Positions 1 through 64,000 of a DNA stretch of 64,000 nucleotides are shown here, one piece after another (the first letter of the stretch is position 1; every line of letters begins with the position of its first letter). Under the pieces are notes generated by a model. The model did no database searches. It was not told the origin of the DNA and saw only the letters and a program-made list of their open reading frames with translations. Location: contig OZ296655.1 in the NCBI GenBank assembly GCA_965655095.1, forward strand, positions 66,526,001 through 66,590,000. Reading direction: 5' to 3'. Origin of the DNA: Haplodiscus bocki. Its lineage: Eukaryota. The position numbers and the translations under genes were made by a program.

Positions 1-255
1 TTTGCGGGTGAATATTGGTATGCGTTTTTGTACAATACTAAACAGCCAAACCAAAAACATCAGATGTCTTCGGGAGCGGTCTATTAGAGAAAACAATGTC
101 AGACTCAATCGGTCTGTTCTGATTCCAGCAGACCCAGGTACACTTTCACTTTCAGAGTTGAGCTGCCTGATAAAAAGTGCCCTCATAAAAACCAGAAATT
201 AAATTTTAAAATGAACTGAAAGTGTTCAACAGGGAACTTGGAAATGTGAAATTTG

Positions 256-390
256 CCCGGGTTGACATCGTAACGACATTAAGCGCTGATCAGCTCTGAT
301 TCAGAAATGTTTCAGTTTTAATCCAGCGCTGTTAGCTACCTGAAAATCTCTGAACAACGCTGATTCAGTTCTGAACAGCGCTGAAAACAC
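256..390. repeat. AGCGCT-rich MITE-like fragment (CCCGGG terminus)
   Basis: Starts CCCGGGTTGA and shares CAGCGCTGATC...GATTCAGAAATGTTTCAG...TACCTGAAAAT with the copy at 54490-54610. Confidence 0.6.
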
Positions 391-794
391 AATCTTTGAA
401 AGATAGGAAAAGAGGTGCCGATGTATATTAAGTTCTGCGCTGAGCGATATTAAGTTATTAATGTGCTGCACAATTGTCTCCTATCAAAAATCAAAATATC
501 CAATGCGTTCTCAGTTCCTTTTTGTAATCTGCCTTCACAGTGTCTTCAAAATTAAAAGTTAATTTTAAAAATCACGGTCGAAACAAAATGGCACTTTTTT
601 TCAAAAGCTGAAGTTGAACTTTATAGCAACAGTTCTTGATCAAATAAACTGACAAATTTGGCCGATTGCCGAATGAAATCTTATATTAATCACGCTACGG
701 TACGGGAAAAAATAGTAAAATTGCTAATATTATTTGGTTCTAATTTTTAGCTAGCTCTGAGCGACGCGTGAATGGCATTTCATTAAAGCAGGGG

Positions 795-3107
795 TGCCGC
801 GCGTCAATTGTTTTGTTAAAAAACGGAACGAGTCTGTAGAACTTTTATCTCTCTATTTTCGGTGCTTTGCTGGCTCTGCGAGCAAAGATGGCGTAAGTTC
901 AATAGCAACAACTCTATGAGCGATGAAAGAGCAATAGAAAATGAAATAATCAATTATTCGGTCTAACGAGGGAGATAAACGCGTTCAAAGGAAATGAAAG
1001 GGAAACAGCGCAAATTGGGAACTGAGTCATGTCTGACTGCAAGGGATAAAATTGGAACTAGGGGGAATCACTGTCTTCTTAAGGAAATTTCTGGTAGTAG
1101 TTGCTCCTTGAATATTGAAAATTTGAAGAAACGTCCTCAGCAGAGGTTAAGATTCCCCCTTGTAAAAAATTTTTACCATTCCATCCAATTTTGTAGTCTC
1201 AAATTCTACTTCATCAAAAAACTTCATATTCAAAAAGCAGATCGCAGAAAATAAAGAATCTAAGAAGATATAAAATAAAGATATTTATAAAGATCTTTAT
1301 ATTTATAAACATATAAAATTTTTATATCTAAGAACTCTGGAAATTACCCAATTGAAAGATTATCCCGTGAAAAGGGCTATTGTTGATCAATTGACTAAAA
1401 AATGATAAGAAAGTTTCACAAAGTTGTCATGATGAAACAAATTTATCCAAAATGCAAAAGATATAAAAGCCCCAAGAGCAAGTGGAAAATTAGGTCATCA
1501 ATTGAACTCAGAAACCAACGGACAATTCAATTACTAAAAAATTTCCAGGAAATTTTATCTGGAATAAGTTGAAGTGAGGTTGAGTAATACGGGTGAGTAT
1601 ATTTTTTGTTTGGGGCTAGGAAGGACAAATTATTCTCCGATTTTTCTAGCGCTGTTTTTTATGGGGTTACTTTCTCACAGTTTTTACGTTTTATTTGTTA
1701 ATTTTATGTCCTATATAAAGTTTTAGCCTTTCATCTACACACCGTAACTAGCAAATTGCCGTCAACGAGTTAAGGTTTCTTAGTTTTTTTCCTAAATCTC
1801 CAAACCGTGAATAAACCTCCGGATTTTTTGGCGGGGCCTGATTTATTTCAAGTTTTATCTAGGACTCAGGTGAAAGCTTGAATTAACAGCAACATGGTGA
1901 ATTTCTTCAAGTCCTTTTTTCTCTAGCCGAGATTTTTGTCTAGCGGATTTTTTGGCAAGGATTCACCAAAAAGTTACTAGGATTGACCAGAGAGATATCC
2001 TCTTTCTTGACTGGAAAATTTTTGACTAGCAGAAACTGTTGATGGAGTCGGATGATCTGCGTGTCACTCTGGAACTCTCCTCCTATAAACTGGACATGCA
2101 TTAGGACTGAATTGGAATTTTGAAAAAAAGAATTGTTTCAGAATATCTGCGATAGGGATGGCTTTGCATATATACTCCGTATCTAGGAATTTAGAATAAA
2201 TTCTAATTTACCACGGCAGCAGAAGAGGTGAGATTTGATCAACTTAAGGTCAAATAAGTCTCTTCGGTGAACCTCCTGAGAACTGTGCAGTTTAAGATTC
2301 ACTTTTGCTTCAGAACCGGAGCTTGTCAGCGGAATTCGCACCTGCTAATACTAAAGATAGCATTAGTGGACACTGTTTAGATTCCAGCGGAAAGAGTATA
2401 GAATAAGTAAGAGGTCGTGCAGTTCAATATTCATTCTTGTTCTAGACCCGAAGTTCGTCCAGGGAATCCGCACACGCCACTACCGAAGCTGGCGTTAGTG
2501 GACAATGTTAAGACTCCAGCTGCAAAAGCATGGAATAGGTAGGCAAAAAGAGGGAATTATTCTAAGTCAGATGGAAAATTTGACTTGGAATAATTTTTGC
2601 AAATTTGGAGTTTGACTTAGAAATTTTAGCCAAAGAAGAGCAAAGAATAGAAAAAGTTTTGACTTAAAATAATTTTTTCCGAAGAGAAGAGGGAGAACAA
2701 ACTGGTTTTAGAATAATTTTGTCTATGATAGTGAACGCGAGAAAGGGAGTTGGACTTAGAACCATTTGTCCAAGTGAAGGGCAGAAGAAGAGTAATTAAA
2801 GCACGTCAAAAAGGGAGTGAGGAGTCACGTCTGTTAAACGGGAAGGAACGTTATGATCGAGTTCGTTTCCCAAATTGACTCTAAAAAAACAGCGTGCTGT
2901 AATTTCAAGCAACCAGTAAAAAATTGGTTTGTACCAAGCATGTTGGCAGCAGGAGCCAATTGGAAAATAACTTTTGTTGGAATTTTTTGTATGAATTATT
3001 TGTGCAACTCCAATTGTTTATTTATTTATTTATTAACTCCAAAGGTTTGCTTTAATGAATTAACGCGTAATTCATTTAATCGTTGAAGCGTTTTGTGTAA
3101 CGCGATA
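795..3107 (-). mobile_element. Diverged family-A LTR (3' LTR of an old element)
   Basis: Minus strand starts TATCGCGTTACACAAAACGCTT (cf. TGTCGCGTTATAGCTAACGCTT) after GGGGTGAGT, as at 61964-61970. 2160-2530 matches the 25570-25920 and 57620-57860 LTR module; 860-925 matches the LTR 3' part (GCTCA...GCAAAGCACC). Left end approximate. Confidence 0.75.
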
Positions 3108-4238
3108 ACTCACCCCGCTGAAAGGGAAGTGAAAATGAGCGAGGGGTTTTATGGAAAGGGGAAAAGGAGGGAAATTTGGGTGGGAGATTTTAGCACACGA
3201 GGGTCGGAAAATCCGATCTCAATAAAACTCGCACCCTCAATTAGAAAACCTTCAGTTTCACTAAATGGTTTGGAGTGGGGGATAAAATTTTTGAAGATGT
3301 TTGTCGAAACTCCTGTTTTCGTTGAGATTGTGGGGGTCTTGTTGGCCGGGTCTTGATCAGGGCGAATTGTCTTCGTCCAGGTGCTCAGTGCATCAGGTTG
3401 ATCACGGATACCAATGTCGATGAGCTTCGACAAGGGCCATTCAAGTAGGTTGTCGTAGTCACCAAGGAAGGGTTGAATAAAATTGATGCACATTTGCCAG
3501 TAGCGGGTCCAATACCATTAGGGTAGAACTTGACGAAAAAGTTGTATCCATGGAATGAGTCCTGAAAATAGTAGTACTAAAACTTGTGGCCGGTTCAATT
3601 AGGGGATCAGATGATGGTTGGTATACTTTTGCGGAGTCAAATACACACTTCACTGAAGGAATCTTCCAAATGATAGTATCCGAAATACCAGCTTCAATGT
3701 GGCGAATTTCATCGTATAAAAAAGTACTGAAAGTGAATCCCCACAGTAATTGATGTATAAGTTTCTATTTCATCACTGAACAACTTTTCCAGTTCATAAA
3801 TTCTTGATGAGAGAATCTGTACCTTAGTTAGGGGGCCATCCCGTGTGCTAGTTGAAAACTGAAAGTCAGCGTTTGCAGTTTTGTTCGGTATTGGTCTGGG
3901 TGCTTCCACAGCGCCCTCCGGGGTAGAACGACGAACTGAAGGTTCAGCAGCCCAGGGAATCAGGAGTGCATGTGGAGTAGGAGTAGGGTTAGGGTTAGGG
4001 TTAGGCTTATTTTGTTTAACTGATAGCGGAGTTTTCAACAGAAGTATCGCTAATGAGAATTGTTCCAACAGAAGAGAAATGCAAGTAGCGCAGTAATGCA
4101 AATTCATTTTGAAGTTGAAGGACCATAATTTGTAATGTCTTTCGGTCGAGTTGTTCTGCTTTCAAATGTTGGTTGAACTGTTGAATGGTTTATTTATCGA
4201 ATTTATTTTATCGTTCAGGCGTTATGTGTAACGCGATA
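3108..4238 (-). mobile_element. Internal remnant of the family-A element plus a ~35-bp LTR start
   Basis: A second LTR start TATCGCGTTACACATAACGCC ends at 4238; broken ORFs 3149-4107 have no recognisable domain; no matching TSD. Confidence 0.5.
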
Positions 4239-5339
4239 TTGGCGAAGTACGCATATTTACCTGACTGTCGAAATCAACTGTCAGTGACCCGCATTGAAAA
4301 GAATTTCCACATTGCCAATCTGAAGGCGTTTCTGGAAAATGCACGCAATTCACTAACAGATGACACTGAAATTTGTGGAATTTAATGTTATATCCAAAAA
4401 CTATTTACACTGATTGACGATGATTCTGCTTAAAATCTGAGTCAAGTATTTCGAACAATGTCTGCCGCCCCTGAAACATGTGCTCACTTTCCTCTTCACG
4501 AAAACTAGCCCCATTTGTGTTAGCCATCATCTGGGCCAAAAATTTGCATGTTGTGGCTTGAGAGACCATTGCTTCAGGATGAGGATCACTCTGGGAGTGG
4601 TCCTCATTAGATCCCTGGTTTATGCCATATGTGTTCCAGAACGTCTCCGGATGCAGTACAAGCGGATTATGCCAGAACTTCTACAGTTTCATCCCAGCGT
4701 CTGCTGTTTCTACACGATATATGCAGCTCTTCATCTCTTCAAATTCCGACAAGAATAAAATACTGTAGTTTACGAAGTCAATATACTTTCAATTATAAGT
4801 AACTACCTGTAATTTTTTATACGTTTCAATATAAACGAGCAGGTTATACCATGTTTTTCTTATTGTTTGTACTCTCTAAATAAGTTTGGTAAACTTTAAA
4901 TCAAAATTTTTTCGTAGCATTAGGTCATATCAGTATCGTGAAACACAGTGATTGACAGCCCATTTTAAAAACAGTGTTTCCTTTCATGGCTGGTCTTTCC
5001 GTTTATGGCCTTTCCATTTATGGTATATCGTATTGGGTAACACTTGCTACATACTTTTGGCCAATATTTCTTTCTCATTGATGCAGTCAAGCTGCTACAA
5101 TCTTTTTGTTTAGTTGAGATTTTTCTATTGAACTTTGATTCCGCGCCCTAATAAATGCTTCCCTTCCCCGCACGTTCAAATCCGGGTCTGCAAGATGTTT
5201 TTAGTAGTAAATCTCAAATTCAAAATCCGTGATTACCCTGCGAGAAACCAAGTTTTGAATCCGGCATTCACCCGTTGAAGGATAGCATGGATCCTGGGAC
5301 CCGTTGCAAACCATTAAAAATCCTTATATTAGTGAGCTC

Positions 5340-6050
5340 TAAACGCTGCCGAACTTTACTACAACCTAATACATTGCCGAAATAAACCCTATCTTAATAC
5401 TTTGCTGAACCCTACCTTATCTTGATACATTGCCAAACTACACCTTATTTTATTACATTGCCGAAGTATACCCCATACTAATAAATTGGCGAATTTTACC
5501 CTATCTTAATACATTGCCGAACTATACACTATCTCAATACATCACCCAAGTTTTTTTCCACATAGCATTAAGTCACAACAGCATCCACAGGCGTTATTAA
5601 GAACCGCAGGAGGCATACTTAGTCTGCACCCTATTGATTATACGCGGGACCCTGGAAGAAATCTTCGAACAATTTTTCTCGAAAAAGTCTCACAATGACA
5701 AAAATGAGTCGTTAAACCCGACTCCCTATCTTTGTACATTGCGAAATCCTATAGCCTCTACTAATACATTGCCAAATACCATTCCTTATTTTAATACATC
5801 ACCGAACACACTCGGCTCAAGCCCAAAACCAAAAAGTTGCCGGCAGCCAATCAAAATTGAGCACAAAAACCCTTAAACTTCCTCAGCTAATCAAAATCGA
5901 GTCATTCGTCACCCAAAAACACTCGAGAGCTCTCGGCTAGTGTGGAAGACCCTTCTCGGCTCTCGGCTCCTCTTGGCTTGCTATAGCCTATCTTAATACA
6001 TAGTGTCTTCCAACCCCCCCCCCTCAGCTCTGCTCACACTTCTACTACTG
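5340..6050. repeat. Repeat element with ~39-bp tandem units (CCCTATCTTAATACATTGCCGAA)
   Basis: Units recur at about 5365-5545 and 5725-5805; CAGCCAATCAAAAT and CTCTCGGCT sub-repeats; ends TTCTACTACTG. Confidence 0.6.
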
Positions 6051-8993
6051 TTGTATCTGTTCGTGTTTGAGGAATTTTTGCATTGCATCGTAGATGAGTG
6101 TTTGCTCCCCTTTGAAATGTATTAGCATCTGGTTAAAAAACGTTTTAGCTGCCTGACTTACATTTAAAGGTGGTCTTGATTGTAATTAGTTGTCAAAAAT
6201 ACATTTTATATTCGATATCGCTACGGACACTGCGGGCTTAGTTTTTTTCAGTGCCCGATTTGTTCTCAACTTTTGACGGGCATTTCGATTTGGAGCAAGA
6301 GATATTTTTTTAAAATATGCTGTTGAGCAAATTTTTCAACTTGTGGTTGTTTCTGATTTTCAGTGTGTGTTAGAATTTGGTTTAACATAAGTGGTTGAAG
6401 AGATGTTAGAAGATTTGATGACCCTGCAATGGGTTGTAATTCGATGCCAAGGGTTGATGACGTTCGAGCTATTGAATCAAATATGAGTTTGGATAAAACA
6501 AAGGAATTCCTTGGGAGAGCATCATTTCCTTCTGGAGCAACATCTTTTGGTTGAGAAAAAATGCTAGAGGTTTCAGATAGATTAGGCTGCTTGTTTGCTG
6601 CTTACATCGTTTTATAACCTAATGTTGGGGTAATATTTTGTTGTGTGCTACTTTTAAAAAGTTTTCAACTTTAGCTTCTGATGGACTAACGTCGATGTTT
6701 CGTCCAATTGACTCTACAGGTGAGGTGGCTGGAGATATTGAATTTCCTTCACTCTCTCTATAAAAAAACAGTATCAGTTTGTTCGGGTACTGTTCAAAAA
6801 GAAATAACACTCCATATAATGTCTTCAACTGTCAAATGCGGCAGCAATGCTTGAAATTCATTCTGAGTAGCACGGATAAAGCTACGTTGATAGCTAAATC
6901 AAAAAGTTTTCTCAAATTGAATTTTTTTGTCCGATCTGATTTGCTTTTCCTTGGAAATCAAATCAGAGAAATTTTGTATTGGAAAGTTTTGATCTCTGTT
7001 GTATATTTCAAAGAACAGGAGTACGACTTCCATTTTTTAGTATCAAGACTTTCCAACTGATATTGTTTATGGAATATTTCTTCAAAGTGGAATGTGGGAA
7101 ATTTGGCTTACTTGATTTTGGCCCGCGTGTTAAAGTTCATCCGTAAACTGCTCAGTTACATCAGCTTTTGATGTAAATTTCTAAAAAAAACTCAACGCAA
7201 AATATTTTATGTACAAGGAATTTATGGAAAAAAAACTTAGGTATGGAGGTTCGAAACACGGTTTAAATGACTCTCAATGATGGATCATTGAAACTTGAAA
7301 TACAGAATTTTGCGTCAATGAAATAAGGATTTACATCAGAAAACCTTGTGGTCTCGGATAACTTGGAATTAAATGAAGTGGAGTAAGATTACGGTTTTTG
7401 AATTTAGAAAAATGCATTGGTTGTTTTCTTCTGAATCCGGAGCATCCATTTTGATGATGATCTGGAAGTACTTGTAGGATTATTCTCGTTAAATATGTTT
7501 GATTTTTCTTCAGAAGTAGAGATTGGATACTTGTCAGCAGTTTTTTATGGCGGTTTAATGTACTCAAGGATAGTTTGGCGTGTTATCTCGACTGCTAAAT
7601 CATCAAGTTCAAGCTTATGTCAGTCAATTAATTCATTTGATTAGTTGGCCCTTTCAACTCGTTGAGCTGATAAACTTTGGGTTTTAGCTGTTTATCTTAG
7701 CCGATCAGTTTCATTTTCTACTAATTTTTCTCTGCTGTCAGATTACCCCTCTGAATATTTCTTTTCAAGCTTAACAGCTAACAAACGTCCCATTGCATCA
7801 TGCTATTTTTCTTCTTTTTGCTTTTTTCTGTTTTCTGTTTTTCTGTTTTGCCGTAAGCAAGGTTTTTGTTCGGGTTTAATCAAAGGTTCACAAGACTGCA
7901 TTCATCTGCAAAAGCAGAATGATCAGACTGATTCATTTGATTGGACCTAATGGATTTTTTTGAATTTATTGAATTGAAAGTTGATGATCTTCTCAAAATT
8001 CAGGAAAATATAATCGAAAAAATGAGGCAGAAAACTGAATTAAAGCAAGTCAGTTGCTTTTGTTGAAGTATTGCAAAATGATCTTATCAGTATACTTCTT
8101 GAATATAGTCTACTAACTTGGAAAAAGAAATTAAAAGTTCAGAGAGCGAAGATAATGACCCTTAGGAATTTTGCGTACTATTTCGGGACTAACTGCATTT
8201 AAGTAAAAGTTGCTGCCAGTATCGCAAACCAAATTAATTTGGATAAAAAACTGACAGACTTCGAAACTTCGCTTTACTTTTAAGGAGAGGCGAGAATCAG
8301 CAGCAAGTACGTATTCTCTCAAAAATCAACTTGCTCTTCCAATATCTGATCAAAACTGGTCGGTTTCTTCTTATCAAAGAATCAATGTACATCGACAGGC
8401 AGCACCTAATGGAGTACTATACAATTTCTCCTAAATTTGCATAAAGGTCCATAAGTCTGTAAGATAAAGACATCAACGACACTTGGCAATGGAATCTTTC
8501 GTTATGACTTTCAGTCTTACGGGTTGTTATAAAAAATTTCCTTAAGTTGTAAAACGCCCTCACAGTTTGTTTTTTGGCATGCCAGGGTCGGAAAAAACTC
8601 TACACTACATATTTTTGTTTTTAGAGGAAGGAGTAAAATATGTTTGATGAATTCAGAGGATTGTTTTAACTGTTTAGTTCTTCAGAAAATAGAAGTTGTT
8701 TCAAGAATGATTATCGGATACCTCTAGAAATCAGCGGGTTGCAACATAAGAAATGAAAGTGATTTGACTAACCATGTTTGACGTAAAAAAGTAGAATTTT
8801 TCATCTAAAATACAAAATGATTAACGAAATAAATTGCGGATAAAAACCGTGACTCACAAGTATTAATACATCTGCACCGTTTTTGCGGTGTATTTTGTGT
8901 CAATAAATATACACTTTGTTGTTTCTTTTTGTTGTGAATGAATTTAGTTCAGTTAAACTGGTCAATGATTTTGGAAAATTTTCAATATTTCAG

Positions 8994-9523
8994 GCTATCG
9001 TAAGCGATTGAGTCTACAAGAGATTTTAGACTGTACACCAGCGTCCCCCATCCGAGGATACATAACGGTAGACGCCTTCTCATATATATAGAGAGTCACG
9101 GAATCAGCTTTCTCTCTGATTTCCCATCTTCACATCTTGGAGCAATTGGCAACTGCAAGCGAACAGAAACACTACGAACAGCAACTATAAAGGGTTATAA
9201 ACTTCTCCAACATGATGACGAAGAGAATTTGAAAACTGCCGCTGCTGTAATTGGACCAATTTCTGTCACCATTAGAGTGATTCATCACTTTTTTTAACCA
9301 AGCACGCCTTTTCTATGACCCCATTTGTGTAAATCGTGGAGACCCATTAAATTACGCTGTTTTGTTCGTGGGCTACGGGAGTGATCTTATTGCTGGCGAT
9401 TACTGGATCAATTAAAACAGTTGGGGAGCTCGATGGGGGGAGCACGGGCTTGCCAAAATAGCCAGAAATACTTTACACAGCTGTGGAATAGCTTCGGCTG
9501 CTAATTATCCTGTGATGGTGTAA
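8994..9523 (+). pseudogene. Cathepsin L-like (papain family C1A) protease, C-terminal exon, pseudogenised
   Basis: After a ttcag acceptor: LSLQEILDC, then IGPISVTI, then LNYAVLFVGYG...DYWIN*NSWGARWGEHG...CGIASAANYPV*. Catalytic His replaced by Tyr, in-frame TAA before NSWG, frameshifts. Confidence 0.85.
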
Positions 9524-9639
9524 ACATTTGCTGAAAGCCATCAAAATTGTAGCTCTAATCTTCATATAATATTTTACTTACATTTTTTTCTCCCTACTTT
9601 TTAAAAATTTCAAGCTGAAGCTACCTTTTGATGTAAATC

Positions 9640-9846
9640 ATGACAAGTTTTCCATTGTGTATGAAACAGGGAAGCTTCTCTATGATCATGGCATGATCTT
9701 AAAAACCATTCCATGGCTCAACATATCATAGAATTCTTGCTAAGATCATAAATCTTTACGTCTGGTTATAATCTTGGAAGTCCTGCCAAGGTCTTGGAAG
9801 TCTTACCATGACCATCTTAACCTTGGCACGGTTCGCATGCCCGGGT
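9640..9846. repeat. CATG-rich MITE-like repeat
   Basis: Dense CATG/CATGAT motifs ending GCATGCCCGGG; similar tracts at about 15890-16114 and 38420-38630. Confidence 0.45.
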
Positions 9847-10669
9847 TGACCAAAACGAAAAGAACCATAATTTGTAATAATGCAACCGTACAAAAAAAAC
9901 AGTTTATGATTTCCCTATGATTTTCATGGCATAATACTATGATCAGTGTATCACTTCCATAGCAACTTAGAACTATATGTTTCACTGTAAAAATGGGCCA
10001 GATAAATTTACCTGCGAGGGCTGCAAGCAAATGATTAGGCAAGTAAACGTTTCCACATTTAATCCTTACGTGCAGTTTGAGCAGTTAACCACTTCTGTGA
10101 AGCCTCTTTTGTAAGTTTCATGGTGGAACTGTTGTCTCCCTTGATTTAGAATTAAACAATTTGACCAAAGTAAACGCTCGCTGTCGTTGAAGTGAATGTT
10201 TTACACTTTGAAAATCATTTTGATTGTGAAATTTGAAATATTTCTCGATGGTTGTTAATCAGCTGTCGAGAAGAAATAAAGCTCGTTAAAGATTTCTTTA
10301 CTCCGGTATGAATTGATTAGGAACTGATTGTTGTAAAGTTTTTGTTTCCGAATTTCCCAACCAAGAAAAAAGCTTAAATGAAAAACCAATATTTGTATAA
10401 TGATACTTACGCAAGGTAATGACTGGAAAATGCCTCTCCAAAGTACAGTATTTCGAAAAAAGACATGAAATGCTACTATGTGCGCTCAAATCATTGGGTT
10501 AAAGCAAAAGCTTTAAACGTGTTTCTTTTTTTCCTTGTCAGCTCCAAAACAGTGGTTCTCGAGCTCATTTCTACAAAAATGAATCATATTTCAGTCTTTT
10601 TGATCACAGTTTGTATTTTTTTCGGGTATTGACAAGCTTTATCTACAAGAGCCTGGAAGCACTAACTAA

Positions 10670-11515
10670 AATGCAGGAATGCTGCCTGCAAACTGCAGGA
10701 AATGGTGTTACATGGAGGTTACCGTCGATGCTTACAGTTGCGTGTAAATTTGAATGCCATCGCTAGCATCTTCACCTGCGGCTGCATCTAAACTGGTTGC
10801 ACACTCAGTGTACCTGCGGCTCTTGTGGTTGCAGGTTTTGTCGCCTGCTGCAGCAGGCTCATTTACTTGCAGTTCCCCGTGTAGGACGTCCGGAGGTTTA
10901 TATGTAGTTTACCTGCAGGTTACGTAAGATTTGCTTGTGATCTGTCGTGAAAACGCCTGTGACTGGCATGCCTTGTGCATGTAGTTCGACCTGGTGACTT
11001 TATCAAAAATTGGTTGTCAGATACAAGCTTTTTTACTTGAGCACTTGTTGCATCTCTTCATAATATCGTAAGCAAAACTACCTGCAGTCTCAGGTAATTT
11101 TACCTCAGGTTGATTAGAAAGCACATACGTTCCACAGCTGAAACTGCCAGCGAGTTTCATGTAATTTTTTTAAATAGTATCTTATATTTCTGCCTATGGA
11201 GTGCGGGCAGTTCTACATGAAAATCGTATGCACATTCACATGACGGTACAGGCAGAATTGCCTGTGGTTCTCAGTATAAATGACATTCGCTTCTCACTCA
11301 ATTTTACCTGCACCTCAGGCAAACCTCATGTAATCCGCACGTGAACTAAACGCTCCAAAATTCCCATATGCGAATCTGCAGGTAAAAACGCCTGCATTGG
11401 CAAATAAGTTTACCTGTAGCCACAGGTACCGCAGGAGAAACAGACGTGGGATCAAAATGCATGCGGATCTCTGGTAAATTAGCGTGCTTTTTCATGTAAA
11501 CTTACCTTCGCAGTT
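10670..11515. repeat. Degenerate ACCTGC/GCAGGT-rich repeat element(s)
   Basis: Numerous (T/C)ACCTG(C/T) and GCAGG(T) motifs on both strands; no ORF. Confidence 0.45.
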
Positions 11516-13364
11516 AATATGGTGTAAGCGGAACCCTACCAAAATTAATTAATTTTAACCGGTGTCTCAGTTCACAAAAATTGTTGCTTGTGAGTATTTC
11601 CAACGTTCACAATAGCGTATTGGGAAAAAATGTTGGGTATTCAAAGAAAGTAACAATTACGTACTTCATGGGTGATTTGGGACATGAAGCACAGAATCGT
11701 TGATGCAAATTTAGGAGGGGGATTGTGCAGGGAAAAAAATATAAGAAATCCTCAAATTGGCCTGAAATGCACCTAGTTATATGATTTTCAAATAATCTGA
11801 TACTTGGAAATATGAGTTGCAACTAAGTTCTCTTTTCAGGCTGGGTTAGTTATGTAGACAACTGAAGATCAAGTTTTCAGTAATTCGATGATTAATGAAA
11901 CATTGCAGTAGAAAATTCGTTTTTAGGGCAAAAGGCCTAATTATTTTTTGACGAAATAGTCTAACGCTGGAAGTATTCAAGCGGTTATCATTGTGGTACG
12001 GAATTAGCGTGCTTTAATAGTTAACGATTATATAAAAAAATTGAAGTATCAAGGCTTAGAATATTTGAAGTCTTTGGCATCAACTTTTCGAATGTATATA
12101 AGAAATATCTAGATTTACCGCAGAAACTAATTTATAAGCTCGTTCGATTTTTTTAACAAAGCAAAATTTAAAACTGTATGAAAGACCGTGTTGCCCTGTC
12201 AGTGATGAAACTTATGAATTTTACTGAGACAAATGAGTCCAAAAGTAAGAGAGGTACATTTAGACGTCCGAACATGCATATCTAGAACTAGAGAAAGCCT
12301 ACCAAGTTCCAGCTACGGACCGTAGTAAATAATGAAGTCGAAATCTTTGATCCAAGATTTTACTGTCAATTTGAGGTAGCACAATTTTGAAATGTTCGAA
12401 GTACCATCTCATACAGTGAAAACTGCAATGTTAAAAGTATAGAGGCTAAAGCACAACACGTCCGAGAACGCCAAGGGACCATAGAACACACAGAGACTGA
12501 AAATAAACTCTTAGAGACTGTTGATACGTTGATATTTGTGGGTAAATTGAAGAGTTCTCTTGAAATTTTGTTTTCAAGTTTTAACTACTGAGTGGTGAGA
12601 CACAGCACCATCAGGATAGGATAAGTCACTTTTACAAAGCGATTTTTGATCTGAGCCTATAGGTTGAGCCTGAGCATCGAGAGATGTCAACTCACAATGT
12701 TATTTGCATTTTCCTTGCAGAACTCTGCATAGAAATCTGGTAATGCAAATTTCAGGATGTCAGAGATGTAATGAATTTTTTGCAGCTCCGTACTTGGCTT
12801 CTTGATGGCCCACTCATTGCAGCTAGACCCTGCTATAGTTTTCACCGCAATATCACTAGGCCATATTAGTTTTCTAAGACCCCTTTTACGTACTCGTAGC
12901 ATTCTTGTGGAAGCACCAGATGCATGTCATGAAAATATGAAACTAGCAACTTGAAAGAATTGAAAAATAAGAATATAGAATTGAGAAAAAAATCAATGTG
13001 GAGTCAATCATGCAAAAACATTTCAACTGATTCGATGTTTGAAAATTCATTTTTATTTGCAGATTTTGTAGTTGTTTTTCACAATAGTAATAAGAATTGT
13101 TGCTTTTTGTCTTCGCTTAAGTTATATCGTTCTGTTGAATGGAAAAAGAACGGTTGTTACAGTTTCTGCAGTCTCTGTGATCTTCTATACTTGACGCAGA
13201 AAACAATGAGACCAGCCAGCTAAGACGCTGAAAAATTGGTGAACTGAAAAATATTGTCAACAACCAGACGGCCAACTAGCACCGGCATATTTTTTGCCCA
13301 ATACAAAAATTTTGATCAACACGTGCAAACAGTTATAAACTAGACTACCGTCAAAAAACTTCGT

Positions 13365-14010
13365 TCAAAATTTTTTTTGTCTCAGTACCAAAAAATTTCG
13401 TTGGGGAACACTTTGGTGTTTCAGAGAATCTCGGGTATCGAAAAATTTTGATGCAACGTATTACGATTGTACGTTGGAAATTTTTTGTCTCATTCTATCG
13501 AAAAACTTCGTAGGGGACCCTTCTTTGTTTCGGGTATCGAAAAACTTTTTGCATGAGGGGGAGAGCACGATTTTCTGTAGACTATTTTATGTCTCATAGT
13601 ACCGAAACTTTCGTAGGGGAACCCTTTAGGGTTTTTCTAATTTCGAGCATCGAAAAATTTTATGCACAAAAGGGGTATATCACGATTTTCTGTCGAAAAT
13701 TTTTTGTCTCACAATACCAAAAATTTCGTTGGGGAACCCTTCTGTGTTTCAGAAAATTTCTGGTATCGAAAAATTTTATGGATAAGAAGGGGGGAGGGAG
13801 GGAGTGCCACAATTTTCCATCGAAAGATTCTTGTCTCACAGTACAGAAAAACTTCGTGGGGGAACTCTTCTGTGTTTCAGAAATTTCCTGGTATCGAAAA
13901 GGGGGTGTCACGATCCGAAATCGTAAAAATATTTGGCACGATACGGACTCGAACCCGTGACCTACCGCTTCAAAACCATGTTGTCCTAACCCCACTGCTG
14001 CCATTTATTT
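13365..14010 (-). mobile_element. tRNA-derived SINE-like element with a tandemly repeated body
   Basis: Minus strand 14003-13934 reads TGGCAGCAGTGG (A-box)...GGTTCGAGTCC (B-box)...GTGCCA, followed by about five 105-130-bp units containing GTCTCA-AGTACC-AAAA-TTCGT-GGGGAAC. Confidence 0.65.
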
Positions 14011-16151
14011 TTAAATAAAAAGAGTTGGCAATTTTGTACTGAAAAAAAAGAAAAACGTCCCTACTGAATGAATAATTTTTCTTGCATATTACATATGCGG
14101 CGAAAATTAATAAATGTTCAAAATTACATCAATGGGTCAACAAATAAATTACCAAGCTCTCGCTAAGGCCTAGAGGTAACTGAGTTGAATAGCAATCATT
14201 CCTAGCAAGATTTTGCTATGGGTTTTATTTACTTCAGACAGAGCTGAGCCCAAAACTGGACTGTGGTATCTCTGATGTGGCCACCCCTTGAGTATGATCA
14301 AGCAAAAACTATTTTTGCAAAGGTTTAAGTTGCAGAATAAACTTTTATAATAGCCCGAGTTGACCACCATACAAAAAAAACAAGAAATAAATACTGAGTC
14401 ATATATGGTGATGTGATTGCATGAATGTTAGAAACTGTCCATACAAGAGTATGGCATACATGAATATCATAAGCTGGCGATCATATGGACCAGAGATGGT
14501 TTGCACGTTTTTAAAGACCTAAATCTTGTATGATTCCAGACAAACCACACATTGGAACATAGCATGATGCAGATTATGGAAACCCCGGAAAGGTTTATCC
14601 CCTTTTGGTTTATCATACATTAAAAAAGTTTCACAAAGAACCATACTTCTGACCATTTGAGCAGAGTTTTGAAATTTTTTGCAGGGTTTTTGATGATTTG
14701 CTAGTTGTTGGTAAGTTTTTCGCATGTTTTCCATTCTTTGCAGTATTTGACGAACCTAAATGAATGTTTTCATATGAGTTCGCCAGTTTTTGACAAGTGC
14801 TATTTTATAAATTGATGTAATTTGCTTTTTAATTGATGAAATTTAAAATGTAATTCGATAATATACATTGAGCAAAAAAATATTTCAACCCTATTGCTAC
14901 GTTTTTCCCCCAAGTTGAACGTGCATGAAAAATTTGTATGCTGCATTACTGCATGCAGGGACATACATATTTTTCTAAAACATAAAAAATGCAGTGATCT
15001 TGCATGAAAAAATCATACAAAAGTTTCATGCAACATGGTAAATTTCTAAAAAGTTTGCATGCAAAATATTGACAAAACTAATCAGAAACTACTTTCCCAC
15101 TTTCTTTATTAACTACTTCACCTCAGCAAAGTAGTACTAGTCTTTAATCATTCCCCGCAAACAGTCAAAAGTAAGAACAAAATATTGACTACTTTCTGAC
15201 GATAGTTTAGCTATGGATTACACGTACGGTCTCAACTTTGTAATACTATTTTTCAGCCTCCAACATTTTAATTCAGTATTTTTCACCAAAAGTTTTCTTT
15301 TCCGATGAACATGTTGGTAAGAGATTGCTAAAACGCCCTATTTGTACATGATAAGAAGCATCTGTTGCATATCAAACCTTTGATGTGGCTAAATAGAAGA
15401 TACGTAAAATGATTAATTTATCACGTTGACGAAAGTTTGATTGCACGTAATTTTGGAATAGTGGATGAAAATTTTAACATGGGGCACAGGTAATTTCGTG
15501 AAAACTTAAATAAGTCCGCAGCATTCAGATTTTGTATGTGGCATGGGAAAATTTTGCAAAATTTCTTGCAGCAGTCAAAATATCATGCACATAATTTTTT
15601 ACAAGAATCATGGAAAAACTTTTCAAAAGAGTCAGGAAAAGTACAGCAACATGTAAAAGCTTTATGCAAGCTGGATTAAAGTGAACAACAGACAAAACTA
15701 GAGCAATCAAATTGTTAGCATTTCCAAAAAAAAAGAAGCAAAATTGTGAAGAAAAATGATACATCGGCGAGAGAATTCAACAAACTGAATGACTGTACGA
15801 AGTCTGCATATTCAGAAAGTCTCGGGGCAAAGAAAAAAACTGTAGCCGCGAAAATAGCAAAACTTGAGACTAAATAAAAGATTCAGATAATGCTATAATG
15901 AAAAAAACATGAGTTTGATGGAGTGCCATAATGGAAAAACATGAAAAACGTTACATGACCTCACAAAGTACCATTAAAACCCTCAATTTGCCATACGAGT
16001 TTATCGCTGCAAAACGTTTCATACTATGACCATAGAAAGAAATCAGGAACTTACCATAGGCTGTTTTTTGTCAATGGCAATTTTAGCTGCATAGTTTGAT
16101 TTGCATGTTCGGGTAACCCAGGAGTGGCGTTTCGGTTAGTTTCATGAAACC

Positions 16152-18218
16152 TGTGATGAGTGTGTGTTTCCCAGTCATGACTTTTTTCACCGACCGACAA
16201 ATCATTTTCCTCAATGGTCTTGTTACTACGAGTCTCATCAGTTCCATTTAGGTTTGCCTTTGAGTTAAACCTGCTCGAAGCGGTCATCTGCAGGACAACT
16301 GCGTCACCCCAGAAATCCCTTTGATCTGGGTCTTATCCGTTTTTACTAGGATTAGGTACCGAGGAAGTACCAACTGTCCTCATCGTGAGTTCCAATCTGA
16401 GAACAAGCAAATTATACATGGCAAACGAAATTGCTTGATGTACACAAATCTCGACTGTGGCAACAGCATTTTTTAAATTCCTTTCCCACCTTGTCAGAGA
16501 TATTCTTTTCTAAAGTTTGCATGTCAACATTAGGGCCATTTTCGTTTGTTCACTGGTTTGCGTCCAGGGGAAAAATTCTCATGACCTTTGTCAACGACAT
16601 TAGTTTTTTCAAAGCTCGTGTTTGTACGACCAATAATTAGATAATCTGCAGTTTTTTCTAATTGGCTAAGAAGCCACTTGTTTTGCTGTTTCTTCGTACG
16701 AGTAGAAGTCAGATTAGTTTTACTAATCGAAAGTATTCAGACATCAAAACTATTTTAACAACAATTTGAACTTAAAAGACAGTTTTAAAAGAGATTAGCA
16801 ATCAAGGTTTGACGTGATTCTGAGTAACTGTTCGCTGAGTCACTTCAAGGTCAAAATGAAGTCCTTTCGGGCTTTCATCGGTGGTAATTCCCTCTGACGA
16901 CCTACTCTTTGTCATCCAATCACGGCGAGTCCTTCCATGGCGACAGAACTGCAACTGTAACTGTAACTGCAACCAAAAATTACATCAAGAAGTATTTACA
17001 GCGGGTTACATGACATCATGACCTATTTACAAAAAGTAAATTCAAAAACAGGAATCATACATGGGTGGTAGTGTTGCAGAGATGTGATCTGCATGAAGTT
17101 ACGGGTTATCATGGTCAAATCATTTTTTCTGGTTGAAAGCGAGTTCCTGTGTGATTCAATCTTGATTTAATGGTCTGAAGGTTAATTGTAGGGTCGAAAT
17201 TTTTATTAAGGGGTCAAAATTTGTGATGTGGTCAAATCGTAGCTAAACGACATGTGGTTGACAACACAGTTAGTTTGAACACCGGTCACAGTAATTGGTA
17301 TTGGCCGTTATTTCTAAAACAGGTCCAAATTAACAAAGTAAAGTCAGTTTCCCTCTTTTTTAGGTTTGTTAGCACGTAATTATGAAAAATGGACACCAAC
17401 CATGATGATACCATCAGCTGTAGACATAACCATATGGTATATTTCGCTTCACGTATGCAAAAGTATTGCACTAGTTTTTGGCTGTGGTTGGCGATTCACT
17501 TCATGTATGACGCTTTGGCTTGATATCTTGAGAATATTTTAGTTAATATAATTTTGAATGGGCTTTGCTAATTTTGGACATTGAACGGAATACTACTGCA
17601 CTTTTGTAACACCAATTGACTGTATACGTTCTTAGTATGTTTCAGTTAAGATATATCAAATATTAATCCTGGTTTTTGAATTCTAGCCATTCCGTCTTCT
17701 TTAAGCGTGATTGCGTCGTAGCGTTGTATTTATTTCGATCAAGCAATCATCTAGCATTGATAGCACCTTTTGGTTTGTTGAGTTAAAAACCAGTCAAAAT
17801 ACCAGCACTGGTCTTGCTTTATTTTCACTACTAAATTTCTCGGCTGGTCAAAACATGGTCATCAAAGATAGTTTTGAACAAACGCTGAATAGCGGTAGCA
17901 CAAGCTTTGAGTGGACCGGGCGACTTTGAGTAATTGCGTAACAGGAAGAAAGCATCTTTTAATTGCAAATTGTTCACGTATTAGTCCTTGTATTCTAAAT
18001 CTCGTTTAATTTCGCACAATTTCTTCGTCGGTTTTTTGGGTTTACTATATTGCAGCGATTGATGCTTTCTAATATTGTATAAAGTAGTAGAGGTCAAAAT
18101 ATTTTTAGTTGTTGTTGTTGTTGTCTTGCAATGAAGGCCGATTTCTTGGTGTGACCCGTACAGGAGTTGCGGGAGGAGGTATCTTAGGTTTGTCCATCGC
18201 ATGCACTAGCTCGCTACA
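16152..18218 (-). mobile_element. Old, diverged family-C LTR with decayed ORF
   Basis: Ends ...CACACACTCATCACA at 16152; DETRSN...HTHH matches DETRRN...THH; TSTRTKKQQNKWLLSQL near 16710 matches MVSTRKKRQSNKRLLSQL. The far end (TGTAGCGA at 18218) is tentative, with no clean TSD. Confidence 0.6.
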
Positions 18219-18595
18219 ACCAATGTGCAGTGTACAAAAAACATTTATTTTGACCAAACATCGGAAATAAATGTTACATTTTTTATTGAATTCCTAAATA
18301 CAATTAAGATATGATGAAGTGTAATTCGACTTTTTTTTCAAAATGTATGAACAACATACACAGTAATAGTATGGCCAATTTTGCAAAAAAATCTCAACAT
18401 TGGAGGAGCAATCTAGATCCCCACATTTCAATCACTGTTTCTTTTCCCCAGAGAGTGCAGGTTTGTCTTCCAGGAAAATTTCTGGTGCATCAAAAAAAGC
18501 TTCCCCGAAAGCTGCTGTCGTTGCGCAGCCGAATCCAGACGATTCAGCAGATCGAAAGATTCTGGACTCCTTTTTCCATGATTAATTATATGCCC

Positions 18596-19523
18596 TGCTG
18601 ATGAGAATGTGATTGTCGGTCAAAATGTGTACTTGGGACCGACAGTTCACTTACCTAGTCAAGTATGTTTCGTGGAGTCTAATCATTCGATTTTAATTCG
18701 TGAGATGTGTTATTTCTTTCGGATGCAATTTCAAAAGAGGTAGTACCTATGCCTTCTTCACTTTTTGAATTTACTGCAACACTAGCAGCGTCCCGTCCAG
18801 AAGACGCATTTTTTGACCTGACTGCGACTTCAATTCCTGGAGTGATGATATTATCAATCGCTGTCGAAATTGCGTTCCTCATTTGTATCAACCACACGGC
18901 TCAAGTCCCCATCAATGCTTTCAATGAAACATCTCTCGAAAGTTCAATTTTTCACCGTATTCTCATTGGATGTTTTATACTGTCAATGTTATTCCTATAA
19001 AATTCTCGGTCAGCAAGATCGTTGTCGACCACAACGTTTGAATTTCCACTGCTTGCAGTGCCGCCGATAATTACATCTCGATCGGAGTCATCTAAAAGGC
19101 TAAGGAGCCCCCTGTTTTTCTGCCGTTTTTTTCGAATCGAAACAATGTTTGCTTTGACAAGTGGGTTACACTTTCAGGAAAAACTTATTCAAACAAAAAA
19201 CTTTCAATATAATTGGTTATCGAATGGTATTACAATTAGAATAAAAACTGCAGTTTTGTTATTAGTTTCGACTAACTGTTATGTACAGACATTCTTGATG
19301 ATCTGGTTTCAGATCTGAGTCAGCTTCGGGTCAGAATTCTTTTGGTTGACTTTCTGTTCGGCCACCAATGAGCGTACTCAGCTTGATGACGTATTACCTG
19401 TAACTCATGACTAAATTCAAAATAAAAAAATTGCTGCCACTTTTTGTATGACGTCGTTGTTATATCATCCCAAAATTAACGAGTATTTGTAATCAGAAGG
19501 AAAAATGCCGAAAAAATTTGACA
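18596..19523 (-). mobile_element. Family-C LTR 3' part, cut by assembly gap
   Basis: NAISTAIDNIITPGIEVAVRSKNASSGRDA matches NAILVAIDNIVAPKIELAIRSINASSGRDV of 52288-52956; upstream DNA matches 45720-45900. Confidence 0.85.
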
Positions 19524-19723
19524 NNNNNNNNNNNNNNNNNNNNNNNNNNNNNNNNNNNNNNNNNNNNNNNNNNNNNNNNNNNNNNNNNNNNNNNNNNNNN
19601 NNNNNNNNNNNNNNNNNNNNNNNNNNNNNNNNNNNNNNNNNNNNNNNNNNNNNNNNNNNNNNNNNNNNNNNNNNNNNNNNNNNNNNNNNNNNNNNNNNNN
19701 NNNNNNNNNNNNNNNNNNNNNNN

Positions 19724-19766
19724 AAGCTTTTATTACCGTGCCGACAAAAAGTCAAACATTTTCCCA
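19724..19766 (-). mobile_element. Short family-B LTR fragment next to the gap
   Basis: Reverse complement of 50371-50413 (TGGGAAAATGTTTGACTTTTTGTCGGCACGGTAATAAAAGCTT). Confidence 0.7.
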
Positions 19767-20394
19767 TTCAACGATCATTTAAATGCAATTTAATTTTCAA
19801 TGACAATAACAGATCTTTATGGCCGTATCTTTATGTGGTCGTAAAAAATCATACAAATGACGCTTTCAGGGAACAACAGGTCCTTCGTAGCTGTTTTTCC
19901 TCACCAATGTTTACTGATGAAACCAAGCAAACCACCTGACTACTTCAATATCACGTGTGTTGACGACAATTTTGCAACGAAGATTTGTTTGTCACGATTT
20001 GTCGATACTTTTCATTCTTGATGTGCCATATATTTGCTTTTTCCGGAAGTGCAACCTATTATCGCCATGTAACATGCGGTGATATTGCTTTCATATACGG
20101 GTCAAGTAATAGTTATTGAGTCAGTTACAAGTTTGATGTCAGGAAATGGAATATCCTGACTGGTGAACGAACCCGCCGGTTAACTGAAGAAGACTGGACT
20201 CAATGTTCATCTAAAATTCAATCCAGAAAATTGAGAGTACTGCCAAATTATTTATTTTCTTGAAATTGTTCTTGTCAAAACTGAGACCTTCTAAGTCGAT
20301 CTTGAAATTGCTTTGTTAGAAGTTGTTTTTGTTGAACTTTTTTGTTGAATTTCATTGATTTTACGAGAAGCGCAATTTACATGTGAGAATATAT

Positions 20395-20938
20395 ATGGCT
20401 TCAGCCCGAAAGAAGAAACTGCAGAACAGCAGATCTTTAGACAATAAGATGCTTTCGATCAAAGTATAATTCCGGCAACTCAGCGAGTAGTGAAAGGCAA
20501 GATGTTGAAGTCAGAAGTGTTAATAAATTTGATCAAAACAAAATTTGTAGCAACGCAATCGACCAGAACTCCGTAGATAATCTAATTTTAGAGAAGAGCA
20601 TGACCGTTAGGATCACTAAGGAAAGGAATTGTCGTTGAGTTTATAGATTATGGATTTCAGATTTCCATTTTGGACGAAGTAGCGATATTATCATATTGTC
20701 TATCAACTTAGGAGTTAGTTCCATGAATGTAGCAACGGACAGAATGATACCACTGTCATGAATAATTTCGAACGTGAGGAATGGCCGGTGTGATTTTTAT
20801 TTTCCGAGAACGTCTGATAAAGTAACACTTTTCATGATTTCTATTTAACTGATTAGATTACAGAGTATAACACCGACGAGGCGACTTGACTTCTGGTCCC
20901 GAAAATACATTTTAACCGGCAATCACACACTCATCACA
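20395..20938 (+). mobile_element. Highly decayed family-C LTR 3' part
   Basis: ATG GCT TCA GCC CGA AAG AAG (MASARKK) at 20395; family end motif ACATTTTAACCGGCAATCACACACTCATCACA ending at 20938. Confidence 0.7.
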
Positions 20939-23900
20939 GGAATTACGGAAGCTTCCTTGCCGTCTGTCTTTTTAAACTTTCAAATACCCGAGCTGATGTA
21001 ACATAGAACTCATACACTGTCGCGTTTTTGAACCATACACTTCGATACAAATAAAGGCATTGATTTGGCAATGCCATTCATGAAAACTTTCTTTATTTTG
21101 CATGTCGACCTTAGTTTTTACTGTTTGGTTACTAAATGGCATCACATCAAATATTGACCTTCGAACAACTTCAATGACAACTTGAATAGGCCTCAAATGG
21201 GATTCATGATCATCATTATTGACGATTGAATAGTTTTCAAGGCATCATCTTCTGACATTTAGCTTGTTTGACGTCTGTTAAGTCTCAGCTTGCTAAATTC
21301 AAGGTCTTGATACTCGCAGGGGCATCAGCAACCCGATGCAAAATCGTGTCTGAAACAACAGAGTAATTGAAGAAAGATCTAAAGCACGAAAACTATTAGA
21401 AATAGTTTGTAGGAACGAAGTCTGACTAAAGAAGAAATCAAAACCAAAAAATTCGGTTTGTTGAACTTTTGTTTAGTCTCAGACGGCCAAAAGACAAGGT
21501 CTTGACATTTACACTACATCCATTAACGATCAGGTGCAAAGAGGCCGCAAATGAACATAGGAAGTAAAAACGAGCTACAAAAAAACAATAATATCGATGA
21601 AATTTTGCTATTAGTCGAGTCATACAATGGTTGCATGAATCCTAGAAAGTCAGGAAATGTACCTTTTCAAGGACTTTCCATGAACGCAATGATATCTAGT
21701 CTAGGTTCTGCATATGGTACAGGGTATCATAAATCTATAGACCAACATCAATGATATTTTATGAGTTCAATGTTCTTTTATAAGGTAATCACAGACACAA
21801 TTATCGGTCTCTGCTTATTAGACGCAAATGAAAGTCTTTGACTTAATTGTAAAGGTTTTTTACTAAAAGATCTTCTTGAGTCAGGAGTCTAACGTAGTAA
21901 CAGCTTTAAGCAGGCAAACCGCTAGCCTTTTATGGTCGACGGTCGTCTTTTGTCTTACCGTTCATAACCAGTAAAAAATGAGTGAAGATGAGTGGTTGGT
22001 TGAACAACTTCGCTTCTGCTGAGGCCGTTTTTGGCGTTGTGGTTTTTACCATTGAGCTTCATTACTTTTACTAACAATACACTTCTGTAGTTGCCACGAC
22101 CACCCGCATTCGAATCCCATCGCAAAAGACAAATGTGCATTCCGCGTAAACTTTGTCTCAAATTTGTTATAAATTTCTGGAATAGAATTCTCCAATGGGA
22201 GAGATCTTTTTTCTGCTCCGAAGAATTTTTCTTTCAAGTTTTTACCAATTTGAGACTTTATGAAGTTTCTCAACCATTTTCACCGAGAATTCATATTGGT
22301 ACCGAAAAATCCATCTTTCCAAGTCTTTCGAAATTTAACTAGAAAACTTTCGGTTCCCAAAACTTTTAGCTTTTTTCGCCCCTTGCTGACTTTTTTCTTT
22401 ACGGAGTCAAACTTTTCGAGCTGAAGTTGACAAATTTATTACTATCATAAAGAATTTTGAGATCATGGCATTTTTTGAAACAAAACTTCGAGTAGTCATG
22501 TTTTGAATGTGAAATACCTTGCCAAATCTTCGTGTCTTTTGACGAGTTTCGCCTTTTTGTCTTATGAATCATCTTTTTGACAACACATGGAGAAAATATC
22601 GGAACAAGTTATTTTCTTCCGAAATTCAATATTTTTTACCGAATTTTTTTTAGTTTTAAAACAGACCAAAAGTAGGTTTTCCTCAATTTTTTTTCGGGAA
22701 CTTCGTCTTTTCTTGTTCTATATCAAATTTTAGTTGGCAGGCCAAGTTGGTACAAAACACAAGCTCGAAAAAATAAAGTTAAATATAGCAGGAGTCTCCG
22801 AATTGATGATCGAAGTTTTCCAGTGTTTAAGTGTAAAACAAAAGTTCCTGTTTTCTCGACATTTCGGAATACTTGCTCTTCCGTCTCGTAGGTCTTTTTG
22901 TACAAGTGAAGTAAAAACCAATGTCTGAGGACGAAGTTTGACATTTTTTCAGAAACATTTTTAATTTGCTACAAAATGGTCGTTTTTGGATGACAGAAAA
23001 ACTATTTTTTACGATTTTTTCTCCTTTGTCTTCCAAATCATCTTTGTGACTACGTCCCCAGTTAAATCGAATATAACTTGTTCATTTTTGGAAAAATTCA
23101 ACATATTCTTCCAAAGTGGTTAACTCAGTGCTCCAGGTTTAGCCAAAAAATGCTTTGGTTAGGAATTTTCTACAGACTTTTTGTTGCTTTACTGTCCAAA
23201 TCAGCATTTTGGCTAGTAATGAATGCATCAAATGTGACGAAAACTAAATCCACCTTGCTCTAAGGATCTTGAAGCTTCATTTTTGTATAACTACTCTCTA
23301 TGTGGCCAAGAACCAGAATCACTTGATGCTTTGGTTTGTTATAATTTTTAAAGATGAACTAAAAACCTCTTTGGTAAAAATGGTCGCATGTCTCTAGAAA
23401 AATATAAAACTTTGCAATTTCCTAGAGAAAGAATGAAGTTTTTCGCAAAAATCCCAGAAAAAATGTTTAAACAGAGCCTGGCAAATTTCAATTTTTAAAG
23501 AAGGGTTTAAACCCACATCGAAACTTTCAAAGAATTTCACATTAGTTCAACAGGCTTTTTCCTGATTTAATTGTTAGTGCCTATCCGAAAGGTCAAAAAA
23601 CAGGAAACTTTTTTTTGCAAGTTTTAAAAAGCTTCGGTTTAGTTTTGTGCTGCTAATATAACCAATAATTGTTCTGGAAAATGATCGTCAAACACCTAAT
23701 TTTCCTATTCGTTCAAAACTTGCATCATGCGAGATTACCGGTCGAGGGCAGAGTATGCGCTACTAGCAGCGTTGAAGTTTGTTCATACTGGGTCGCGGAC
23801 TGACGCATATTTTTTAACCTTGCCTCATACTAAACTTTGTTTTGAATGAAAGGAGTTTCCTTAGTTTCATTCTGTAGGAAACATGAGAATTTTCAACTCA

Positions 23901-25990
23901 TAGCGAGAAATTTGTTGCTGTTTTCATTTGCCTTTTTCACAGTTTTTGTTTCTTTGAAACACTTCAAGAAAAATTGCGTCCAGCCATCGCTAGTCCAAAT
24001 TGTCGCCACTTGGTGTCAATGGCATGACAGAAGTTAACTGTTCTAAAGTTTTTAGACAATGATTCTGTTTTGTATTTCAAAATACAACGGTGTTTTCTTT
24101 TGGCTGAACCGTTAAAGGTTCTCTTTACAGACTATTCGTCCGATTGCGCCCATTGAATTTTCATTGAAAAACCCACAAATTGGAGAAGCTGTGGAAGACC
24201 AAGAATGCTTATCATTTGATTTTTTCTCTGCGATTTTTTTGACGAGTAATTTCCAATGCGAAAACTTATAGCTCTGCATCCTTCTTCAAAGTTGTTTTTC
24301 TCGAAGACTACAAGTTGGATTGTGGTAGGTCAGTTTTCATACTTCTGTACGTTTTTCCCCGAAATGTTTTTTCCCAATAATATTGGTAGGATTTAGGCAA
24401 CTTTGCACATTCGGAAGCCTATAGAAAAAGAGGAGTTGAGGAGAATCCGGGATGTCCCGTTTTAAAGCTTTCACTCATTTTTAGACTTGTTGACTTGGTG
24501 TTTGAGAAGTTTTAGTTTCGTTCTTCGCTGGAACTGATTTTCTGGAGACTACAGGATGAATTGAAGTCATCAAGTGTGTCGCGTTATAGCTAACGCTTAA
24601 ACAGATATATTTCTTAAATGCGAGCAGTAAGCAATTAAACAGGAAATGAATGTTTAATAAGAGAACTGCGGATAGTATTGACTAACCTGGGAGTTGCTGT
24701 TGCTGGTAAATGGCGTGCAATATAAAAGAAAGCTGAAGGATTGGAATTGCCCAAAGAGAAGGAAAAGCAAAATTTCTAAAAGCGTGGAAATGTGGTTCAA
24801 CGCTATTGGCTCAACGACTAGTCACGAAGATGCCGTCATAACTTCGTTTCATAGCTGGTACGAGAAAGCGGCTTGGCCATTATTGACTTACTTGCTTACT
24901 GGACGGCGGCCATACTTATTCCCCTTTATTCAACTCCCTTTCCTTATTTCCTCTTCCTTCTTGCTTGGTTAAAATTACCCTGAATTCTCTTCTTTCTTTC
25001 CGCGGACGAAAATATTCACAGACAATTCCAGCTTGGCTTGCCTACAAATTCTGCCGCTTACAGACCCAACCTTCCAGCTCTTCATTTCTCACCAAATGAT
25101 CCTATTGACTCTCGCCAAAACCGGCGGCCATTTTGAAAATTGAGTATAAATAACCAGCGCACGGCCATATTCATTCATTGCTTGCTAGCCTATTTCCCCG
25201 AGGCGAACCTCTCTTTCTCTTCCCTCTCATCATAATTTTGGAATAAAATCTTAACTCCGAAATTATTCTAAGACAATTTCATAACTTGTCTTTGTCAGAA
25301 ATTCTGTTCTACAGAGCCAACCTTCCTGCTCTCGATTTCTCACCGAATGACCCTATTGGCTCTCGCTCGAACGGCGGCCATTTTGAAATATCGAGTAAAA
25401 ATACCTGGCACACAGCCATCTTTAGTCATTACTTACTTACTTGCTTACCGGACGGCTTACTTCTCTTACCTTACTTTACTCTCTTACCTTACTCTCTTCT
25501 TGCTTTACTTTACTTTACTCTCCTCTTCCCTTTTGCTGGGATAAAATTAATCCAAAATTCTCTCGACACTTTTGCCATCGGAGGATAAACGGTGTCCACT
25601 AACGCTAGCTTCGGTATTAGCGTGTGCTGATTCCGTGGATGAACTTCGGTTCTGAAGCAAGAGTGGATCTTAAATTGCACAACTCTTGCCATCGGAGTAT
25701 AAACGGTGTCCACTAACGCTAGCTTCAGTAATAGCGTGTGCGGGTTCCGCTGACGAGCTCCGGTTCTGAAGCATGAGAGGATCTTAAACTGCACGACCCC
25801 CACGAGGTTCCTAGGCAAAGAGATTTGACGTTACTCATAGACCAAATCTCACCTCGTCTGCGTCCGTTGCAATTAGAATTCGTTCTAATTTGCGAGTTAT
25901 GGATCAAATATGCAGAAACCGTCCCCTTTCCAAAATTGAAACTGTTCCTACCGACTAAACAATTTCCATTGACTTTGCTATTCGCAACGC

Positions 25991-26040
25991 TTTCCTATTG
26001 GTCGATTATTCGATCACGTCATAATAGGGTATAAATACCC
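25991..26040 (+). promoter_or_regulatory. LTR core promoter (inverted CCAAT plus TATA box)
   Basis: CCTATTGG then GGGTATAAATACCC (TATA 26030-26037); conserved at 57934-57977 and 62663-62706. Confidence 0.6.
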
Positions 26041-26296
26041 CGTACTCTCTCACTTTATTCATTCGCTTTCCTACCGTCAACTGGCTTAACTCCCCGAGGC
26101 GAAACTCTTCCACTTTCCTTCCATCATATTTCTAGAGCTTAATTCTTGCTCTGAAAATATTCTAAAACAATTTTGAAACTTGTCTTTGCCAAATTCCTTC
26201 ATCGCCTCTTCACAATTATTCAAAGACTTTTTCGCCTGCAAAATCGTCTTAGCCGCAATTCACCAATATCCCGGAAATATTCAAAGACTTTCCGGC

Positions 26297-26475
26297 CACC
26301 AACAGCAGCAATCAACAGCAACCAGCAGCAGCAAACAGCAGCAATCAACAGCAACCAGAAGCAGCAAACAGCAGCAATCACCAGCAACCAGCAGCAGCAA
26401 ACAGCAGCAATCAACAGCAACCAGCAGCAGCAATCAACAGCAGCAACCAGCACCAGCGACCAGCAACAGCAATCA
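26297..26475 (+). repeat. CAG/CAA-rich 30-bp minisatellite inside the LTR
   Basis: Repeats of ACAGCAGCAATCAACAGCAACCAGCAGCAGCAA-type units; a short degenerate version lies at 58725-58805. Confidence 0.85.
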
Positions 26476-27623
26476 GAATCCATCCTACCAGCAGCACCTA
26501 CACAATCCACGACAACTTCCGTTAGTTATAACTACGGTTCCTAGCTGAGGCTATGTCCGGCTAGAAGTTGATTTAGGACTAGTTGCCCGGTAGCAGAGTG
26601 CAGTCACCGCACTGAGGCCTATTTGTGTGACTTTTCCATTTTTCAAAATCCCTTTTTGTGACTTTTCCCTTTTCGCTAAGACCTACTTTGATTTTCAATT
26701 GGTAAAAGTAAAACGTTTATTATTCACGACCTATCGGCAGTCCCTATGACGTATGCCTTGGTCGCAGATAAAAGAGAATAAAATTCATTGCTGGTTTCCC
26801 GTGGGTCCGGACTGTATCGGCAGGGACTAGAACACCAGCTTAAGATTATGACCCGACGCGTGGAATATCCATACGATGGTCCTTGTTTAGACTAAGAGTA
26901 GTGTAAAATGCATGTAAAATAAAATACATGTAATTTGAACCCCCTTTCCCTACAGACTGGCCTATCCAGCTTGGGACTAAAACAGGGGCTAGTCTTTTTT
27001 TACCCGTAATCCTAGCTTATCTAGAGAGACGTGGTATAGCTAAACGTAAAACAAACTGTAAAATGGCGGGCTAAAAGGGGCCGACCAGAGGTAAGACGGG
27101 ATTTGTTCGCCACCCGCACTGGTCAAAAAAATAAAGTGGTGTATGTGAAACGTTTTGTTCTATTATCAGACAGTGGATGTGGATGTGGATTAGTTTTAAT
27201 TTTGATGTTTCATATTTTTTAGTTTATAATTTTAAAATTTAATGGGACTGAATTTGAATAGTCCAAGAATCTATTGTAACAATTTATTTTATAATTCAAT
27301 TGGACTGAATTGAACAAGTCCAATTTCTATTCATGATTTTATAGATTTTAAATTAAATTTAATTCAATAAATTCAACGCTTATACTTAATTTCATAATTT
27401 CAATTCAGACTAAATTAAAGTAGTCTGAATTGGTGGACGTTGATTTCATTTTATAATTTTAATTCAGACTAAATTAATGTGGTCTGGATTATTTAATTTT
27501 GATTTTATTTCCACTCCTAAAGTGGAATCAATTTAACGTGATTACAATTCAACAATTTGTGGCATCCCCTAATTAACCCCTCGTTTACTCTTCCAACTTT
27601 ATGTTGAATAAAATTCAATGTCT

Positions 27624-30600
27624 TCGCTGAAGTAACGGGCCAAAATTGATATGCTATAAATTGGATATAAACAGAAGAAAGTTGAGTTTATGAAGCAACT
27701 ATATAACGGAATGTTAAAGACCATATGGTGAATTTCCCTGTGCTATCCCACGGTTACAGCTTAGTAACTTCCCCTTACGAACGTGCAGTCTTTCAAATTT
27801 TGAAATTTGGCAAACTGAATACGCTTACCTATAATTTAACATTTCTTCGTACCATTCTTCACTATAGCTCAAAAGTCCTTGCTTGAATTCACGCAATCCC
27901 TTTGTTCGCACGGTTAAGCAAGGCACACTATCGAGACTTATAAATATTAGCCGTCGCTACAACGCAGCAGTGCTGACCGAGCCTACCGCCAGCACAACTA
28001 AGTAAATACTAACTTTCAATACCCCTACCACGTGCGACAAGTGTTTTTACCATGTTCCACAATATAGGAAATTGCCAAAGGAGCAGCAAAGTTTGGTTGA
28101 TAGAGATATATTTTCCACTTCTTTTTTCGAGGTACCATTTTTTTAAATAAAATTTTGATGCCACGCTTTTCGTCAGCTGGCAATTAGTCAATGCCCTCGA
28201 TTTTTTTGTCACAAGAGTATGCGAGGCGCTGCTTCGTCTCTATAACTGGGTAGTTGAAATTACTGAAAAAGACGTTCATTTTCCAAGCTATTTTAACCAG
28301 ATAGAGTTTTTTTCATCCCGGAAAGAAGCATTTTTTCTTCTTTTTCCGTCTTTTGATCGTCCCAAATGCATTCTTGCTTTCAATCCCAGCATTATTTGGT
28401 TTTCTTCGGTTGAGCCAACAGCGTGGCCGTAATTGCTTTCCGAAGAAACGTAGATATGAAATATTAGGCTAGCGCTGATTCTACTAATGAAACAATCACT
28501 GAGATCAAAAATTGGCATTATATTGATTTGACAACCCCTCATCCATGAATTCCGAGGTACCTGTTTTCATTTCCCGCCCATATTACCATATGGAGAGAAA
28601 ATCTTCCGCTCGCCGTGTTCATTTTTTACGTTTAGTTTGTCCGAAAGTCCAGAGGATTTTGAGTTTTTAATCAGAAAATTATAGCAACTTTGACGTAGAA
28701 GCGACTGAAATAGATAGAGTTTTCATATTTGCGATAGAATGCGAAAGAAATAGTATTTTTTGAATACGATTGAAGGAGTTTTTAATAAGAAAAATTTGAT
28801 TCTCTAGAAAAGGTCAAAAGCTTATCAAAAGGCGAAATTTCTTGAATATGCCTTTTTCCACCAAAATTTAGAGTTTCTTTTCCAAAAATTTGGAGGTTTT
28901 CAAAATGCGAACAACTAGCAATTTTGCTGATGAAAGAAGCATATAAAAGAAATTTTTCATGAAAGAGGTTTCTTCTAGAGGTGTCATTGACAAAGTTGGA
29001 GGACGGAAAATATGCCAGTGGCAAATGCCCGTTTTTGAGATCTCATCTCACAATCGATGAAGTTTTTCTAAAATTTTCCAAGTCTGTATAACATCTCGAG
29101 GCCTTCTGTATTCATGCAAAGAATTTAAAATACCAAAAGTCTAAAGTTTTCGTAGCAATTATACAAGTTTTTTCTTATCGCAAGAACTGGAAATATTTTT
29201 CGGTATCTCCTTTTGCATAATCCCATAATCCGTAGAAATAAGTCATAAAGTTTTTGTGATGTGTAAATATAGACCGCCAATTAGCAGGTCATCAATCTAA
29301 CAATAAATTGCTTGAATACTAAATGCAGAATTTCTTTCGAAAGCATCAAAAAAGTTTTCTTTTGAAAGGTTTAAGAAGGAAAACACTGAAATACTTCCCA
29401 GAAAGCATATCTAGCAAGATTCGTAAAAGAGCGTTTTTTCCTTACTAGTCTCCTAGCAAATTTTCTCTGGCAACAATTTTGCAAAGATCTCGCAAGGTTC
29501 ATTTTTATCTGCAAGGTTCCTGGACGAAAAATTTGTGTTTCCAAGGAACTTGCCAGAAATGCTGGGAGTTTACAGAGACTCGATTTTTTTTATAATTCAA
29601 TTTTTCAATTAGAATTTTTTTACTGTGCACATAGACCTGGAGACGGAATTAATTAGAATATGAAATTGAAGTTTTGTTTTGGAAGCATTAAGACTGTCAA
29701 ATTGTTGAGCCCCTGTCGGAGTATTTTGTGTGACTTCCCCATTGATAAAGATGATCAAATCAAATTCCAGTGATTAAACTTTTATCCATTTTCTTCTTCT
29801 TGAACCCAGAGTTCCAAGCCTGCTGCCAGTTGGACATTTGTTCACCTGTCGAAAAAAACACAATGAGTCTACTTGTAGCGAGAGAATAATTTGTGGGCAA
29901 GTGCCTCATTCCAACGAAAATGACTAAATAGACGGAAACACATTGTCACGGAAAAAAATTGAAGTTTTTCCAAGGTCCTGGGAAAAATTCATAGCATTTT
30001 AAAAAATATATCTGAAATTGCTCCGGCATCCTAGAAGCATTATCAATATTGTTTTGACAAATTGATGACTTGACCTATATTCTTGTCGGGAGAAAGAATA
30101 AACTTCGGAACGGGAAATGTAGTTTTTCCAAAGTATCAAGTCAATTAGCACCTGTTCCAAATCAATTAATTGCTTCTCTCACAATTAACCTACCGATATG
30201 AGTATTTACTCTACTTCCGAATTCTTGAGCTCTGGTGTTTGGCATTCGTCTAGAGAAAGGTGTTCTGATGTCCCGTTCGGGAAATTGAATTTCTTCTTTG
30301 GGGTCGTTTTTCTTCGCCTAAAAATATGTGGACACAAAGCAAAGTGATAAGAATAGAGCTCGTAGTATTTGTGGTTACGATGTATTTGTGGTTTTAGACA
30401 TGTCTAAATAGTTTTTGAATCTAATACGACCATGGCTGATGAACACTTCACATAATTCATGTCTCCAGCGATTTTCAGGTTATAGATATAGCTCAATTAG
30501 TGCTAAAACATTTTGGTCATTATTGGTATCTTCCGGTATCGCTGAAGTAACGGGCCAAAATTGATATGCTATAAATTGGATATAAACAGAAGAAAGTTGA

Positions 30601-33452
30601 GTTTATGAAGCAACTATATAACGGAATGTTAAAGACCATATGGTGAATTTCCCTGTGCTATCCCACGGTTACAGCTTAGTAACTTCCCCTTACGAACGTG
30701 CAGTCTTTCAAATTTTGAAATTTGGCAAACTGAATACGCTTACCTATAATTTAACATTTCTTCGTACCATTCTTCACTATAGCTCAAAAGTCCTTGCTTG
30801 AATTCACGCAATCCCTTTGTTCGCACGGTTAAGCAAGGCACACTATCGAGACTTATAAATATTAGCCGTCGCTACAACGCAGCAGTGCTGACCGAGCCTA
30901 CCGCCAGCACAACTAAGTAAATACTAACTTTCAATACCCCTACCACGTGCGACAAGTGTTTTTACCATGTTCCACAATATAGGAAATTGCCAAAGGAGCA
31001 GCAAAGTTTGGTTGATAGAGATATATTTTCCACTTCTTTTTTCGAGGTACCATTTTTTTAAATAAAATTTTGATGCCACGCTTTTCGTCAGCTGGCAATT
31101 AGTCAATGCCCTCGATTTTTTTGTCACAAGAGTATGCGAGGCGCTGCTTCGTCTCTATAACTGGGTAGTTGAAATTACTGAAAAAGACGTTCATTTTCCA
31201 AGCTATTTTAACCAGATAGAGTTTTTTTCATCCCGGAAAGAAACATTTTTTCTTCTTTTTCCGTCTTTTGATCGTCCCAAATGCATTCTTGCTTTCAATC
31301 CCAGCATTATTTGGTTTTCTTCGGTTGAGCCAACAGCGTGGCCGTAATTGCTTTCCGAAGAAACGTAGATATGAAATATTAGGCTAGCGCTGATTCTACT
31401 AATGAAACAATCACTGAGATCAAAAATTGGCATTATATTGATTTGACAACCCCTCATCCATGAATTCCGAGGTACCTGTTTTCATTTCCCGCCCATATTA
31501 CCATATGGAGAGAAAATCTTCCGCTCGCCGTGTTCATTTTTTACGTTTAGTTTGTCCGAAAGTCCAGAGGATTTTGAGTTTTTAATCAGCAAATTATAGC
31601 AAATTTGACGTAGAAGCGACTGAAATAGATAGAGTTTTCATATTTGCGATAGAATGCGAAAGAAATAGTATTTTTTGAATACGATTGAAGGAGTTTTTAA
31701 TAAGGAAAATTTGATTCTCTAGAAAAGGTCAAAAGCTTATCAAAAGGCGAAATTTCTTGAATATGCCTTTTTCCACCAAAATTTAGAGTTTCTTTTCCAA
31801 AAATTTGGAGGTTTTCAAAATGCGAACAACTAGCAATTTTGCTGATGAAAGAAGCATATAAAAGAAATTTTTCATGAAAGAGGTTTCTTCTAGAGGTGTC
31901 ATTGACAAAGTTGGAGGACGGAAAATATGCCAGTGGCAAATGCCCGTTTTTGAGATCTCATCTCACAATCGATGAAGTTTTTCTAAAATTTTCCAAGTCT
32001 GTATAACATCTCGAGGCCTTCTGTATTCATGCAAAGAATTTAAAATACCAAAAGTCTAAAGTTTTCGTAGCAATTATACAAGTTTTTTCTTATCGCAAGA
32101 ACTGGAAATATTTTTCGGTATCTCCTTTTGCATAATCCCATAATCCGTAGAAATAAGTCATAAAGTTTTTGTGATGTGTAAATATAGACCGCCAATTAGC
32201 AGGTCATCAATCTAACAATAAATTGCTTGAATACTAAATGCAGAATTTCTTTCGAAAGCATCAAAAAAGTTTTCTTTTGAAAGGTTTAAGAAGGAAAACA
32301 CTGAAATACTTCCCAGAAAGCATATCTAGCAAGATTCGTAAAAGAGCGTTTTTTCCTTACTAGTCTCCTAGCAAATTTTCTCTGGCAACAATTTTGCAAA
32401 GATCTTGCAAGGTTCATTTTTATCTGCAAGGTTCCTGGACGAAAAATTTGTGTTTCCAAGGAACTTGCCAGAAATGCTGGGAGTTTACAGAGACTCGATT
32501 TTTTTTATAATTCAATTTTTCAATTAGAATTTTTTTACTGTGCACATAGACCTGGAGACGGAATTAATTAGAATATGAAATTGAAGTTTTGTTTTGGAAG
32601 CATTAAGACTGTCAAATTGTTGAGCCCCTGTCGGAGTATTTTGTGTGACTTCCCCATTGATAAAGATGATCAAATCAAATTCCAGTGATTAAACTTTTAT
32701 CCATTTTCTTCTTCTTGAACCCAGAGTTCCAAGCCTGCTGCCAGTTGGACATTTGTTCACCTGTCGAAAAAAACACAATGAGTCTACTTGTAGCGAGAGA
32801 ATAATTTGTGGGCAAGTGCCTCATTCCAACGAAAATGACTAAATAGACGGAAACACATTGTCACGGAAAAAAATTGAAGTTTTTCCAAGGTCCTGGGAAA
32901 AATTCATAGCATTTTAAAAAAAATATCTGAAATTGCTCCGGCATCCTAGAAGCATTATCAATATTGTTTTGACAAATTGATGACTTGACCTATATTCTTG
33001 TCGGGAGAAAGAATAAACTTCGGAACGGGAAATGTAGTTTTTCCAAAGTATCAAGTCAATTAGCACCTGTTCCAAATCAATTAATTGCTTCTCTCACAAT
33101 TAACCTACCGATATGAGTATTTACTCTACTTCCGAATTCTTGAGCTCTGGTGTTTGGCATTCGTCTAGAGAAAGGTGTTCTGATGTCCCGTTCGGGAAAT
33201 TGAATTTCTTCTTTGGGGTCGTTTTTCTTCGCCTAAAAATATGTGGACACAAAGCAAAGTGATAAGAATAGAGCTCGTAGTATTTGTGGTTACGATGTAT
33301 TTGTGGTTTTAGACATGTCTAAATAGTTTTTGAATCTAATACGACCATGGCTGATGAACACTTCACATAATTCATGTCTCCAGCGATTTTCAGGTTATAG
33401 ATATAGCTCAATTAGTGCTAAAACATTTTGGTCATTATTGGTATCTTCCGGT
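27624..33452 (+). repeat. Direct tandem duplication, period 2915 bp (27624-30537 and 30539-33452)
   Basis: Identical ORF sets offset by 2915 (28009/30924, 28288/31203, 28782/31697); about six substitutions seen by eye. It copies the last ~415 bp of the solo LTR plus flank. Confidence 0.95.
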
Positions 33453-33572
33453 TCAATACTGAAATTCATTGAGACTGTGAAACGGGCTTGTTTTCTCTTT
33501 ATGCAATCATTACCGCAGAAAATTTTAAAGTCGACTTGCATTACAATTGAATGAGCCTAATGATTGGTTGAC

Positions 33573-35149
33573 TCTTGCAGCACATCTGCGAAGCCTGCGG
33601 GCAACCGTTACCTGAAGAAGACACATCGCAAGACTGGAACTCTGCATTTCACTTTCAAAACATCTACTTTTATTCATATGTAACTTGCATGTAAAGTGAT
33701 CTGTAAATATACGGACCACTCTAGTGAACTGATCCAGACTAGGACGGAATCGTTACGGATTAAAACAGATATTCCATTAGTAATCAATCATGAGGTGCTA
33801 TATATACGTGATTTTTTAATGTATTTATTTAGTATAAAGCCACCTTATTAAATGTGCTGAAAGTGCTGTGAGTTCAATCAAGTTGACGTTGTCAATGAAA
33901 ATGACAAAAGCAAGTGAAGCTAAACAAATCAGACTCTAGGAGTGAATATTGGTTCCGTACGTGTTCTATCGCTACTAGTCTGGTGACGTCACCGCTAAAT
34001 CAATCCAACTATTAGAGACCTCTTACGCTGTCTTGAGATAGCCAATTACGGAGCAGTTCCGTATTCACTCCCTCTCGCCCCATAGCAGCACCGCTGTCAG
34101 CAACGCTATAGGCGAAAACGGAATTGTTCCGGAACGGTTTGGCAAAAATAGGGAAGGCACTAGAAACGTTCCTAGTTTTCACTTACCTTTCACCTAGTTC
34201 CTTTCCAAAAATCATAATGAACTTGATCAAGTCAGCACATGTTTTCTCTTCTATTTAAAGCAGCAAATACTCATGATATTATTTTATCTGTTACTTGAAT
34301 TATTCCGTACATCATCTTAATACATTTCCATTTATGGAAAGTTTGTGATGTAATGTTTTCAAAAATAAACAATATGTCGGCGTGGTAGCACGCATTTTGA
34401 CGTCCATTTCTGACGGTCCAGTCCCGCACATTTTTCGTCGGAAGATAAAAAAAAACGCGGCCTATGAGGAAGGAAATGGATTGAAAGGTGTTCATTTCCC
34501 GCCAGAGTCTACATTTTTCTTTTGTGGAGAATATGATTAAAGTATTTTCTCTGACCTTTTACCTTGATTTGGCGTGTGAACCGCCAAGAAACAGGTATCA
34601 TTAGGAGAAACGAAGGTGTTAGTAATATTAATTTTACTTGTATCACTTACAACTAGTCGTATTTGTATCATTATTTTCTATCATTTCTACCAATTTTTGT
34701 TTTCTCAAGTTGGAATTGTTCAATAAAAAACGAATTCAATAGTCAACACATCTCCACAGTTTTCCCTTTCGATATGGCAACCTGAAGGAACAAGAAATAG
34801 TTGACAGCAGTTGCTAGAGATATTCAGGAAGGATCCCCTAGGGACAGCCAATCAGGAAACCCAGCCGTTCTTCGATTAAGCGAAAAGTACATCACTCAAG
34901 TGTTGGAAGAGATAGAAAGCAATTTAACGAAAAAGTTGTCGCAAGAGTTCAGTAGGACAGAGAGCAGACTTTTCTGTGCTTTATCTGAACTTGGTGAATT
35001 TTTTCTGAATTCGCCAGGCCAGGTACAAGCCGGGACCGTTCCGGAACATCCCGGAACATGAACGTAGAATAATCCTCGGCCTGAGGTAGATGCCTCTATC
35101 TACCGGTCCACTCAATCCATGGATTCAGTCCCAGAAGAAACATACTACA
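33573..35149 (+). mobile_element. Family-B solo LTR (decayed)
   Basis: Starts TCTTGCAGCACATCTGCGAAGCCTGCGG and ends ...CATACTACA; TSD TTGAC/GTGAC (4 of 5); broken ORF from ATG 34774 (YITQVLEEIESNLTKKLSQEFSRTESRL). Confidence 0.85.
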
Positions 35150-36682
35150 GTGACGTATCATCTGGCTGACGGCTCAGTTAACCGATTGTTCAGAAAATGC
35201 TACTAGCTTACTTCTGAAATATTATTAGCTGAGGTAGTGCGATTCGGTTACGTAGTAATTCCGAGCTTTAGGCGGAAGTCCAATACGTGTAATGCAAATT
35301 CGTTCTATAGCACAGTCGGTTAATTGAGCGGTCGGCTAATTAAATGGCACCCATAGCTAACACTATTGTGTTACGTCACCGCATCAACTAGTCTCATAAC
35401 TTCGAGTAATTTATTTGAAACATTTGGCTCAGTAGTACAACTAACTCTTTTGTCTGAGTTGTTCACCGAATATCTGAATTTCTTCTGAACGACTTCATTT
35501 TAGTTGGAAAATCTTGTGATAACAAAAACTGAATGACTACTCACGTGGTCAGCTATAAATCCCCAGTTGGTTTCCCTGAAAGACAAAAAGAACGTATAGT
35601 TGGAGACGAGTCTAGGAAATGTCAATATTTTTTTTCTAACTAATTACAATCATTGATCGCTTACGTCCTTTTGAAATCTTGTAACAATTTTTTTTCAAAA
35701 TGTATATTAAAAACTGTGGTCTAAAGGTAAAGGAAAATGTTGAGACGCTTTTCTGAATGAAAATCTATTGCATGATTTCTTTCAAAGAACAAATATTATA
35801 TTTTTGACAAGAATCTGACGTGAACGATAAAATGTGCTCACCATTAGTAATAGATATATTTAATAATTGCATTAAGATATTCCATTCTTAGCATAGTTTT
35901 TTTCACTCATTTTTCTTTTACCTTGCTATGCTTCCGAACAATGAAACTAGGGTCAATTTTAACCAGTTTTTGCGGCACCAGTACTCTCTTTGACAGCTGC
36001 CTTTCCAGATATCGTCTTCTACTCTTTCGTCATATCCAATTTTGTTCTCAGCCATCACAGTTCCTACAAAGATCAAAACATTCAAGACTTTTTTGGGAAC
36101 CATTGTAACCTAGCATCCACGCGCTGGTTTTGATAAAAGAGATCCAATTTATGAATCATTTTTCAGCAATTGTCAACTCAATAAAGGGAGATATTTTTGA
36201 TCTATATCGAAACAGAACAGCTTTTTTTTGAAGTATTAGTGATGATTTTTTATTTCATTTTCATTAAAATTAAATCATCAGATCTTCCAAACTCTCCTCT
36301 TTTCCTCAAAAAAGGTTTCTTCCCAAAAAATGCCATGATTTTCAAAGATTTTCACTCATGTTTATATTCCATTGATTTAAAAAAATTGAGTAATAGAAAT
36401 GTAATGGAAGTTTTGCAAAATTTGTATAAAAAATTTCAATAAATTGATTAAAAAACAGGAATCGAATGAAAATCTAGCTGACAATTGCATGGTGATTTGT
36501 CAAAGCAGGGTCTAAATGGCAAATATTGACCAAACGCGAGTCGATCCGATTTCATCAAGCTGGCAAAACGCCAACTTATTAAGGTCGACCCGCGTTTTCT
36601 GTCATATCAATCGCAACAACTTGCACAAGATCATAATGGGATGAATCTAGTCAAACCCAAGAAGCATTTGAGATAGTGGCTA

Positions 36683-36904
36683 CCCAGTGCTTGGTATCTT
36701 AGTTTTCTTGCCAAGAAATTTCTTGGATTTTTTACATTTCTTGCCAAGATCTTGGCAATTATTCTTGGCAAGGTTCGCAAGATTTTGCAAGATTTTTGAA
36801 GATCGTGGAAAGAAATCTAAGAAACTTTTTGGACTTCTTGGCAAGAGAACCAAGAAAAATCTTATAATTAGCTACTATAATGACGACGTCCACGTGAGTT
36901 TGGG
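36683..36904. repeat. CTTG/CAAG-rich MITE-like element
   Basis: TA|CCCA...TGGG|TA with dense CTTGCCAAG and CAAGAT motifs; a related CCCAG...CTGGG element lies at 29397-29566 (duplicated at 32312-32481). Confidence 0.5.
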
Positions 36905-39900
36905 TACTATTACCGTCAGGGTTCGAACCCTCTTGCATTTTTTGCGCTCGATATTTCCCTTTTCCTTGTATTGGCATTTTTTTAAAATCACCATCTATTT
37001 CTCGATTCGGGAATTTTTTTTTCAAGTTCACTCAAATTTGAAATTTTCCGAATTTATCGAAGATTTTGCCCTAAAATTCAAAGTGTTACAGAAAATTTAG
37101 GATTCTATCTTTTTCGAAACTGAGAAAACTTTCGATCTTCAGAAAAAAACTTTTGCTACTTTTGTCCGATTCTTCTCTTCCCCCTACCATATCAAATTTA
37201 TCGGGCGGAAATTGACAAAGCCGATACCAGCAAAATTTGTTTGAAATTTTTCACCACTCTCGTGAAAAAAAGAATGATCTTGTGAATTTAGTGTACAAAA
37301 ACAGGTTGTTTTCCTGTACTTTCCGCGATCAATTGCTCTTTTAGCTTCCAACTAGTCCCCCCAACTACGCATGCAGCTTAAATTAGTACAACATGTTGAG
37401 TTTCGAGGAATCTGTTTCCAAAGTTGATAAAATTTTCCAAAAAAATCGTGCATTTAGTGTTCCACAGTAGGCCAAAATTTAGCTACTTTACTGAATGTGA
37501 AGGAATTCCAGCAATTTTGATTTCAATATCATCTTTTACTAGCGTGTCCTAACCTACAAAGCATGAAACACAAACACAATAAACAACAGCATTTGTTCCG
37601 GAGTTTTTGTGGCGTTTAGATTGGATTAGATGTCGTCTCTAGAGCTATGAAGAGGGCCTGAGTAGATTATATTGCGTTTTCCGGTATCTTTTGCACTTTT
37701 GTTTTTCTTTTCAACCATGCACCAGGCTAAACTAATATGATGCAAAAGCACAAATATGTTTAAGAAACAGAAGAAAAGTTCCTCTCAGCTAGTTAGTTGC
37801 TCTCAGTGAAGTTTTTGTTGTTTTAAACTAAACAGGAAATATCCAGTTTTTCAACTTTCGTCAAACTTCTGCTCTGTTATTTTCTAGTTTTGCTTTTCAG
37901 CTGCAAGTGCATTGGATATCAATGTCAGACGTCGTAATTTTCACTAGTTCAATAAATAAAAAACGTTTTGCAAGAAAACGTTCTATTTGATTTTTTTTAA
38001 CGCAAAAAGTTTTATAACACAGTCCTCACGTTATTTATCCAACCAAAATTACTAGTTATTGCACAAGTGGTAGTTCACTACCTTTTTAAGCCGAAATATG
38101 TTGAAGAACCCATCAAAAAACCAACCGGAAGTATACTGAAAAGGTTTTCTCTCCAGAAATTTTGAAGTTACCAAAAAAATGAAGAAAAGCTGTAATATTA
38201 TGTTATACTGAAACCTTTTTTCAATTACATTTTGCTATCTGGTTATCAAGAAAAACTCGAAGCTTTCCTGGATTGTTGTTCTTTGTCCAAGTTTGATGAT
38301 TCGACGATTTGAAAACGTTGTTTGCTGCATGTTCAGGCAATTGTGCCATATAGTGGTATACGGTAGCAACTATTTGAAAAAAAAACTAACAAAGAAACTA
38401 ATTAGCCATCCAAAAAACGTGTAAAACATGATGATAATGCCATGATCTTGTAGTGAATCACGGGAAACATGGTAATTGTACTATGAATATGCCAAGAGTT
38501 GTGACGTAATGTCAAAAAACATTGCTGCCATCTCGTCACTATGGCATTATCATGACTTTGCTTCGTCATGATCATGGTGAGATCATGGCAAGATGATAGA
38601 ATGGCAGCCATGTTTTCCCAACCATGTAAGCCATAGTAAACTGCTTGTTTGGTTAATATTTTCATTTTGATTATAGATCTGTTCAAAAAATATTGGAGAA
38701 ATGATAAACAATATCTAACTGTTGGGTGATATTTTTTCACTGTCGTGAAAAATACTAAAGGATTGTTGGTTTTTCTATAAACTTTGCAAACCGCAGCAAA
38801 GTCATAAACACTATTGGGCTTTACTATGTTACTAAAATATACATGCAAATTACTCAAATAATTTTTACCTAAACTAAATCACGAATTTTCGAATATTTAT
38901 GGGTTGCAGTTTGTGTTACTTCAGAAGCCCACAATTATGTATACAAATACTATAGTTTTTCGATGGTCAATTTGAGTGTGATCAATTGTCCAAAAATTAT
39001 GATGTCATAATAATGCAACTAACCAAGCGAAGCCGCGGCGGCTGATTCGTTTAATTGGTCTTGCTGGTGTTTGGGTACGCATTTGATATGTCTCTCACTG
39101 GCAGCACTTTTGGGTCTCGGAGGGGGCAGTCTGTCAAACCGACCGCTTCTCGGTCTCGGGCCCAAAATACTCATAATTCACAATTGATTGGAATCTTGGG
39201 GGATTGAAAATAAAATCAAAAAAGGTGTTGAATTCGAATTAATTGAGGTTAAAAAAGCAAAGTTACAGATTGTAACTGGTTATCAGTTCATATATTTGAC
39301 AAGTTTTACTTAAATCCGTTGCGAAGTGCAGAGGTTTCAGGTTTCAACTGATAATTAGTTAAAAACTGGTAAAAATGTTTCAAAAACTTCGACAGTTTTG
39401 GAATCTTAATACTTTCTTCGGCTCGCTTGCAAAATCATACTTGTATATAAATAGGTATGCTACAAATGTATGATGTATATAAATGAATCTTCAAACTATA
39501 TTTTAACAATGCATGTAATTTTGTTATATTGCTTTTAATTGAGCGCTTTGCTGACACGAAAAATTAAATACGATATGCTGCAGTGGAATAATTATTCTTC
39601 ACTAGTAGTGTTCATTTTTCTTAATTCTCATTTAATCCGGATTTTTTGTTCACGCAAATGCTTCGTGCTTGATTATTTTTGAAGTAATTCCACAAATTCT
39701 TTTCACAGATATTACCGAATTATGAAACTGTGAACTCAGCAGGGTGTTAAATTATTCCTGCTAAATTGATGAAAGTGAAGTGGAAGCCGATGAAGAAAAA
39801 ATGAAATGTACCTCCATGACTAAGAAATTCCCATAAAAAAATTATTTTTTGCATTCTGAAAAAAATAGATATGCGTAGTGTGTGTGTAAAGCTTTGAAAA

Positions 39901-40679
39901 ACTGAGGATGAAAACTCGTTCACTTTCGCTCAATTTTTGTGCCGTTCGATTGAACTGCGGAAACTTTTCAGGCGAGTTACATTTCGAGAGATGCTACATT
40001 TTGCTAGGGCAACATGCCCAGTTGGCAGCGTCCGTAAGGCTAAGTATACTTTTAGGTGGGAAGGCTTTCAGTGATGGGAATAAGTTTCGGTAGATACATA
40101 GAGGGGGTCCAAACTTTTGTGAAAACAGCTAAGTAGTAAAAAAACATAGCTCTCACTGGGATTCGAAACCTCTTTTTCCCTTTTGTGGAGTTTTTTTCTT
40201 TTTTCTGAAAGGCCCCTGACGCGCAGACTTCGTGTGTGGCAGAGCTGAACTGTCGGTGGCTCGTATAAATCATACGTGAGGTAACTCCGTGGTTAGGTGG
40301 CCCAACCTTAGCAGATTCGAATCCTATCATCAGCCAAATCTTCCACATGTTACCAGAAAGTCGTTAATACACACTTATTTTAAAATAACAGGGTTTTTCC
40401 GATAAAATTAAAGGTTTGTGATACGTCGGATCTTTTTTCTCAAAAAATATCTGCTTTTGACGTACCTGAAACAAATCGCCCATTTTACATTCATTTTTTA
40501 AAAAATTCGGAAAAAATGGCTTTCCTAAAACGCGCAAAAAAGTTTTGAATCTCTTGAAAAGAATTAATCATAAATGTAAATAATTGAAAGCCTTTTCTGA
40601 TTTTTGGTATCAGTTTTTCTTTTATCCTAATTTCAACGGGACAAAAAAAAGTAAATTTATTTCGAAAAAACTACTGCTG

Positions 40680-41700
40680 CAATATTTTGTTCTGCGATCC
40701 TCGAATTGAGAGAGCGCCCAAAAGAGCAATTAGTATTGCTTTCAGTCGATGTTGAAATTCATTTGTCTCTAAATTTACTGGGTTCAATTTCTTCACCTAG
40801 GTCTCAATCGACAGCTTTCAACTTTAAGAATACGATTCACTTGAAAAAACATTGTTTCTGTTCTTGTCTCTGAATTTTGATTGTCCAAAAATACCGAAAA
40901 AAGCTATTAAAAGTGACACATTCCGATTTCGAAAGTATTATTTTTCCATTAGTGCAGGTTCTCTTTTTTCCAAAAGATTCTCAGATGAGAAATTTCTACC
41001 TGTGGAAGCCTATGTGAATAACAAATCAAAATTTTGCTCCTTGTATCAGATTCTTGATATCTCTCAAATGCCAAAAGTGGTATTAGTTTTGACGTAACCC
41101 GATATCCGAACTCAAACATTTTCATCACTGCTGGATTGATTTGTTCAGGTAAATTTTCCACCAAAAGTTTTTTGCTTGTATTCAATTAAAGAACTATTGA
41201 TCGTGCTCCTTGTGTCTGAATTTTGGTGTTCCAAAAGTTCAAGAAAAGGCCCATAATAATGACTCATCTCAATTTTCAAACTAATATATTGCCATAAAAA
41301 CACACTTGATATTTTCCATCAAGATGTCATTCGACTTTCAATTGTGGCCGACTAGTCCATGAAAAAACAAAAATTATTTTATTTTCCTCGTATCGCAATC
41401 TGGATAGTTTGAAAATTCTGAAAAGATTCTTAATAGTGATTTATCTCGATATTCAAACTCAAAAATCTCCAATACATCCAAGTGGTTTTTCCGTTATGGT
41501 CTCAATCGACAACTTTCATCCTAAAAACGACTTCTCAATCAACAACGCAGTCTTTTTGTTTCTTGCTTCTAAATCTGGATAATCCATATTGACAGAAAGC
41601 GCCGTTAAAATTGAGTTATCTCGATCTTCAAACTCAAGAATTTCCTTAAATATAAGATTAATTCCTTTCATCAAGGTTTCTGTCAACATTTCATTAATTG
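40680..41700. repeat. Degenerate ~175-bp tandem repeat (about 6 units)
   Basis: A CTTGT...TGAATTTTG...AAAA...TAATAGTGA-like block recurs at about 40863, 41040, 41209, 41387 and 41562; TCTCAATCGACA occurs at 40802 and 41500. Confidence 0.55.
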
Positions 41701-43414
41701 TGGCGAAGAATGTAAATAAAATATCATAGTTTTTAATGCAAGAATACAATTTCTATTGCAATAAATTAGGAATCACAATTCTTCTTTGACCAAGCCACTA
41801 GAAGATTTTACTCGGCTGATACAAGGGATGACTCAGTCTCATCCGGTGAACTTACCCCAACGGCCAGTACCAGTGCTAGATTTGCCACAGCAGGTTGTCT
41901 AACAGACTAGACTGAGATATATTTGTTGAGCTGCGCTTGCCGAATCTAGTTTAAAATATCAACAAATAAACAATAACGGTAATTTTTTCAGGCTCTCGAC
42001 AAATGAAGTCTATCTCAAACTGGGAGTATATTTTCAAATCAGGCGGAAGTTTTGGCGAGGCACCGCTCAGGAAGTCCTATACTTCCAACAATTTTCTAAG
42101 CGAATTTTCAATGTATGTTTTTTTTCTCAAAGAAGGTTGTTGTCTTATTTATCTTTTTTCTGCGTCCCACGACTCACAAGCAAAACTAAAACTTCAAATC
42201 AGTATTTTTCATTTTTTTCAACTGATGTCTGCCTTTTTGTCTAGTATTTCTTCCACAATTCAAACATCAAAAACAACGTCTCTTCATGCCTACTGATCGT
42301 GTGAACACACACTACACTAGAAGCAACAAATTAGATACTACGAGCAATAAGGAGGCCTAATATCGAAATTAGTTTCTTCTATCAAAACAGTTCAGGTTGG
42401 GGACAAAAAATTATTCCCTGGCGAAAAAGTTTTCGTGTTCGCCGTATAAATTCCCAATTATACATTTTTCGCCATGTGTAACAAAAAGCGTCGTTTGCAA
42501 GCTCTTCCAGGTGTAATCAACATTTCAAGTGGTTTCAACTGCTTTTTAGCTATAAAAAAGACCAAATTTGCGTATTTTCAGAGAGAGTTGCTGAGTTCAA
42601 AAAGCGTATACCAACATATGAGTTTTCAATATAACCCAATAATGTTTCATAAACTTAAGAACGTTGGTTTGACAAAACTGGATCCTTAGGAACCTTTACT
42701 TTTTGAAAAGCATTTTAACACGAAAAAGTCAAAAAAAATAACGTTTTCTTTCATAAATTTGCTTCAGTTGAGCTTTTTTCACAGTCATATATCATCTCAA
42801 TTCGGTTTTCGACAAACCTCTTCTTTATCTAGACTGCACGGAATGGCCCAATTTTGATTTTTTGGGGGCTGATGCATGAGTTTTTTTGCTTTTTAACTAA
42901 GTAAAATCAGAGATAATGCGACTTTTCAAAAAATGTTTCACTTTCTCTTTTTTTTCTCAAATTTTTAAGCGGTTGCCGACTCAAAATATTACAGTGCTCC
43001 TGCGGCTGATATTCATAATTCCTCTCAATCTGTGTGACAGGGGAACTCTCACGACTCACCATGCAACTGAAATAGGGTTAAATAACGCAAACACCACCTA
43101 ATTATTCAACTTCCTTTGCGTTGATTTTTACAATCGGTTATACATACTTGCCTCCATTATATTAAATCAAAACTCCTAGCTCTTGATCCTCTAAACCTTT
43201 GGAAGAATTCAAGCAACTCACAGCATTGTGGGTGTCGATTTCAGCACTCTTCTATGATTTTAATAATTACGTCATCAATTCTGTAATTAAACCTTGGCAG
43301 CTAGCATATCCATTGCGACATTTTTGAGTTTAATCGCATTTAATACGCAGCCTTTAGAGTGCTGAGTATTAGCAGAATGATCATGTACAGGCCTTGCTGC
43401 GAATCATTTTAGAG

Positions 43415-44469
43415 GGTTTCAGGTCAGAATCTCCCAAGTTAAAATTTCCTTAGTCATAATCTCCTGAGTCAAAATCTTCGAAGTCAAGTTCTCCTATGCC
43501 AAACTCTCCTCTGTCAGAATCTCCTAAATTACTGAATAAAGTTATTGGCTCAAAAAATTGAATAATTGAGCTTAAAGCTGAAGTAACTTAAGCTAATTAC
43601 TTGTAATTATTTAATTAGGACTACCATTATATGTCACATTGGGTATTATGGCATTGGGTATTTTGGCATTGCGTATTTTGGCATTGGGTATTATGACTTT
43701 CGTAGTATGTCCTGACGCCCATTTCTGGGTATTTTTTCATTTCAAAAACACTTCTGTACTCGGGCTGGGGTATTTTCAGTATCCCGAGCGTTCACAATTT
43801 TTCAATAAATTCAGTTTCAGCAAAAGGGTATCGCAAAAATTTTTGGCATTCGTTTTTTGTATATGGTATATGCACACGGTTTTTGCCAAAGTTTTAGTTA
43901 AGTGAATTGCATTTTTACTTTTTGAATCCAAAAACTTGAAACTGGGCAAATGGGGTATCACATAAACTATTGGAAAGTCAAATCTTGAAATAAAATTGTT
44001 GAAATTGCAAAAAAAACTTGAAAAAAAAGACATTTTTTTCCTGCTATTCATGGGACCATACGTAGGCAAATTGTAAAGCTTCTTGAAAAACTTTCCAGTG
44101 AAATTCCATGAAGTCTACGTTTTTCCAATTTACACTTTTTTGAAGAGAAATTGTGGTTGTTGAGATTTCAACTTCTGAAGATAAACATTTTAGAAATGCA
44201 ACTTGCAATAATATAGAAAAGTTCTGCCAACAAATTATCGGTAAGTCCTACACCATTTTTTTAATTAGTTACGATTAGTTTACTGATTAACTTAATTAGG
44301 TTCGCGCGTCTTCGCATAATAATATAATAAGAAATTTTGCCTTCAGAGGTTTCAACCCAGGAGACTTTGGCTTAGGAGGTTTTGGCGTAAACGATTTTGA
44401 CTTACGAGGTTTTGACATCGGAGATTACGACTAAGGAGATTCTAACTTAAAAGATTTTGATATGTAACG
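43415..44469. mobile_element. Non-autonomous Mutator/foldback-like DNA transposon
   Basis: Perfect 9-bp TSD ATTTTAGAG (43406-43414, 44470-44478); inverted arms made of 15-bp units (GTCAAAATCTCCTAA left, TTAGGAGATTTTGAC right); a different 15-bp array (TGGCATTGGGTATTA) at 43630-43700. Confidence 0.8.
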
Positions 44470-44659
44470 ATTTTAGAGATTTCAGTAAATGAAAAAAAGG
44501 ATATGTCAGAAAATCTCATTCGACAAACTGCAAATTCTGTTTTTCTTCTCGTGACATTTGAAAATCAGGTGGTTGCGCCATTAAGTCAATTTTTGCATCG
44601 ATTCTTCGGTAGGCACAGTGATGAACAGGGTCTTGGTTTGTGCCCTTAGAGAACGTTTC

Positions 44660-46558
44660 TGTCGCAGGCTGACGCCTGTGACGGCCAGACATTCACAGTT
44701 AAACTTGGCAGTCTCTGCACGGGCACGCAAGTCAATCCGTCGCCCTTATACCCAGACTACAATATTGACAAAAATTCATTTGAATAAATGCTGTATGAAG
44801 GATACCTACCTTATTTCACAAACCTACCATACCTACATATATATACACCTACGCAAATACATATATATTCCAAAATATTGACGTGTAAGTAACAAAATCC
44901 CTACTATCAACAAATGCGTTAGCATCAATAGGAATATCAGTCCAGACACATGTGTACGGTACTCAATCGAGGCGCAGTGTTTTACTTAATACTGATTGGT
45001 CAAAACAATTAATTCTGTCAAGTTTCTGACCAACTAGCTGCACTATAAGTGGGTGGTCAAAAGTTGGTCACAAAGACCTACTTTTGACCAGTTTGTTCAG
45101 AGCACGTGGCCACACCTAAAAAGGAAAAACGGCAAAACAAAGCACTGAAAGCCGAAATTTGACCAATACTAATCTAATGACGCTTTGAATGCTGTTGATA
45201 CTTAATACAAGAACATATACCTAAATTATATTTTATTCCAAACCATGCAGTGCTTTTTGCCAGTAACTTTCCGGTGAAAATTTTAGTTTGTCGACAGACG
45301 GTAAAAGTGACCGCATTATGACCACCAAACATTAATCAACCCAATCCCATGAAAACAGTCAAGTATTACCATTTGTGCCATGCCGCACTGATTTAATCAT
45401 GTAATGATTTTTATTAACGTGTGTCAAAATAAACAGGCTGTCGCGACATGAAATGTCCCTTCATTATGGGAACCAAGTTAGCTGATATCATATATACTTC
45501 AACCATCCCATTGAGGCTCCTGGAAACACCTTTTTTTTCGTATGCATGTAATCGTGTTTCATGTAATTTTGCTTGCACCTTTTGCTTTCGTTTAGTTTGT
45601 CACCACCAAATTTTGCCTGTCATCATTTTTCTGAGTCCCTTTTTGATGTACAAAAATGTGCTATTTTTAGAATGATACCATACTGTTGTCACGTAGGAAC
45701 CGGCATACTTACTTAATGTTTGATTTAGTTATTGTTACAGGTATGACGTCAACGAGTCAAGTGCTTTAATTTGCTATCAAACAGAAGGTCAACGAGAAGA
45801 ATCTTGACCCGAAGTTGACCCGAAGTTGGAATCAGATCATCAAGAACTCTCCTGTAAAGCATTTGCTCAGAACTGTAAACAAAACTGAGAGCTTTCAATC
45901 TCATTGCAATATTGCTTAGTTGCCGTTTATCTCAAAGTATTGTTGTTCCATTGATTCGTTTTTGCTATAAGAATAGCGAACTTGTTGAAGCAAACATGGT
46001 TTCAACTCGGAAGAAATAACAGTCAAATAGAAGGCTTCTTAGCCAATTAGATGACTTTGATCAAGATGTTTATATTGGTGACACTGCAAACAACGGACAA
46101 AAAAATGATATAGTCACTAATGGTACAGTTGACCGAGAATTTACTGTCATTAATAGTGGTAGTAATTCAATAGCCAAAGGGAATACGGTGAAAGTTCAAA
46201 CATTGGAAAGATGTTTCAATGAAAGGATTGACAAGGAAATGAACAACATCGTTGATACGATTGAAGATAGAATCCAAAACGCAGTTTTGGCCACGATTTT
46301 GAATAATATCACACCAAGGATTGTTTTATCAGTTGGGTCAAAAATGCGTCATCTGGACCAGACGCTGCTAGTGTCACGGGATCTTCGGAACGCGGAGAAC
46401 GCATAGGATTACTGCCTTTTTTGAAAACGTATCCAAAAGGAACATTGCATTTCATGTATTAAGTGCGAATGATGAGACTCGAAGAAACGTTCCAGACGAG
46501 GTAAGTGAATTGTTGGTCTCAGAAACACATTTTCACCGGCAATCACGCACTTATCACA
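44660..46558 (+). mobile_element. Family-C solo LTR, 1899 bp
   Basis: TGTCGCAGGCTGACGCCTGTGACGG...CACTTATCACA; TSD GTTTC/GTCTC (4 of 5); decayed MVSTRKK ORF from about 45996 to the LTR end. Confidence 0.88.
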
Positions 46559-47531
46559 GTCTCGTTTAACGGCTTAGCTCCAGTGGGTTGTTCTTTGTTT
46601 TGCTAGAGATTTCGTAACATCTGCTTGAATTTTTTCTGAAAAATTTTAGCTTTTCAGAGCATATGGCACGTACATTGCCACTTTTTCCATATGCAATTTC
46701 TAATAAATCTCGAATTTTTTTTGTCTGAGAACTCTGGATTTTTGATTGACATGTTTGAATTATCATACTTGTAATACTTTTTGTAATGCTTTTGAAGTTG
46801 AAGTACCTTTGAGATGCCCTCCTTGTGAAGCAAACTAGAAATAGGCTTGCCAGCAAATCAATTTGCTGAAAAACTCATCGATTTGATTTCTTGAAAATAG
46901 GTCGTTTAAAAAAATTCATACTTTTCAGAATTTTTCTCGTAAATTGGAGACTTCCACAGGTTGATTCGGTTCACGAAGAGGCTGACAGGTCAGGTACATT
47001 CTTCCCTTTTGTTGCACGAAGAGTTTGTCTGAAGTCTGAATGTGTTATAATTTTGACCGAGAATGCTAATTTTTTAAAACTGTTTTCCCTGTTTTTGTCG
47101 ACTGAGTACTGGCCGTTGCACAAAAGTTGCACAAAATTCATCTTCGGGTTTTAATTAAGCTTAAACGTATTGCATATATAATCAGAACGTTACACAATTA
47201 TTCAATGTATGACTACTTGGGTTATAGATAACTTTCTACGGCTTCAGGGCTGGGCCCAGCCATAACTTAGTAAACCCCATGGAGGAACCTTAGTAAGTAT
47301 CTCTACCCCAGCGGTATTCCTGCTCATGTACTACGAACATATTTCCCCTTACTCATCTCTGTCATGCTAAAAATTCTCAGCTTCATCCTTTGGTTGCAAA
47401 ACCGGGTCTTTCTTTGCAATTAGCACACGCTACCGAGCCTGACTACAGTGGCAATTTTTTTGTGTTTTTTTTAACCTATAACTACAGTTGCACTATTCTT
47501 TGCTTGCTTGAACGTAGTTTCACGAGAGTAT

Positions 47532-47939
47532 TCAACAAGACAATAAATATTTGTGAGGATTTGTTTCTGCCCCTGAGATGGGGGAAGAAACCTCCACTTC
47601 AGGCCCAGGATCGTCTGAGGGACGATCCTCATTGGTTCCCTGGTTTTCTGAATTGTTGCTCCTAGAGGTTCCGGGGGCAACTACGGAACAAGTCCGAACT
47701 TGTGGGTTCAAGAGAAACTCGTCAAGTTTCGACAAGGCTCCCAAAATACGTGATTCCGTCCTGCTAAATTCCTTTGAGAGCTTTTTAGTAACTCTCCCTT
47801 CAATCTCCTCGGAGACCTGAGAGATATACTCCTGAGTAAGTTCTGGATCTAGAACGTTTGGTGCTCTCCCACTTCTAGTACTTTCGGGTGTTTCCCTTGA
47901 AACTGCTGCTAACTTTCTCTTATTTCTCAACGTTGCCAT
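47532..47939 (-). CDS. Intact LTR-encoded Gag N-terminal segment (basic N-terminus plus predicted coiled coil), 135 aa, last residues from flank
   Basis: MATLRNKRKL...YISQVSEEIEGRVTKKLSKEFSRTESRILGALSKLDEFLL...NPH; the homolog at 50824-51221 continues into a capsid-like Gag. Expression unknown. Confidence 0.6.
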   Translation of the reverse strand: MATLRNKRKLAAVSRETPESTRSGRAPNVLDPELTQEYISQVSEEIEGRVTKKLSKEFSRTESRILGALSKLDEFLLNPQVRTCSVVAPGTSRSNNSENQGTNEDRPSDDPGPEVEVSSPISGAETNPHKYLLSC

Positions 47940-49337
47940 TACGCTTGGGAAAAGGTTTTCTCAGTGGTGAAGACTGAATTTTCTACTTTTATTTCTTGTA
48001 TCAAAGTGAGGTCTCTCTCTTTAATTATGAGGGAACAAGTCTTCTCAGTACAAACAGTTAAAGTTTTAATAATTGTACAGTTCGGTAAGGCAACAATTTA
48101 AATAATAAATATTGTACTTTCGTTTCTCCTATTTATACCTTTCCTTGGCGGGAAACATAATTGTTTACACGCCAGATCAAGGTACAAATAGGGAAAAGTA
48201 CTTTAATCATATTATATATCAAAGAAAAGATGCCGACTCTGGCGGGAAATAAACACCTTTCCATCCATTTCTTCCCTCACGGACCGCGTCCTTTCCATCT
48301 TTCGACAGAAAAGAGTACGGTCCGATCCGTCGGAAATGGACATCAAAGTGGTTATTCCCGCGCCGACACAATAAATAAAAACATAAACAAAGATCAAAGT
48401 CATTTCCATACAGGGAATAAATACAATAATACACTTGGAAAGTAATCTAAAGTATGGAAAATAAAGGCTTACATTCTAGAAAGATTCATGTTTTCATGTT
48501 GCATCGATTTAAAGTCATTTCTAGAACAAACTAGGCGTAAATCCTAGCCCGTTCCACGTTTCTACTAGGCTACGGCTCACTTCAGCCGTGGTGGCACGTG
48601 GCGGCTACGTGCCCCTTGTAGCACTGCCTTCCGCAGTACTACTGAGAGGAAATGAATCCGGTGGCACGTAGACAACACGTGGCCGACCAAAGTTGCGTAG
48701 CCTAATAGCGCATCTGATTGGCTAAGAGCTCTAGTGACATCACCAGATTAGTTACGACGGAACACATACGGAACAAATATTCACTTTTGAAGTCAAGCTC
48801 TGTTCTAATAGTTGATCTATTGAAACTTTTGAAAACTTTTGAAGCTGTCAATCTAAATAGATTACTGCACAATCAAAGGTGGATTTATATAATAATTAGT
48901 TAGATTAATTATATAAAATAGCACCTAATATAAATATAACAATACACTGAATATCCGTTTGTTCCGTATCTGTGCCGTCCCAATAAGGATCAGTTCACTA
49001 GAGTTCCACGTACCGGGTACGTGCTTTTTCACAATATGGGGGGGCACGTAGTTACTACGTGCCTTTTATGAATGGAATCGTATGGGTGGCACGTGGACGC
49101 CACGTGCCACTTACGTATCCCATTCGTGTTTTTGTGCATTAGTGGGGGCACGTATATATACGTGCCCATATGTGTGCACACAATTAAAATACATGATTTA
49201 TCATAAATAAAATCATCAATTTAGTAGTCCCAGATATAAGTCTGATAGAGGCATAGTTTATCTCCTGCTTGATGGGCCTGGGGTGTCCTTTGTTGGTGGA
49301 ATCATCTGCCCGCAGGCTTCGCAGATGCGCTGCGACA
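47552..49337 (-). mobile_element. Family-B solo LTR, 1786 bp
   Basis: Minus strand TGTCGCAGCGCATCTGCGAAGCC...CCTCACA with a perfect 5-bp TSD ATATT/ATATT. Confidence 0.93.
48130..48154 (-). promoter_or_regulatory. Family-B LTR promoter: E2F-like TTTCCCGCC plus TATAAATA
   Basis: Conserved at 50603-50629 on the plus strand; an AATAAA lies about 50 nt before the ATG (47988-47993 minus; 34722 in the other copy). Confidence 0.55.
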
Positions 49338-50823
49338 ATATTTTATTCGAACGGTCTTTTGAGCAAATTTTCATTGACGGAAGTGAATTGCGAAAGCTGT
49401 TACGTAATGGTTGCATAAATGAGATTTGCCAGCAGCATTCATTGAACTAATCAAATTGAAAAACGCTTACGTACGTCTAAATGTACTACATTGTATTCAT
49501 TAACCCGTGTCATTTCGGCCACTTAAAATAAATTTTTGCGCTGCTGTTTCAACATTTGTCGCACCACGTCTGCGAAGCCTGCGGAGAGACTCTCCCTACA
49601 AGAAAGAACATTCCTGGACCCTCCAGAGACTGAAACAGACTTTACAAACACTAAATTGTATGTTTTATTTACAAATTAAACGTATTTAAGATATCTGATA
49701 CTGAGCAGTTACGTATTATGTAATTTTATAAAAATTGCATGTAATCGATACGTATTAACTACGTAGCATCCCAGTGCACTGATCCAGATTGGGACGGAAC
49801 TGTTACGGAACAAAATGAATATTCACCTAAGTCTATGTTCCTAATATAATCTACTTTGAAGTTGCTATTTTATTACTTATTTGTGTACTGATCATAAAAA
49901 TCCACCTTTTCAAAAGTTAAGTGCAGTAATTTAAAGCGAATATGGCAATGTCAATAAGTTTGATTAGATCGATTACATCTGCAGTAAATAGAGCTTGACT
50001 TAAACGTGAATATTTGTTCCGTACGTGTTTCGCCGCCACCAATCTGGTGACCTCACTTCAATTTCATTCCTTTGTGCTACTATGCTCTGCCGTTTCTAGC
50101 CAATTACGGAAAAGTTCCGTATTACCACGTTTTCACTCCTATAGCCGCAATGCTACAAGCAATGCTACAAAATGAATACGGAACCATTCAGGAACGGCCT
50201 TGTAAAAATGAGAAACAGAACAGTACGTGCTAGTAGAAAACCTAGTACCGGTCTAAAATGTTCCGAAAAGATGATGAAATATGTATTTTGAGCATGTAAA
50301 TTGAATCTTTGTATTATTTTATGTGATCAGACAAATTACTTTTATTATTATTTTTATTGATTTCCGATTTTGGGAAAATGTTTGACTTTTTGTCGGCACG
50401 GTAATAAAAGCTTTGATGTCCATTTCCGACGGATTAGGCCCGTACATTTCCTGTCGAAAGATGGAAAAGATCCGGCGTATGAGGGAAGAAATGGATGGAG
50501 AGTTGTTTATTTTCCACCAGAGTCGGCATTTTGCTTTTGTAGTCAATATGATTAAAGTACTTTTCCCTATTGGTACCTCAACTTGGCGTGTGAACAACTA
50601 TGTTTCCCGCCAAGGAAAAGTTATAAATAGGAAAGATGAGAGTACTATCATTAATATGAACTATTGTATTGTACTGTATAACCAGTTTCGAGTACTTTTC
50701 AATTTGGTTAACTGTTGTTGGTTGGACACCTACTTTTGTTAAAAAAAGGTCATTTTCAGTTGTGTTAAAATTCATTCGAGAGACAAAGTAATTCAATCTT
50801 CACAACTGTTGAAATTTTTCTCT

Positions 50824-52001
50824 ATTCCAAAGTTAAAAAACAAGAGGAAGTTAGCAGTTATGGCAAGGGAAACACAAGAGTATCCTGGGAACAACCAGTC
50901 GCAAAACTCCTGGAATCACTGAGGAGTACAAAGCACAAGTTTCCGAGGAGACCCAGAGAAGGGTTACTAAGAAATTATCCCAGGAATTCAGCAAGACAGA
51001 GTCCGGCATCTTGGGTGCTCTGTCCAAGTTGGACGAATTTTTCTTGAACCCACAGGTACGGACACGCTCCGGAACCGTTCCAGGAACATTCCGCAACACA
51101 AACGGCGAAAACCAGGAACCAAATGAGGATCGTTTCCAGGATGATCCTCATCCTGAAGTGGGACCCCCTGTCTGTCAGTCCCGTCATTCATCTGATTCAG
51201 ATCCAGAGGAGGCTCCTCACATGGTGACAGGTGTTCAAGAAGAGTTTCGCTTTTGTCCTCACAAGGTGACAGGAGTTCAAGAAGTGATTCCCTATTGCTC
51301 CCCTGGGACTTCTTCAGGAAAACAAAAGAAGGCGCGCTCGACAAGTCAGCCACAAATTCGCAGTGAGAACACCCCTGCAACAATTGAAGCAGACCAGATT
51401 TTGTTGGCGCTTTAACAATTGGCAAGTCACAATCTTTCTACTAATTTCAACAAAAACATTATCAGAATATTGAAATTGCCCAATTCCCTCACGACAACAA
51501 TGCCTACATTTGATGGGAAATCGGAAAAAATTGAATTTTTTGAAAATCTGCTCCGAACAAGTTTGAAAATTCACAACCAACTCAGGGAAGAAGTCAGAAT
51601 ACACTATTTCCACTCTCTCATGCTTGTTGATGAGTGATGCTTTGCTGACGTTCAAAAACATCGGCATCCCCCGCAGAGAGAATTTTTCAGAAATCCTGAG
51701 TGTGTTTCGTAAGAAATACGTAAAACCCCAGTCAATGGCTACGGCGAAACACAAATTTCAACAGTTAGTTTTCAATCCAGCGAACCGGAACTCAAATGAT
51801 TTTCTGTAGGAGCTCCAGAAATTAGCAAAAGACGCATTCGGAGTTGCTGCCCAAGCAATAATTGAACAATTCATATATGCAAAATGCTTCTCCACCTGAA
51901 GAAATCAATTAATCAGGCTCATTTGGAGAATGGGACCTATGAACAGATTGTGGCGCATCTTGAAACGGAGGTCGAGCTAAATGGTTTGGAAGCTCCTGAC
52001 G
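50824..52001 (+). pseudogene. gag: Retrotransposon gag pseudogene (capsid-like)
   Basis: LKNKRKLA...LSKLDEFFLNPQ...PHMVTGVQ...MPTFDGKSEKIEFFE...IHYFHSLM...KKYVKPQSMATAKHKFQQLVFNP...; stops and frameshifts present. Confidence 0.8.
51222..51236 (+). promoter_or_regulatory. Primer-binding site, tRNA-Leu-like
   Basis: TGGTGACAGGTGTTC directly after the LTR-terminal CA; resembles TGGTGTCAGGAG, the complement of the tRNA-Leu(CAG) 3' end. A second copy lies 42 bp downstream. Confidence 0.65.
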
Positions 52002-52287
52002 AAATACGAAATTTTCCGAGAAGATCGAAAGATGGGTTACAAAGAAATTATCCGAGGAATCAGCAGGACACAGTCCTGCATTTTGAGTGCACTGTCCAAG
52101 TTAGACGAGTTTCTTCTAAGCCCACAAATACGGACATTCTCTGGAACGACCCGGGAACATTCCGGAACACTGACGTAGGAAACCAGGAACCAAGCGGGGA
52201 TCGTTCCCAGAATGATCCCCGTCCTGAAGTGGAGCTCTCTGCCGGTCTTTTCGGCAATCTAACTGATTCAGACCCGGACGAGACCTC

Positions 52288-52956
52288 TCACAACATTTTT
52301 CCACGATGGCCAATTTTGCAACGTTTTGCGATTGATAACTTCCATATCTTTGTATGCGTGTGATGAGTCTCAGTGCTATCTCCTGACGCTACGTGGTGAG
52401 TGAGTGATTGTTGGTCAAATTGTGTACCCGCGAACGACAATTCGCTTACTCTGTCATGGGGATTGCGACGAGTCTCATCGTTTGTATTTGTCAGGCCTAA
52501 TGTACTGTTGTTTTCAGATGCGCTTCCAAAAGAGGTGTTAATCCTCTCGTGATCCCTACGTTCTGAGTTTCCAGATACACTGGTTACATCCCGTCCAGAA
52601 GATGCATTTATTGACCTTATAGCTAACTCAATTTTAGGGGCAACGATGTTGTCAATAGCGACCAAAATTGCATTCTGTATCCTATCTTCAACGGTATCCA
52701 CAATATTACTCATTTCCCTATCAATCCTTTCGTTAAAACACCTCTCCAAAGTTTTCACATTCAATGCATTCTCATTAACTGCCGAAATAACATTAGAAGT
52801 ACCACCGGTAAAATTCTGGTCATCAATACCCTCATTGACCACAACATTTTCTCGCCTCTGGCTTGCGGTATTGCCAATGATCACGTCCTGGTCGAAGTCA
52901 TCTAATTGGCTGAGGAGTCTTTTGTTTGACTGCCTTTTCTTTCTGGTAGAAACCAT
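52288..52956 (-). CDS. Intact LTR-encoded ORF (probable Gag N-terminal segment; basic N-terminus plus coiled coil), 222 aa with about 23 aa from flank
   Basis: MVSTRKKRQSNKRLLSQLDDF...LERCFNERIDREMSNIVDTVEDRIQNAIL...THH; four decayed homologs in the window. Gag identity is by analogy to family B. Confidence 0.6.
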   Translation of the reverse strand: MVSTRKKRQSNKRLLSQLDDFDQDVIIGNTASQRRENVVVNEGIDDQNFTGGTSNVISAVNENALNVKTLERCFNERIDREMSNIVDTVEDRIQNAILVAIDNIVAPKIELAIRSINASSGRDVTSVSGNSERRDHERINTSFGSASENNSTLGLTNTNDETRRNPHDRVSELSFAGTQFDQQSLTHHVASGDSTETHHTHTKIWKLSIAKRCKIGHRGKML

Positions 52957-54293
52957 ATTTGTTTAATAACTGAATTGTAATAACAGTGAAAATTAACAAT
53001 AACACAAAGAGTAAAATGATACTTCAAATTATAAAGTTAGCCAAGAGGTTTAACAAGCACAAAGATTAGTGTCAGTTATGAGAATGTTTTAATCAACTGT
53101 TTTTCAGGATAGCAGTTTTCTCAACCGTTTTTTGTTGTAACAATTTTCCTTCTCAACTGCTTTTTGTAGTCACTAATTTCCTTCTGATGATTGTTTTTCC
53201 TTTCAGGTTCGCCCCTCTTCCTCCATCTTCGTCAGCCAATTGGGTAATCCTTTTCCTGACGTCATGTGCTCGGTTTTTATTTATATTGAACATCAAAGGG
53301 GGTTCAACCCGGACTATGCATTTCATCATAATGACGTCAGTTTTAAAATAGAAGTACAAATAACATCAAAAGGGGTTTGGCCCGAAATATATTTCATCAT
53401 CATGACGTCAATTTTAAAAATAGTAACAAGAATAGCATCAAAGAATATATGCCGCAAAACAATGACCATCAAAAATATGGTTATGGAGGCTGGATAAACG
53501 TTCAGGGACAGTAAAATCATGTTCACATGCATATTCCATGTAGTAACTGGTTAAATCTAGTTATTATATACTAAATATGGCAAAAATATTAATATTAAGC
53601 TTCATGTACAAGTTTTAACTTTAGGTTAATGTATAGTGGTCAAACGTGGGCGTTATGACCATGTTTTGACCGGATAATATTTGTCGCTCAGGATTTGATA
53701 CTACTCAGCACTAAATAATTTTATGTCACGTGATCACATAATTATGCATTCATATAGGTACATAGCAACATTTTCTAGTTATATTTATTCGTGCATTGGC
53801 TTTCTGATTACGTTTGGCCGTATTTCGCCTTTTGTTTGGAAGCGACCATTTGCATTGAGCAAAGTGGTCAAAATCAGGTCCCAGTGACCAGTTTTGACCA
53901 TGTTCAGGCGGCGCTTCTGGTTGGTCAGCGTTTGATACGATCTCTTGTCTTTGACCAATCAATTTTGAGTATGAGACTGTAGATAAGTTGCGCACTGTAA
54001 ACATTTGTCTATGACCTTTCCTTCATGATACAAACTTCATCGATATTTGTATGGATTTTGTATATAAATATATAAATATTCATAAGATCATATATATATT
54101 TATATATGTTAATATATAAATATGTATGAAATATAACTTCAAAATGGGGGGCATGTTTATCCGGCGGTTTATTAAGCAATAGTTTTATTATATCAGTCTT
54201 CTAATAAGGGCAGAGCATGGCCCTGTGTGACTGAGTTCTGTCCATTGTAGTTGACGGAGTAGATCATGCCGTTACAGGCGGCAGCCTGCGACA
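52359..54293 (-). mobile_element. Family-C solo LTR, 1935 bp
   Basis: Minus strand TGTCGCAGGCTGCCGCCTGTAACGG...ACTCATCACA with a perfect 5-bp TSD ATGCG/ATGCG. Confidence 0.93.
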
Positions 54294-54489
54294 ATGCGCC
54301 AAAATATTTCTGAAATTAATTAAATAAAACTTTCAAACTACTGCGTTTTTTTTCAGACAGACCATGATTTACGGATGAGTACTGCTGTTGGGCTATGTGA
54401 TGCAGAAGAATTTCATGACAAAAAGTAGATCTCGTTAAGAATTTCAATGTTCTTCCGTCTTACAACTTTAGGAGCCTATCATAGCTGTA

Positions 54490-54610
54490 CCCGGGCCGAA
54501 GTCTCGGAGAAAGTCAGCGCTGATCGGCTCAGATTCAGAAATGTTTCAGCGCTGTTCATTACCTGAAAATTTCTGATCAGCGCTGATTATCTCTGGAACT
54601 TCAACCCGGG
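54490..54610. mobile_element. 121-bp MITE with ~37-bp imperfect terminal inverted repeats
   Basis: CCCGGGCCGAAGTCTCGGAGAAAGTCAGCGCTGATC versus the reverse-complemented right end CCCGGGTTGAAAGTTCCAGAGATAATCAGCGCTGATC. Confidence 0.7.
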
Positions 54611-55016
54611 GATACATCAGTATCTCAACTTTTCTCTAACTTGCTGACCAAACGTGCTCTATTTGAGACACTAGCTTGATCCAGACAGACAAGTTTCTGT
54701 AAAATGCACGACTCAAAATAAACTTAAAATTGAACTCTTGGATTGAGTAACTTTTATGCATTGAAGCTCTGGCGAAAATCAGCAAAATTACAGACAAAGT
54801 TAAACAATGACTATGCTGCTTCATCAGAGTTTTGATTGCAAATACGAAAATCGTTGATTGGATTGAATTGAATCATGAAAACTATATAATCACGACATAG
54901 TATATGCGAATGTACATATTAAAGAGAGTTCTCTGTATATACTTGTAACCATTAGTTAGTTGTATTGTAATAAACTTCTATATCAAGTTATAACTCGTAG
55001 TTGTCTCAAATTACAG

Positions 55017-55829
55017 ATGAGCGAAGGTGAGTTTTTCCAGGCTAAAACCCAAGCTCTGGATTGTCGAGTTTGTCTGGAAAAACTTGTAGACCCTAGGTAA
55101 GCTTATTTCTAGTCTTTTTTTCCAGAAAAATCCAAAAGTTCAATCAAAAACACATTGCTAATTAGGTTTTCTTTGTCGATGTTTAGCATGAACTTTCCAA
55201 ACTTCAAAATTTTGAAAAAAAACAAAAAGTAGTTCGCATGTTGCTACCCCAAGTATGAGGCCTTGTTCGTCTTGCAACCTGCAAAATTATGCTAAAAAAA
55301 GTTGTACAAAATGATTCAGAAAACGTAAGCAGAACAGAATTTTTACGGCAAATTAACTCTCAAAAAACACATTTTAGACATGTACGACATTTATTTTTTC
55401 AGACTTAAGTTGCCGCATTTGCTGCATATTCACTTCACTCGTGGATTAACTGTCGCGAATCTTGTCAAAAAATCTCAAAAAAACTTCCAAGTATGCAACT
55501 CTTTTTCTTTGTCCCCACATTTTTTTTCGAACAATTTTTCAATGTAATGGATTGTATCTAACAATATTTGAATAAAAATTTTTCAAATCAGTTGACTTTT
55601 CATCTGAAATTCAGTCCAAATTAAATTTTTAGTAAAACGTAGGGAAAAGTTTAAAGTTGCTGCTGTTTTTGGTTGTTTTTTTTCCAGGGTGCTGCCTTGT
55701 GGGCACAGCTTCTGTGGATTCGAGTCCAGCATCAAATGTATCCAAAAATTAGACAATCCACATGGCATCCAATGTCCAATATGCAGAACACGCCACACAG
55801 TTGGTATAACGAGTTTCATGCCAAATTGA
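55017..55829 (+). CDS. N-terminal C3HC4 RING finger (TRIM/E3-ligase-like); exons 55017-55096 and 55688 to about 55803/55829
   Basis: Splicing AG|gtaagc...ttccag|G gives MSEGEFFQAKTQALDCRVCLEKLVDPRVLPCGHSFCGFESSIKCIQKLDNPHGIQCPICRTRHTV. The 3' continuation is unclear (possible donor at 55804, TGA at 55827, gap downstream). Confidence 0.8.
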
Positions 55830-58098
55830 TTTAGCAGGGAAAACTTGCATGTTGAATCCAAGGATAAAAATAAACTTTTTGGAAAATATACGAATGTAAA
55901 GCAACTTCCATGGAAATTTCATGCAACGTGCAAAATCTTGCAAGAAATTGCCAGCAACATGGAAGACTTCTCACAAAATATTCTTGCAAAAATTCGAGGG
56001 AATGAAAATTTGGTTTCACACAAAATTGTAATCACTACTTCACCTAAAAAAAGTAGCAATAGTTATTTTTTTGGCTCGACTTCAAATATTGAAACATTAG
56101 AGCAAACTTTCAACTCTGAATCGAAGGGAGTTTGAACCTACAAGAAATGGTTTTCAGTTGAGAAGAATTTAGCTTTACCCTGCAGCATTTCTTTTGTGTA
56201 GGTTTTATTACACAAAAAGGTTTTGTACAAAAAGGTGAAAGATCGATTAATTTTCCCAAGTTTATCAGCTAAAAACCTATTTTCTGTTTTCAACACTTCA
56301 GGGGTCACAATCAAGAAATCAATAAAACGGATAAATTATCTATTCAACCAGAACTTGGTTGCACGCTTTATGTGAAACGTGCATGAAAAACATCTAATGT
56401 AGGTGAAAAATCTTGTAAAACAGAAATGCTGTGGTTGCTGTCAAATTTTGTAGCTTTTAGGTAAAGCTCTTAAAAAATACCCATGGTGCATGGAAGAAAG
56501 TTGCACACATTCTAAATCAGACTAAATACATGCATGTGAGCTTCTTCCTGAATCATTGACAATCTTNNNNNNNNNNNNNNNNNNNNNNNNNNNNNNNNNN
56601 NNNNNNNNNNNNNNNNNNNNNNNNNNNNNNNNNNNNNNNNNNNNNNNNNNNNNNNNNNNNNNNNNNNNNNNNNNNNNNNNNNNNNNNNNNNNNNNNNNNN
56701 NNNNNNNNNNNNNNNNNACGATTTATTACTTTACTTCTGCAGTCGTGGAACAGAGGTGAAGCGTATGACGATATTTTGCTTATACAGCTGTTCGACTATT
56801 TCTTGACACAAACAGATGTGCTGAAAAATTTGAAGTTTGGGAAGTTTTATAGCTTCATAAATTGTTGCAAGAATGAAATAACGTAACATCAAGGGAATTT
56901 GTGGAGGTTCCTACAAGAATTTACAAAACGACTTTAGAACGGATAAAAACTCGAGAACATTGCTTCAAAAAGTTCAAGCAAAATATAGATCATATGAGCG
57001 ATGACGTGTCAAGGTATTACGTACTGAAAGTAACAGGACAAATAAGAGAGCAGTTTTTCACCTTTTATTCATGAGTAAGTAAGTGACAAAAACCGTCAGA
57101 TCGTGTATGACACGAAACTTTGTATGATGTCTTTTCCTTTTGCTGCTGAGATGTTTTATTTCCTGGGAACTCACAAAACATACGGTTTCGAAGACAAAAA
57201 GTTCAGATGCAATATCATGAAAAACGGTTTACTTTCCCAGTTGTCGCGTTATAGCTAACGCTTAAACTAATGTAAAAGGAAAGAAAAGGAAAAATTCTAA
57301 ACGCGTTGAAATGTGGTTCAACGCACAAAATAAAGACACGTGCGCGTTAGCTACATTTTGTAGCTGGTAGATGAAAGCGGCTTGAATATTACTGACTTAC
57401 TCGCTTACCGGACGGCAGCCTTAGTTCTTTCCCTTTTACTTTATATTACTCTCCTCTTCCCTTTTACTTTACTCCTTTTCCTTTTAACGTTATTTTCTTT
57501 CCATTCTTGCTTGGTTAAATTTATTCTAAATTCTCTTCCTGCTTCTCTTCGGACAAAACTATTCCAAGTCCCATTTTCATTCTGACTTAGAAAAATTTCC
57601 TCTTTCCTTCTACAAATTCTATACTCTTGCCATCGGAGTATAAACGGTGTCCACTAACGCTAGCTTCGGTAATAGCGTGTGCTGATTCCGTGGATGAACT
57701 TCGGTTCTGAAGCATGAGTGGATCTTAAACTGCACGACCCCCACGAGGTTGCTAGGCAAAGAGAATTGACGTTACTCATAGATCAAATCTCACCTCGTCT
57801 GCTGCCGTGGTATTTAGAATTTACTCTAAATTCCGAGTTACGGATTAAATATGCAGAAACCGTCTTTTTTCCAAAATTCAACTATTGCTACCGACTAGGT
57901 AACCTTCGTTGACGTTGCTATTTGCGGCGCTCTCCTATTGGTCAATTACTCGATTCCGTCATAGTGGGGTATAAATACCCCGTACTCTCTCATCCTATTG
58001 ATTCTCTTTCCTACCGTCAACCGGCCTAATTCCCCGAGGCGAAACTCTCTCCCACTTTCCTCTCATCATATTTTCTAGAGCTTAATTCTCGCTCTGAA

Positions 58099-58715
58099 AA
58101 TATTCTAAGACAAGTATAAATCTTGTCTCTGCCAAATTCCCATTCTTCGCATCGAAAAATTTCTAAGACAAGTCTAAATCTTGTCTTTGCTAAATTCCAA
58201 TTACCTCTCAACGAAAATATTCTAAGACATTTTTAAGTAATGTCTTTACCAAATTCCAATTGCCTCTCCTTGAAAAAAATCTATGACATTTTCAAAAATT
58301 GTCTTTACCAAATTCCAGTCGCCTCTCATTGAAAATATTCTAAGACATTTTCAAATAATGTCTTTACCAAATTCCAATCGCCTCTCATTGAAACTATTCT
58401 AGGACAATGTTAAAACTTGTCTTAGTCAAATTTAGTCATCACCTCTTCGAAATATTCTAAGACAATTTTAAAACTTGTCTGAGTCAAATTTCTTCATCAC
58501 CTCTTCGAAATATTCTAAGACAATTTTAAAAATTGTCTTAGCCAAATTTCCTCATCGGCTCTTCGGAAATATTCAAAGACTTTTTCGCCTGCAAATTTGT
58601 CTTAGCCGCAAAACGTCAATTTCCTGGAAATATTCAAAGACTTTTGCGCCTGCAAAATTGTCTTAGCCGCAAAACATCGATATCTTGGAAATTTTAAAAG
58701 ACTCTTCCGCCTACA
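58099..58715 (+). repeat. About 11 tandem 58-61-bp units with an internal AAGACA...TGTCTT hairpin (also 62828-63444)
   Basis: Consensus close to AATATTCTAAGACAATTTTAAAACTTGTCTTTACCAAATTCC...CCTCTC...GAA. Confidence 0.9.
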
Positions 58716-59120
58716 AGCAGTATCCCAGCCGCAACCAGCAATCATCCAGCAACCAGTAGCAACCATCAGCAATCAGCCGTAATCAACAACAGACAACATC
58801 AACCCGACCAATGCCAGCCCCTAACGTAAAAGACTATATGAGTAATTCCCCTTTTCCTTACGCGCAGTTATATTTCCTTCACGGTTCAATATATTGAATT
58901 TTCACTGTTTATAATTTAAAATTCTTTTGTATTCTTCTTCATAGCTCACAAGTCCTTGCTTGAAATCACGCAATCCCTTTGTTCGCACGTTAAGCAAGGC
59001 ACCCTAATGAGACTTATAAATAATAACCGTCGCTATAGTATAGTAGTGCTGATCGAGTCAAACGCCAGCACAACTGAGTAATTAATAGATTTGCAAAACC
59101 CCCTACCACGTGCAACAAAC

Positions 59121-59137
59121 TGGAGCGACCAGTGAGG
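59121..59137 (+). promoter_or_regulatory. Primer-binding site (tRNA-Thr-like, tentative)
   Basis: TGGAGCGACCAGTGAGG 3 nt after the LTR; TGGAG...CCAG.GAG resembles the complement of a tRNA-Thr 3' end. Confidence 0.55.
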
Positions 59138-59224
59138 CCCAACAGTGAGAAACCCTTTTAACTAAAATCCGTTCTTGCTGGAGCTATATTTGTATGGGTT
59201 ATGATTTTCTGATAAATAATTACA

Positions 59225-60386
59225 ATGGCTGCTGCTCATCTCGCTTATCCCGACCTGGCGGTGGACAAATTTTCTGGCACAGACCCCGATCAAGATGCCG
59301 AATCTTTCAACCAACTAATCGAACGAAAAATCAACTTTGCTCTTGGAGACGCACCTGCAGATGCTGGTGAACTGGTAAACTACACTTTCAGGAAGAAAGC
59401 GCTCTTTACTCCGAGGACCAGCCGCTGAGTGGTACGAGAGCAATATTACCAACGCAACAACCTGGGAGAATGTTCGAACAAATTTCATCACTAGATTTTC
59501 AGATAGACGAAACAAATTCCGATACCGCATGGAAGTGGAACATTGTATTAGAGGAGATGGAGAAGAAATTCGGAACTTTTTACACCGTATCAAACCAACG
59601 GTTGATAAAGGATGGCCCGATGATATGAACGGTATTGAGGCCGCTCAACAAAATGCGGAACGGGCAGCACAAGGCAGACAAAGGAGACAAAGGTACATGG
59701 ACTACAGTTTCCGAGGACTTAGACCTAGATATCTGCAACGGAAAGCTCAAGAATATCTAATGGAGCGTCCAAACGCCACGTGGAACGATTTCTGTGCTCA
59801 TATAATTCAAGAAGATTTGATACTAGAAGTATCTTCGACCTTTCTATCCCATGAAGCACAAACCAAAGCAGAATTGGCAACACTTGGACATGAGATAAAA
59901 AACCTTCGATCAGAGTTGAAAGAATATCACGTCATTGCCGTAGTAATAACTTCACGAACTTTTCATCCCAATCAACAGGGAAGACAAAAAACTACCCGAT
60001 TCTGTAATTACTGCCATAAAAATGGACATACACTAAATTGGTGTCGCAAAAAGATGCGAGATGAAGAAGTACGAAAAATACGCAATGATATGTCATCTAA
60101 AAGGATTATCTGTCTCATGAAGAACTCTTCCACTGAACAATCGAACCGTAAACCACCAAACAATGACGCCATGAACGATTTTCTTCATCTGGACGATAGA
60201 AACAGCCCATCGATCGAACGGCTATCTAACGAGGATGCAAATTGGCAACATGAAGATGAACAGTTTACTCCTCCCGAACGAAGACTCTTTCCAAGGAACA
60301 ATGGCATGAGCTTCAATAAGGCAGAAGCTACATCAATCGGCGAGTCTGACGGTGAATCATCGGACTCACTTCCGTTAGGTTTCTGA
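59225..60386 (+). pseudogene. gag: Gag with CCHC zinc knuckle, one frameshift near 59408
   Basis: KFSGTDPDQDAESF...; after the shift LLRGPAAEWY...TWENVRTNFITRF...; CNYCHKNGHTLNWC fits Cx2Cx4Hx4C; stop at 60386. Confidence 0.88.
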
Positions 60387-63300
60387 AGCCTCCAAAATCT
60401 CTTTTATATATTTTTTTTACCCCCTTCAAACTTTTTGTAACTTAACTATAGTTGATTGCACCTTCTTCATTGCTTACGTCTAATCCAACATCTATTCTTC
60501 TAATCCAAATAACCGGCATCAGACATGCATACAGAAACCTTCTCAGCAAAGATTATCCACGCAATTAATTACCTGGAATTCTTGACCCGCAAGGAAATCG
60601 ATCATAATGCCATGGCCACACCAAAAACCAACCAAAATTAACTCTTCGCTGCAAATGGAAAACAAGCAACTCCAATAGAAGCATATAAACAAGGAAAACT
60701 TTTGGAAAACCAGTATCAAACTTTCAAAATTCTGACGAAAACATTTCTTCAAAGTCAAGATCGGGATTGCTGAGAATCTACTCGCTGCAATGCTCAAACC
60801 AAAACAGCCTAAACAGAAGGGTTCGCCAGCCTCTTTGTGACCCTAATAATCTCCGAAAAATGGATGAATGGGAAAACCAAAGCCTGGACGATCTTCTGGA
60901 TTTTAGACCGAGACCCTGGGGTATTTCACGAGGTGTCACTGATCAGCATCCCACCCACGATTCAATAACTAAATTTGAGACAGTTGTTCTTCATGCTTAC
61001 AAGCCTGGAACAATTTCGAAATTACTTTCATGGATCCCCTAAATCAATTTTTCTGAAATATTCTATTCGTTTTCTTTCCGGATAATAACTGAAGGGCCCA
61101 CACTTCTCTTACTTGTTGAAACTTCACTAGCAGACCAAAAGGAACTGAGCCTGACGAAGCTTTCCAGACGACATTACTCTCAAACAAGCATAACAAACGG
61201 CCTGAAAATAGGCTGACAGACTCTAATAACTTTGATACTAATTACGGAAGAAGCAAATTTCATTTGGCACTTTTTTGACGATACTGGGTTCGATCCAGCG
61301 TCCTCTAAAAAAATCTCGGCGTCGTTTTAATAGTAGTGGAGCTACTACTATAAAATTTTAGCTCCTACTCTGTCTTAGTGCCCACAGAGCGCTGGTTTGA
61401 TAATAGGGCATTCGTCCATAGCTATTCCTCTGGCAGAATAGAGAGACCTTTTCCACTTGGGAATCCGGTGGCGAAGTAAGCTATTTTTCTTTTCTCCCGC
61501 TAACCTGATTGCAGATGAAAGTTAGGTTACACAAAGCTTACAGTAAACATCTTGATTGCAGCTAGAAGATTATTGGGTCTTGGCCAGCTGTCCTCATTAT
61601 CCCAGACGTAATATATCCTTCACATTCAACTTCTAGTACGACGTACTTTTCTAACCCAGCCTCGGCTGACGAACAAAACGAGAACAATTAGCAAATCACA
61701 GCTCAACTCCCGCCTCCACGATGGTTTATTTTTCGACTTCGCTACATGGGAAATTATCTTTCGGGACAACTGACGAAACGACCAGTATATTCAGATAACA
61801 TTTTGCCTACTCGAGTGAAATGTGGTTCCCCTACAAGCTGTCACTGCTCTTCCTCAATCAGGATTTTACACTCTCTAGAATTGTTGCTTTGCCAAACTCT
61901 ACCCACTCATCCCGTTCACTTTTCCCTAGCACCCCACAATCATTTTTCTATCCCTTTAACCCCGGTGAGTTGTCGCGTTATAGCTAACGCTTAAGCAAAT
62001 GTAAAAGGAAAGAAAAGGAAAAATTCTAAACGCGTTGAAATGTGGTTCAACGCACAAAATAAAGACACGCGCGCGTTAGCTACTTTTTGTAGCTGGTAGA
62101 GGAAAGCGGCTTGAATATTACTGACTTACTCGCTTACCGGACGGCAGCCTTAGTTCTTTCCCTTTTACTTTATATTACTCTCCTCTTCCCTTTTACTTTA
62201 CTCCTTTTCCTTTTAACGTTATTTTCTTTCCATTCTTGCTTGGTTAAATTTATTCTAAATTCTCTTCCTGCTTCTCTTCGGACAAAACTATTCCAAGTCC
62301 CATTTTCATTCTGACTTAGAAAAATTTCCTCTTTCCTTCTACAAATTCTATACTCTTGCCATCGGAGTATAAACGGTGTCCACTAACGCTAGCTTCGGTA
62401 ATAGCGTGTGCTGATTCCGTGGATGAACTTCGGTTCTGAAGCATGAGTGGATCTTAAACTGCACGACCCCCACGAGGTTGCTAGGCAAAGAGAATTGACG
62501 TTACTCATAGATCAAATCTCACCTCGTCTGCTGCCGTGGTATTTAGAATTTACTCTAAATTCCGAGTTACGGATTAAATATGCAGAAACCGTCTTTTTTC
62601 CAAAATTCAACTATTGCTACCGACTAGGTAACCTTCGTTGACGTTGCTATTTGCGGCGCTCTCCTATTGGTCAATTACTCGATTCCGTCATAGTAGGGTA
62701 TAAATACCCCGTACTCTCTCATCCTATTGATTCTCTTTCCTACCGTCAACCGGCCTAATTCCCCGAGGCGAAACTCTCTCCCACTTTCCTCTCATCATAT
62801 TTTCTAGAGCTTAATTCTCGCTCTGAAAATATTCTAAGACAAGTATAAATCTTGTCTCTGCCAAATTCCCATTCTTCGCATCGAAAAATTTCTAAGACAA
62901 GTCTAAATCTTGTCTTTGCTAAATTCCAATTACCTCTCAACGAAAATATTCTAAGACATTTTTAAGTAATGTCTTTACCAAATTCCAATTGCCTCTCCTT
63001 GAAAAAAATCTATGACATTTTCAAAAATTGTCTTTACCAAATTCCAGTCGCCTCTCATTGAAAATATTCTAAGACATTTTCAAATAATGTCTTTACCAAA
63101 TTCCAATCGCCTCTCATTGAAACTATTCTAGGACAATGTTAAAACTTGTCTTAGTCAAATTTAGTCATCACCTCTTCGAAATATTCTAAGACAATTTTAA
63201 AACTTGTCTGAGTCAAATTTCTTCATCACCTCTTCGAAATATTCTAAGACAATTTTAAAAATTGTCTTAGCCAAATTTCCTCATCGGCTCTTCGGAAATA

Positions 63301-64000
63301 TTCAAAGACTTTTTCGCCTGCAAATTTGTCTTAGCCGCAAAACGTCAATTTCCTGGAAATATTCAAAGACTTTTGCGCCTGCAAAATTGTCTTAGCCGCA
63401 AAACATCGATATCTTGGAAATTTTAAAAGACTCTTCCGCCTACAAGCAGTATCCCAGCCGCAACCAGCAATCATCCAGCAACCAGTAGCAACCATCAGCA
63501 ATCAGCCGTAATCAACAACAGACAACATCAACCCGACCAATGCCAGCCCCTAACGTAAAAGACTATATGAGTAATTCCCCTTTTCCTTACGCGCAGTTAT
63601 ATTTCCTTCACGGTTCAATATATTGAATTTTCACTGTTTATAATTTAAAATTCTTTTGTATTCTTCTTCATAGCTCACAAGTCCTTGCTTGAATTCACGC
63701 AATCCCTTTGTTCGCACGTTAAGCAAGGCACCCTAATGAGACTTATAAATAATAACCGTCGCTATAGTATAGTAGTGCTGATCGAGTCAAACGCCAGCAC
63801 AACTGAGTAATTAATAGATTTGCAAAACCCCCTACCACGTGCGACACAGATTTTTTTCAAAATCTCAACAGCAAGCTACTGCAGTAACTAGATACCTGAC
63901 GTATGATCAAACTTAGTGTCCCAAAACATTTCAAGCAAAAATGCGATGGATTAAGATCTTTGATGTGGGGACAAACCTCTGACATTTTTGCAAAACCGAA

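Follow-up and report, generated by a model that had tools for sequence, protein, structure and literature searches.

Results

Two families of LTR retrotransposons with coding LTRs

The window (the whole 64-kb stretch of DNA that we analysed) is animal-like DNA, probably of an acoel; it has a GC content of 33–41% and carries many decayed LTR elements, among which families B and C are the key ones here (Table 1). Both have coding LTRs; gag starts inside the LTR and stays open through the LTR end and the PBS. The 1.9 kb LTR of family C encodes the start of gag in its final 188 codons, and the 1.7–1.8 kb LTR of family B holds ~136 gag codons (136 LTR-coded residues in 80 of 114 relatives). The LTR-coded parts of the two families are unrelated (E 2.8), and their capsid regions are related (E 4e-8).

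Table 1. Coordinates of the family B and family C features in the window
Feature	Position	Strand
Left TSD ACATT of the family B element	49552..49556	+
Right TSD ACATT of the family B element	52293..52297	+
Family B 5' LTR, TG...CA; terminal ~136 codons are the gag N-terminus, frameshifted in this 49557 copy	49557..51221	+
Open gag stretch across LTR end, PBS and spare unit; 186 aa stop to stop (P0238)	50855..51415	+
First 42-bp copy: 7 terminal LTR nt, live PBS (from 51222) and gag codons	51215..51256	+
Second 42-bp copy: spare LTR end (51263) and spare PBS (from 51264, first base changed)	51257..51298	+
Broken gag remnant (stops, frameshifts), then internal deletion that removes pol; weak Retrotrans_gag, E 0.043	51416..52009	+
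Family B 3' LTR remnant; end at the first-site position; subfamily differs from the 5' LTR	52010..52292	+
Family C solo LTR, extended form, 1935 bp; TSD CGCAT at 52354–52358 and 54294–54298	52359..54293	-
Absorbed 33-bp unit: decayed PBS, spacer and new LTR end	52359..52391	-
Fossil (old) family C LTR end; terminal CA became CG	52392..52401	-
LTR-coded family C gag N-terminus, 188 + 11 codons, frame intact	52360..52956	-
Family C solo LTR, short form; TSD 4/5 (GTTTC/GTCTC)	44660..46558	+
Family C partial LTR, short form, old	19977..20938	+
Family C partial LTR, short form, decayed end, cut by N gap	18596..19523	-
Family B solo LTR, short form; TSD AATAT	47552..49337	-

Families B and C are LTR retrotransposons. 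Their TG...CA repeats are flanked by 5-bp TSDs (5/5 for C 52359, 4/5 for C 44660, 5/5 for B 47552 and 5/5 for B 49557–52292), a TGG-starting PBS adjoins the family B 5' LTR at 51222, and a gag signature is present (zf-CCHC at E 4e-4 and DUF1759 at E 0.011 in P0241, DUF1759 on 3 of 120 rows, and the weak Retrotrans_gag match in the B remnant). Pol is deleted from the family B element and missing from the family C copies. The model of the predicted gag fold reached a pLDDT of 36, and the profile search found no PDB match for gag, only NC knuckles at E 0.4–1. There is no tRNA gene in the 64-kb window.

Elsewhere in the window, 27624–30537 and 30539–33452 form an exact 2.9-kb tandem duplication (99.8%), either an assembly artefact or a very recent duplication. 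The 43 bp at 19724–19766, beside the N gap, are the identical reverse complement of 50371–50413 in the family B LTR and are probably a scaffolding artefact. Unrelated tandem arrays lie at 5347–5807 (28 bp), 13373–13900 (115 bp) and 43416–43546 (15 bp).

A family C LTR extended by one 33-bp unit

The family C solo LTR that runs from 54293 to 52359 on the minus strand has the TSD CGCAT at both ends, and because this 5-bp match is perfect on both sides, 52359 is the true LTR end. The family C copies 44660, 20938, 18596 and 16150 all end at the equivalent of 52392, 33 bp short of it; the original prediction of a 33-bp overrun relative to the first three is thereby confirmed, and in a TSD-bounded solo LTR. 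As also predicted, the extension begins, directly after the decayed old end (CA to CG), with a 10/12 match to a tRNA-Leu-type PBS 12-mer. At ≤2 mismatches on both strands of the 64 kb, this 12-mer has five matches, three at these junctions and two elsewhere, so the chance of such a match at the exact extension start is ~2 in 100,000. The same start matches the window's two family B PBS copies at only 8/12, and the last 10 nt of the 33-bp extension match the ends of the short copies 20938 and 44660 at 10/10 and 9/10. Three TGACGTCA palindromes, which we take to be CRE-like, precede the gag start in the family C LTR (about 53260–53410, minus strand); one of them mimics a PBS junction, and a 4-mismatch junction-like match near 53268 is better read as one of these palindromes.

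A spare junction in family B

The 42-bp tandem duplication predicted for family B, with ends at 51221 and 51263, is present: the two copies are 35/42 identical and the LTR-end heptamer starts each, although TRF at a score of 40 did not list them. The second PBS copy lacks the first T of TGG. Both the B solo LTR running from 49337 to 47552 (TSD AATAT) and the 3' remnant, whose last base is 52292, terminate at the first site. The family B boundary shows no movement within the window, and the 51257–51298 unit is an unused spare.

Over 47 aa the 3' remnant shares 81% identity with P0232 and 53% with P0238, and the element's two LTR parts, 77% identical, represent two subfamilies within one TSD pair. 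Because the 3' remnant belongs to another subfamily, the two LTRs are no clean within-element control, and the comparison of 5' with 3' LTR as a within-element test was dropped. In 49557–52292 a deletion joins gag to the 3' LTR, and the element is possibly a cDNA that recombined with an older solo LTR. The B solo LTR carries, at 47552–47600 (minus strand), an 18-bp in-frame deletion just before its end relative to the 51221 copy. Two more decayed family B LTRs, at 33573–35150 (plus strand) and about 4500–4680 (minus strand), apparently end at the first-site position.

LTR ends occupy discrete unit boundaries among relatives

Protein searches matched 2695 family C and 3670 family B ORFs, of which we used the best 120 of each, together with 150 cluster representatives and 120 long gag proteins as further relatives. 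These relatives are protein ORFs only, taken without DNA or TSDs, and their LTR ends were labelled by hand (an automatic end caller overshot); the ORFs extend past the LTR end and the PBS into a gag that has a CCHC knuckle. The C search ranking favoured extended copies, which are over-sampled, and because copies share ancestry, row counts correspond to perhaps 10–15 lineages. Rows that stopped short of the anchor were left out (78 of 268 in the C set, leaving 190, and 6 of 120 in the B set, including P0239, which is extended by eye), as were 4 of the 120 long gags that had no downstream anchor, leaving 116.

All 190 C rows reach the old end, from which, by hand label, 65 pass directly into unshared sequence, 103 do so after shared residues, 8 run directly into gag and 14 are internal or unclear. 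The shared residues in the 103 extended rows number 11, 14, 22, 25, 33, 35, 46, 49 or 58. Because the LTR ends in CAC|A, the residue after a true end must be of the type encoded by an A-starting codon; it is so in 101 of 102 extended rows and in 165 of 167 overall, vs. 40 of 98 in a control one residue later, and in family B in 87 of 91 vs. 31 in the control. As the next residue is nearly always of this type, the inferred ends are supported as LTR ends. The labelled rows show LTR ends at discrete unit boundaries, 0–58 codons beyond the old end.

The array units, 10, 11 or 14 residues long, have a PBS-encoded motif at their start and an LTR-like end. Arrays of 11–64 residues, whose lengths are sums of 10, 11 and 14, occur in 89 of the 116 gags with both anchors, and 27 have no unit. 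Fresh near-identical repeats lie downstream of the short end in P0304 and P0261, and the absorbed unit of P0259 consists of a PBS start and a recopy of the last 8 LTR codons. Aligning many LTR ends, the check that came with the original prediction, thus returned variants of whole codons that begin with fossil PBS motifs and end like LTRs; random phase without PBS similarity was not what we found. No out-of-frame unit was seen among the relatives, including two sets whose scoring excluded the extension. The predicted multiples of three are real, but they result because gag crosses the junction, and by themselves they do not distinguish one mechanism from another: since gag demands the frame, in-frame-only units show selection.

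Three further observations concern unusual rows. P0121 (family B) has a ~100-residue tandem duplication of the LTR-coded region including the LTR end, which is either a much larger step of this sort or a pair of tandem LTRs. In P0008 and P0013 the LTR end is followed by ~18 nt of PBS- or tRNA-like sequence and then by unrelated sequence, possibly insertions that retained a tRNA-templated tail; these two and P0505 have Val-Gly at residues 5–6, as the human LeuCAG probe would give in frame (a post hoc comparison). Residue usage does not support reading the units as tRNA copies beyond 18 nt.

The LTR ends at the first intact site

The arrays are polar, running from decayed units through the first intact site to mostly intact spares, with ≤1 mismatch in 56 of 79 downstream spares vs. 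19 of 100 upstream absorbed sites. The live four-residue motif is retained in 0 of 103 absorbed first units, 'intact' being defined on four residues and the upstream sites being non-intact by that same definition. For a comparison of sites with neighbours we left out 20 of the 116 gags (14 without an exact intact site, 6 without a close neighbour); in the remaining 96 internal copies the first intact site coincides with the end of the nearest LTR-terminating relative in 82 (shuffle mean 23, max 40, 10,000 shuffles), and 14 of the 96 disagree with this rule. Of the 42 copies that carry spares, 37 have the relative's LTR end at their first intact site and none at their last. Among LTRs of the main B lineage, 91 stop at the first site and 0 clearly at the spare (P0199 is ambiguous), and one B sub-lineage has absorbed a 14-codon unit, with the first site dead and the next one live (P0226). 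These protein arrays show the LTR ending, as its end is inferred here, at the most upstream intact site.

Since a spare is essentially never the LTR end while an upstream site is intact, creep accompanies loss of the upstream site and not duplication alone. The proposal that a downstream PBS copy takes over priming holds insofar as absorbed fossil PBS units exist; it fails insofar as a copy by itself is insufficient (37 vs. 0 of 42, and 91 vs. 0 in family B).

Short LTRs are older and extended LTRs nested

We built a C tree from the upstream part of 167 rows (23 of the 190 were too short), in which all deep rows are short; its root has long decayed branches, and the three outgroup rows do not form one clade. 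The extended C rows, except P0259 and the internal P0107, fall inside a derived group of 123 (support 96), with at least six changes; an AU test does not reject one common origin for all the extended C rows (p 0.068, on 62 rows that comprise every one of the 29 short rows and 33 of the 93 extended). Terminal branches longer than 0.15 belong to 34 short rows and 1 extended row, in a search that over-samples extended copies. In family B the extended clade (8 rows, support 87) is young and sits inside a clade (support 95) that also includes 4 short rows. One 10+14 unit pair occurs in two states, as an intact spare in the short lineage of P0451, P0469 and P0479 and, decayed, as an absorbed part of the LTR in a long lineage. 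P0403, P0441 and P0494 represent extended lineages with newly gained spares. All this points the same way, to short forms that are older and basal and long forms that are nested and young.

One C clade contains an array series of 11, 22, 36 and 46 residues, which suggests that unit-precise losses may occur as well. The ratchet that had been proposed is borne out in its stepwise growth and in the nesting of long forms; because arrays also seem to shrink, it is not strictly one-way.

Discussion

A stepwise model for movement of the LTR end

We consider it likely that the LTR end moves stepwise because the junction is duplicated, the duplicate persists as a spare, and the spare takes over on loss of the upstream site. 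The gag ORF begins deep in the LTR and continues over the LTR end and the ~11–13 nt tRNA-Leu-type PBS. The terminal LTR bases, the PBS and a few codons have been duplicated repeatedly into arrays of 30-, 33- and 42-bp units, and selection on gag would explain why only in-frame units occur. Intact spares then lie downstream of the live site, inside gag, with the LTR still ending at the first intact site. The primer site sets the minus-strand start and hence the U5 end (in the cited part of PMC5371799). When the upstream site of a master element loses its terminal CA or its tRNA pairing, priming would move to the next spare and to the integrase end that comes with it, and strong-stop DNA would carry the dead units into both LTRs. 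Fresh spares accumulate behind the new end, where the cycle would restart. Loss of the upstream site would act as the pawl, since a site that still worked would bring back the short LTR in the next round; decay may precede the switch or follow it. On this model the window's C copy has probably passed through one full step and its B copy stands at the stage of an idle spare. Unit-precise deletions and inter-lineage recombination may also shorten or reshuffle arrays. Units may be born by slippage around plus-strand transfer, with which the Val-Gly of P0008, P0013 and P0505 as part of a tRNA-templated tail would fit, and out-of-register template switching is a probable contributor.

How much of the LTR the process can account for is limited. 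A scan of the upstream 188 C codons with a profile of 146 junctions found no fossil junction (best mean -6.1 vs. -6.6 when shuffled, the median of real junctions being 21.9; the scan in family B covered three full rows only), and DNA junction look-alikes in the LTR are at chance level (~1 per LTR by shuffling). With no fossil junction in those codons, creep explains the LTR tip only: as far as the sequences go, it covers at most about 58 codons there and not the whole coding LTR. Family A in the window (57242–59117 and 61971–63846, plus strand) is a young, internally deleted element with 1876-bp LTRs that differ at 8 positions; its LTR is non-coding and has 59–61-bp tandem arrays, its PBS is different, and its frameshifted gag starts after the PBS, so long LTRs occur here without the creep process. 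(Family A-related fragments lie at 2155–2597 and 25569–26358.) The suggestion that creep could explain the coding LTRs is therefore not supported.

Alternative explanations

When RNAs of different lineages are co-packaged, out-of-register template switching between them at similar-looking copies of the junction could build long LTRs in one step, with the upstream sites decaying later; we regard this as possible, though short of probable. Two separate C clades, that of P0052/P0088 and the 25/35-aa clade, have arrays that finish in the same terminal unit, and a C unit of 14 aa is similar to a B unit at 5 of 8 residues outside the PBS part despite the unrelated LTR-coded parts (flank null 0–1 of 4789 8-mers; the best of 36 pairs, picked after looking). 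This route, however, still requires downstream priming and later loss of the upstream site, and an extended LTR with an intact first site occurs in 0 of 103 rows; it probably supplements the duplication and takeover model and does not replace it.

We think it unlikely that spare junctions are selected for a function of their own (extra primer-tRNA capture, decoys for tRNA-fragment silencing, or a gag linker), with boundary shifts as a by-product. Spares are common, being present in 11 of 12 internal B copies and in 43 of 102 C copies with an intact site, and they are better preserved than absorbed sites; but youth alone could explain the preservation, and gags without any unit exist (27/116).

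A strict ratchet, in which any downstream PBS copy primes, growth is one-way and the whole 136–188-codon coding LTR was absorbed in this way, strikes us as quite improbable. The gag N-termini do resemble a PBS-encoded unit start (a four-residue start is shared by 102 of 115 full C rows, and one by 61 B rows), the start-codon context of copy 44660 matches the junction 15-mer with 5 mismatches, and two copies have a weak junction-like match ~30 nt before the short C end. Against this, the upstream C codons yielded no fossil junction and DNA matches at chance level, spares stay idle while the first site is intact, the graded array series within one clade suggests losses, and the family A LTR is of similar length yet non-coding. 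We find it highly doubtful that gag holds backup att/PBS cassettes swapped even between unrelated families, that the entire 400–560-nt coding U5 was so made and that the gag start codon is a fossil CA|TGG junction, the start codon part being a weak lead only. That long forms are ancestral and short LTRs arose by unit deletion is extremely improbable, for although a few short rows sit, weakly supported, among extended ones (P0068, P0111, P0118) and the position of the root is insecure, short copies make up nearly all of the oldest ones (34 vs. 1), short too are all four diverged C copies in the window, the extended B clade is nested and young, and decayed units could not yield the intact spares of short lineages.

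Comparison with known systems and significance

Ty1 gag has just a few codons in the LTR and Ty1 uses a tRNA-iMet primer, and we know of no junction arrays in that element. Families B and C differ in having 136–188 or more codons in the LTR, with an end position that varies in unit steps, and in a PBS that is Leu-like and not iMet-like. The likeness to Ty1 lies only in the gag-over-PBS layout; the PBS lies inside the Ty1 GAG ORF (cited part of PMC4974528), which subjects the junction to coding constraint. Steamer and related C-clade Gypsy elements resemble families B and C in primer type, a 12-bp tRNA-Leu-type PBS adjoining the TG...CA LTR, and differ in their short LTRs (153–219 bp, with a single gag-pol ORF); the sections of PMC8905726 cited here do not mention duplicated junctions. 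Live B and C sites are one base off the human LeuCAG probe (as given in part of PMC3413118), the match being to that human probe. Drosophila gypsy and Ty3 have more than one tRNA site per genome, the gypsy 5' PBS is 11 nt, and the 5' site alone is needed for priming (portions of PMC1635307 and PMC5371799); their second site, according to the same portions, lies close to the 3' end and anneals to a different stretch of the tRNA, in contrast to a tandem copy with an integrase end.

The two-PBS MLV and HIV-1 vectors are laboratory constructs, whereas the process in families B and C is natural, repeated and in frame, with the first intact site dominant. In those engineered vectors a downstream PBS can prime, and dual initiation is frequent. 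In the literature covered, at abstract level and outside Repbase entries and subscription journals, we found no account of junction arrays or of stepwise movement of the LTR end.

The U5 end is usually treated as fixed by one primer site, and families B and C show discrete in-frame shifts of it. With the intermediates all preserved over hundreds of copies, they offer a natural record of primer-site choice in which the first intact site wins, a rule that is specific and testable. Solo LTRs with long ORFs would also lead gene callers to count thousands of host proteins, as the numbers of matching ORFs indicate. Stepwise creep of the LTR end would be a route by which coding DNA enters LTRs.

What the first reader, a model, noticed from the sequence alone, without database searches (positions are those of the whole stretch)
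57623..57739. Conserved ~114-nt module in family-A LTRs: candidate structured RNA or ribozyme, or an antisense micro-ORF
Seen: six copies (57623, 62352; tandem at 25568 and 25682; tandem on the minus strand at about 2281-2398 and 2413-2530); among the best-conserved parts of otherwise divergent LTRs. Hairpin ACGCTA-GC-TTCG-GT-AA-TAGCGT changes to ACGCCA/TGGCGT and TGCTA/TAGCA. Hairpin GAAC-TTCG-GTTC changes to GAGC-TCCG-GTTC, keeping a UNCG loop. CGGAGT/ATTCCG (TGGAAT/ATTCCG, GGAGTC/GATTCC) can pair, as can TCCACT/AGTGGA or ACTCTTGC/GCAAGAGT. One copy reads CTGACGA-hairpin-TGAA in hammerhead-like order, but the core is non-canonical. It lies upstream of the TATA box, so it would be in the 3' UTR of the genomic RNA. 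Competing reading: the antisense frame MLQNRSSSTESAHAITEASVSGHRLYSDGKSIE differs mostly by synonymous changes between two copies.
Basis: partly seen in the sequence, partly recalled or inferred. Interest (0 to 1): 0.75.

Follow-up and report, generated by a model that had tools for sequence, protein, structure and literature searches.

The report
Folded RNA cassette in retrotransposon ends
The long terminal repeats of several related retrotransposon families carry a swappable 245-base cassette whose inherited mutations mostly spare its hairpin stems, so it likely folds as RNA and likely acts as a protein-binding signal that helps the element's RNA be exported or packaged, rather than as a known self-cutting ribozyme or a small gene.

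Summary
All six copies are real. The 114-nt module (D1) is half of a ~245-nt cassette, (D1)n-D2, in the LTRs of Ty3/gypsy-type elements. 164 of 166 arrays end in exactly one D2, with 1-8 whole D1 units before it. Lineage-inherited substitutions avoid breaking stems: 4 of 64 break a pair, against 223 of 560 copy-private ones. One loop swaps among UUCG, UCCG, GCAA and UUAG on a kept stem, and frequent G-U pairs point to the sense RNA. Limits: each double-sided change is only 1-2 independent events, the helices were partly chosen after seeing the data, folding z-scores are weak, and D1's global fold is unresolved. It is not a canonical hammerhead (0 of 186 units have both core halves) and has no Rfam match. 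The antisense micro-ORF lacks its ATG in 127 of 194 units. In another carrier family the cassette lies downstream of TATA and Inr and upstream of an AATAAA hairpin (R-like), so it is not confined to U3. Best reading: a new cis-acting structured RNA signal, likely for export or packaging, exchanged between autonomous and gag-only families. No RNA data were available.

The parts
57242..59117 (+). 5' LTR of a gag-only Ty3/gypsy-type element (TG...CA ends)
   Evidence: 99.57% direct repeat with 61968-63846; ends read
61971..63846 (+). 3' LTR
57623..57736 (+). Domain D1 (the finding's module). Best-supported hairpins: P1 57631-35/57645-49, P3 57657-64/57669-78 (UUCG loop), P4 57696-99/57704-07 (tetraloop). 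Long-range pairings unresolved
57743..57864 (+). Domain D2, always single and last. Helices 57743-49/57792-98, 57799-802/57853-56, 57805-08/57840-43, 57813-19/57824-30
62352..62593 (+). D1-D2 cassette in the 3' LTR
25568..25923 (+). D1-D1-D2 cassette (114-nt period) in a second LTR that has TATA-like units both upstream (25144) and downstream (26030)
2157..2529 (-). D1-D1-D2 cassette (132-nt period) in an older LTR of the long type, followed by the AATAAA-hairpin region
57935..58005 (+). CCAAT-like box and TATA box downstream of the cassette in this family (promoter use untested)
59121..59137 (+). Primer-binding-site-like TGG tract right after the 5' LTR (tRNA partner not identified)
   Evidence: position inferred from LTR element anatomy
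59226..60386 (+). gag region, interrupted in this copy (longest open frame 59379-60386); no other ORF of 120 aa or more between the LTRs
   Evidence: Pfam Retrotrans_gag E=6e-5, just under the curated cut-off

Best explanation
The module is half of a 245-base LTR cassette that likely folds on the element's sense RNA and likely serves as a protein-binding signal that would help the unspliced RNA leave the nucleus, persist or be packaged. Shown: the cassette's architecture ((D1)n then one D2), its presence or absence by family, shared young variants in autonomous and gag-only families, and a substitution pattern that spares stems. Inferred: folding in vivo; local hairpins P1, P3, P4 and the D2 stems; a position at the RNA 3' end in all carriers and at both ends where the TATA is upstream; exchange by template switching between co-packaged RNAs; additive benefit of extra D1 units. 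Untested: which protein binds, and whether export, stability or packaging is served. I put structured sense RNA under selection at about 0.75, and this class of function at about 0.5.
For: Lineage-shared substitutions break a modelled pair in 4 of 64 cases, against 223 of 560 private non-CpG ones. With RNAalifold's own helices it is 3 of 64 vs 178 of 560; with the single-sequence MFE of D2 it is 9 of 37 vs 158 of 320. Transitions only: 15 of 16 keep the pair vs 50 of 90 (p=0.004). None of 3000 random helix sets reached the observed keep fraction. 15 of 65 pairs change on both sides (shuffles 8.9; 1 of 500 as high). The P4 loop is UUCG 94, UCCG 34, GCAA 19, UUAG 17 of 186 units. At least eight pairs are commonly G-U on the + strand, which would be A-C on the minus strand. 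RNAalifold on 21 well-preserved copies draws P1, P3, P4 and three D2 helices unaided (-43 kcal/mol). The cassette is in 20 of 20 gag-only family-A loci and 7 of 7 loci of a family with 78% gag identity, of which L193 encodes protease-like, RT and RNase H domains. Both families carry the GCAA variant while most of their LTRs do not align. 23 of 166 arrays hold 2-8 whole D1 units.
Against: No single pair is significant after phylogeny: the pairs whose output was visible rest on 1-2 supported independent contrasts, no better than unpaired control columns (output partly cut; one search shows unpaired column pairs at the top of raw covariation). An antisense-fold control also gives a depletion of breaks (16 of 64 vs 287 of 560), so those p-values overstate the case. 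D1 MFE z-scores are only -0.05 to -1.9; my nested model lies 5-20 kcal/mol above the free MFE, and a rod-like MFE fold fits the variants nearly as well (4 vs 2 breaks of 26). RNAalifold on 67 copies including decayed ones gave only -6 kcal/mol and 15 pairs. Cross-family identity reflects recent exchange, not deep conservation. Young sister LTRs lack the cassette (L203-L205), so it is dispensable. Nothing here addresses function directly.
Confidence: 0.5

Rival explanations
1. D1 is a self-cleaving ribozyme of a new or hammerhead-derived kind, perhaps active only in an alternative fold or in tandem, that defines RNA ends as in retrozymes.
For: The purines G73 A74, G76 A77 and G89 A90 A91 are near-invariant and fall in hammerhead core order. 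A type-III-like fold is no worse in energy than my model in 8 of 13 copies. D1 forms tandem arrays. Ribozymes in terminal repeats of retroelements have precedent (PMC4209133, passages read; PMC4918200, search listing).
Against: CUGANGA is present in 28 and GAAA in 39 of 186 units, both in 0; the position that would need U is C in 183 of 186; three extra bases lie between the short stem II and GAA. The stem I of that fold competes with P1, whose pairs vary compatibly at three positions. No Rfam ribozyme hit. Cleavage in U3/R would remove the cap or poly(A)/R of an autonomous, protein-coding element (inference).
Confidence: 0.1
2. The cassette is an exoribonuclease block (xrRNA-like) or a 3'-end-processing structure. 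A compact 5' H-type pseudoknot (ACUC 3-6 with loop GAGU 16-19, plus P1 and an A-rich connector) would stall a 5'-3' nuclease, or the fold would present D2's AUUAAA as a poly(A) signal.
For: The geometry of such a pseudoknot is present and its bases are near-invariant. Tandem duplication is typical of xrRNAs (recalled). The family-A LTR has no AATAAA downstream of position 57329; its only ATTAAA lies in D2 at 57844. Long structured R regions that bring a distant poly(A) signal to the cleavage site are proposed for HTLV/BLV (PMC12789967, passages).
Against: The pseudoknot stem shows no covariation, and ACUC has a second candidate partner (96-99) that RNAalifold prefers. The hexamer is ACUAAA in 35 of 112 copies. 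A paper search for xrRNA with retrotransposon listed no such case.
Confidence: 0.15
3. The cassette is a DNA-level enhancer or passenger block. It is amplified by reverse-transcriptase slippage and swapped through flanking 58-bp repeats, and its apparent pairing pattern comes from a few founder lineages, transition bias and hairpin-templated mutation.
For: Few independent events; weak folding z-scores; conservation similar to the core promoter; absence from young sister LTRs, with repeat units on both sides in L235. Enhancer duplications are common in U3 (recalled).
Against: Wobble-type changes and UUCG-to-GCAA loop swaps on a kept stem are RNA signatures. Shared changes cluster in loops (45 unpaired vs 21 paired, while private changes are 186 vs 218). 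Duplications keep D1 whole in 164 of 166 arrays.
Confidence: 0.2
4. An antisense 33-codon micro-ORF explains the conservation.
For: Where the ATG exists the frame is usually open (64 of 67).
Against: The ATG is absent in 127 of 194 units; lineage-variable sites show no third-position excess (about 9 of 23; hand count); D2 is equally conserved and lies outside the frame.
Confidence: 0.02

Closest known systems
MusD transport element (MTE), MPMV CTE and HTLV-1 RxRE (cis-acting RNA export elements of LTR retroelements)
   Same: Structured RNA of a few hundred nt at or in the 3' LTR of an LTR retroelement; multi-stem with possible pseudoknots (MTE ~400 nt next to the 3' LTR, RxRE in the 3' LTR: PMC4588558, part 1 of 2 read; CTE 234 nt: PMC12789967, passages).
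   Different: No sequence or Rfam match; found in a Ty3/gypsy LTR; built as a repeatable domain plus a terminal domain; present or absent between sister families; no export activity shown.
Hammerhead ribozymes of retrozymes and Penelope-like elements
   Same: Sits in terminal repeats, occurs in tandem, and has GA..GA / GAA purines in core order.
   Different: No unit has the full core, there is no U at the cleavage triplet position, and stem II is out of register.
Pistol ribozyme
   Same: An A-rich UUAAA strand between two helices recalls pistol's conserved A3 linker (PMC6101554, passages).
   Different: No Rfam pistol hit in monomer or dimer context; no 6-bp loop-loop pseudoknot followed by G-C-G; the order would have to be permuted.
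Structured retroviral R regions (TAR, poly(A) hairpin)
   Same: In L235-type LTRs the cassette lies between TATA/Inr and an AATAAA sequestered in a conserved hairpin.
   Different: R would be 0.8-1.1 kb, against 15-250 nt in retroviruses (PMC12789967, passages); in family A the cassette lies upstream of the TATA; transcript ends are not mapped.

Membership tests
Ty3/gypsy-type LTR retrotransposon (host element) | Paired LTRs with TG..CA ends, PBS, gag; pol in the order protease-RT-RNase H in autonomous relatives | tested here: met
   the integrase position was not covered by the fetched stretch; this window's element has no pol
Hammerhead ribozyme | CUGANGA and GAAA core in one unit | tested here: not met
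   28, 39 and both 0 of 186
Hammerhead ribozyme | U16.1 paired to A15.1, followed by a single H17 | tested here: not met
   The facing base is C in 183 of 186 and three bases separate stems III and I; numbering recalled
Hammerhead ribozyme | Self-cleavage in Mg2+ | not testable with these tools
   no assay; no RNA run listed
Any Rfam family (ribozymes, snoRNA, tRNA, 5S, IRES, xrRNA, CTE) | Covariance-model match | tested here: not met
   0 at gathering over the window; only chance hits with E>=1.6 in three E-value scans; ARAGORN 0 in 5 sources
Pistol ribozyme | Three stems, loop-loop pseudoknot, A3 linker, G40-C41-G42 | tested here: not met
   Only the A-rich linker resembles it; no CM hit; a permuted model was not searched
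HDV-like ribozyme | Nested double pseudoknot with 3-bp P3, P1.1 and catalytic C in J4/2 | tested here: inconclusive
   Checked by eye against a recalled description: the helix that would be P2 is broken in 29 of 67 rows; no Rfam hit; no descriptor search run
Retroelement RNA export or packaging element | Conserved sense-strand RNA structure near the RNA end | tested here: inconclusive
   Aggregate signal positive, single pairs underpowered
Retroelement RNA export or packaging element | Confers export, stability or Gag binding in cis | not testable with these tools
   needs reporter or binding assays
Protein-coding micro-ORF | Kept start codon and synonymous excess | tested here: not met
   hand count

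The most novel reading that the evidence does not exclude
D1 is a previously unknown catalytic or nuclease-blocking RNA class: a self-cleaving or XRN1-stalling pseudoknotted module that gypsy elements carry as a swappable, dosage-amplified LTR cassette. It would be the first such element inside the LTR of an autonomous animal LTR retrotransposon, and it would cut or trim the genomic RNA at its ends.
Probability: 0.15. Interest if true: 0.85.

Novelty: new variant of a known kind. Interest (0 to 1): 0.45.

Why it matters
Cis-acting RNA structures are well described for a few retroviruses and mouse retrotransposons, but my searches listed none described inside a gypsy LTR as an exchangeable, copy-number-variable cassette. 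Here natural variants exist with 0, 1 or up to 8 D1 units, and the same young alleles are shared by an autonomous and a gag-only family. That makes a direct test possible of how non-autonomous elements get handled by a partner's machinery. The motif is short enough for immediate probing and cleavage assays.

Tried and rejected
Rfam and ARAGORN: nothing. A tRNA-like D-arm/anticodon-arm resemblance, C/D K-turn, SECIS, twister, HDV, hatchet and 5S resemblances were considered from recall and dropped for lack of their defining features or any CM hit.

D1 and D2 share an architecture and short words, but their sequence similarity is not significant (174, 271 and 957 of 2000 shuffles as high).

The four-way-junction model used for CM R1 (30-34 with 70-74) is broken in a large subfamily (26 of 67 at one pair). 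Its only double change comes from one satellite array.

Distant homologues: none in 400 kb of random genome, in 20 loci of the 480-aa gag family (several windows did not cover the whole 5' LTR), in 7 loci of the 458/441-aa and 6 of the 485-aa families (LTR coverage of the last not verified), or in viral contigs. One metagenome record holds a close copy (L171).

RNA: no RNA holder listed; the laid runs were contigs of unknown kind and cannot show ends or strand. A search for poly(A)-tailed retrocopies after the AATAAA hairpin found 0.

The tree-simulation null for all-pair covariation did not run (one search stopped after the raw table) and was replaced. Earlier scan findings: none.

Rows dropped before counts: the C3 satellite array loci and overlapping duplicate loci; copies over 97.5% identical (142 to 112 rows); 67 of these rows plus L227 went to alignment A3 (66 + 1) and 21 hand-picked well-preserved copies to A4.

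Full report
Observation. The pair at 57623/62352 lies in the two LTRs (57242-59117, 61971-63846; 99.57% identical) of a gag-only element with a PBS-like tract and a Retrotrans_gag match. The window comes from a 1.5-Gb assembly in which the first look gives 2210 candidates for the module, of which 40 were scored. Forty random 10-kb stretches held none, which fits a density of a few per Mb at most. The organism was not identified.

True extent. Downstream of the last module, about 125 nt are equally conserved (D2). Across fetched loci, excluding one satellite array and duplicate loci, the layouts were D1-D2 in 141 arrays, two D1 in 21, three in 1, eight in 1, and 2 truncated arrays without D2. 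D2 never stood alone or doubled. The sample is biased to loci found with D1, D2 or gag queries. Periods of 113-114, 128-133 and 141-148 nt point to repeated, separate duplications that keep D1 whole.

Distribution. I fetched elements of five gag subfamilies. The cassette is in 20 of 20 family-A loci and 7 of 7 loci of a family with 78% gag identity, of which L193 encodes protease-like, RT and RNase H domains. It was not found in 7, 6 and 20 loci of three other subfamilies. Between family A and the autonomous family, this block aligns at 85-91% and little else in the LTR does beyond a short upstream piece and the repeats. Both families carry the same young loop allele GCAA, so the block is exchanged rather than anciently conserved. 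L235-type and L204-type LTRs are one lineage with and without the block, which in L235 is flanked by 58-bp repeat units. It is therefore an optional cassette.

Position in the RNA. In the L235-type family a TATA box lies 275-920 nt upstream in 16 of 30 copies, 13 of them with a TCAGT initiator-like motif about 30 nt later, and none lies downstream. An AATAAA held in a hairpin follows the block cleanly in 11 of 30; the same hairpin occurs in the autonomous family and in L204/L205. The LTR at 24750-26500 has TATA-like units on both sides. By inference the cassette is R-like in some families and U3-like in others; what all share is a copy near the 3' end of the genomic RNA. No transcript data were available.

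Is it structured? I separated substitutions inherited by lineages from those private to single decayed copies. Shared changes break a modelled pair in 4 of 64 cases, private non-CpG changes in 223 of 560; D1 alone gives 2 of 26 vs 101 of 236. Shared changes also concentrate in unpaired columns. Double-sided changes occur in P1, P3, the 64-68/100-104 helix and three D2 helices. The P4 loop alternates among UUCG, UCCG, GCAA and UUAG, and many common variants are G-U on the + strand. RNAalifold on 21 well-preserved copies draws P1, P3, P4 and three D2 helices unaided, and single-sequence folding recovers the D2 helices in 5 of 7 copies (partly in a sixth), with z from -0.4 to -2.9.

The local hairpins are therefore likely. 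The long-range fold of D1 is open: nested stem, rod, 5' H-type pseudoknot or a switch among them.

Ribozyme and micro-ORF. Hammerhead-order purines are near-invariant, but no unit has both core halves (0 of 186), the base that should be U is C, and stem II is out of register. Rfam finds no family. The antisense ATG is missing from 127 of 194 units.

Mechanism. An optional, dosage-amplified, sense-strand structure near the end of an unspliced retroelement RNA, kept by a gag-only family that must borrow a partner's enzymes, most resembles the cis-acting export and packaging signals of LTR elements. I commit to a protein-binding RNA signal for export, stability or packaging (0.5). The rivals are a DNA-level or passenger block (0.2), a nuclease block or 3'-end structure (0.15), a ribozyme (0.1) and the micro-ORF (0.02).

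Literature seen. PMC4588558: part 1 of 2 of the text. PMC12789967, PMC4209133, PMC6101554, PMC3362945 and PMC6765202: keyword passages. PMC4918200 and others: search listings only. No supplements were read; ribozyme or TE catalogues held in supplements could bear on novelty. Nine searches listed no description of this motif. Hammerhead numbering, tetraloop stability, initiator and poly(A) motifs are recalled, not taken from calls.

Verdict. A real, uncatalogued, probably structured RNA cassette in gypsy LTRs; a new variant of a known kind of element; function untested; interest 0.45.

Noticed in passing
window 58095-58700 and 62824-63430: Tandem ~58-bp repeats, each able to form a hairpin. Related units occur in the other LTR families examined, in variable number, and flank the cassette in L235, so they may mediate its gain or loss.
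   Followed up: partly
L192 ~3250-3285; L204 2156-2196; L235 ~1950-1985; window ~1800-1835 (minus strand): AATAAA sequestered in an 8-bp hairpin, conserved across gag families, like a retroviral poly(A) hairpin.
   Followed up: partly
L204 1905-2165; L192 ~2990-3350: A further conserved, apparently structured region downstream of the cassette position. In L204 a ~130-nt unit of it is tandemly duplicated and has A-rich internal loops like D1 and D2; the LTR may be an array of RNA modules.
   Followed up: no
G000:C3:80473700-80483820 (L086-L088, L091-L109): A 10-kb satellite of D1 units (147-bp period, some 50 listed matches) with higher-order repeats. One lineage changes both strands of a possible 30-34/70-74 helix.
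   Followed up: partly
L193 6464-10000: The pol frame of the autonomous partner has a weak Macro-domain match between protease and RT (E=2.8e-4, below the curated cut-off).
   Followed up: no
L227 1496-3730: Chimeric element: long-type LTR joined to a family-A gag, showing LTR swapping between families.
   Followed up: partly
window 25007-25467: Two extra CCAAT-TATA-initiator-like units in tandem upstream of the cassette in this LTR.
   Followed up: partly
window 27624-33452: A 2.9-kb tandem duplication at 99.8% identity containing a piece of the LTR 3' end.
   Followed up: no
window 45700-53000 and 18600-19420: Several diverged copies of another repeat with 120-220-codon frames; the two frames scanned had no Pfam match.
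   Followed up: no
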